Source of the DNA: Macrostomum lignano
Taxonomy: Eukaryota
Direction of reading: 5' to 3'
Assembly: GCA_002269645.1 (NCBI GenBank)
Contig: NIVC01003282.1
Span: forward strand, 1 to 59,311
DNA: 59,311 bases
Positions 1 to 59,311 of this stretch are shown here, piece after piece (position 1 is the stretch's first letter; the number at the start of each line of letters is the position of its first letter). The notes under the pieces were generated by a model. That model was not told where the DNA came from, made no database searches, and worked only from the letters and a program-made list of their open reading frames with translations. The position numbers and the translations under genes are program-made.

Positions 1-142
1 CGGCAAGCAAAGCTCGGCAAGAAACTTCGGCAGGCAAAATTCCCGCAAGCAAAGTTCGGCAAGCAGACTTCGGCAAGCAAATTTCCGCAAGCAAAAGTCC
101 CGCAAGCAAACTTCGGCAAGCAAACTTCTCGCAAGCAAATTT
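1..142. repeat. GCAAGCAAA(G/A)TTC-type short tandem repeat (mirror of 25367-25508)
   Basis: Degenerate ~10-11 bp units visible directly. Confidence 0.85.
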
Positions 143-1377
143 CATAGACCCGTCTGAAGCCTGGAGCGGTTCCATCCATCTTCCGAATGCTCCCCTCTAC
201 TTGTCATCTGACGCTAACATGGCTATATAAGCTCCAGTAAAGGCGACAGCTGCCGGCTGGACATCCTCAGCTAGACTCTCAAACGTTCCTTCATCACCCG
301 ACGCCGTCGGCTCCTTCAACAAGATTTTTTCATCATCCTTTACATTTTAAAGCTCCTAAAATTATTTTGCGCATTATATTCGGCGTAGACTCATATTACT
401 GTATTTTTACATGCTCTTAAGGTATTGCTACTCGCTGGCTATTACTCGCACTTCTTTATTGGCAAGTTGTTTAGTCTACCTACCTGTTGAAACTCAAGAA
501 ACTCCGCTTGGGTGAAAGCCAGTAACCAACGAAGTCAGCGCTGATGCAAACACATGTAGTCAACATCCTGATGAAATCTGGTGGCTTGGAAGGGCCGCAC
601 TGCTTGACTGGAGACTTGGTTCTGTTTGAGAAGGTGCGCAATCAAAAGTTAGCCGGCGCAACAAAAAATTTCTGGGAATCCCCCCCCGGTAGTTCGACTA
701 TGGTATTCGACTAAAATGGCTTCATTCGTATTCCTACTGTAAATTCCTTATTTTTAACAGTAATCACAATTAACTATGTACTTTGCATGTATTTTAATGC
801 ATGCATACATGTACATTTAGCTACAGTTTTGATCAAATTTCAGGTAATGGGGTATCGCACCATTCGCTCTTTTAGACGACATTTCGATCATGCACTAACT
901 ACGTCGCTTAAATAGTGATGAAAATGCGAGACAAATTTTCCGCGTGTTGCATAGCCAGCAAGCCAGTGCGCAGCTATAAATAAACTTGTGCGAGTACGTT
1001 TGTTTATTTTGATTATTAAAGTTGCCGGAGAGTACTGTTGAGACTTTTAGATTCTAAATGAACGAAAAAATCGCTGTATAAAAGTTTATTAAGCGAATTT
1101 TTTTATATGGACGCGATTTTTCGGAACTTAAAAATGGAAGCGAATAAGCAAACAGTGCTACTTTTTCTGGGTTTTGCTAGAAAATTTAAGGGAGTGCAAA
1201 ATAAAATAATTACTTGTAGGAGGTGCCTTGATGGATTGCTACAGAATATAGTACTACAACTATATACGAGTATCTTAGAGTAAGCGCGAATATACTTCGG
1301 ACTGTCAGGATTACATGAATTAAGTCAGACTCCACTCATAAAAATGAAGTGCAGGTCATTATCGAAATAGCCGGCAC

Positions 1378-2209
1378 TCAATCCACAATCATGCGTCCTT
1401 TGCCGAAGTTCATTCCGGCCTGACTGGCGCCCTTGTTGAAGCCCGCCTGCAGCCCAATAACCGACTTGCTGGCGTTCATCTGTTCCTCGCTGAACTCCCG
1501 TTTGTTCTCCTCTGAAAGCTTTGGCCCCAGCACCGGGCCGGTGAATTCTGGGTGCACCTGGCACTGAAAATTATTACTTCAATGCGTTAGTGAGCCACTC
1601 AGTCCGTTTTCAGACATCTCATAGTTATACCCACTATGGCTTAATTGTGACTCACCGTGCGGCCCAGAGCGAACAGGCACTGGGTAACCTGGCTGATGTC
1701 CTTCTTTTCGTACAGATCCACGGTCTGGAAAACATCAGTCGTGGGGACGCCGTAGGCCTTAATAGCATTCTGGAACGCATTGATGTTCTCCATTATCTTG
1801 AAGGGCATGCTGTTGGCTTCATTAATCTTCTTTACGCTGCCCGGCTTGATCTTGTTCATCAGCTTGCACAGCACGATGCCTGCAATGTCGTGAATGGTTT
1901 TTGATATTAAATAAAACAAATGTTTAATGCACATGTAAATTTCACTTTTCGAATATCTCACCATTCTGCAGGATATTCTCATAGCCCTTATCTCTCTCTA
2001 GCTTCTCGCCAATAATAGCCTCAATCCAGTCGAGCACTTCAGCCTCCTGTCCTGGATCGCGCTTTCCATCAAGCTGCGGAGTGAACACATTCCCTTACAT
2101 AAATTACTTTATGTAAGTCAGTCAACATAATAAAAAATGAAAATCCTGTGTTACAAACCTTTTTTTTGATCTGGGCGCTCAAGCCGTATGCAAGACCCTG
2201 GTTTGACAT
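1378..2209 (-). CDS. Calponin/transgelin-family (myophilin/MP20-like) protein, 4 coding exons, left copy
   Basis: Mirror of 23292-24123. MSNQGLAYGLSAQ N-terminus, CH domain (LCKLMNKIKPGSVKKIN...VFQTVDLYEKKD) and calponin repeat (IGLQAGFNKGASQAGMNFG). Confidence 0.93.
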
Positions 2210-2765
2210 GGCTGGCTTGACTAGACTGATATAGCGCAATTTTCAGGATGGTGAAAGCAGCGAGATCAGGGCCACAGGATCGCTAGGTTTTATTCCTCTC
2301 CCTCATTCCAGCCTTATCCTGGCAAAAGCTTACCTTTTCACTTGCCATACCAACCCTCCCGTCCATCGAGGCCGATCGATAAACTTCATCCCTGCGGGCT
2401 TCGGCTAACCTTTGCAGCAGGAGCGACGTAAACATCACGCCCACGGTTTGCGAGCGGGTTGTGCAGGAGGCCGAACCAGGGTAGGATTTAGCAGAAATGG
2501 TTTCGGGTCTCTGGACGCCAAATCACCCGTGTACTGCAGCTGAAGCCAACTGCACCAGAACGATCAGACTTTGTCATCCTATTTTGGTCTTCCTGATCCA
2601 GTTCTTCCTTTACCCTCTTCCCACAACCTGAAAATCGTTGATCCCTACTTTTCTTTTTCTAAAGCTGCAGCGGAATCGCAGCGGCAAATGAAGAGTTGAA
2701 AGAATGCCCAAGATTTCGGCTGTTCGAATAGAAGACTGTGAGCAAAGGTTTTGGCAGTACAGGCC

Positions 2766-2990
2766 CCACTGGGAAAAACGATGTCGAAACGACGTCGTTT
2801 TGCGATGTCGTTTTGACGTTGTGGTTTGTCCCCGCCCTACTACGTCGTTTCGACATCGTATTTATATCGTTTCGACGTCGTATGTATGTCGTTTCGACAT
2901 AGTATGTACGTCGTTTTTACAACGTATGTATGTCGCAAAATCGTATTGATGTCGTATTCATTTTCATGTAGTTTTCGCGGCTCTCGCGTG
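2766..2990. mobile_element. Probable MITE remnant with degenerate ACGTCGTTT repeats (mirror about 22510-22736)
   Basis: CCCACTGGGAAAAACG start followed by many (A)CGTCGTTT(T/C)G units; partner terminus not identified. Confidence 0.4.
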
Positions 2991-3480
2991 TCGTAAAATG
3001 CAATTTAATCTATCTGCTGTTGGTAATGTCCTGCTACAAATTTTCTAAGCCATAAAAAACTATCATATACAAGTAGAATAGTAGAAAATAGTAGAAAATG
3101 TTTCTTTGCTAGATGGTAATACTATTGGTTCAACTTCACTCGAGCTCCAGTATAAAATGATAGACAAGCGCACAGAATCACACAGATCATACAGACGTAC
3201 TATTCTGTGCCAGTACGCTATAGCTATTTGTAGAAAAACCGTTAAATTCAATTATTGTGCAAGTATTGAAATGAGTAAAGGGTTGTATGTAAGGCAAACC
3301 ATTTTTAGTATATGGACGATATAATCGTGTTTAAATATAATGGCACACAAGGTAACAACAGATGAATTACGAAAAAGTATAATTTGTATGATTTTTTCTT
3401 CTGGCAAAATGAAACATGACCATGGCAAAAAGAGAAAAAGGAGTGAGAAATAGACGAAAAAGAGAGAGACAGAAGAATAG

Positions 3481-3483
<3 letters not shown>

Positions 3484-3521
<38 letters not shown>

Positions 3522-3540
3522 ACGAGAGCGAGAGAGAGAG

Positions 3541-3582
<42 letters not shown>
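3484..3582. repeat. (GA)n microsatellite (mirror 21919-22012)
   Basis: Seen directly. Confidence 0.95.
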
Positions 3583-3587
<5 letters not shown>

Positions 3588-4765
3588 GTTCGTAACCCGT
3601 AAACTAAAAGAAAAAAGAAAACTATAAACTATTTTGGTAACAGTAACAGTGATAACAGTAAACTAACTGCATAAAAAATTGAAACATTGATAACAGGGCT
3701 CAATGAGCTATAGCGAGCATTATAGATGAACTGTGAAAACATTGCACTGCAAAATAAAAAGGAAAACTTCTTCGAAAAAGAAGAAAAAGCAAATTTGATA
3801 ACAGCAAACAGCGAGAACTACATGAGAAAAAGAAGTACTGATTAAATGGCTCAATGAGCTAGCATCTATTCCAAATACTTAAATTAGTATTATAATCTGT
3901 AGGGTCCTTCTGTATGGTTACATCTAACAATAGGGTTAGCCTATAGGCCTATTGGTAATTAACCAAGGTGGTGCAGTGACGTCACGACAGATTAGGAGAA
4001 TCCGCAGCGAGTGACAGGTAAGGATGCTGTGGTTGATGACAGGATTTTAAGTGAGAACAGGAGTAACAGGTGGATCTTGCAACTGGAAAAGATCGCATTG
4101 GAAAGAAATGCGGGCATGGCGACTGCAATGACTGCAGAGGATCCAACATCTGTACTGTGGTGCGAAGAGAACGATAAGGTCAAAGATGATCTTGAGGAGT
4201 GTGGCACCTGGGCATGTCGGCTTCGAGAAGCAATGGACAGAGGCTGGATAGGTTCACTGACAGCTATCATGTAAAGTAGGTCTGAGCCTATGAAGGATTT
4301 TGGACCACCTCCAATGAGGGGAAAATAAGCAGTGCGCAGGTTGTTTTTGTCACTGTTCCACTTCATTCCTCCTCCCCAGTCGCTGATTCACATCTCGCAG
4401 GTACCAGCCAATGCATGCCCCGATGGCTGCGTCTGTCGTTTGGTACTTGGCATCGTGTCTAAAAAGAAGGGTGATATTTAAAAGGGTGTTTCGCTGCTCC
4501 TGCTTGTTTGCTTAGTACGCATAAGCAACCTTATTAAAAAACGATGCAAAATGATGCGTAAAATCTGCGTTACTTATTTAAATTAGAATTCTCAGAAAAG
4601 ATGATGCAAAAAATTATTTACTGATTATTAAGCTCAAAGAGGTGATCATTTATAAATGCATTTATCAGTGTATGCGTTAAATTATTTCACCAACCGCTAA
4701 ATTGATCGTCATCTATGACAACAAAAAAAGACAAAATACGCTGACAATAAAATACGCTGTCAGTG

Positions 4766-6573
<1,808 letters not shown>

Positions 6574-7653
6574 TCTTCAGCTATTAATTAGGCTTTTAAT
6601 ATAAAACTATTAAAAGATAAGTAAAACTGAGGTAGCTGGTCAAAATAAATGTCAGTTCAGGGTAAATACAAGCAGTTTTATAAAACAGAGGGTCAGATAA
6701 ATGTAAAACAGTTCTAATATAAATTTAAATCAGTTCAATATAAAGAGAAGCTATTGGATTAGCAACAGTTAATAAGTAGCAGCAGCGTCCGCAAACCTCA
6801 CACGCACTGCCACGTTAGAGTAAGAAGAAGAGAAAAGAAAAGAGAAGAGAAGAGACCCGACGAAATTTTGAAATAAATTAAATAATTAATGGAGAAAATT
6901 TTTTTTAGATAAAAGAGAGAGAAAGACCGAAAAACCTGAATTAAACTATTTATCCAAAAATAGGCAAAAAGCAAATAACTTCTAAATTAAAGAAAATAAG
7001 TTAAAAATAATTTAATTAATTTTGGAGGAAATTATCAAACTTAAAGGTAATTTAAACTACTTATATTAAAAAATAGTGTAAAAGCGTATAGCAGGAAAAA
7101 TTTGCAAATACGCCTAAAAATTAATTAATTTAGAAAAAAAATTGGGCAGGGTTTCCCCAGGCCGAAGCCAATTAAATCAGCGAGGAAATCAAATAAATAG
7201 ATAATAGCCTAGCTAACTAACAGGACAGCGCGTCCTAGACCCGACCCTTAAGAAGGAAGCCCTAAAAGCTTAAGACCCGAAAATAAATAAAATTGAGAGC
7301 AAAAAGAAAGGGGGGAGTCTCAGGCCAGGGCAGGTGAGACAGGGACAGTGAAGTAACTAAAGAAAATAGACCCTAAGACATTCTAAAGGCCAAGAAAAAG
7401 AGAAGAAAAAAAACTTTAATCGAAATGAAAAATGAAGATGGAATTCACAATTAACTTACTGGCAGTAGTTTTGAAGACTTTTCGAGCAGATATCAGACCG
7501 GCCGGGACGTTGGCAGTGCGCGCAAGGCTTGGGGGGAGGGAGGACGGAAAATTCATTCCAGACGGTCCGAGCTCGATATATTTTGTTTAAAAAAGTTATG
7601 ACCATTTTCTCTTGCTTTTTAGTTATTTTTTCGACTTTGGCTATTGTCAGTAG

Positions 7654-7965
7654 TATATGGGTGGCCCAATAGATTTAAGCTTTTTTTCGAGTCGGATTTG
7701 ATTGGAAATCAATCTAGAAACAATCTCCTACACGAATGAGTTGGTAGTGTGGGAAAAGTTGACAAAATAAATAGGGGCCCGGGAGATACACTATACAGAG
7801 TTTAGGGAGACTAATACACTTTAGGGTTACCGATATATGGGTGGCCTGAGGGACTTGAGCACAGTTTATTGAGTCGAATTGGATTGGAAATCAATCTAGA
7901 AATGATTTCCCACACGACTGAGTTGGTAGTGTGGGAAAAGTTGACGAAATACATAGGGGAGATAT
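7654..7965. repeat. Imperfect direct repeat, period 180 bp (mirror about 17536-17847)
   Basis: TATATGGGTGGCC at 7654 and 7834; shared GATTGGAAATCAATCTAGAAA and GAGTTGGTAGTGTGGGAAAAGTTGAC blocks. Confidence 0.85.
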
Positions 7966-9034
7966 TAGGGTAGAGTGAGTGATAGAGATAGAGGTATAGG
8001 CAGAATGAATTCCAAATGTTAGTGAAATGTTGCTATAAATTCCATGTGAAATGGCAAACTCAGACTTGGTTCAGTCCTCAGTTATGGCATGTAGAAATTG
8101 CGCAAAAGCGATCCCCACAAGTTGCAGAATTTCTTCTGCCGATAGTAGTAATTAACGTTGTCGAATACTTAGCCTAACAGCGGTGGGTGGGTAGTGGCAG
8201 TTGCTGTGATCGCTTGTTACTGTTAGGCTGTTAGGCTGTAGTTTCATTCCTAATTGCACGACGTGCCTTGTCTAATCTTTTACAGATTCCTCAATGGCCC
8301 ACCACATTGACCAATCACGAGTGAGGTGTGATTTTAACATGAAATATAATCTTCATTCGCGCGTTCCTTTATTGATTTAATACTCGCTAACCATAGCCAG
8401 AACATATTTTCGCAGAAAAATGACACGAGCAAATAATGCAGAGGCATTTTGCCCCATTGTGCCGTGCAACTGGCCCAAGAAGCTCCGCGCCGACTCATTG
8501 AAGCGCCACTTGCACAGCAAGTATAATATTAATGGCCAACCCATTTCGATAGCCGTGCAATATGCGAGACACGCCGAAAAAATAGACAGTGATGTTTTTA
8601 AGTGCGGGCTGTGTTATAAAGTAACACTAAGCTTCCAAGGCTTAAGAGATCACTACCGTTCAGCGCATTATCATGCAAACTTTGAAAGTCTTGCTGAATC
8701 GCAAAAGGCTGCCACAGCCTTTTACGAAAAAGTCCGAGAGTATTTTCGTGGTGGCGCTATCGACATGCGTCTACAAACGGAAATTCTGCGCTTGGTAAGA
8801 CAATTACCTTTACCTTTACCTTTACCTTTACCTTTACCTTCTACTAAAACACTATGCTATCTAAAGTATCAAATATTTTGCATTTTGCCCAAAAAATGTA
8901 GGCTTAGGTGTGAAAACGGTATTGTAGGCATACATTTGCATTTACATTGAAATAAATTAATATTGTTTGAAGCAATCAACAGTACACCAAATTTAAATCC
9001 CGGAAACCTTTAACCAGGCCACTGGTGCTGTCGA

Positions 9035-9575
9035 TGATGCTGGTGCTGCCGCTGATGCTGGTGCTGGTGCTGGTGCCGGTGGTGCCGCTGATGCTGGTGC
9101 TGGTGCTGGTGCCGGTGGTGCCGCTGATGCTGGTGCTGGTGCCGGTGGTGCCGCTGGTGCTGGTGCTGGTGCCGGTGGTGCCGCTGATGCTGGTGCTGGT
9201 GCCGGTGGTGCCAGTGGTGCTGGTGCTGGTGCCGGTGGTGCCGCTGATGCTGGTGCTGGTGCCGGTGGTGCCGCTGGTGCTGGTGCTGGTGCCGGTGGTG
9301 CCGCTGATGCTGGTGCTGGTGCCGGTGGTGCCGCTGATGCTGGTGCTGGTGCCGGTGGTGCCGCTGGTGCTGGTGCTGGTGCCGGTGGTGCCGCTGATGC
9401 TGGTGCTGGTGCCGGTGGTGCCAGTGGTGCTGGTGCTGGTGCCGGTGGTGCCGCTGATGCTGGTGCTGGTGCCGGTGGTGCCGCTGGTGCTGGTGCTGGT
9501 GCCGGTGGTGCCGCTGATGCTGGTGCTGGTGCCGGTGGTGCCGCTGATGCTGCCGCAGATTCTGCCGCTGATGCT
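9035..9575. repeat. Coding minisatellite (GCTGGT-based 24/30-bp units; mirror about 16085-16480)
   Basis: Units such as GCCGCTGATGCTGGTGCTGGTGCCGGTGGT; 144 bp longer in the left arm. Confidence 0.9.
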
Positions 9576-10014
9576 GCCTCTCATGAAGCGGCCTCGGCCA
9601 ATAATGCGACTTTGGATGTCTGCCTCCGTTTTTCTGGTGTTGTAAGCAATTTTTTTCTCGTTTATGGTCAACAATGATTTTTTAATTTCTTATACAAGCT
9701 ATATTAACGTGCGTTAGAGATATAGCTTGTTGGCTAAGGATGTCAATTCCCGGAAAATTCACACCCCAGGGGAACTGAGGATTTTTCGGCAAAAACCCCG
9801 GTTCCCCGATCTCTGGGTCTCCGATCCCTGGGTTCCTCGGTCTCTGGGTCCCCGGTCGTCTGTAACTGTGGATACAGTCAGTAATAGTACCATGTGTAGC
9901 ATGTAGGCAAACTCCGGCCCACATGTTAAATGCGGCCCGCGAAGCCTCTCTATCCGTCCTTTGAAGCTTCTTCACAATAGCAATCCGGCCCTGCTCAAAG
10001 TTAGTGCTTCCCAG

Positions 10015-10382
10015 TTCTTTCATCTCCTGTCTCATATCTCCCCTCGTCTCCTCATTTAATGTCTTCTCATCTCATTTTCTCTCATCTATCTCATCTCCTC
10101 TCCTCTCATCTCCTCTCCTCTCATCTCCTCTCATCTCATCTCTTCTTCCCTCTCTCCACTCTCCCCTCCCCTCCTCTCCTCTCTCCTCTCATCTCCTGTC
10201 CTCCCTTCCCTCTTTTAATCTCATCTCCCATCTCTCCTCTTATCTCCTCCCCTCTCAACTCCTTTCCTCTCTCTCTTCTCCTCTCTCACTCCTCTCTTAT
10301 CTTCTCACTCATCTCTTCTTCTATTATCACATCTCTAATATCGCCTCTCACCTCCCCTCTCTTCTGCCTGTGTCTGTCTGTC

Positions 10383-10435
<53 letters not shown>
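10015..10435. repeat. CT-rich low-complexity tract ending in (CTGT)n (mirror about 15210-15635)
   Basis: Seen directly; probably intronic in the SET gene. Confidence 0.85.
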
Positions 10436-10659
10436 GGCATCCGGAGGCGGAAATAATATCACTAATAATAGCCAGTGACGATACGGCTGTTTTCATTGCT
10501 GATGCCGGACATAAGGGGAAGGGGGCGTTCGCCTCCCGATATCTACGACGGAATGAGTTCGTCTGCGAGTATGCTGGCGAGCTTATAGAGTCAAGAAAGG
10601 TCATTAACCAGCGTGTCGAGCACTACCAACAACATGGCCTCGACACCTGGTACATTTTT

Positions 10660-11214
10660 CGGTCGGTACACCAGGTCCGACACCCTGGTTATAGACTAAT
10701 TATACTTGTTATCTATTGAAAATGTTATCTATTAAAGCTGGAACTAATAAACTAAACAAAAGCAAAAAAATAAAGCAAAAAGGAAGCAAAAAACTCACAT
10801 GTTGCTGGCTCGCTGCCCGCTCAATGAATCGATGCCACTTCGAAGGATGCGGTGGCAAAGGGCGATCCTGCTGAAGGGCCTGTCGCGCTGCAGGCACGAC
10901 ACTGCCTGCGCATAGTCACGGACAAGCCGTATATGTGCTGGACCCTTCATGGGCTGGCCGTTGTGCTGCACTACGTCTTCGTGGTGGTGTCGGTAGTGGT
11001 CGCGCATCTGCTTGCTGGCTTCTCGGCAATCAGCAATGCAGCACATGCCGGCATTTTCGACCCGCACTTTTTGCTCAAAGATGGCGAACCATCGCAGTTC
11101 ATGAATACGATGTAGGAACGCTTTGTGCAATAAGCCGCAATGGCGCTTGAGATTGTCAAGCCTCATTCTCTGGCCGCAGAGCGCACATTCTTTACTTTTT
11201 TCATTAGATGTCAT
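10660..11214 (-). pseudogene. Paired C2H2 zinc-finger paralogue, frameshifted and cut at the breakpoint
   Basis: CALCGQRMRLDNLKRHCGLLH...CCIADCREASKQMRDHYRHHH. A shifted frame continues RPLPPHPSKWH, matching RPLSPHPATWH of the 30245 gene. Donor GTGAGT at 10798; candidate acceptor TAACCAG at 10685. Confidence 0.7.
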
Positions 11215-11621
11215 GCCTATCGGCTAATACAATTAAAAGCCAAAGGATCGATTTGGTAGCTTTATTATATAGCAGTTGAAACTGGACATCCACATGCCAT
11301 TGGTCGCTTATCCAATTGACGGAGCTTTGACCCTATACATACATATTTGGCTGTCTACAATTGGCTAGAAAGTGGGGTGGGGTCAGTGGGGTGGGGTCAT
11401 AGTTGGAGTCTCTTTCGCACGTTGCACCCAAAGAAAAGTGTTGTGAAAATAAGAGAGTAGTAGCATGAGATAAAATTATAGAGTGAGTTGCTTAGGAAAC
11501 AGAAGGGGGACAACGGGATCGAGTATGGTTGAGAAAAAGGTCAGTAAAGCCAGAGAGGTAGGGATAGATGAAAATATGAGACTCAACTCAGATAGATGAA
11601 AATTCTATCTCAGATTAATAT

Positions 11622-12678
<1,057 letters not shown>

Positions 12679-13002
12679 ATCTATATACATATCTATATCT
12701 ATCTATCTAATAGATACACAGATAAATAGATACTAATAGAAGGATTCTTCTTTAACCTCTAAATCTATTAGCCATGAGTTGCCATGAGTACAATTTCCAT
12801 GAGTTGCGCAGCTCAGCTCATGAGGTAGCCAGCTCGCTCACACTTCGGCTGCAAAAAACTTTAGAAATTTGTACTCGATTGTACTCAATTGTGCGGCGCT
12901 ATGACGGTTCTGCAGCCAGCATCAAACCCCGCCAGCTACCCTCAATTAGAATTTTGTGGGGATCGCTAAAATTGACCTGCAGTTTTGCTACTGCAAGTAG
13001 TA

Positions 13003-13366
13003 TTTTTTATTAGAAGCAGGGGGTTGTGTGCACCCTGGCGCACTTTAAGCGACATAGGCACACAACCGGCGAGAGGCATTACTGTCCATTCCGCCGACTC
13101 CCCTGAGCAGGCATACAAGCGCGCGGATACGTACGCAGGCACACACTCACACAGGAGTGTACAGCGGCCCTAACTTTATATTATCGTTAGGCATGTACAC
13201 TTCACTGCGCCTTGGGGGGTTGGCTCTCAAGGCCGTTAATTGCACGAGCAGAGCCAAGCCGAGATTCCAATTCAGCCCCAAATTAATGTGACTGCACTTG
13301 GAATCGAGCCTGGGTCGCTGGCACACCAGAGCAGCTGCGCTACCGCTGGGCTACGGCCCCCCCCCC
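13003..13366 (-). mobile_element. tRNA-derived SINE, copy 1
   Basis: A box TAGCCCAGCGG, B-box-like GGCTCGATTCC, A-rich tail, 13-bp TSD ACTGCAAGTAGTA (12990-13002 and 13367-13379); close homologue at 51802-52160. Confidence 0.88.
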
Positions 13367-14067
13367 ACTGCAAGTAGTAATATATAAGTGGATATATGTA
13401 TCTTAGTAAAAATTTGTAGTAAAAATGAAAATTGTTAATGTCCAAAACTTGTGAGTTTGAATTCTTGACAAATCATATACTCAGATGTAAAGCCGCTGTC
13501 GGTATTTTCAGCACAAGCTAACCCATTACTGACTTAAAATTCTCCAATTTCGATAAATGTAGTCTGTAATCATCAAGATTGTAAGCTACCTTACCAAATA
13601 TCTTTTAGCTGCACCAAAAACTTCAACTTTAAATCATTTAATAACGAGTATCATCAATGAGCCATACCAAACGCTACTTACCATTTAAGTTTCTTAGAAT
13701 ATTTACTAAATTTCTTACTAACTTTCCTACTAAGTAGCCAGCAGTTACTGCGTATACTAAACACGCTTGAAAAAGAAGGCAAAAACTGCGACACGAATTT
13801 CATTGTCTTCTTAATTTGGACAATCAATTCATACTATATTAATTGATATTTAAAAGAGCAGCGTGTATTGCGATATAAGTTATAAGTTAGACTGATAAAA
13901 TAATTACATCGAAAATTATGAATGAAATAATAATAATAAGCAAACATCAAACAAGCAAACAATAAGCATACAAGTAAGCAAACAAATAAGTAAATTTTTA
14001 CATTATATATTATATACATTATGCATTATTTACATCATATATTATACATTATACGTTATATATACAC

Positions 14068-14690
14068 AGGGGCGTAGCCAGGAATTTTGATTGGGGGGCC
14101 GTGAGTTAGGGGCGCCAGTTTCTTATAGATGGGGGGCGCCAGTTTCTTATAGATGGGGGGCGCCAGTTTCTTTTAGGGGGCACCAGTTTCTTTATAGGGG
14201 GGGGGCAGTTTCTTTATGGGGGGCGCCAGTTTCTTTATAGGGGGGGGGGCAGCTTATAGGGTTAGGGCGCCAGTTTCTTTTAAGTGGCACCAGTTTCTTT
14301 ATAGGGGGGGACAGTTTCTTTATGGGGGGCGCCAGTTTCTTTATAGGGGGACAGTTTCTTTATGGGGGGGGGCGCCAGTTTCTTTATAGGGGGACAGTTT
14401 CTTTATGGATGGGGGGACAGTTTCTTTATGGGGGGCGCCAGTTTCTTTATAGGGGGACAGTTTCTTTATGGGGGGGCGCCAGTATCTTTATAGGGGGCAG
14501 TTTCTTTATGGGGGGGCGCCAGTTTCTTTATAGGGGGCAGTTTCTTTATGGGGGCGCCAGTTTCTTTATAGGGGGGGGGGCAGCTTATAGGGTTAGGGCG
14601 CCAGTTTCTTTATGGGGGCGCCAGGAAAGCGGCAGCGTTTCCAAAGGGGCGGCAAAGCGCAGTTCTGGGGGGGGGGCGCCAAGCGCTGTG
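14068..14690 (+). repeat. G-rich degenerate minisatellite (GGGGCGCCAGTTTCTTTAT units) in a probable hAT-like MITE
   Basis: Begins CAGGGGCGTAGCCAGG; ~21-24 bp units with interspersed GGGTTAGGG; TSD and second terminus not found. Confidence 0.6.
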
Positions 14691-14729
14691 AAATTAGTAT
14701 GAGCAATGTTTAGGGTCAGGCAACAACAG

Positions 14730-15211
14730 TTAACAGTCAATAAGCCATGTGCATGCTTCAATTGTCTCTCGGTCATTTGGGCCGTAATCAAACAGCAGTT
14801 CCTCGCCCTTTTCGACCGCACGATTCGTAATGAAATAAAGTGCGAAGCGGCACGTTTTGCCGGCCACAGGCACTGAAATAGTTCTGGCTACACAGTTCGG
14901 ACTTCTCCTTGAGTGATTCAGGAAGCGGCCGAGTCGCTCGGTGTACTGCGCGTCAATCGCGTAGCTTTTTGAGTGATGAACAAACTCAAAAATGTACCAG
15001 GTGTCGAGGCCATGTTGTTGGTAGTGCTCGACACGCTGGTTAATGACCTTTCTTGACTCTATAAGCTCGCCAGCATACTCGCAGACGAACTCATTCCGTC
15101 GTAGATATCGGGAGGCGAACGCCCCCTTCCCCTTATGTCCGGCATCAGCAATGAAAACAGCCGTATCGTCACTGGCTATTATTAGTGATATTATTTCCGC
15201 CTCCGGATGCC

Positions 15212-15272
<61 letters not shown>

Positions 15273-17081
15273 GACAGACAGACACAGGCAGAAGAGAGGG
15301 GAGGTGAGAGGCGATATTAGAGATGTGATAATAGAAGAAGAGATGAGTGAGAAGATAAGAGAGGAGTGAGAGAGGAGAAGAGAGAGAGGAAAGGAGTTGA
15401 GAGGGGAGGAGATAAGAGGAGAGATGGGAGATGAGATTAAAAGAGGGAAGGGAGGACAGGAGATGAGAGGAGAGAGGAGAGGAGGGGAGGGGAGAGTGGA
15501 GAGAGGGAAGAAGAGATGAGATGAGAGGAGATGAGAGGAGAGGAGATGAGAGGAGATGAGATGAGATAGATGAGAGAAAATGAGATGAGAAGACATTAAA
15601 TGAGGAGACGAGGGGAGATATGAGACAGGAGATGAAAGAACTGGGAAGCACTAACTTTGAGCAGGGCCGGATTGCTATTGTGAAGAAGCTTCAAAGGACG
15701 GATAGAGAGGCTTCGCGGGCCGCATTTAACATGTGGGCCGGAGTTTGCCTACATGCTACACATGGTACTATTACTGACTGTATCCACAGTTACAGACGAC
15801 CGGGGACCCCAGAGACCGAGGAACCCAGGGATCGGAGACCCAGAGATCGGGGAACCGGGGTTTTTGCCGAAAAATCCTCAGTTCCCCTGGGGTGTGAATT
15901 TTCCGGGGAATTGACATCCTTAGCCAACAAGCTATATCTCTAACGCACGTTAATATAGCTTGTATAAGAAATTAAAAAATCATTGTTGACCATAAACGAG
16001 AAAAAAATTGCTTACAACACCAGAAAAACGGAGGCAGACATCCAAAGTCGCATTATTGGCCGAGGCCGCTTCATGAGAGGCAGCATCAGCGGCAGAATCT
16101 GCGGCAGCATCAGCGGCACCACCGGCACCAGCACCAGCATCAGCGGCACCACCGGCACCAGCACCAGCACCAGCGGCACCACCGGCACCAGCACCAGCAC
16201 CAGCGGCACCACCGGCACCAGCACCAGCATCAGCGGCACCACCGGCACCAGCACCAGCACCACTGGCACCACCGGCACCAGCACCAGCATCAGCGGCACC
16301 ACCGGCACCAGCACCAGCACCAGCGGCACCACCGGCACCAGCACCAGCATCAGCGGCATCACCGGCACCAGCACCAGCACCAGCATCAGCGGCACCACCG
16401 GCACCAGCACCAGCACCAGCATCAGCGGCACCACCGGCACCAGCACCAGCACCAGCATCAGCGGCAGCACCAGCATCATCGACAGCACCAGTGGCCTGGT
16501 TAAAGGTTTCCGGGATTTAAATTTGGTGTACTGTTGATTGCTTCAAACAATATTAATTTATTTCAATGTAAATGCAAATGTATGCCTACAATACCGTTTT
16601 CACACCTAAGCCTACATTTTTTGGGCAAAATGCAAAATATTTGATACTTTAGATAGCATAGTGTTTTAGTAGAAGGTAAAGGTAAAGGTAAAGGTAATTG
16701 TCTTACCAAGCGCAGAATTTCCGTTTGTAGACGCATGTCGATAGCGCCACCACGAAAATACTCTCGGACTTTTTCGTAAAAGGCTGTGGCAGCCTTTTGC
16801 GATTCAGCAAGACTTTCAAAGTTTGCATGATAATGCGCTGAACGGTAGTGATCTCTTAAGCCTTGGAAGCTTAGTGTTACTTTATAACACAGCCCGCACT
16901 TAAAAACATCACTGTCTATTTTTTCGGCGTGTCTCGCATATTGCACGGCTATCGAAATGGGTTGGCCATTAATATTATACTTGCTGTGCAAGTGGCGCTT
17001 CAATGAGTCGGCGCGGAGCTTCTTGGGCCAGTTGCACGGCACAATGGGGCAAAATGCCTCTGCATTATTTGCTCGTGTCAT
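14730..17081 (-). CDS. Paired C2H2 zinc finger + Gly/Ala/Asp linker + SET8/KMT5A(PR-Set7)-like lysine methyltransferase
   Basis: Exon 1 17081-16707 and exon 2 16495-16016 are both phase 0. SET exon: GHKGKGAFASRYLRRNEFVCEYAGELIE...WYIFEFVHHSKSYAIDA...LGRFLNHSRR...GEELLFDYG...TWL*. The SET domain call is strong; the splice path from exon 2 to the SET exon is tentative. Confidence 0.72.
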
Positions 17082-18927
17082 TTTTCTGCGAAAATATGTT
17101 CTGGCTATGGTTAGCGAGTATTAAATCAATAAAGGAACGCGCGAATGAAGATTATATTTCATGTTAAAATCACACCTCACTCGTGATTGGTCAATGTGGT
17201 GGGCCATTGAGGAATCTGTAAAAGATTAGACAAGGCACGTCGTGCAATTAGGAATGAAACTACAGCCTAACAGCCTAACAGTAACAAGCGATCACAGCAA
17301 CTGCCACTACCCACCCACCGCTGTTAGGCTAAGTATTCGACAACGTTAATTACTACTATCGGCAGAAGAAATTCTGCAACTTGTGGGGATCGCTTTTGCG
17401 CAATTTCTACATGCCATAACTGAGGACTGAACCAAGTCTGAGTTTGCCATTTCACATGGAATTTATAGCAACATTTCACTAACATTTGGAATTCATTCTG
17501 CCTATACCTCTATCTCTATCACTCACTCTACCCTAATATCTCCCCTATGTATTTCGTCAACTTTTCCCACACTACCAACTCAGTCGTGTGGGAAATCATT
17601 TCTAGATTGATTTCCAATCCAATTCGACTCAATAAACTGTGCTCAAGTCCCTCAGGCCACCCATATATCGGTAACCCTAAAGTGTATTAGTCTCCCTAAA
17701 CTCTGTATAGTGTATCTCCCGGGCCCCTATTTATTTTGTCAACTTTTCCCACACTACCAACTCATTCGTGTAGGAGATTGTTTCTAGATTGATTTCCAAT
17801 CAAATCCGACTCGAAAAAAAGCTTAAATCTATTGGGCCACCCATATACTACTGACAATAGCCAAAGTCGAAAAAATAACTAAAAAGCAAGAGAAAATGGT
17901 CATAACTTTTTAAACAAAATATATCGAGCTCGGACCGTCTGGAATGAATTTTCCGTCCTCCCTCCCCCCAAGCCTTGCGCGCACTGCCAACGTCCCGGCC
18001 GGTCTGATATCTGCTCGAAAAGTCTTCAAAACTACTGCCAGTAAGTTAATTGTGAATTCCATCTTCATTTTTCATTTCGATTAAAGTTTTTTTTCTTCTC
18101 TTTTTCTTGGCCTTTAGAATGTCTTAGGGTCTATTTTCTTTAGTTACTTCACTGTCCCTGTCTCACCTGCCCTGGCCTGAGACTCCCCCCCTTTCTTTTT
18201 GCTCTCAATTTTATTTATTTTCGGGTCTTAAGCTTTTAGGGCTTCCTTCTTAAGGGTCGGGTCTAGGACGCGCTGTCCTGTTAGTTAGCTAGGCTATTAT
18301 CTATTTATTTGATTTCCTCGCTGATTTAATTGGCTTCGGCCTGGGGAAACCCTGCCCAATTTTTTTTCTAAATTAATTAATTTTTAGGCGTATTTGCAAA
18401 TTTTTCCTGCTATACGCTTTTACACTATTTTTTAATATAAGTAGTTTAAATTACCTTTAAGTTTGATAATTTCCTCCAAAATTAATTAAATTATTTTTAA
18501 CTTATTTTCTTTAATTTAGAAGTTATTTGCTTTTTGCCTATTTTTGGATAAATAGTTTAATTCAGGTTTTTCGGTCTTTCTCTCTCTTTTATCTAAAAAA
18601 AATTTTCTCCATTAATTATTTAATTTATTTCAAAATTTCGTCGGGTCTCTTCTCTTCTCTTTTCTTTTCTCTTCTTCTTACTCTAACGTGGCAGTGCGTG
18701 TGAGGTTTGCGGACGCTGCTGCTACTTATTAACTGTTGCTAATCCAATAGCTTCTCTTTATATTGAACTGATTTAAATTTATATTAGAACTGTTTTACAT
18801 TTATCTGACCCTCTGTTTTATAAAACTGCTTGTATTTACCCTGAACTGACATTTATTTTGACCAGCTACCTCAGTTTTACTTATCTTTTAATAGTTTTAT
18901 ATTAAAAGCCTAATTAATAGCTGAAGA

Positions 18928-20737
<1,810 letters not shown>

Positions 20738-21919
20738 CACTGACAGCGTATTTTATTGTCAGCGTATTTTGTCTTTTTTTGTTGTCATAGATGACGATCA
20801 ATTTAGCGGTTGGTGAAATAATTTAACGCATACACTGATAAATGCATTTATAAATGATCACCTCTTTGAGCTTAATAATCAGTAAATAATTTTTGCATCA
20901 TCTTTTCTGAGAATTCTAATTTAAATAAGTAACGCAGATTTTACGCATCATTTTGCATCGTTTTTTAATAAGGTTGCTTATGCGTACTAAGCAAACAAGC
21001 AGGAGCAGCGAAACACCCTTTTAAATATCACCCTTCTTTTTAGACACGATGCCAAGTACCAAACGACAGACGCAGCCATCGGGGCATGCATTGGCTGGTA
21101 CCTGCGAGATGTGAATCAGCGACTGGGGAGGAGGAATGAAGTGGAACAGTGACAAAAACAACCTGCGCACTGCTTATTTTCCCCTCATTGGAGGTGGTCC
21201 AAAATCCTTCATAGGCTCAGACCTACTTTACATGATAGCTGTCAGTGAACCTATCCAGCCTCTGTCCATTGCTTCTCGAAGCCGACATGCCCAGGTGCCA
21301 CACTCCTCAAGATCATCTTTGACCTTATCGTTCTCTTCGCACCACAGTACAGATGTTGGATCCTCTGCAGTCATTGCAGTCGCCATGCCCGCATTTCTTT
21401 CCAATGCGATCTTTTCCAGTTGCAAGATCCACCTGTTACTCCTGTTCTCACTTAAAATCCTGTCATCAACCACAGCATCCTTACCTGTCACTCGCTGCGG
21501 ATTCTCCTAATCTGTCGTGACGTCACTGCACCACCTTGGTTAATTACCAATAGGCCTATAGGCTAACCCTATTGTTAGATGTAACCATACAGAAGGACCC
21601 TACAGATTATAATACTAATTTAAGTATTTGGAATAGATGCTAGCTCATTGAGCCATTTAATCAGTACTTCTTTTTCTCATGTAGTTCTCGCTGTTTGCTG
21701 TTATCAAATTTGCTTTTTCTTCTTTTTCGAAGAAGTTTTCCTTTTTATTTTGCAGTGCAATGTTTTCACAGTTCATCTATAATGCTCGCTATAGCTCATT
21801 GAGCCCTGTTATCAATGTTTCAATTTTTTATGCAGTTAGTTTACTGTTATCACTGTTACTGTTACCAAAATAGTTTATAGTTTTCTTTTTTCTTTTAGTT
21901 TACGGGTTACGAACTTTTC

Positions 21920-22015
<96 letters not shown>

Positions 22016-23291
22016 CTATTCTTCTGTCTCTCTCTTTTTCGTCTATTTCTCACTCCTTTTTCTCTTTTTGCCATGGTCATGTTTCATTTTGCCAGAAGAA
22101 AAAATCATACAAATTATACTTTTTCGTAATTCATCTGTTGTTACCTTGTGTGCCATTATATTTAAACACGATTATATCGTCCATATACTAAAAATGGTTT
22201 GCCTTACATACAACCCTTTACTCATTTCAATACTTGCACAATAATTGAATTTAACGGTTTTTCTACAAATAGCTATAGCGTACTGGCACAGAATAGTACG
22301 TCTGTATGATCTGTGTGATTCTGTGCGCTTGTCTATCATTTTATACTGGAGCTCGAGTGAAGTTGAACCAATAGTACATTACCATCTAGCAAAGAAACAT
22401 TTTCTACTATTTTCTACTATTCTACTTGTATATGATAGTTTTTTATGGCTTAGAAAATTTGTAGCAGGACATTACCAACAGCAGATAGATTAAATTGCAT
22501 TTTACGACACGCGAGAGCCGCGAAAACTACATGAAAATGAATACGACATCAATACGATTTTGCGACATACATACGTTGTAAAAACGACGTACATACTATG
22601 TCGAAACGACATACATACGACGTCGAAACGATATAAATACGATGTCGAAACGACGTAGTAGGGCGGGGACAAACCACAACGTCAAAACGACATCGCAAAA
22701 CGACGTCGTTTCGACATCGTTTTTCCCAGTGGGGCCTGTACTGCCAAAACCTTTGCTCACAGTCTTCTATTCGAACAGCCGAAATGTCTTGGGCATTCTT
22801 TCAACTCTTCATTTGCCGCTGCGATTCCGCTGCAGCTTTAGAAAAAGAAAAGTAGGGATCAACGATTTTCAGGTTGTGGGAAGAGGGTAAAGGAAGAACT
22901 GGATCAGGAAGACCAAAATAGGATGACAAAGTCTGATCGTTCTGGTGCAGTTGGCTTCAGCTGCAGTACACGGGTGATTTGGCGTCCAGAGACCCGAAAC
23001 CATTTCTGCTAAATCCTACCCTGGTTCGGCCTCCTGCACAACCCGCTCGCAAACCGTGGGCGGTGATGTTTACGTCGCTCCTGCTGCAAAGGTTAGCCGA
23101 AGCCCGCAGGGATGAAGTTTATCGATCGGCCTCGATGGACGGGAGGGTTGGTATGGCAAGTGAAAAGGTAAGCTTTTGCCAGGATAAGGCTGGAATGAGG
23201 GAGAGGAATAAAACCTAGCGATCCTGTGGCCCTGATCTCGCTGCTTTCACCATCCTGAAAATTGCGCTATATCAGTCTAGTCAAGCCAGCC

Positions 23292-24123
23292 ATGTCAAAC
23301 CAGGGTCTTGCATACGGCTTGAGCGCCCAGATCAAAAAAAAGGTTTGTAACACAGGATTTTCATTTTTTATTATGTTGACTGACTTACATAAAGTAATTT
23401 ATGTAAGGGAATGTGTTCACTCCGCAGCTTGATGGAAAGCGCGATCCAGGACAGGAGGCTGAAGTGCTCGACTGGATTGAGGCTATTATTGGCGAGAAGC
23501 TAGAGAGAGATAAGGGCTATGAGAATATCCTGCAGAATGGTGAGATATTCGAAAAGTGAAATTTACATGTGCATTAAACATTTGTTTTATTTAATATCAA
23601 AAACCATTCACGACATTGCAGGCATCGTGCTGTGCAAGCTGATGAACAAGATCAAGCCGGGCAGCGTAAAGAAGATTAATGAAGCCAACAGCATGCCCTT
23701 CAAGATAATGGAGAACATCAATGCGTTCCAGAATGCTATTAAGGCCTACGGCGTCCCCACGACTGATGTTTTCCAGACCGTGGATCTGTACGAAAAGAAG
23801 GACATCAGCCAGGTTACCCAGTGCCTGTTCGCTCTGGGCCGCACGGTGAGTCACAATTAAGCCATAGTGGGTATAACTATGAGATGTCTGAAAACGGACT
23901 GAGTGGCTCACTAACGCATTGAAGTAATAATTTTCAGTGCCAGGTGCACCCAGAATTCACCGGCCCGGTGCTGGGGCCAAAGCTTTCAGAGGAGAACAAA
24001 CGGGAGTTCAGCGAGGAACAGATGAACGCCAGCAAGTCGGTTATTGGGCTGCAGGCGGGCTTCAACAAGGGCGCCAGTCAGGCCGGAATGAACTTCGGCA
24101 AAGGACGCATGATTGTGGATTGA
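23292..24123 (+). CDS. Calponin/transgelin-family (myophilin/MP20-like) protein, about 190 aa, right copy
   Basis: Exons 23292-23342, 23428-23539, 23622-23845 and 23938-24123 have GT-AG introns with compatible phases and give an uninterrupted CH domain plus calponin repeat. Confidence 0.94.
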
Positions 24124-25366
24124 GTGCCGGCTATTTCGATAATGACCTGCACTTCATTTTTATGAGTGGAGTCTGACTTAATTCATGTAATCCTGACAGT
24201 CCGAAGTATATTCGCGCTTACTCTAAGATACTCGTATATAGTTGTAGTACTATATTCTGTAGCAATCCATCAAGGCACCTCCTACAAGTAATTATTTTAT
24301 TTTGCACTCCCTTAAATTTTCTAGCAAAACCCAGAAAAAGTAGCACTGTTTGCTTATTCGCTTCCATTTTTAAGTTCCGAAAAATCGCGTCCATATAAAA
24401 AAATTCGCTTAATAAACTTTTATACAGCGATTTTTTCGTTCATTTAGAATCTAAAAGTCTCAACAGTACTCTCCGGCAACTTTAATAATCAAAATAAACA
24501 AACGTACTCGCACAAGTTTATTTATAGCTGCGCACTGGCTTGCTGGCTATGCAACACGCGGAAAATTTGTCTCGCATTTTCATCACTATTTAAGCGACGT
24601 AGTTAGTGCATGATCGAAATGTCGTCTAAAAGAGCGAATGGTGCGATACCCCATTACCTGAAATTTGATCAAAACTGTAGCTAAATGTACATGTATGCAT
24701 GCATTAAAATACATGCAAAGTACATAGTTAATTGTGATTACTGTTAAAAATAAGGAATTTACAGTAGGAATACGAATGAAGCCATTTTAGTCGAATACCA
24801 TAGTCGAACTACCGGGGGGGGGATTCCCCAGAAAATTTTTTGTTGCGCCGGGCTAACTTTTTGTTGCGCACCTTCTCAAACAAGAACCAAGTCTCCAGTC
24901 AAGCAGTGCGGCCCTTCCAAGCCACCAGATTTCATCAGGATGTTGACTACATGTGTTTGCATCAGCGCTGACTTCGTTGGTTACTGGCTTTCACCCAAGC
25001 GGAGTTTCTTGAGTTTCAACAGGTAGGTAGACTAAACAACTTGCCAATAAAGAAGTGCGAGTAATAGCCAGCGAGTAGCAATACCTTAAGAGCATGTAAA
25101 AATACAGTAATATGAGTCTACGCCGAATATAATGCGCAAAATAATTTTAGGAGCTTTAAAATGTAAAGGATGATGAAAAATCTTGTTGAAGGAGCCGACG
25201 GCGTCGGGGTGATGAAGGAACGTTTGAGAGTCTAGCTGAGGATGTCCAGCCGGCAGCTGTCGCCCTTTACTGGAGCTTATATAGCCATGGTTAGCGTCAG
25301 ATGACAAGTAGAGGGGAGCATTCGGGAAGATGGATGGAACCGCTCCAGGCTTCAGACGGGTCTATG

Positions 25367-26476
25367 AAATTTGCTTGCGAGAAGTTTGCTTGCCGAAGTT
25401 TGCTTGCGGGACTTTTGCTTGCGGAAATTTGCTTGCCGAAGTCTGCTTGCCGAACTTTGCTTGCGGAATTTTGCCTGCCGAAGTTTGCTTGCCGAGCTTT
25501 GCTTGCCGAACTTTGCTTGCCGAACTTCGCTTGCCGAATTTTGCTTGCAGGAAATTTGCTTGCTGCACATAAGCTTGCCGAAGTTTGCTTGCAGGAAATT
25601 TGCTTGCCGAACTTTGCTTGCAGGAAATTTTCTTGCGAGGTTTGCCAGCCAAAGTTTTGCGGGACCTTAAAGAAACCTATTTTTGAGCTCTTGTATTTCT
25701 AATTTTCATTTTCTAAGATTCGTGGAAGTCGCCTATAGTGTTATGATTTTGTATGAGGATATGGCGGATTATTAACTGCATTTTATATACTAAAATATTA
25801 TTAGTATATGCATTATTATACATTAGCATCACTGCAATTATCATACCTGCTCAATCGTGCTGAACTCAGGAACTACAAAGATTTATACTGTTACCGATCC
25901 CTATCTACCTATACTAAATCTCTAAGCATTCTATATACTACATTCTTAGAATGAAACTCTATAAGCCTAGTTTGAAAGCTTCGTGTCAAGTCAGTTTACG
26001 TCGAACCTGATAAGAATCCACTTGCAAAGCATCTGTAGTAAGTAATAATTGACTGACCAACTTTACAAGCAATCAAAACAAGCAAGCAAACAAGAAAATA
26101 ATTGTGCAAGTTAAAACCTTGCGATTGTGTGATTGCAAATTTCTAGAAAGCAGACATCAAAATTTCGCAAGCAAAGTTCGGCAAGCAAAGTTCCTGCAAG
26201 CAAATTTCCTGCAAGCAAAGTTCGGCAAGCAAAGTTCGGCAAGCAAACTTCAGCAAGCAAAATTCCGCAAGCAAAGTTCGGCAAGCAAAGTTCGGCAGGC
26301 AAAATTCCGCAAGCAAAGTTCGGCAAGAAAAAATTCCGTTCGGCAAGCAAAATTCCTGCAAGCAAACTTCGGCAAGCTTATGTGCAGCAAGCAAGCAAGC
26401 AAAATTCGGCAAGCGAAGTTCGGCAAGCAAAATTCCTGCAAGCAAAGTTCGGCAAGCAAACTTTCCGCAAGCAAAC
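25367..26476. mobile_element. Foldback-like element: inverted arrays of GCAAGCAAA repeats around an AT-rich core
   Basis: TTTGCTTGC array about 25367-25662 and GCAAGCAAA array about 26160-26476. Confidence 0.6.
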
Positions 26477-26754
26477 GTCGTACTCCCCTTCAGACATCTC
26501 CTTGACAGCAGCTACCAGTAAAGATTCTGCAAGTAGTCAAATGCTACCGCAACTTACAACTAATCGAAACGACTCGAGCCGCTGAGCAGTTCTTCATCAC
26601 ACTGCGAGCTCAACTGGACCACCGATCCAATATTGGAGTTTCCTTTATCCTCCACTGCTGGAGTTTCAATTTTGCAGCACGTCTCTGAAGTCTCCACATT
26701 CTAGGACGTGTTTGAGATTGGCTCAGCACATAAGTGCACAAATAATAAGTTTTT

Positions 26755-27758
26755 TGTGGCCTTCGGAGACCACTTCCCAGCCTTGTCCCCGACTTCTGTG
26801 ACCACGTCCCCACCTTCTGGGATCACGTCACCGCTCTTGGGGACCACGTCCCCTGAATCGGGACCACGTCCCCGCCTTAATAGATCACGTCCCCGCCTTC
26901 AGGGACCACGCCCTCGGTGACCACGTCCCCGTCCTCGGAAACTACGTCCCCTGAATCGGGACCACGTCCCCGGCTTCTGTGACCACGTCCCCACCTTCTG
27001 GGACCACGTCCCCTGCCTTCGGGGACCACGTCCCCTGCCTTCGGGGACCACGTCCCCTGCCTTCGGGGACCACGTCCCCTGCCTTCGGGGACCACGTCCC
27101 CTGCCTTCGGGGACCACGTCCCCTGCCTTCGGGGACCACGTCCCCTGCCTTCGGGGACCACGTCCCCTGCCTTCGGGGACCACGTCCCCTGCCTTCGGGG
27201 ACCACGTCCCCTGCCTTCGGGGACCACGTCCCCTGCCTTCGGGGACCACGTCCCCTGCCTTCGGGGACCACGTCCCCTGCCTTCGGGGACCACGTCCCCT
27301 GCCTTCGGGGACCACGTCCCCTGCCTTCGGGGACCACGTCCCCTGCCTTCGGGGACCACGTCCCCTGCCTTCGGGGACCACGTCCCCTGAATCGGGACCA
27401 CGTCCCCGCCTTCTGTGACCATGTCCCCACCTTCTGGGATCACGTCCCCTGCCTTCGGGGACCACGTCCCCTGCCTTCGGGCACCACGTCCCCTGCCTTC
27501 GGGGACCACGTCCCCTGCCTTCGGGGACCACGTCCCCTGCCTTCGGGTACCACGTCCCCTGCCTTCGGGTACCACGTCCCCTCAATCGGGACCACGTCCC
27601 CGCCTTAATAGATCACGTCCCCGCCTTAATAGATCACGTCCCCCCTTCAGGGACCACGCTCTCGGCGACCACGTCCCCGTCCTCGGGAACTACGTCCCCT
27701 GAATCGGGACCACGTCCCCGCCCTCGGGGACCACGTCCTGGCCCTTGGGGACGACGTC
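26755..27758. repeat. 22-bp minisatellite GGGGACCACGTCCCCTGCCTTC, each unit with a GGGGAC-CAC-GTCCCC hairpin
   Basis: GGGGACC at 27021, 27043 and onward; degenerate edges. Confidence 0.95.
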
Positions 27759-27787
27759 TAGGGTTAGGGTTAGGGTTAGGGTTAGGG
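27759..27787 (+). repeat. Short interstitial (TTAGGG)n
   Basis: About 4.8 units directly after the minisatellite. Confidence 0.9.
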
Positions 27788-27959
27788 AGGTCCCTCCCCC
27801 GCTGCTGCCGCTCCCACCGCCCCCTGAGCCGCCGCTCTCACCCCCCCCCCGCCTTGCCCTCCGGCTGCTCTCCCGCCGATCAGGTGCACGCCACCAGGAG
27901 TATCCCCAGGCTTACTCCTTATAGTAGCAGAAAGTGAAAATTTTCCCCAATTCTAAGAA

Positions 27960-28188
27960 ATCCCCAAATCCCGAGGAAATTTAGAGCTAAAAAGCCGAAG
28001 CAAAAGCATTTTTTAATGTCTAGGAAAATGCAATTTTAACAAAAAATAGCAAATTTGTAAAAATACAGACATAATTTTAGACCATTACCGGACCAATACC
28101 GGACCCTAATACCGGTATTGGTAATACCGAAAAAATGGCCAAAAAACCGATATTTTTCGAAACCGGGATCCCGGTATTAGCATCTCTA
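27960..28188 (-). mobile_element. Probable hAT-like element end
   Basis: Minus strand reads TAGAGATGCTAATACCGGGATCCCGG followed by repeated ATACCGG subterminal motifs; partner end not found. Confidence 0.4.
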
Positions 28189-29294
28189 CTCCTATGGTTG
28201 TTCCTATTGGCTATTATCCTTCATTCATGGAAATGGTAAGCTTACTGAATATTATTTAATACTTTTAAGAAAAAACATTTTTTTAGAAGAAAGTTATGAT
28301 TTAGAAGAAACTTAAAAGTATATACAATACAATTTTTTCTTTATCTTTTTTCTTTTAAAGGATCCAAGATTTGCTGCTTCAGCCTTCAACCAAAGGAAAT
28401 GGTGGCCCAAGTTGGAAGAGCAGTCAGTGGACTACTGGGGTCCAAAAAAACTGTCTCATCTGCCTTTGGTGGCACAAGGCTCACCACCATGGCTCCATTA
28501 CCCTCATCAGGGACTCTGCCAAGGCAGGCAGCCACTACGTAACGTGCAGATAAGTGTTGATTTTGGAGGTGAGGTGGGTGTCAGAGCAAATGCAAATTCA
28601 ACGCCTATCTAAATGCACTAGACCTCTTCTAATTGGTCCAGACCCTCGATTCATGTAAGTCATTATGTGAGATATTCATGCATGTAACTCTCATGTAAAT
28701 CTAATTATAAATGTAATCAGTGTGCACTGTGTCGTACAGAAGCGATATGACCAGTACAATATAGTACGCATAATTAGCGCTTCACCGTAGCCGTTGTTGT
28801 ACGCATAAGCGCACCCAGCCCCCAAGTTTCAATGCATTGGTGTACGCAGAATTAGCTGTACATATTAACTGTCCATATACCAAAAATTGGCAGAAGTAAC
28901 GCGCGCCCACCCACCCCATAATTGTACCATGACCTTTGTGCCCGCTGGGCACTTATTCTTGCCTTTTAATGCCATAGACTACATTTAAGCCCGCTTGCAG
29001 GAGTCAAACTTACTTTAATGCAAATTAGCGGGCAGTTAATGCTAATTTTGTTCCACGTCTTTGTCAAGGACACAAATGTCTATGGCACAATAATAGTAAT
29101 ACCCATACTTTGCGGGCGTTAATGAGTTAATGAGACCCTCCACAAGATTGGCGGCCCCCCGCGCGCGCATGATGAGTCAGCCGCTGTAAATCGCTGCTGT
29201 CCACACTGTTATACCCACTCCTATCCACTGCTTTGTCACCTTTTACATATCGGCTCATTTTTCGCAAGTTAAAATTTAAGTAAATCTCACCCCA

Positions 29295-29668
29295 CTGAAA
29301 AGATTGACATGCATTTTCGCTACCGCAAGAAGCAATATAAGTGTCTAAATGCGTCATGGCCGTTTTTTAAAGAAAGTACAAGTAAAAATTTTGATATCTA
29401 TCTATCTATAAGCGATGCCACCGTGAGCCTACTATTGATAATATTTAAGTGATTCCCCCGTAAGCATTGGCATCTCGTGCGAGGCCCCTCAACAAAGGTG
29501 TACAAAGACCCTCTTAAAAGCGTGCGATTCCCCTCCTAAAAGTGTGTAAAGCCCCATCTACAAGCGTGCGAGGCACCTCTCAAAGGTGTGCATAGCCCCA
29601 TAGAAGCCCCATCTTCAAACCGGCCCTCATCTTCAATCAGAATTTTGTGGGGGTTTCTGCTTTGCAAA
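29295..29668 (+). repeat. Dispersed repeat, diverged inverted homologue of 54895-55275
   Basis: Shared blocks such as GCGTCATGGCC, GAGCCTACTATTGATAATATT, ACAAGCGTGCGAGGCACCTCTCAAA and GCCCCATCTTCAAACCGG. Confidence 0.8.
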
Positions 29669-29670
29669 TA

Positions 29671-29820
29671 GCGCGAGCAGCAGCAGCAGCAGCAGCAGGC
29701 GCTACAAGCAGCAGAGCGCGAGCAGCAGCAGCAGCAGGCGCTACAAGCGGCCGAGCCCGAGCAGCAGCAGCAGCAGCAGCAGCAGCAGGCGCTACAACCG
29801 GCCGAGCGCGAGCAGCGAGC
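29671..29820 (+). repeat. (GAGCAGCAG...GCGCTACAA) repeat, orphan copy of the zinc finger-polyQ gene repeat
   Basis: Same unit as 30610-30720 and 34519-34710. Confidence 0.85.
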
Positions 29821-30244
29821 AAACATAGATTTCTTGTTTCTAAGAAAGTAAAATAAAAAAATAATTGTAAGCAGCGCCTCTTTTTCTACTGCCAAGCCTG
29901 TAGTGACCTGGAGTCACGAACGAAAGAATGAATGAACTAAGGGTTTGCATTAACTATGGGTTATAATGCTACTTAGGGCTACTTAGCTTTATTCGCTTCT
30001 AGTCCGGCACTTAAGTAACGGCCATAGACAGAAATTTGCTACTCAGCTATAAGAGACCGCTGTTATGTGTGTGGTTTTAAATAGAGCTGATAGGAATTCC
30101 GCTGCATTGACAGGCGCTACAGGCGCTACTAAAATGTTTATGGCCCTTCCTACGTTTTTTGAGTGTCATAGAATAGAAGAGTGCCGTAGAATGACTGCGA
30201 AATAATTTGTGCGAAAGCTTTTACCCTCAACAAACAGCGTGATA

Positions 30245-33200
30245 ATGCCATCAATCAATGTAAACTGCGTCATCTGCGATGCGGAAATGCGTAAAGACAA
30301 CTTGGCACGCCATGCTAGAAGTCAACACCCAGATCATCGCGTCGAGGATATTTTATGGTTTGCGACCTTCGAGCGATTTGTTACTGCTGGTCACGGCATG
30401 TGCTGTGTGTGTAGAGAGGCGTGCGTGCAGCTCCGCTCGCACTACAGAAGCCACCACCCGGAGCTCAATGAGCATAAGGGAAAGCCCATAAAGGGCAGGG
30501 AGCACCAATTGCAGGCACGTGAGTACGCACAAGCCTATCTAGCTGTGGCCCGCACAGAGATTATTCATGGCCGACCACTGTCACCGCATCCTGCAACGTG
30601 GCACCAAGCCGAGCAGCAGCAGCAGCAGCAGCAGCAGCAGGCGCTACAACCGGTCGAGCGCGAGCAGCAGCAGCAGCAGGCGCTACAACCGGTCGAGCGC
30701 GAGCAGCAGCAGCAGCAGGCCGTACCGCCTGCAGCGTCCGTTTCACACCATGGCATGGCGCAGACAACCAATCTGTTCAAACCAGTGCATCCGGACGAGA
30801 AATCACCAGCACGCCACCGCCAGCCCAGTCCACTATCCCAAAAACCAACAAAAAAATTACAGGACGGGGAGGTACTATGGTGCTCGTCCGCGATGACGTC
30901 CAGTACGACAGACTCAAAGTCGATAGAGAACACGACCTCCTGGACGTTGCCACCTGCCGCATCCGCCTCAAAGGACAGCAGCCGATCGTGATAGCATCTA
31001 TCTATGCACCACCATCCAGCTGCCAACGTCCCGATAACACCTGGCAACCCAGCTTCACCAATCTCCCGACTACCGGTAGAGTCATCCTCGGAGGCGACTA
31101 CAACGCACACGGAAGCTGGGACCGCCACATTGATGAAGATCTCAGAGGCCAGACCGTCGACGAGTGGGTCGCCCGCAATGGGCTCGTCATCTGCAATACC
31201 ACCTGCCACACACGCACCTGCCCCAGTACTGGCCGCCTCAGTAGCCCAGACGTGACCATCTGTAGTAGCACCATTGCCGGATCCATCACGGACTCCTGGA
31301 AGACGCTACCAGACTGGGGAAGCGATCACCTGCCGATCGCTTTCGGCCTCCCAGCCTCTAACACCGGAAAGACCCGTCACTGCGGGCAAAAACGCTGGAT
31401 CTATAAGAAGGCAGACTGGGGAGCCTTCAGGGAGTCGCTAAATACCTGGGCAGAATCCGAACGCAACGACACCACCTTAAACACAGAGGCCACACGCCTT
31501 GCCGAAGCCATCCTGAACGCAGCAAGACTTGCCATCACGCGCAGCTCCGGGAAAGAGACGAGACGCCTGCCGTTCTGGAACGACGCCTGCGAAGAGGCCT
31601 CCAAAGCTACACGTTCCGCGAGACAATCCGCAGAAAAAGAACCGACACCAGAAAATATTATTGCCGCAAACAGAGCCCGCCACAACGCCTCAGGCTGTCT
31701 CCGGAGGGAGAAAAAAGCCTTCCTGTTCGATAAAGCGGCAAATTTCAGCCAGGACTCGCGGACATTTTTGGCTTACTCCGCGCACTGAGAGGCGATGGTT
31801 TTAAAACTCCGGACCCGGCTGCCATCGTCAGGGCCGCCTCCCCAGACTCGCCGGAGCGCACCGCCCGCACTAACAAAGAGAAGGCCGAACTCTTTTGCCA
31901 ACTCTACGCCGAAGTTAGCCGAGTCCCCAGACGGAAAAATGACTCGGCCATCAGATACGAAGCGAACGAGGCCACCACGCCTATGGGTGACCCCCAAACA
32001 GACGGCCCGGACGCCCCTTTCGAGATCGACGAGCTCCGCGCCGCTATCCGATGTCTCAAATCAGGGAAGGCTGTGGGAACCGACGGTGTCTCCAACGAGA
32101 TGCTTAAACGCCTCCCGCCGGCCGCTGACAAAGCCTTACTCAGCCTCATCAACCGCACCTGGCGGGAGGGCAAAACACCGACCAGCTGGCGAATTGGCAC
32201 CATTATACCGATCCAGAAAAAAGGGAAAGACGCCGCATCACCGGATAACTACCGCCCCGTCGCACTTACCAGCTGCATCGCCAAGTGCGCGGAGCGCATG
32301 GTTCTGGCTCGTCTTAATTATGACCTGGAGAGCCGTGGCGGCCTCACGCCCACTCAAGCTGGTTTTCGTCGCGGTCGTAGCACCGAGGAACAGCTCGCGC
32401 GAGTCTGCCAAGCCATTTTTGACGGCCTCGAGAGTCTACCGGCGCTACGCAGCATCCTCTGCCTCCTCGACTTCTGCCGAGCGTATGACAGAGTATGGCG
32501 CCTGGCCCTGTATGCCAAAATGCACCGCATGGGCATCCCCAAGCGCATCATCCGCTGGATCCGCGGCTTCCTGTCGGACCGTCACAACGCAGTCCGCTGG
32601 GTTAACGCCACGAGCCGGAACAGAGTCTTCCGCGAAGGTCTGCCACAGGGCAGTGTGCTAGCGCCCACGCTGTGGAATATCTATGTCAACGATTTAGCCC
32701 AAGCAGTCGCCGAGGCGAACCCTTTGGTTAGCCTCAGTCTCTACGCCGATGACTCGGCCTTACTGGCGACCGCTCGCACACTCGACATCTGTGCCAGAGA
32801 ACTCCAACCAGCCCTGGATGCAGTGGCCGACTGGTGCCGAGATTGGAAAGTCTCCATTAGCACTGGGAAATGCTGCTACTCCACCTTCACTCTAGCGGCA
32901 AATGAAAACAACGGCAAACGGAGAGTGAACCTCCAGATCAACGGCGACAAGCTTGCCTTCGATCCAACACCGACCTTCCTGGGACTCACTCTTGACGACA
33001 GCCTAAGTTTCAGCCACCATGCATCAAAGATCCGTAAAAAGATGGCCGCCCGCAGAAGACCTCTCACTGCCCTCGCTACCAGATCGGCCGGTGCGGACAG
33101 TCAGATCCTCCGCATGGCTTACATCGCCACCGTTCGCTCTGTTGCCGACTACGCGTGCGGGGTCTGGGGGTCTTTCACTGCAGCCAGCTCTAAGCTGCTG

Positions 33201-34797
33201 ATCGACCGCCAACAGCACAGCTGTGCGCGGATCATCACTGGGTGCCTCCAACTTACTCACATCCGGGACCTGCTTGCGGTGGCGAACCTGTCGCCCTTCA
33301 GCCATCTGGTGCTACAACGTAGTGCGACGCTCAGAGAAAGAATCCTACGTCTCCCGCAGGACACTCCAGCACTTCAGGTCGCCAAAATGGACACCCGACC
33401 ACGACTGAAGAATCGAGCCTTTGAGAGCCACCAGAGAACACCGAGAGACCCAAAGGACATCGTCACCGTCCTCCACGACTACCAGCGAGAACACCGTGGT
33501 TGCTGGCGCCGCGTTAGCCAAGAGCTCGACAGACAGGGGCTGCTCAACGGCCCCACCAGGGAGCCCGCTCCGCAGCTCCAGCCGCCGTGGACGGCCCACG
33601 AAGCGATCACTTTCGACCTCAGTTTGGCTACGCAGTGCAGCCGCAGCCAGCCCCAGAGCCTCCGCAGCGATACTGCACTGAGGTACCTCGAGGAGCGCGG
33701 CTCCCACCCGGTCAGCGTTTGGACTGACGGCTCGGCCGCCGGCGGCACATCGGACGGCACCAGCGCAGCGGTGATCATCACCCCATGCTGGGGTCGGGTC
33801 GTCACCAGCGCTGCAGGGAACATCTGCAGCAGCACCCAGGCGGAACTTCAAGCCATACTGCTTGCCATCCAGAATACCAGAGAGCATCAATGTATCGACA
33901 TCTTCACTGACTCCCAGGCGGCCATTTACAACATCATGGCGGGCCAGCGCAGCAACAGCAGAATCGTCTCCGAAATTTGGAACCAGAGTAGCGATCACTC
34001 CATCCGCATCACCTGGATACCGGCTCACTGCGGCATCCCCATGAACGAACGCGCAGATAGGGCGGCAAGACTGGCGACCGCAGATCAGAGCGACCATGGT
34101 GTCCCCATCATGGCAGCCAGCGCTTACCTCTGCCGGGAAAGACGTGATCTAGACCTCGAGCTTTGGGGCCGTAAGGCGCCATGGCCAAGACTCCCAACCT
34201 TGCCGAGGAAATTTGAGGTCCTGGTCAACCAGCTCCGCGCCGGCTGCAGCAACCTTGCCGCCGCCACTAGACTCCGACTCGGCCTGTCCGACTCCGACGT
34301 GTGCCCGGACTGCGGAGCTCGCGATACCGAGCAGCACATTCTTTTCGACTGCCCACGAGGGTTCGCGGCCCGCCCCGGCGAACAAGACGCACTCCTGGTT
34401 GACGCGAGCCTCACCATCAACCTTCTTCGCAGGCTGGGGCGCATCTAGCGCCCCCGTCTCTTGCAGCCCAGCTGACATCGAGACGTGCGGTGCAGAGAGA
34501 GAGAGAGAGAGAGAGAGAGGCGCTACAACCGGTCGAGCGCGAGCAGCAGCAGCAGCAGGCGCTACAACCGAGCGCGAGCAGCAGCAGCATACAAGGCCGC
34601 TAAGCAACCGGCCGAGCGCGAGCAGCAGCAGCACTGCAGACAGGCGCTACAGACCGGCCGAGCGCGAGCAGCAGCAGCAGCAGCAGGCGCTACAACCGGC
34701 CGAGCGCGAGCACGAATGGCACGAATACGCACATTGCTATCATTGCTACTGTTATAAAAAAACTATGCCAACAAGGCGTGCGTTGAAGCGAAAGTGA
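30245..34797 (+). pseudogene. Paired C2H2 zinc finger + polyQ/ALQPVERE-repeat gene interrupted by a LINE
   Basis: MPSINVNCVICDAEMRKDNLARHARSQH...CCVCREACVQLRSHYRSHH, then Q-rich repeats. The repeats resume after the LINE and end HEWHEYAHCYHCYCYKKTMPTRRALKRK*. Confidence 0.72.
30721..34517 (+). mobile_element. Non-LTR retrotransposon, I group (Ingi-like): truncated APE endonuclease, RT, RNase H, CCHC finger, (GA)n tail
   Basis: APE motifs ILGGDYNAH, SPDVT, SDHLPI; RT motifs YRPVALTS, GLPQGSVLAP, LYADD; RNase H motifs VWTDGS, ELQAI, FTDSQ, WIPAHCGIPMNERAD; CPDCG..HILFDC. One frameshift near 31765; clade assignment is approximate. Confidence 0.93.
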
Positions 34798-35019
34798 CCG
34801 ATTTGATTGATTTCGAATAATTAGCAGATAACCTATCGAAATTACAAAAAAATTAACTGTAATTGTAATTGTAAACTGTAAATTTAATTGTAACAAAACT
34901 TTAACTCTTTCGAGAAAAAAATCGGGGTAGGGGGGTGGGCCCCGTGGGTCGGCCACGGGGGCGGCCCAAGATAGGGGGTAAATAAGGACAAAATAGGAAC
35001 AGCATAGGCAACAAAACAT

Positions 35020-35408
<389 letters not shown>

Positions 35409-36419
35409 CTCAATTAATCAGTCCTTGATTGAGATTGAGATTTATTCAAATCAATAAATCTTTCACTATCTTTGATTGATTAAAAGAGGGACAACCTAGG
35501 CAACAAAACAATGGGCCGTAAAGACGCCGTTGTCTGGTCCCAAGCCCAGAATGAGAAAGTCTGAGGGCGGCACGCTCTCTTTGCTTCAGGAATTTACGGT
35601 CTCTATGTCTCTCTGTACTTGAGGCTTATCTATCTATCCCGCCGTTTACCTGTTTGTCTTTTTGTCTGGCTTTTGTCTATCTTTTTCTGTTCTCTTCTGT
35701 TCTCTTTTTCTGCTAGAAGTCAAACCCAGATCATCGCGTCGAAGATATCTATAGGAGAGCTTCCCAAAGAATTCTACAAAGTTTATCCCTAAGTCTATAG
35801 AGACTCAGTCATAGAGAGACTTAGTTATATAGAGATTCAGTTACATAGAAGATGTTATATAGAAGATAGGCTCGGTAATAATAGACTTAGACACACGCCC
35901 AAGGGTTTTACTAAGGCACTGAGTGCGCTAGGCTTTTCATGAGGCCTCGAGCTCGCAAGTTTTTTTCATAAGGCCCTGAACGATGCTCAACTACCCGTGA
36001 GGATATGGAAACGGTTTTAGGCTCTGAGATCGGTTTTTGATGCCCTTAGCGTTGAGGCTTAGGCCGTTAGGGTTAGGGCAGCGCTTTTCTAGCTGGCACT
36101 CACGCAATCATAGACTACAGAACCGAGAAGGTCTATTTACTAGTAGTCAGTCTCCCTTTTAACCCCCGCTGAGTGGTGGATTGACCATTTGACCGTGATT
36201 GCTTAATTCCCTCCCGCTTAGCGTATCGAATTTTGCGCGTGTTGCCCCGTAGGATACCGATTTTTGCTTATTTAAGCACGCGTTTCCATTATGTTGAGTT
36301 TTATGTTGTAGCCCTGCGCTCAATTAGCAACGTGTAAAATTTAGGAATCGAGCGCAAAATTAGGCCTGTGCGGTATGCGTTAATCCCTAAAAGTCAATAT
36401 TAGCTTGGGAATCAGAAAA

Positions 36420-36612
36420 TTTCTATGGGCTGCTCTGCAGGAGGCCTTGTCCCACTGTTTCAAATTTTATAGGAACAATAGAAGTCTGGGACTGTTAAAT
36501 TTCGCACGTTTCAGATTTCTATGGGCTGCTCTGCAGGAGGCCTTGTCCCGCTGTTTCAAATTTTATAGGAACAATAGAAGTCTGGGACTGTTAAATTTCG
36601 CACGTTTCAGAT
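36420..36612. repeat. 96-bp tandem duplication
   Basis: TTCTATGGGCTGCTCTGCAGG at 36421 and 36517. Confidence 0.9.
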
Positions 36613-36663
36613 TGAATTTCATTGTTTGTTGTCACCTCGTCATAAATGGTGCAGCATCATTAG

Positions 36664-37140
36664 TTAAGAAGGTATCGAGTAGGTAAGAATTAGAATAGGT
36701 AAAGCGTTAGCAGTAATGGAGCCGTTGTAGTAGCCCATCATTCTCAGTTGGTTGGTTTTTGAATCGTGTCCGTAATTCAAACACGTGCGAATATAGGCCT
36801 TGTAAGCGTGGTTGTTATTGCTCGACTCTACGTGGGTCCCGTTGATTGTCAACGTGACGTTTTTAAACATGCTTTCAAGGACGTAATTGACCGGCGCAAC
36901 ATTCGAATCAGCAGCAAGATTTGTGCCATTACATTGCCTAACGCGGGCCTTAATCTCGAGGTCAATGTCGTTAAGATCGATAAACGTCTCACCACCAACA
37001 ATCATAAATTCGACCACGCTGGCATTTTTAACACTGGCAACAGGATGAACTTCTTCAGTGGTGGCGTTAATTGCAGCAAATAGGTGTGCTCGAGGAGCAA
37101 ATAGCTCGAATTCCGACTTTGTACACAGGCACTCAGTCAT
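36664..37140 (-). pseudogene. Polinton/Maverick major capsid protein (PY-type), N-terminal part only
   Basis: CTKSEFELF...VEFMIVGGETFIDL...VAPVNYVLESMFKNV.LTING..V...NNNHAYKAYIRTCLNY matches the PY N-terminus as recalled; resemblance is lost near 36720. Confidence 0.8.
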
Positions 37141-37158
37141 TTTTCTTTCAACAGCGGC

Positions 37159-37554
37159 TTAGTGTGGTGCTCTAATAGGCAGATCGATTATTGACACGGG
37201 TTTTTTATTTATAGAGTCAAAAATATCAGAATGCTGGAGTCTTTTTCTCGTTTTTTTGTTAGTCTTCTTTCTACGCCTTTGACCACCGCCGCTACCTCGT
37301 TGTGTGACTGTGTCTTTGAAAGCATCTTTAGCTGCCCGGACAGAGTTGCGCAATGCTGCTTCCTTCAAGTTCCCGCCTTGATCGAGTGTGTCGCTAACTG
37401 TTGTAGCTAGGGCTCGTGTTCCGTGGCGAAGAATATTTTTGCCAAAACTCTTTAAAAGTGGCAGGGCAAATCGGGCAATGCTGCCAAACAGGCCGTTGCC
37501 ACGCTGTGCACCGGAAAATACCGGTAAAGCTCCACCGATCAAGATTAAAGGCAT
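37159..37554 (-). CDS. Polinton small basic core-like protein upstream of the capsid gene
   Basis: QRGNGLFGSIARFALPLLK...QRGSG..RRRKK..DIF, the usual ORF preceding PY. Confidence 0.7.
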   Translation of the reverse strand: MPLILIGGALPVFSGAQRGNGLFGSIARFALPLLKSFGKNILRHGTRALATTVSDTLDQGGNLKEAALRNSVRAAKDAFKDTVTQRGSGGGQRRRKKTNKKTRKRLQHSDIFDSINKKPVSIIDLPIRAPH

Positions 37555-37696
37555 ATTGCTGATCAGTTGCGGTCTTTTATTCGAGAAAACTTCTTTATTT
37601 ATAGCTTAATTTCACGAATGTTGATCGATAAAACAGTTTTGCCTCGAAGAATCCGATCCATTAGCTTGCCCATATCGTCACAGATTTGCACCTCAG

Positions 37697-38130
37697 AGTA
37701 GAAGGCATGAGGGGGCTTTTGGGACAAAATTTTTTATGTCCTCCACAATCCCATTAAATCCATTCATATTATCCCTGACAGAATCAGAAAAAAAGGGGGC
37801 CGCACTCGCTCACAAACCTCCTCCATAACCCCGTTAAATCCATCCATATTATCCCTGACAGAATCAGAGCATTATCCCTGACAGAATCAGAGCATTATCC
37901 CTGACAGAATCAGAGCATTATCCCTGACAGAATCAGAGCATAACAGGTGTCCATTAACACCTGTTATGCTCACTGACACTGACATAATCCACTGACATCC
38001 ACCCATAGCATCTTCGAAACAATCAGAAAATAATCTGCATTCTTCTCCCCACATTCAATCCGAAGCGGTGAAATCAGATCCCAAAGACTTTAAATTATCA
38101 GCGCAGGGTGCTCATCCTCCGAAAAAAAAT
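37697..38130 (+). repeat. Probable Polinton terminal repeat, copy 1
   Basis: Starts AGTAGAAGGCATGAGGGGGC (Polinton ends begin 5'-AG, often AGTAG); internal ~23-bp and ~80-bp repeats; homologous to 46421-46890. Confidence 0.6.
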
Positions 38131-38391
38131 CTAAATTTTCTCTAAAAATGCTTCCAATCGTCTCTCCAGGTTCTTATTACAAAACGCACGAGCCTAATTA
38201 CAAGAGCAAGTACCGATGCAAACTTGAATGCAGCGAGTACATGAGAAAATATTGGCCCTACGTTGATATCAATGTCCCTAATATTAATCTAGCTCTCCAA
38301 AGCCACTGGTTTGAAAAACATGGAGTAGTCATTAACGATTTTGACAGCTATTATAACTTTGCTGAAGTTATAAGGCAGTTGTAGTAGCCAA

Positions 38392-38722
38392 CTACAAGGT
38401 TGTACCTGGCGGCTTATTTCGTAATTTTACAAGTCTGAAGTGCTGACAAGTGCTGACAGGAAATATCACAACCTCTGTTGTAGTACGCTTCCATTTGTAA
38501 TAAAACTTGTTATTTTCCGCTGTCACATTGGGAACATTTGACCACCCAGTGAAATCATTAAGATAGACGTGGTAATTCGCCTCGGGATCCAAACGAAGTG
38601 GTTGCTCCAATTTTTGAATGAAGATTCCGTTTGAGTCAGTAATGCGACCCGCTACAGTGATTGGAATCACACTCCTTAGAGTGTGAAACAATGTTGTTTA
38701 GTCTTTCGGCTATGGCTTCCAT
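38392..38722 (-). pseudogene. Polinton/adintovirus minor capsid (penton-like) protein, truncated
   Basis: LEQPLRLD...YHVYL..FTGWSNVPNVTAENNKFYY pattern; frameshift near the start. Confidence 0.65.
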
Positions 38723-38743
38723 TTTTTATTGAAAAAAAATTAT

Positions 38744-40037
38744 TCAAACTTTACCAGACGAGTTATTGATCATATTAACCTTGATTTTCCTCTCAAATGC
38801 ATAGATAATAAACAGATCAACAGCCGTTGCGGCACCAAATTCTTTCCGCTCGACATTAGTCGCAATGTTAACAGGGCTATTGTCTGTAGCAGTCACATCA
38901 ACATCAAATATTGGATATAGTTTTAATACTGCAAGGTTGTCAAAAAAATACCGTAATTCTCTTTGACAGCCAGGTCCGACAGTTCATTGTAAAACTTACT
39001 AATCTTGTTCTCCGAGAAATTCCCATTTTGTGGCAATGCAGGGTATAAATTGTCACTGATCTCATGTTGAATCGATCGAACGTTTCCATGTAGATATCTA
39101 CCTACATTAGTCGTACTCCTCATAGTGACAATAATGTACGAGCCTTGTACCTTGGATTGCTACAGGAGCCTTCTTTAATGCAAATATTGTGTCTTGCGTC
39201 ATTCCGCTCATCTCTGCACATATAAGCTGTATAAGCAACATCAATGTCTTTCTCAATCGCCTTCAAGTATTCAGCTTTGAGTGCAGTCTTGGGCTCAATA
39301 ATTTCTAAGTACAGCTCCACGCTAGTTAGCTTAATCTCCATCGATGTATGATTGGCCCCCGACCAAATTCCTCTGTTCCGATCATCTCTAGTCAGTCTAA
39401 ATGTGTAGCTAAAGTTGCTTGTCAACCGATTGAAACTATTACAGAAACCACTTATAAACCTCAAAGGTACAAAAATATCTACAGACCTAAACAGCGGATT
39501 CTTAGCAGCATCGTTCTCACCAGCAAGAGCATAGTTGTATCTCTCCTTTCTCTTTTTGTAACCAGGGTCATTCTCATCTCCTGTCTGTTCATTGGGGATG
39601 AATCCAGCACCGCTCCCCATCTGAATAAAATCCGGGTTCTCAATCAAGCACTGGGTATCATAGACCACACCAAAGTTTGCTATTCTTTCCAACTATGTAC
39701 TTCCATTGGACACATTAAACTCTTTGAACATATAAGCCCAGAAATTACTGGTTAGTGCGACATCCGCATTGTATAGATCATCATTAGCATGAGCGGCGTC
39801 TGCGCCTCCTTTAGTTTTGAATTGAAACGTCATATAGAAGCCGCTCCTTAGACTGTGGACACTGACCAAAGACGAACATCCATTGTATGTAAATGTCAGC
39901 GTTTGACCTGGACCCAAATTAGTTTCATTCTGATTTTCCTGACTGGGAACTCTTACCTGAGTCGCTTTAATAGTGCTGTCATCACTCAAAATGGGTTTGT
40001 TAATCTTATAGAAAACCGGTGTCAGGGGATCGTTCAT
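38744..40037 (-). pseudogene. Second, different major capsid (hexon-like) protein, group-2/beta type, frameshifted
   Basis: Fragments 39693-40037, 39120-39692 and 38923-39123: ILSDDSTIK...FWAYMFKEF...VPLRFISGFC...YTFRLTR...ELYLEII.P. Confidence 0.68.
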
Positions 40038-40065
40038 TTTTCAACAAAAGAAAGAATATTTAAAA

Positions 40066-40926
40066 ATGAAGCGGAAAAGTTCATATCATATCTCTGAACT
40101 AAAAAAGCTGGCGCAGGCAGAGAAACGAGTTACCGGACTAATCAACAAAGAACAACAATCTTACAATGAATTCGTCCAAGCAGCCACCGAATTTCACAAA
40201 CCCGGATACACAGAAGCGAAGAAAAACATCGACACTGTGAAGGAAACAGTTGATGATATTGAAGAGAGCCACTTGTAAAACACATTGGGTAAAATTCCAT
40301 CTTCACCGGGACAACCACAGGCTCAGCAACCAGGACAACCACAGGCTCAGCAACCAGGACAACCAGAAGCACAACCGGTGCAGATGAAAGTGACGGATAA
40401 CTTTTTTGGCCCCGTAGTGGATGATGGAAAATATATTTTTGGAATTAGCGCCTGGTGAAAAAATATTACCGGGCAACCGGCGGATTACAACATTGAAGTG
40501 ACAAAGGAAAATATTTCAATCAATAAAGGCGCAAAAACTAAAAGAATCCAGTTCACTAAAACTTTACTTGATTGCATGACTAAAAATCTAGAGAAAACGT
40601 CTAAAAAGCAGCTCGAAAATTACAAAGATCTTGTTACCTTTGCTCTCGATAGGGACATAATTATGCTCAAGAACAACGGTGTTTTGAAAATTTTACATGA
40701 AAACGGGATTGTCTTGAACAGGTTTAGTAAATACAAATACTGTCATAAGACAACAACCACAACCACAGCAGCAACCACAACAACAACAACCACAACAGCA
40801 GCAACCACAACAGCAACCATAACAGCAGTAACAACCACAACAACAGCAACAACAACAACCACAACCACAGCTACAGCATCAACCACAGCAACCTCCGCCT
40901 CCACAGCAACAAAAAATCCTGGTTGA
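40066..40926 (+). pseudogene. Polinton hypothetical ORF(s) with Q/P-rich repeats, frameshifted
   Basis: 24-bp PGQPQAQQ repeat near 40305-40375 and a CAA/CCA/CAG tract at 40750-40910; no recognised domain. Confidence 0.35.
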
Positions 40927-41032
40927 ACAAGTACTTGATCAACTTGACGCTGCAGAACCGATTTATGTTTCGCAGTACAAAGATACATACCCTGATGCTT
41001 GGCGACAATTAGAGCAGTTCTCCTCAGAGCGA

Positions 41033-41311
41033 ATGAAGCGAATCAATGACAGAGTATTCACACCTAGGCTACAGCAACCCTCACCAGGAACATCCACCCC
41101 TGACCTATCATTCGAATCACCGCCAAGCTCTTCCGTAAAAGGAATAGCTGAAATCTACAAGCGAGTGCCGGTTCTTCTAGGAGCGGCAAAGACCGGAATG
41201 AAAGATGAGAATAGAAAAGAATTTGTCAACATCCTGGACAAAATGCTTGAGAGAAAATACATCGATAAGAGGGCGAGAAAGCTTTTGCTTTCGCGGTTCA
41301 ACAAAAAATAA
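41033..41311 (+). CDS. Small conserved Polinton-type ORF
   Basis: VPVLLGAAKTG....EFVNILDKMLERKYI resembles the L..L.a...AGN...E...IL..L motif of group-2 Polintons. Confidence 0.45.
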   Translation: MKRINDRVFTPRLQQPSPGTSTPDLSFESPPSSSVKGIAEIYKRVPVLLGAAKTGMKDENRKEFVNILDKMLERKYIDKRARKLLLSRFNKK

Positions 41312-41327
41312 TTTATTTCAAGTAAAA

Positions 41328-41714
41328 ATGCCTCTTATTTTCGAAAAAGACATTGACAAATACTATGACAAAGAGGAACTTAATCTCATTAAACGCGGAT
41401 CTGGACTTTTCCCTGCAGGCCACTATCCAAGAAAAGAACGCTCTGGGAATGGCCTTGCCGATTTGATCGCTCAGGGGGCCAAGATTTTTAAGGTCATTGG
41501 AGAGAACAAAGAGAACATCAAGAACGTTGCCGAAGCGGCTGGCAGTGTAGCCACAGCAGCCAAAAAGATAAAGGATACTGTAACACCTAAACAAGAGATT
41601 CAGCCGCTGGCCCCGCTGGCTCCACTGGCCCCAAATCCAGACAGTGTGGACCCTGCAGTCTATGAGAAGATGAGAGCTAGCATTAAAAAAGGAAGTGGTT
41701 TCAAATTTGACTAA
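41328..41714 (+). CDS. Polinton core-like basic protein
   Basis: Repeated RGSG/SGNG/KGSG motifs, position next to the ATPase. Confidence 0.45.
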   Translation: MPLIFEKDIDKYYDKEELNLIKRGSGLFPAGHYPRKERSGNGLADLIAQGAKIFKVIGENKENIKNVAEAAGSVATAAKKIKDTVTPKQEIQPLAPLAPLAPNPDSVDPAVYEKMRASIKKGSGFKFD

Positions 41715-41864
41715 AGGGTACTTTCCGAGGGTACAAGACAAGTCCCGAAAGGACACATTTAAGTCCAGAAACGACACATTTAAGTCCCGAAATGACACAT
41801 CTACGACCCAAAATGACACATCTTCTAAATGATTTATTATTTAATTTTTTTAATCATAGGAAAA

Positions 41865-42644
41865 ATGGACTTTTCAAACGACTTCAATCCTCACTGGACG
41901 CGTAATCAGATTAAGTTTTCTCATCACGAGTCAATCCCGAGTCACTTCAGATGCATTGTTGTTGGTTCATCAGGTTCAGGTAAAACATTTAGTCTTTAAC
42001 ATGCTTCTTAGACCTGGCTTTATCAACTATGACACTCTGCACATCTACTCTCCCACACTGTATCAAGATGAGTATAAAATGTTGATTTCTGGATTGCAAA
42101 ACAAACTGAACAAAGAGGACATTATTCAATGTTTTAATAACCAACAAAACCTTCCCAGTAACCCAGAAATTGTAGCTGCTGAATATGCAAAGCACCTCAA
42201 AGACAATGAAAAATGGCAGAACATCAAAGTGTTCACCTATGGAGATCCACAGGCTGATCCAAAAACCAAACTTCTACCCCAACCAGATGAGCTAGAAAAA
42301 GGGAGAAAGCATTTGATCGTCTTTGATGATTGTATGACTGGCCCACAGAAGCAGATAGAAAACCATTTTACAAGAGGGCGACATAACAATTTGTAAAAAT
42401 GTTCGAGCTCCCGAACAAAACAATTCATGGGAACTGCAATCTGATTCTCCTGTTTCCAACAATTCCACAGGACAGGCTAAAAAGATTTTACAATGAGGTC
42501 ATTGCGCCTGCCTATTTTATAAATCCAACAAAAAACTCAAGCAGAAAGATTTCACAAGAAGAATTTGTTAACCTCTGCTGCGAAAAGTGGAACCAACCCT
42601 ATCAGTTTGTCATGATCAACAAGGAAAAAAGAACTGTAATTTAA
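41865..42644 (+). pseudogene. FtsK/A32-like genome packaging ATPase, frameshifted
   Basis: Walker A GSSGSGKT, Walker B LIVFDD and RGRHNN, spread over three frames. Confidence 0.88.
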
Positions 42645-42660
42645 AATTTGCTATTAAAAG

Positions 42661-43065
42661 ATGTCTATTAATTTTGCAGGTGAATCCATTTCTGGCAACA
42701 GCACTCTTACATCAGCTCAAATATCCATCCTAGACAGGCAATATATCAACAGCGACGAAAAGATCCTAGAGATCAAACTGAATAAAAACAGACTGAAACA
42801 ATTAGAGCGCTCCATGCACCAGCTACAGATAAACATAGAAGATCTCCGCATAAAAGTGGCCAGGCAGAAGTTTGAAAGTGATAAGCTTTATGCGCAGTTT
42901 GCACACGCAACTAATGAACTTAGGTCAGAAATAACTTCGGCAGTCTCGCAAATCAACGGCTTAAAAACAAGTTTAACATCGACAATTAATCTTCTGAGAA
43001 ATTTCACTGATAGACGGATGCGTATTCTTGAAGAAGGAGTTTTCACAAAATATTTTTTTATTTAA
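42661..43065 (+). CDS. Hypothetical coiled-coil protein, probably Polinton
   Basis: 134-aa ORF with heptad-like L/I periodicity, directly after the ATPase. Confidence 0.4.
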   Translation: MSINFAGESISGNSTLTSAQISILDRQYINSDEKILEIKLNKNRLKQLERSMHQLQINIEDLRIKVARQKFESDKLYAQFAHATNELRSEITSAVSQINGLKTSLTSTINLLRNFTDRRMRILEEGVFTKYFFI

Positions 43066-43506
43066 CAGCGCATCAATAGTTACAGTAAAGGTAATGTAAT
43101 TTTGAGGATTTGGGTTTTGAGATTTTGGGAGGTTTTGGCGTGCGTGCATTTTGATCTGCTGATGATGCATGACTTTTTTATTTTGCATACATACCTTCAC
43201 TGTCTGTGATTCATCAGGCTCCATCTCTCAGTATTCCACCAAATTTTACCGATTTTTGTAGACTGCTGCTGACACACGCTCGGTTGCGTCATCTGGACGG
43301 GCGTCATCGGTACGGGCATTATCTGAAGATCCAAAAGCAGTCAATGATCAGATTGAGGTGCGAACAGGGTAACTAAAATATTTTCCTTTGATTTGTTGCT
43401 TAAACGTCAAGTAGGAAAATGTATTTACCTGACTCTCATTTGTGTATATTTTGTAGCGCAAGTGGTAGGCGGGGGATCCAAAGTTGTTTTTAGGATAGTT
43501 AGGATA

Positions 43507-43675
43507 GTACGCGCTGTACTCCGTATGCTGTACTCTGTACGCTGTACTCTGTACGCTGTACTCTGTACGCTGTACTCTGTACGCTGTACTCTGTACGCTG
43601 TACTCTGTACGCTGTACTCTGTACGCTGTACTCTGTACGCTGTACTCTGTACGCTGTACTCTGTACGCTGTACGC
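43507..43675. repeat. 14-bp tandem repeat GTACGCTGTACTCT
   Basis: Seen directly. Confidence 0.93.
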
Positions 43676-44552
43676 AAACCCTAACCCTTAGCGATGAAAG
43701 AAAGCTAAGGGTTACGGTTAGGGTTAGCTAACAGGGTTGTCTGCAGAAATCCTACAGAATGACCTAGATTTTTTGTATGGTCTGGCTTTCATGGTTGTCC
43801 CAGTTTGCAATCATATTTTATGATTAAACGTTTTTTTGTTTTTGTGCAGGCCGGAGCATGTCACGTTGTTCCATCTGAGCGAATTTCATCATTCCTACGG
43901 GATGTCGAGCTTGAAAAGCCGATTCCATTAAGGGTATGTTTACTATACATGTATAGCTTGCTGTTTTTATAAACTGAGTTACATACCAAAATGCAACAGA
44001 TAATAACCTCTCTGTGTGTACTTTGTACTCAGGCTTCAGCAAGTCTGCCCTACAAGTTGACGAAGCCAGTGCCAGCTCAACGATCAAGATCCAGAAGAGT
44101 GTCTGGAGCGCCGACAACGCTGTCTGCACCTGAAAAAATTTCAAGCGACATGGAAGACACAGAATTTAGACAATGGGTTGACAACCGTCTCAAGGTTCGT
44201 CTCTGTTGGTCTGTTTGTGTATTCCTAAAGTACAATTACTGAGTGTTGAAGTCCATAAAAGTTAGAATTAATCATTTTTATTATTACACATCAAACACCC
44301 TAACATCCAAATCACTAACAGAAGTTAGCCGTTGAAGCTCCAACACCGCGACCGCGATCTATCTCAGCTGCGGCCACCAGTGTAGAAGATCTAGCAGCTG
44401 CCGTCTTGGTCTCTTCATCAGCTGCAGCCGCCCTAGTAACAGCTCCAGCTGCTGCCTCTTCTTCAGTTGCGGCCCCCGGAGTAGCAGCTTCAGCCATTCC
44501 AATCGCACCTGTGGGGCCTGGCAGAGCAACAGATGGGGTAGGACTTTTTTAA

Positions 44553-46420
44553 CCATTAGCCTCCCGCGTCTATTTTTGCTCACCCCCGTAGCCTCCCGTA
44601 GCAGCTCTGCTGTCATAGATTTAAAAGCTGAAAACTGGTAGAAAATTATTTCACCCCCACTCCCTCCTTAACTTTCTGTAAAAAAATAAATATTGAAACA
44701 TTACTAGACATCAGTAGGAAGTAGTATGATGAAAATGATGAAAGTGAAAATATTGGTAGAAGTTGCTTGCATTATAATTCTAACTACACCCGCTGTCTAT
44801 GGCCAGCAGATCGAGTCAGAGCCTGCTAAAAATAGCTACCAGCCATGCTTCTAGAAGCAGCCCAGGACTGGTGTGAGAGTTTTACATAGACAAACCGAAG
44901 TCACTTTTTGCCATAAACAGATATTGCTTCGTATATCCATCTTATTTGTTATGCGTAGTGTAAAGAGATGAGACAAGTATTGCAAGCATAGACATTTCTA
45001 CGTAAGTGATTGCCATAGACAATAAGATTTGGGTTTTCGAAGGGATGAATGCAATACAGTATTGCATATATGTTCTTCTCCTGTGAAATGAGGATAAACC
45101 AATAATAAATATTTTTTATCAATATTCCCCACAAATATAATTTTTCAAACAATATTCTACAATGCAAGCTGGCAATCCAACCCTTCAAAATTTGGGCTTG
45201 GATAGCGACTCAGATGACGAATCATACGTGACTGCATCTGGTACCAGTGGAGGCTCCTCTGATGAGCAAAGTGACCTTGAGGAGGTCCAGATTGTGAATC
45301 CGCCAGACAACATCGAAGATAACTGGCATGATACCACTCCGGAAACGGATCATCGGCCCAACCCACTTCCCGAGTTTCTCGGCTTGCCTGGTCTGCATCC
45401 GGCTTTTCTTGTGCCGGACAACATTGAAAATAGTGTGGCTGCCATCCTTGGTCAGTTTCTTCCCGACAGTCTGCTGCAAAGTTTGTGTGACTGGACAAAC
45501 GCCAGAGCAGACAGAGCTGTCACGCAAATTCAACAAGAAAACGGAGAGCTGCCATGGAAGCTCCTAAATTGGAAGCCATGCAACCTGAATGAAATGAAGA
45601 AGTTTATCGGAATTCTGCTGCACATGGGAGTAGTACAGAAGCCAGATATTAGCATGTATTGGTCAACCGATCTAATGTACCATCAGGACTTCTTCCACCA
45701 TGAGTCATGTCTGTCGCGTAACAGGTTTCAGCTCATCATGACCTGGTTTCGCTGCTACGATTGCACGGAGGTGAACGAAGCTGATCCGCAGTGCAAGATT
45801 AGACCTTTTTTGAACAAAGTCCAGTCCATCTGTCAAAATAAGTACATGCCACATCAACATACTTCTGTTGACGAGTCATTGCTACTTTACAAAGGTAGGC
45901 TCCACTGTCTTCAGTACATGCCCAACAAAAAGGCAAAGCTCGGCATCAAGCTGTATTGTCTAGCCGAATCGAACAGCGGCTATTTGTGGAACTTTCTGAT
46001 CCACTCCACTGCGGCCCAAAACAACCTGTTCGGCCAGGATGCGCAGCAGCTGTCGCTCTCGGAACGCATCGTCGTAGAACTGTCTCGGGATATCTTGGAC
46101 CTCGGGTACAGGATCTTTTGTGACACCTGGTTTTGCTCGGCACGGTTGCTCCAGAGAGACACTCTGTTGACAGGCACAGTGCGAGCACAACGCGGCGTTC
46201 CCGCGGCTCTGAAGCAGCAGGTGTTGCACCCACCATCCAACGCCTTTTCTAGGCGTGGGGATCTGCTTGCTGTGAAGATTGTGGATCGGCGAGCCTCTGG
46301 CCTAAAGACCGTGTACATGCTAGACAGTGCTGGCTCGGCCAACTGTGTGCAAGTTACAAGGGTTCAGCGAGGCAGTCGGGAGCGGCAACTGTTAAAGTCT
46401 CAGACAGCTCTAGACTACAA
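44553..46420 (+). mobile_element. piggyBac-family transposon, 3'-truncated
   Basis: Transposase ORF from 45162 with VDESLLLYKGR..QYMPNKK..GIK, IFCDTWF and TGTVR; cut at ALDY| before the expected MGGVD third aspartate. Candidate left end TTAA|CCATTAGCC at 44549-44561. Confidence 0.85.
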
Positions 46421-46890
46421 AGTAGAAGGCATGAGGGGGCTTTTGGGACAAAATTTTTCACATCCTCCATAATCCATATTATCCATCCATATTATCCTTG
46501 ACAGAATCAGAAAAAAGGGGGGTCACACTCGCTCACAAAACCTCCTCCATAATCCCATTAAATTCATCCATATTATCCCCGACAGAATCAGAAAAAAAGG
46601 GGGTCGCACTTGCTTCGAAAACTTCGAACATAATCCCATTAAATCCATCCATATTATCCCTGAATCAGAGGGTCCTACTCGCTTACAAAACGTCATCCAT
46701 AATCCACCTAAATCCATCCATATTATCCCCGACAAAATCAGAGCATAATAGGTGTCCTACATAATCCACTGACATCCACCCATAGCATCTTCGAAACAAT
46801 CAGAAAATAATCTGCATTCTTCTCCCCACATTCAATCCGCAACGCGAAACCAGATCCCAAAGACTTTAAATAATCAGCGCAGGGTCCTTA
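46421..46890 (+). repeat. Probable Polinton terminal repeat, copy 2 (same orientation as copy 1)
   Basis: Identical start; cuts the piggyBac transposase abruptly; Polinton genes follow. Confidence 0.62.
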
Positions 46891-47603
46891 CCCTTTGAAA
46901 AAAAAAATAAATAATAAAAAAAATTAAAAAAAAATTAAATTAAAAAAAAATTTCATATTTGATGTGAATCTTGCGAGGTAAAAAACAATAGCTAGCTGAG
47001 AAAACTCATAAATAGAATAAATTTTTTTACATAAACAAAAACAAGAATAATTATTAATTGGTGGTACTTCTAAAATTGTCTACAAGTTGCTCTAAATTTA
47101 TATTAGAACGAAGGTTATCTAACAAACCTACAGTATCCTCTCTACATATCCCACATTTTATCGTGTTATTACTTGAAGTAAGAATTTCTAGTCATATCAC
47201 TTATAAGTAGGCTCTAAACAACTTGACGCTATTCTGGACTGTCTCGGAAAAACCACACATGATTTTCTCTGACGTGTTAGAAAAAATAATGTGCGCCCAG
47301 TACGTTCAAATATTCGTCTCCCCAGCTGGCCTTGGGTACCTCGGTTTCAGAGAAATCTCTCTCCATGCCAGTGTACGCTTTCTGTTACACTCCGCTATTT
47401 TTAACACACAACTTTGGCGACAACCTCCTCATGCCTTTCTTGCCTTGCCCCCCCTCTAGTGGTATCTAGTGGTAAGTGGTATCTTGCCACTTCTCTCTAC
47501 ACTCTATGAAAATATTAAAACTTATGAAATCTTAACACAACAAACAATAACCTAAAGGACTTGTCAATAAAATGTCTGAATAAATATTAGAGTGTTGTTA
47601 CTG

Positions 47604-48086
47604 TCAGCACGTCTTCACTTTGTTGTCCTCGTCCTCATCTTCATCATCTTCCTCGTTGGCCTCTGAAAAAATAAAAGCAATGTTTTAAGAATTATAAATT
47701 TAAATTTGATAGAATTAAAACTGTGAAGCAATTACTTACCGTCTTCGTACCAAGCTTGGATTGTCTTTTCAAATTCACCTTCCATTGTAAGGAATGCAAC
47801 ACTTTCATGCTGCATTCTCAGCAGCTGGTCAAATCTGGTGTCGGTGGCAGCCTTCTTGTGGATTGGAGCGCTATAGTTCAACACACGCCCCATCGAATAA
47901 CCCGAGAAGCGAGCTAGTTGCAAGGCTGGAAATGAATGAAGGTAGAGAAAGAACAAGATATTGTAGATCCTCACACAATCCAAAATCGTTATTATTCGGA
48001 TCCAGAATAATATTGATTTTCTTCCCGCTCACAAACCCTTCCCGACTCAAACGTCTCTCTCTACCCCCATATCTTTCAAAAGTCAT
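47604..48086 (-). pseudogene. Hypothetical two-exon gene inside the Polinton segment
   Basis: Intron 47739-47663 (GTAAGT...TTTTCAG) joins ...AWYED to EANEEDDEDEDEDNKVKTC*; one frameshift near 47985. Confidence 0.45.
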
Positions 48087-48182
48087 CCTAGTTCCTTGTT
48101 AGGAGCGCACAAAATAAACCCTGCTCCCGAGCGTCCGCCCTCTCTCCCCGTGCACCCACCCTCTCTTCCAAAACACCCACCC

Positions 48183-48545
48183 TCAGCCAATTCCTAATCC
48201 CAACTTTGTCTTTCCCAAAATAACCGCCTTGACTAATTTCCGAGCAATAGACTCACGAAACCCGCTTGAAGTCCCCATATTGTCTAATCTCCTAAGCATT
48301 TCTTTGTCCCAACGATTCTTCTCCTCTGGAAAATTCCTATACTTAACGTCGTGCCACATGCAGACAGAGTCTAGCTCGTTCACAGGTTCATGCCCAGGAT
48401 TTGGATTATTGCTTTTATCTAACTGTATTTCAAGTGGATTCAAAGGCCCACAATATTTGTAGCCGGGAATTGTCCAGCCTTTGTTTGGATGAGGAAGATT
48501 TTCTATCAGTCCATATGAATCTAAATTACCGCCAGAGCGTTGCAT
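48183..48545 (-). CDS. Parvovirus VP1u-type phospholipase A2 domain protein
   Basis: PGYKYCGPLN Ca-binding loop and PVNELDSVCMWHDVKY catalytic HDxxY motif. Confidence 0.85.
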   Translation of the reverse strand: MQRSGGNLDSYGLIENLPHPNKGWTIPGYKYCGPLNPLEIQLDKSNNPNPGHEPVNELDSVCMWHDVKYRNFPEEKNRWDKEMLRRLDNMGTSSGFRESIARKLVKAVILGKTKLGLGIG

Positions 48546-48575
48546 TATTTTATTTAAAGTTTTCTTTTTTTAAAA

Positions 48576-49607
48576 ATGACAGATCAGAAACTTCAAAAGC
48601 TCTACTACAGTGACAAAGGATTCTTTGTAGGAAAAAATGCAGTCACCAAACTTGCAGAACTAAGTAAGAAACCAAAAGCTACAGTAAAAAAATGGCTCTA
48701 AGCAGGCTGTCTTTCAAGTCTATTTCCCACCAGTAAAATTTGAAAGGCCCCATTTCAGTATTTATAAACCTAATGAGGCGCACCAAGCAGATCTTCTGTT
48801 TCTCCCCAATGACTCAGGCTACAAGTATGCTCTCAGAGTTATAGACATTGCCTCCAGATATAAAGAGGCTCGTCCACTAAAGACTAAACAATCAGAAGCA
48901 TTTGCTAATGCGCTACAAGATATTTATAAAAAACTCACCCCTTAGTTACCCTGAAATCTTTATGACCGACCCGGGTAAAGAATTCCTAGGCAAGGACCAC
49001 TAGAACTTCTAGTGGTCCTTGTTCCTAGGTGCAGTGAAATCACTTCTACATAAGTATGACACAAAAATTCGCTACGGAAGAACTGAGCTCCACAGAGACC
49101 AAGCGTACGTTGAGAGATTCAATCTAACTCTAGCCAAGAGACTATTCACTAAGCAGACAGCAGAGGAGCTGAAACTAAAAAGTGGCCAATACTATACAAA
49201 ATGGAAGGACCGCCTCCCCATTGTTATAGAGCAACTGAACAATGAAGTCACACGCATGACTCGATTGAAACAGTCCCATGCAATTAAACAAGACACTGTC
49301 GAACTTAAGGCATCTCATAGAACAGACACCTCGAACTACCCTAAGCTTCCAGGAGTTGAATCACCATACAAACTGACAAACTCTGAGTTTCTACGCTTTT
49401 TATATCTACCTGGAGAGCTAGAGAAAGACACCAAAAAAGAGCTACAGATCCATACTTCAGCCTTGATGTACATAAAATAGACAGACATTTTACCTCCGAC
49501 TCTGGAGAGTATTACTTTTTATCTCAGGCCTTTAACCTAAATCCCCCACGCGGTCATTCACTAGAGCTGAACTCCTAGTGATACCAGCTGACACAGAAAT
49601 TAATTAA
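48576..49607 (+). pseudogene. Retroviral-type (c-int) integrase of a Polinton, disrupted
   Basis: HQADLLFL...VIDIASRY...TDPGKEFLG...AYVERFNLTL DDE core; frameshifts and a 31-bp insertion. Confidence 0.88.
48991..49021. mobile_element. 31-bp TIR-only element with 8-bp TSD (hAT-like)
   Basis: CAAGGACCACTAGAA-C-TTCTAGTGGTCCTTG flanked by TTCCTAGG (48983-48990 and 49022-49029). Confidence 0.8.
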
Positions 49608-49623
49608 AATATTAAAATAAAAA

Positions 49624-50070
49624 ATGACAAAGATTGAAACCAGAACCATCAATAAACTCAATAAAATGATTGAATCAAAGAAACCAGGTCTTATATCAAT
49701 TAAAGGTGTCAAAGTAAAAATCAATCCCGTGCAGCAAATAGTTCAGTGTAATGAGCAAAGACTCAGCATTACAGATGAAAAGTCAGGAGGAATCCTACCA
49801 TTAGCAGCTCTTATCCCAATCATTGCAGGCGCTGTAAGTGCCGCAGGTGGTGTAGCTGGAGGTGTAGCAACTGCTGTTAAAGCTGGGAATCATAGAGCCC
49901 ACCAGCTAGAATTGCAAAAGATTGCAAGAGACAAAGGTATAACAATTAAGGCAGGAGAGGGCTGCCCCGATCGTGATGATTGTGATCATGAAAATTCTTT
50001 TAGCAAGTCTGACATTGTCAAAGCCATCATGACACTGCACAATGCTGGGTTTACAATAATGCGCATGTGA
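49624..50070 (+). CDS. Adenovirus pX-like protein of Polinton/adintovirus
   Basis: SGGILPLAALIPIIAGAVSAAGGVA resembles adenoviral pX GGILPLLIPLIAAAIGA. Confidence 0.65.
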   Translation: MTKIETRTINKLNKMIESKKPGLISIKGVKVKINPVQQIVQCNEQRLSITDEKSGGILPLAALIPIIAGAVSAAGGVAGGVATAVKAGNHRAHQLELQKIARDKGITIKAGEGCPDRDDCDHENSFSKSDIVKAIMTLHNAGFTIMRM

Positions 50071-50193
50071 TGAGGTTTAAAACCCAACTTTATCCAGCTT
50101 CATAAACCCAACGCTACTGATAGGATGTTAGAAACAGTTCAACTTTTCTATCAGGGTCGTCACCCTCAAAAGTTTGTTATTTTATAGAAAAAA

Positions 50194-53100
50194 ATGCGAA
50201 AAGCCAATCCAGCAAAAGATTTAGTCAACAAATATTTTTCAAAAGGCGTCTCATTTCAAGACAAAAGTAATTTACTAAGAGAAGCATGTAAACAAAAGTT
50301 TAACACCGACCCTGGTCACCTGGGAAGCTATGAAAAACAGTTGGAAATCATCAATCAATTAGAATCCAACCAGTATGCGCCTATAAAAAATCCTGCAAAG
50401 GAACACCAAGAGAGGAGTCGCAACTTAGTTAACAAATACGAAACTCTCACTGGCGAAAAAGCAAAGTACCCACAAAATAAGCAGGAACAAGAGAAATTAA
50501 AGCAATTAATCCATTTAAAAGAGTCGGAGCTTGCCATTGAAGAGATTAATTTTGCACAGAGGAAGTTTACAGAACATTACATAGAGTACACAATCCCAAT
50601 TAACAACACCAACCACATTAACGACACCAACGGCACCACCGCAAACATCTACGACTATAAAGACAGCATCCAATCAATTTTTGATCACACACTCAAAACA
50701 CGCAAGACCTTTAAACTACAGATATCATTCAAGATTGCGTTTTATACGCCTGCAAAACTCACTGAACATCTCGAGTATTACATGACAACAAAGGCAAAGC
50801 CATTCACCCCTACAGACACACATGGATCCTTTCCTTCAAGATGTCACTAAGAAAATTGAAGCGTTTACATCCAGAGGTTCCGGATGGGTCGTGGGAGGGA
50901 TTCAAAGAGCGACTGTTATGGTCATGAAATATGACCCACTTAAAGCCTCCTCTTATATAGAGCCCCCGCATAAGCTAGCCGGCAAAAAAGCTTGCATAAA
51001 TGTTAAAAATAAAGACAATTGCTGTGCTCTATGGGCAGTTCTTTCTGCACTTCTTCATGATAGTGTCCCTGACCACCCCGAAAGAACCTCAAATTATCAA
51101 AATTATTTCAACTACTATCTCATCGAATGCGAAAAGAAGGGAATCAGGTTTGACAAAGGAGGCTTGGCGATCTCTCAGATTCCAAAGCTAGAAGAAGTGT
51201 TTAATAACAAAATTAGAATCACAGTCTTTGAGTGGAGTGAAAAAAACTGAGAAAGTTCAACCGGTCAGATGTAGCAAAGACGTTTTAGATCCTGAGGGGA
51301 AAAGGCGGACTGAAGTGGATCTTCTAGTGATTGGTAATTTACTAGAGGAGGCTCACTATGTTTGGATTAAAATCATTCAAGACTCATTCACAAGCAGTTG
51401 AATAATCATCACGAGGCTGTTGCCATCTGCCGCTTGTGCCTTAAGCATTACAGTGGACCTGAGCGCATTGAAAAACTAGCAGAGCATGAATTATCATGTG
51501 AAGATCACCCAACTAACTGCTCTCTTCCTTCAGCTGAAGAGAAGTATCTCCGTTTTAAGAACTATCACAAGATGGAGAAGCTCCAATTTGTTGTATATGC
51601 TGATTTCGAATGCTCAATCATGCCAGAAACTCAATAACAAACTCAAACTCAAAAACATGTCCCCAATTCAGTAGCATATGCCTTTATAAATACAAAAGGA
51701 CTTGTTGAGTCTAATTATTTCTTTGGAGAGCAGTGTGTGGAGCAGTTTATTGCCAGAATGTTAGAGTTGCAAAAATTGATTAGCACCCTTCAGCCTGTTT
51801 CGGGGGCGTAGCCCAGCGGTAGCGCAGCTGCTCTGGTGTGCCAGCGACTCAGGCTCGATTCCAAGTGCAGTCACATTAATTTGGGGCTGAATTGGAATCT
51901 CGGCTTGGCTCTGCTCGTGCAATTAACGGCCTTGAGAGCCAACCCCCCAAGCGCAGTGAAGTGTACATGCCTAACGGTAAAATAAAGTTAGGGCCGCTGT
52001 ACACTCCTGTGTGAGTGTGTGCCTGCGTACGTATCCGCGCGCTTAAATGCCTGCTCAAGGGAGTCGGCGGAATGGGCAGTAATGCCTCTCGCCGGTTGTG
52101 TGCCTAAGTCGCTTAAAGTGCGCCAGGGTGCACACAACCCCCCTGCCTCTAATAAAAAAATTCAGCCTTTCCAATAATTATGTCTGAGGAGGATGAAAGC
52201 AATTTCCTATCAGCAACTAATTGCCACATCTGCAGGAAACAGTTAACTTGCACTGATATTAAAAACCCCACCGTTAGGGACCACTGCCACTATACTGGGA
52301 AATTTAGAGGTGCAGCGCATAACACTTGTAATCTAAAGCTAAAATCGAACATTCATGATCTAACGATATTTTGTCACAACGCAAAGAACTATGACATGCA
52401 TTTAATAGTTGAAAAATCGGCATGATTCCAGACATACACCTTGATTGCATCGCAGAGAACAAGGAGAAGTTTAAGTGTGTTGATATTAAACAGGATAATT
52501 CGGTTAAAGGTTCGAGTGAAGGTAAAATAAGACTGAAGGATTCATATCAATTTCTAGCTGCCAGTCTAGACGAACTAAGCAAGAATCTAAAAGATGAACA
52601 ATGTACATGTACAAAGATATTTGCTAATAAAATTAACAACACTGATGAATCATTTAAACTTTTAAGAAAGAAAGGCTTCTACCCCTATGAAAATATTACT
52701 GGGTATCACGTATTTGAAGAAGGTTTACCACCACAAGAAAAGTTCTTTTCAAAGCTAACAGACTCTGGAATCTCTGACAAAGACTATGAGCACGCGAAGC
52801 ATGTCTATAATTACTTTAATTGTCAAAACTTCTTCCAGTATCACCTGCTTTACCTCTACACAGATGTGTTTCTGCTGGCTGATGTGTTTGAAACCTTCCT
52901 TCAGATACACCTGGTACACAGCATATGGCCTTGATCCAGCACATTATGTGTCTCTGCCTGCTACTAGCTGGGAATCTTTGCTTAAAATGAAATGGGACCA
53001 AGATCCATATTGGTACATTGCAGAACTTCTTACAGACATTGACATGTACAAGATCGTCATCTCAATTTGCGTTAACAGGTATGCAAAGGCAAACAATCCC

Positions 53101-53899
53101 TACATTTAATCTTACAATAAGAAGCAGCCCTCAAACTACATAACTTACTTGGACGCTAATAATCTCTACGGGTGGGCGATGAGTCAAGATCTTCCAGTTA
53201 GAGATTTTCGATGGCCAATTGTATCAGAATTCAAATGGGACTTTTCAATACCCGGCATTTGTGAGGTTGATGTTTACATTCCACCAGAGTTTCACGACTA
53301 TATCTCTGACTTTCCACCCTTCCCAGAGAACATCAAGTGCCCGAAAATAATCGAAAATCCCAATGGAACTTGGCACCTGTCAGGAACAGAAAAAGAACAT
53401 ACAGAGAAACTAACACAGAATCTAAACAACAAGACACGTTACAAAATTCATTACAAACTGCTTCAGTATTTTATCTCACTTGGTTGCAGGGTCACCAAAG
53501 TTCACAGGGCTCTTACATTTACAGAGGAAGCGTGGATGAAACCCTACATTGATAAGAACACCCAGTTTAGGACCAAAGCAAACCAACGACTTTGACAAGA
53601 ACCTCTTTAAGTTGGCCAACAACTCTGTCTATGGCAAGACTCTTGAGAATGAGCGGAAAAGAACAAACCTGAAACTTGGTTCCTCATCAGAGCCTGCTGT
53701 TATTCAGGCAAATATGTCAAAGCCAACATTCAAAGAACTCCATATCTTTAATAGCTACTTAGGTGTGATCATATTTTACAAAACCAAGGTGACGCTGCGC
53801 AAGCCGATCTATACAGGTGTCACTGTTCTCGACGAATCAAAACGTCTGATGTACCAGTTCTTCAACTGGGTAAGTCAAAGCCCTGAGAATGGTATTTGA
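50194..53899 (+). pseudogene. Protein-primed DNA polymerase B (group-2/beta Polinton type), fragmented
   Basis: GSGW, INVKNKDNCCALWA, VVYADFEC (ExoI), HNAKNYD, LYTDVFLL, DANNLYGWAM, KLANNSVYGKT; several frameshifts, a SINE insertion, and loss of the C-terminus. Confidence 0.92.
51802..52160 (+). mobile_element. tRNA-derived SINE, copy 2, inserted in pPolB
   Basis: A/B boxes, AATAAAAAAA tail, near-perfect TSD TTCAGCCT(G)TTTC. Confidence 0.88.
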
Positions 53900-53905
53900 A
53901 CCATG

Positions 53906-54000
53906 CAGCGGTGTCGGAACATATTTCAAAGTGGGGGGGGCTATTGGTGGGAGGGCATATTGCACATAATTTTTTTTAATCTAGGGCACCCTAACTCCTG
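53906..54000 (+). mobile_element. Possible hAT-like element start where pPolB ends
   Basis: CAGCGGTGTCGGAAC...GTGGGGGGGG pattern; other end not found. Confidence 0.3.
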
Positions 54001-54894
54001 CTGTTATGTCATTTTGTGACATTAATTGTTACAACCAGAGCAATATTCAATCATATCATATCAATTGTGTGAAAGTAAGCCAAAAGTCTAAAAATGCACG
54101 AATATTCAACTAATTAAAGCATTGCGCAACTGTACTGCACTATCAATTAATTTATTTAGTGAATATCTGAAATGAATGAAAATTATGTTCAGTTTTATGT
54201 TGTAGCCGTGCGCTCAAGTAGCAACGTGTAAATTATCAGAAGAAAGTAGCAGCAACGTTCTGGTCTATACGTTTTTGTCTGCTATATTCCACAGCAATAA
54301 TCTTATATAGATCTATATATCCATCTATCAATCCATTTATCTATTTATTTATTTATCTATCTATCCATCTATTTATCTGACTACTGAACCATCCAGAACT
54401 TCACTTCTTTAACTTTAATTTCAATCAATCACGAGTATCAGTCTTCCTCCACCCTACGGTACAATTTCCAAGAGTTGCGCAGCTCAACTCATGAGGTAGC
54501 TTGCTCGCTCACACTTAGTGTTACGTGTTGTCTAGAATCCATACCCTAGGCTACTTTCTCCATTCTGTGTATACTCTGTCTAAGAAATCTAAATTATGTG
54601 AATATCCTCAATCATAATTTGTGGGGATTCCTGATCAACAAACGCCAGTAAATATCAATAGTGCGAGCTAGCCCTTGAGTGTTGTCAATAGAGCTCCAAG
54701 CCAAACATTAGCTGCACAAAATTTTCAAAATGATTTTTTGGGGTTCCTGCTTCGCAACTAGCAACTAGCAACTAAAACTTTTTATTTGATTTTGACGGAC
54801 CGGTTGCAGTTTAAGTTTGCAAATACAATCGCAGTTGATTATTACTGTTGAATATAACAGACAAACAAACTTACCGACCAGTTTTGTTTATATT

Positions 54895-55275
54895 TGAAAA
54901 GCAGAACCCCCAAAAAATTCTGATTCAGGATGAGGTCCGGTTTGAAGATGGGGCTTTTAGAGTGCAAAGTGTGCAAAGCTTTTTTGAAGCCTAAAAGCTT
55001 TGCACACTTTTGAGAGGTGCCTCGCACGCTTGTAGTTGGGGTTTCACACACTATTAGGAGGGGAATCGCACGCTTTTAAGACGCTCTTTGCACACCTTTG
55101 CACGAGATGACAAGGCTTACGTTGGAATCGCTATAATATTATCAATAGTAGGCTCACAGTGGAATCGCTTATAGATAGATATAAAAAGTTTTACTTTTAA
55201 TTTTTTGAATAATGGCCATGACGCATTTAAACACTTATATTGTTATTTGCAGTATCGAAATGCATGCCACTTTCA
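54895..55275 (-). repeat. Dispersed repeat, diverged inverted homologue of 29295-29668
   Basis: Reverse complements of the blocks listed for 29295-29668. Confidence 0.8.
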
Positions 55276-55729
55276 GCGATCCCCACAAAATTATATTGAG
55301 AATTGCGAGGCTGTTTAGAGTATAGAGACGGACATCAGATCGGTTCCAGCAGTGTTTTACAGTAAAATTACACCGAATGACGAAGACCGAAAAGAAAAAA
55401 CGAGTAGTCAATGGCAAAGGCGGGCAGTTCGAAAGAAAAAACATTCGAGCTTCGGGCAATGAGTATAGTCATCAAATGAAAAGAGAGGTAGCTAAATAAT
55501 TTATACTGAGAGAACTTCAAAAGTAGCTGAGAGCAGCCGCAGGAGTGTATGTAGCTTAACAAATAAAAGCAGCATGATTCGCGATATAGGAATGACTGCG
55601 CAGTAGACAAGAAACTAGAGAGACAAAAGGAGAAATTCAGAATTTATAGCAGTTGAACAACAAAGATTTAGAGTGAAGTGAAAAATAGCCATTGATACAA
55701 CTGCTTTAAGTATAAACTCACAAAGCAGA

Positions 55730-58660
55730 CGGGATAGTCGGCACCATTGGAGTCGAGGTCGACAACGCTGCATCTTCTGGGCTACATGTCGCCGAGGGCC
55801 TTCTGTTTAAAATGAAGTCATGTATTATTGTCTTGGTTTAGACTCAAGTTCTCAAGTATAAGTTTAGATACAACTACACGCGCCATCATTCAACTAAATA
55901 TTAATAAAATCAGCATGAATTAGGAAATTTTGTGTCGCCTTACATGTTCTCACTAAGCCGGCGAATCTTTGAAGGTGGCTGCCGATCCATGTCCTCGAAG
56001 TCCAGCTGCTCTGCTTCAAAGTCACATGGCCGCTTCATTTCTTCTCTGGTGCTTTTAAAACTATTTTCTTTGGAGCAGTACTCTCGTAGCTCTTCGATGA
56101 AAGCTGAAAGTGAACAGAATTAGAAAAAATGTTAGTTAAAAATTGCAGTACAGCATTGTTGTTTGGCAGTAAAAGTCGCATAACTTAGCCTATCTTTCCT
56201 AAAGAGTTTGAAGAGCCTTTTTGAACCAAAGAGAAATAGAAGGGAAGTAATAAGATCTTAGGTCTACATAGTTATAAGAACAACTATAAGAGTACACTCT
56301 AGAAATGAGATTGTAGGAGAGATTGTAGGAGTATAGCTATAATTTGAATAGAAATGAAATGAAGCAGAAAAGTAATAATTAATCGTATATAGATGCAAAT
56401 ATTGAACATGCAAAAAGCAAAATGAACAACATTCGTAAAAAAATTAGTAATAAATAGTAATGTGTCACGATTATTGATGTAGCGGCTAGCTATGGCTATG
56501 ACCCTTAAAAGGGCCGTTTGACGAGAGTTGCAGAAGGTCGTAGTTCCAAAATAAATTGAAGTCAACTCTTGCAAAGCGGATCGTGTAGCGGAGCACTTGG
56601 CGATAAAGGCAGGAAACTGCCGTAGTTGTTTTTATTGTTGAGATCAATATTAGAAGTGGTTATTACTGTCAATACACAAACTATAGCTTTCTGGGCACTG
56701 GCGGCTGCAACAATGGTTTTTGAAGATAATTAGAATATGAAGTCAAGTGGCAGACGAATGATGCGATGGCGACGCAACGTGATGAGCAATGGCGATGAGC
56801 ACGGTGAAGGCAGTGAGTAGCAGTAGGCAGGCAGGTGAGAAGTGGCGAGATTGGCGTTAGCCATGGCGGAACACAGTGAAGTAACAGTGTGAACAGGCTG
56901 GCCCAGACAGAGGGGCCGTGGCGAGAGATAAGGAGGCAGGACGAGACAAGAGCCAGAACAAGGCAGGACAGGAAAGTGGAGGCCCCCAGCCCGCCAGGCG
57001 AGGGTTAATAAAGGAGCGCAGAGGGGGGCGTAGCGCGAAGCACGAGCGGTTCTCATTGGCTGGCTAAAGAACTTAAAATTATCGATCGTGCCAGTTTTCT
57101 ACGGTCGCATGAAAGGATAGCAAAGTACGCAGTGAATTAGCGATAGGTACAGATTCATTGGGCACTACTACAAGTAAACGTTAAAATAAACGATTGGAGA
57201 AATTTTAGAGAAGCTGCAGTCCAACGGCCCTTTTCGGGACCACTTTAAACTGGCAACGTCACAAATGTTTAATAATTAGTAATGAGCTTACTGAGTAGTG
57301 GACGAGAGAATAAATGGCACCTAATAAATTACAACTATAAATAATGGAATACAAATATGAAATCGAAATTAGTCGAAAAGTACAAAGTCACAACATCACA
57401 ACAAGTAAATAAATGAAAGTTAAGCACACGATGAAAGTAATAATTACTTGATTATAAAATTAAGTAATGAATGGACTTAAGTAATGAGTGGTAATAAATA
57501 TGCATTGTTATGCACAACAACGAGTAGTGGACGAGTAAATTGGCACCTAATAAATTACTTAAAACTATAAATGGAATACAAATAGAATTAGTAAACATGC
57601 AAAAAAGATGAAGTAAAAAATGAAAATTAAAAACATTGTCTTTAGACCTATAATGTCATATATTGTCATTCAATCATTTCTTTTGCGAAGTCGCGACCAT
57701 TGGGATTTCCATCTATTGATATTAATTTGCATTGTCATGCTGTCAGCAACTTCGGCCTTGTCCACAAACCGCAAGGACTAATGTGTCGCGACGTACTGAT
57801 TGTACGCGCTCTTGCTTGGTGGGATCGGGCAGTTGCTACTCGGACCATTAAGACGCAGCAGCTCATCAACAACTGCACTGATTTTCAAGCCGTTGGCTGT
57901 CTGCATGCGTCGCTTTGACTCAGTGCGCTTCTCTGCTGCTGTTAACACTCTAGGAGTGTTGACTTCATGGTGAACGGACGCATTGGCTCGATAGGCCTCC
58001 TGGCTAATGATTTGGTTCATCTCATTGTAACCATTGTATGCCTGGGTAACCATTCCTGGGTTGCCTGGGTTCGTCCATTGTCGTAGGGGAATTTATTGTA
58101 CTGATACTCGGCTGTTTTGCTGACTGCTGAGTGTTCACTGGTGTCGAGAACAGCGCGTTTGCAGTTTCCACAGACGCCTCCGCGATGGGTGCGAGATTCC
58201 TCCTTGAATAAGAAGAATTGTAGTGGCGAGAGGTAAAGAACAAGTGCAACCAATGTAAAATGCTGTTGCCCACGTCGATAGCATCTTCCTCTTTCCGTTG
58301 GCTGTCGTCTTCATAGTTTTGGATGCCGTACTGGTCCTCCTCAGCTGCCGACTCATCATGATCGTCGTCCAGTCTGGGGCCATGCCTTCTAGGACGAATG
58401 CTGTCATCGTCATCATCCTCCTCATGGTCGTCCTGGTCGTCATCAGCTGCCGACTCATCATGATCGTCGTCCAGTCTGGGGCCATGCTTTCTAGGACGAA
58501 TGCTGTCATCGTCATCATCCTCCTCATGGTCGTCCTGGTCGTCATCAGCTGCCGACTCATCATGATCGTCGTCCAGTCTGGGGCCATGCCTTCTAGGACG
58601 AATGCTGTCATCGTCATCGTCAAGTTTCGAGCTCCGGTTGTTGTCAGGCAGCGGTAGTTA
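55730..58660 (-). other. Fragments of unidentified multi-exon gene(s)
   Basis: Exon-like TTTCAG|...FIEELREYCSKENSFKSTREEMKRPCDFEAEQ...|GTAAGG near 56103-55950; open acidic frame about 58650-58022. Confidence 0.3.
58340..58620. repeat. 102-bp tandem repeat x about 2.8, acidic peptide on the minus strand
   Basis: CAGCTGCCG at 58342, 58444 and 58546. Confidence 0.92.
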
Positions 58661-58798
58661 GGATGTGGTAGTGCGAATATCTGTCTCCCTCAAAAATATC
58701 TTGGGGAATTGGATAGTGTCCATTTGGAGAATTCCTTTTTTAACCATCTCTAACAATAAAAATGAAAACTCTGTCTGCGTGTGTCTGTCTGTGGACAA

Positions 58799-58845
58799 GG
58801 GTTAGGGTTAGGGTTAGGGTTAGGGTTAGGGTTAGGGTTAGGGTT
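58799..58845 (+). repeat. Interstitial telomeric array (GGGTTA)7+
   Basis: Seen directly. Confidence 0.97.
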
Positions 58846-59034
58846 TCTTCCATACTTTCTCTCTCCTGATCCTTTTCCACCCTTTCCCTCAGCCACTCCC
58901 GACCCCATCTTTTTCTCCTCTGCGCTCCCATTCGCTCACTGTACCCCTCGCGCGCTCCATTGGCAGTAACCTCCTCTCAGTTTTTATATTTATTAAATAT
59001 ACCTGATCCAACTTAGGACTCTTTACTAACTAAT

Positions 59035-59073
59035 TGCTCCTGAAGAAGGTTTTAAACCGAAACGCGTCGAGCA
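59035..59073 (+). ncRNA. Minimal type I hammerhead ribozyme (Penelope-like pLTR type)
   Basis: TGCTC-CTGAAGA-A-GGTT-TTA-AACC-GAA-ACGCGT-C|GAGCA: stem I TGCTC/GAGCA, stem II GGTT/AACC, palindromic stem III ACGCGT, GUC cleavage triplet. Confidence 0.85.
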
Positions 59074-59161
59074 CCAAATCCCTTTTTAGCTACTGTCTTT
59101 TTAGCCTTCCTTATTTTAAGTGCTCAGCGGCCGACTGGTCTGACGGATCAGTAATCCTTGT

Positions 59162-59208
59162 CCTAACCCTAACCCTAACCCTAACCCTAACCCTAACCCT
59201 AACCCTAA
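59162..59208 (-). repeat. Interstitial telomeric array (CCTAAC)n, about 8 units
   Basis: Seen directly; inverted relative to 58799-58845. Confidence 0.97.
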
Positions 59209-59311
59209 AATTTACTGACATTTGTTTAATGAAAAAAATAAAGTAAAATTCTTTTCTCCTTATTAATCATGACAAACTGATAGGTTGGTTCCACTTTTCA
59301 TAGCATATGTT

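Follow-up and report, generated by a model that had tools for sequence, protein, structure and literature searches.

A predicted SET8-like methyltransferase with an N-terminal zinc-finger module and phenylalanine at the Phe/Tyr switch in Macrostomum lignano

Introduction

KMT5A, also known as SET8 or PR-Set7, is an H4K20 monomethyltransferase. PRDM9 combines a PR-type SET domain with KRAB and SSXRD domains and a long C-terminal tandem array of fingers that reads DNA, and in SETMAR a SUV39-type SET domain is joined to a mariner transposase.

Human SET8 binds the nucleosome acidic patch via Arg188 and Arg192, located just N-terminal to the first SET helix, and mutation of these residues abolishes its nucleosomal H4K20 methylation (PMC7893823). 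His347 of SET8 forms a hydrogen bond with the H4 backbone (PMC3741215). The Y334F mutant of the human enzyme, altered at the Phe/Tyr switch, accepts a second methyl group and has been crystallised with mono- and dimethyl-lysine products, including a dimethyl-lysine complex (PDB 3F9W, 3F9X, and 3F9Y).

Here, we analyze a gene in a 59,311-nucleotide stretch of DNA from Macrostomum lignano (contig NIVC01003282.1; the window) that is predicted to join zinc fingers to a SET8-like domain, a fusion of which no description was found in the literature searched. A first-pass annotation had regarded it as the best candidate for an undescribed system. We find instead that it is a rare, lineage-specific variant of the well-known SET8/KMT5A family and not a new kind of system.

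Results

Gene structure and closest relative

The gene lies on the minus strand and consists of three exons separated by GT-AG introns, with all junctions in phase 0. The spliced coding sequence in the window sums to 1326 nt and gives a product of 441 aa, in which an N-terminal two-finger module is followed by a Gly/Ala/Asp repeat linker and a C-terminal SET domain.

16707-17081, minus strand: exon 1, start codon (ATG at 17081) and N-terminal two-finger module; 125 codons; donor GTAAGA after 16707; collinear with the N-terminus of the relative P0004, described below
16496-16706, minus strand: intron 1; 211 nt, GT..AG, 31% GC
16016-16495, minus strand: exon 2, Gly/Ala/Asp repeat linker with a 30-nt repeat; 160 codons (208 in the left copy, see below); acceptor CCAG/G, donor GTAAGC
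15201-16015, minus strand: intron 2; 815 nt, GT..AG; CT-rich tract and (CTGT)n before the acceptor
14730-15200, minus strand: exon 3, entire SET domain of SET8-like type, flanked by a helix on the N-terminal side and by a stretch ending in W-L on the C-terminal side; 156 codons plus TAA at 14732-14730

The linker is a long, acidic repeat with a period of 30 nt (11.3 copies, 92% matches), which is in frame in both copies of the gene present in the window and differs in length between them. The acceptor of exon 3 is the first AG beyond a CT-rich tract of approximately 400 nt that ends in (CTGT)n. Upstream of the SET exon there is no in-frame ATG in a sensible context, and the only sequence that the mechanical open reading frame (ORF) adds on that side is the CT-rich tract.

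When 1.84 billion cluster representatives were searched exhaustively with HMMER, 4178 SET relatives were identified at E <=0.001. The best single-domain match, P0004, is 46% identical to the window protein in the SET domain. It is a predicted protein of 349 aa whose single ORF runs without interruption on a 1683-bp contig (run SRR19430222) that is unrelated to the window and looks genomic, with a tRNA-like SINE upstream. In P0004, as in the window protein, the two-finger module comes first, then a linker of low complexity and last a SET8-like domain with ELLFDYG and a terminal W-L; the two proteins align without gaps over both exon junctions. In a neighbour-joining tree of 152 SET8-like domains they pair in 91 out of 100 bootstraps; no deeper node of this tree is supported. 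They differ in that P0004 is intronless whereas the window gene has two introns, that its finger 1 is canonical (C-x2-C-x12-H-x5-H), that its linker is Ser/Thr/Ala instead of Gly/Ala/Asp, that a basic stretch (TRRAAPAARKR) precedes the SET helix, and that the position of SET8 His347 is occupied by Phe.

Because fingers, linker and SET domain follow one another in the same order within the one ORF of P0004, the finger exons and the SET exon of the window are very likely one gene encoding one protein. The phase-compatible exon chain and the repeat linker reported in the first-pass annotation are both borne out by this analysis, and the placement of fingers and SET domain in one polypeptide is supported. 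In the libraries searched, the whole architecture (the window-type module with a SET8-like domain) is shared by P0004 only. A word-indexed protein search returned one distant match for the SET exon and one generic C2H2 protein for an alignment of four finger-module sequences, and a metagenome scan found nothing nearer than 40% identity and did not turn up the finger module anywhere else.

The SET domain

Exon 3 matches the Pfam SET family well above threshold (E 2.8e-18; 66.7 bits, cut-off 22.4). Its best sequence matches in the PDB are all human KMT5A/SETD8 (phmmer, E 2.5e-19), with KMT2 as the next-best family at 5e-12. An AlphaFold model of the exon, built from an alignment of 53 relatives, reaches a pLDDT of 94, and its top 19 PDB fold matches in Foldseek are all SET8 (TM approximately 0.83), 3F9Y ranking first. 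As the best Pfam and PDB matches are SET and SET8, the domain does not match a PR-type SET. Features of the active site and the C-terminus were located by alignment.

15075-15077, minus strand: Tyr codon equivalent to human SET8 Tyr245, in CEYAG (alignment to KMT5A; column Y42 nearly invariant)
14910-14918, minus strand: NHS motif (among 53 relatives, N95 and H96 are invariant and S97 is nearly so)
14790-14792, minus strand: Phe codon TTT at the Phe/Tyr switch, in ELLFDYG (alignment to KMT5A)

The equivalent of Tyr336, the second Tyr of xDYG (Y139), is also present, in a column that is invariant or nearly invariant among the 53 relatives. The protein ends in EACTWLIDC, in which W152 is invariant and L153 nearly invariant in the same relatives; a W-L ending near the stop codon is typical of most of the top 150 matches. 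The equivalent of His347 is Cys (CTWL in place of the usual HPWL).

The domain thus groups with KMT5A by sequence and by fold, and the catalytic Tyr, NHS, FDYG and W-L motifs noted at first pass are all found as described. Like KMT5A, the window protein has a C-terminal SET domain with an N-flanking helix, the W-L flank and the catalytic and cofactor motifs, which places it in the KMT5A/SET8-like family in the broad sense. The two are, however, only 36-40% identical, and the Tyr switch, arginine anchor and PIP-box degron of canonical KMT5A are lacking. Judged by its motifs, the SET8-like domain looks catalytically complete.

The Phe/Tyr switch and its frequency

Phe at the switch had been singled out in the earlier annotation. 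The residue is indeed present, but it is not special to this gene. Among the best 150 of the 4178 relatives (approximately 127 of which could be scored at this position), Tyr was found in 103 and Phe in 22 single-domain and 2 multi-domain proteins, so that roughly one in six of the closest SET8-like representatives carries Phe. The PIP-degron/RR motif was found in 45 of the 115 relatives of at least 250 aa, those scorable at the switch being 40 Tyr and 2 Phe types; it is missing from 13 of the 15 Phe-type relatives of that length, as it is from the window protein. Since Phe recurs among the relatives and most of the proteins that carry it do not have the PIP-degron/RR motif, the residue, as read from these alignments, marks a recurrent class of non-canonical SET8-like paralogues.

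The window protein and the SET8 Y334F mutant share the same switch residue, and because of this Phe the window enzyme can probably go beyond monomethylation. In this comparison the mutant is the canonical enzyme with one residue changed and a peptide of H4 as substrate, whereas the window protein is a natural one known from its sequence.

Nucleosome anchor and degron

A motif RR[ST]xR before the SET helix, the counterpart of the arginine anchor, is present in 83 of 123 relatives and absent from the window protein, where the 60 residues preceding the KGKG motif include 1 basic and 9 acidic residues. The PIP-box degron that adjoins the anchor (xTDFFPxRR) is likewise absent. A missing anchor exon within intron 2 was considered and ruled out, as P0004 aligns over that junction without a gap.

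The catalytic machinery looks competent, and canonical nucleosome engagement and cell-cycle degradation would not be expected of this protein. As the arginine anchor and PIP-degron motif are missing, nucleosomal H4K20 is not assured as the substrate; H4K20 is a plausible candidate, and a non-histone lysine is equally open.

The zinc-finger module and other SET8-like fusions

The two fingers are N-terminal and dispersed, approximately 30 residues apart.

16986-17051, minus strand: finger 1, residues 11-32, C-x4-C-x13-H-x-H, non-canonical (read from the sequence)
16833-16898, minus strand: finger 2, residues 62-83, C-x2-C-x12-H-x4-H (read from the sequence)

Finger 2 fits the classical C2H2 pattern, whereas finger 1 does not on account of its H-x-H; it has a Tyr at the place of the second His seen in three related modules. 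Over four modules, C11, R23, D25, L27, R29, H30, C62, C65, R76, H78, and H83 are invariant. The Pfam zinc-finger matches (Zn_SUZ12, E 1.4e-4; zf-C2H2_4, E 0.041; zf-C2H2_2) all fall under the gathering cut-offs. A profile of the module compared with the PDB gave only non-significant C2H2 matches, among them a weak likeness of finger 1 to finger 1 of Zif268 (E 0.03), and one spurious enzyme match, and for the finger exon AlphaFold yields a model of such low confidence (pLDDT 46) that it cannot be used. The earlier description of two C2H2-like fingers is therefore fair in that both are present and finger 2 fits the classical pattern, with the qualification that finger 1 is non-canonical and that the family matches stay below cut-off; DNA binding by the module is putative.

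Other SET8-like proteins carry additional domains. P0020 (named SETD8 by JGI) and P0030 (13 cluster members) resemble the window protein in that C2H2 fingers at the N-terminus precede a SET8-like C-terminus with the Phe switch, but their two fingers are adjacent, and a coiled coil takes the place of the acidic repeat. P0020 also keeps an RRSER sequence, unlike the window protein. Their fingers are unrelated to the window module (hhalign probability approximately 1%), so P0020 and P0030 look like independent fusions, and joining of fingers to a SET8-like domain appears to have arisen more than once. P0043 combines a SET8-like protein with a Ulp1 protease domain, and P0002 and P0003 each contain several SET8-like domains.

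Mobile-element setting

The window was said to be rich in transposons, and it does contain a LINE with APE, RT, and RNase H, a piggyBac transposase and Polinton-like remnants; no tRNA or Rfam matches were found in it. Two further ORFs in the window carry a related two-finger module.

10795-11214, minus strand: free-standing ORF of 139 aa with a related two-finger module
30209-30991, plus strand: ORF of 260 aa carrying a module of the same kind; a 5'-truncated LINE lies just downstream

These ORFs are 43% identical to each other (E 2e-23) and have the finger spacing of the SET gene. When the module of the SET gene is compared with both in a profile comparison, a probability of 47% is obtained (E 2e-4, 68 columns over both fingers), against approximately 1% for control C2H2 N-termini. 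The GC content at third codon positions (GC3) is 0.55-0.63 for the module ORFs, 0.64-0.70 for the LINE and 0.47 for exon 1. The relatives of the LINE, from barnacle, acoel and marine metagenomes, are only approximately 42% identical to it, and the two-finger module is absent from 120 of them and from two full genomic loci.

An inverted duplication and a truncated second copy

The gene is located in a near-identical inverted duplication of at least 10.6 kb.

1-10659: left arm, paired in inverted orientation with 14988-25508 (self-BLAST, 9.4 kb at 99.3% identity)
14988-25508: right arm, which holds the full-length gene minus its last 258 nt
8420-10659, plus strand: second, truncated gene copy, with exon 1 at 8420-8794, exon 2 at 9018-9641 and a fragment of exon 3 at 10447-10659

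The last 258 nt of the full-length gene (14730-14987) fall in the unique center between the arms. In the left copy the homology stops in the middle of the SET exon, after WYIF; its exon 1 and exon 3 sequences are identical to those on the right, and its exon 2 is longer by 48 codons, in frame. Short indels and repeat lengths account for almost all differences between the arms. Over another 8.3 kb we count 22 short indels, mostly in short homopolymers, and approximately 3 isolated substitutions. Such a profile is in keeping with either a very young palindrome or a fold-back in the assembly.

Discussion

We favor, with somewhat better than even confidence, the interpretation that the window contains a real and intact gene for a lineage-specific paralogue of the SET8/KMT5A family, composed of a finger module, an acidic repeat and a SET domain with a Phe switch. 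Gene structure, fold and motif content come directly from the computations above, and it is from these that we infer the activity, product state, substrate and tethering role proposed here. The enzyme would methylate lysine using S-adenosylmethionine and, by analogy with SET8 Y334F, would probably add more than one methyl group. As the arginine anchor and the PIP-degron motif are missing, its recruitment and regulation probably differ from those of canonical SET8. The finger module would most likely bind nucleic acid or a partner protein while the acidic repeat serves as a long flexible tether, and the same genome probably encodes a separate, canonical KMT5A. Several observations count against this interpretation: finger 1 has no canonical second His; Cys occupies the position of the H4-contacting His347 (ACTWL versus HPWL); the gene sits within a near-perfect palindrome that may in part be an assembly artefact; and the whole architecture is found in one relative only, with no closer homologue in the libraries searched.

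Alternatively, the SET exon could belong to one gene and the finger exon, alone or together with the repeat exon, to another. The repeat of exon 2 is built on a hexanucleotide and might be non-coding, and intron 2 is made up of low-complexity DNA. We nevertheless consider a misjoin quite unlikely: every junction is in phase 0 with consensus splice sites, the SET exon has no sensible in-frame ATG of its own upstream, and P0004 not only has fingers, low-complexity linker and SET domain in one ORF but also aligns through the first junction (ILxxLA...TG) and the second (EI[IV]S). It is also conceivable that the gene is a dead or never-expressed young duplicate, with an ORF that is intact only because the duplication is recent, or that the palindrome is a fold-back misassembly. 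The differences between the arms have an error-like profile, the left arm starts at the first base of the window and the left copy is cut off inside the SET exon. On the other hand, the full-length right copy runs into unique sequence at its 3' end, and the unique spacer of 4.3 kb between the arms is unlike a simple fold-back read. Moreover, a relative that is 46% identical has retained both the architecture and every catalytic residue, which implies that the family has been under long-term selection, and we regard a dead or artefactual gene as improbable.

A comparably low probability is assigned to a transposon-related gene, in which the finger module derives from, or is shared with, a mobile-element family and either directs methylation to repeats or makes the gene the cargo of an element. 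This would account for the two additional ORFs with a related module, one of them (30209-30991) directly upstream of, and on the same strand as, the LINE, for the profile match well above the controls, and for a GC3 of these ORFs that is nearer to that of the LINE than to that of exon 1. The similarity is modest, however, the SET gene is not bordered by terminal repeats or any other hallmark of transposons, and P0004 lies in ordinary-looking genomic DNA. As the LINE copy is 5'-truncated its adjacency to the ORF may be coincidental, and with the module missing from the 120 LINE relatives and both genomic loci, its membership of this LINE family stays a lead. A mobile-element origin of the fingers is possible. 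The most far-reaching version of this idea, a self-contained, repeat-directed writer of higher H4K20 methylation whose module is shared with retrotransposon-adjacent ORFs and whose fingers replace the acidic-patch anchor as a tether, we judge very improbable; if true, it would aim heterochromatin at mobile elements without separate partners of the KRAB-ZFP/SETDB1 kind.

KMT5A has Tyr334, the Arg188/Arg192 anchor, the PIP-degron and His347, where the window protein has Phe, no anchor, no degron and Cys, and the window protein differs further by its N-terminal finger module and acidic repeat. The analogy to PRDM9 drawn in the first-pass annotation does not hold beyond the fact that one polypeptide combines C2H2 fingers with a lysine methyltransferase domain: in place of a tandem array there are two dispersed N-terminal fingers, one of them non-canonical, and the SET domain is SET8-type and not PR-type. 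With SETMAR the window protein would share the pairing of a SET enzyme with a module of possible mobile-element origin, an origin that for the window protein is only a lead.

If the gene is expressed and its product active, it would represent a natural SET8-type enzyme with a Phe switch, in which the acidic-patch anchor and the cell-cycle degron have been swapped for a zinc-finger tether. It would then show how a lineage can rewire the methylation of H4K20 or of another lysine, and would put the Phe/Tyr switch rule to a natural test. SET8-like paralogues of the non-canonical kind, whose N-termini vary and include fingers, a Ulp1 protease and multi-SET arrays, are apparently common and uncharacterised, and the window gene is one member of this under-studied set.

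Genomic setting of the SET gene

The predicted finger-linker-SET8-like gene (SET gene; minus strand, 17081-14730) lies mostly within the right arm of an inverted duplication, and the window holds several mobile elements and repeats:

1-10659 and 14988-25508: inverted duplication, near-identical arms, each at least 10.6 kb
10795-11214 (-): ORF with a two-finger module
11621-12016, 14109-14624, 25366-26479, 26785-27758 and 35018-35404: large tandem arrays
13003-13361 and 51802-52159: 360-bp dispersed repeat, inverted copies, 96.7% identical
19825-20532 (-): RNase H fragment, separate from the LINE
30209-30991 (+): ORF with a two-finger module, adjoining the LINE
30745-34448 (+): GC-rich LINE with APE (C-terminal half), RT and RNase H domains
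39120-39692 (-), 49624-50070 (+) and 52422-52934 (+): Polinton/Maverick- or adintovirus-like element, three remnants
45162-46472 (+): intact piggyBac-type transposase ORF, 436 aa (DDE_Tnp_1_7, E 1e-53)

The arms of the duplication flank a unique centre of 4.3 kb. Nearly all differences between them are changes in repeat length or short indels, most of the latter at short homopolymers. The left arm begins at base 1 of the window. The structure represents either a palindrome of very recent origin or a fold-back introduced by assembly. Host-like exons are also present in the duplicated arm, encoding a calponin-homology domain (23519-23860 (+); E 6e-17) and, with a weak match (E 0.06), the C-terminal motif of a 2OG-Fe(II)/AlkB-like oxygenase (19656-19750 (+)).

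One tandem array, with a 21/40-nt unit, closely follows the stop codon of the SET gene; another, at 26.8-27.8 kb, has a unit of ~22 nt and is open in several frames. (TATC)n-type microsatellites are present as well. The dispersed repeat contains a tRNA-like segment and is probably a SINE. A tRNA-derived SINE-like sequence also occupies positions 1-330 of the contig encoding P0004, a predicted relative of the SET gene product, with no detectable similarity to the 360-bp repeat.

Of the Polinton/Maverick- or adintovirus-like pieces, the first is an ORF with weak similarity to double-jelly-roll capsid proteins, the second is a basic ORF that matches adenovirus protein X/mu with a score above the cut-off (E 3e-7), and the third is part of a protein-primed family B DNA polymerase; as all are short, the element looks degraded. 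The LINE is frameshifted and 5'-truncated, has 58-60% GC compared with ~42% in the surrounding DNA, and its closest relatives, from barnacle, acoel and marine metagenome contigs, are ~42% identical.

The two-finger ORFs outside the SET gene share 43% identity with each other, and the motifs (RxDxLxRH ... RxHYRxxH) and spacing of their modules resemble those of the module encoded by SET gene exon 1.
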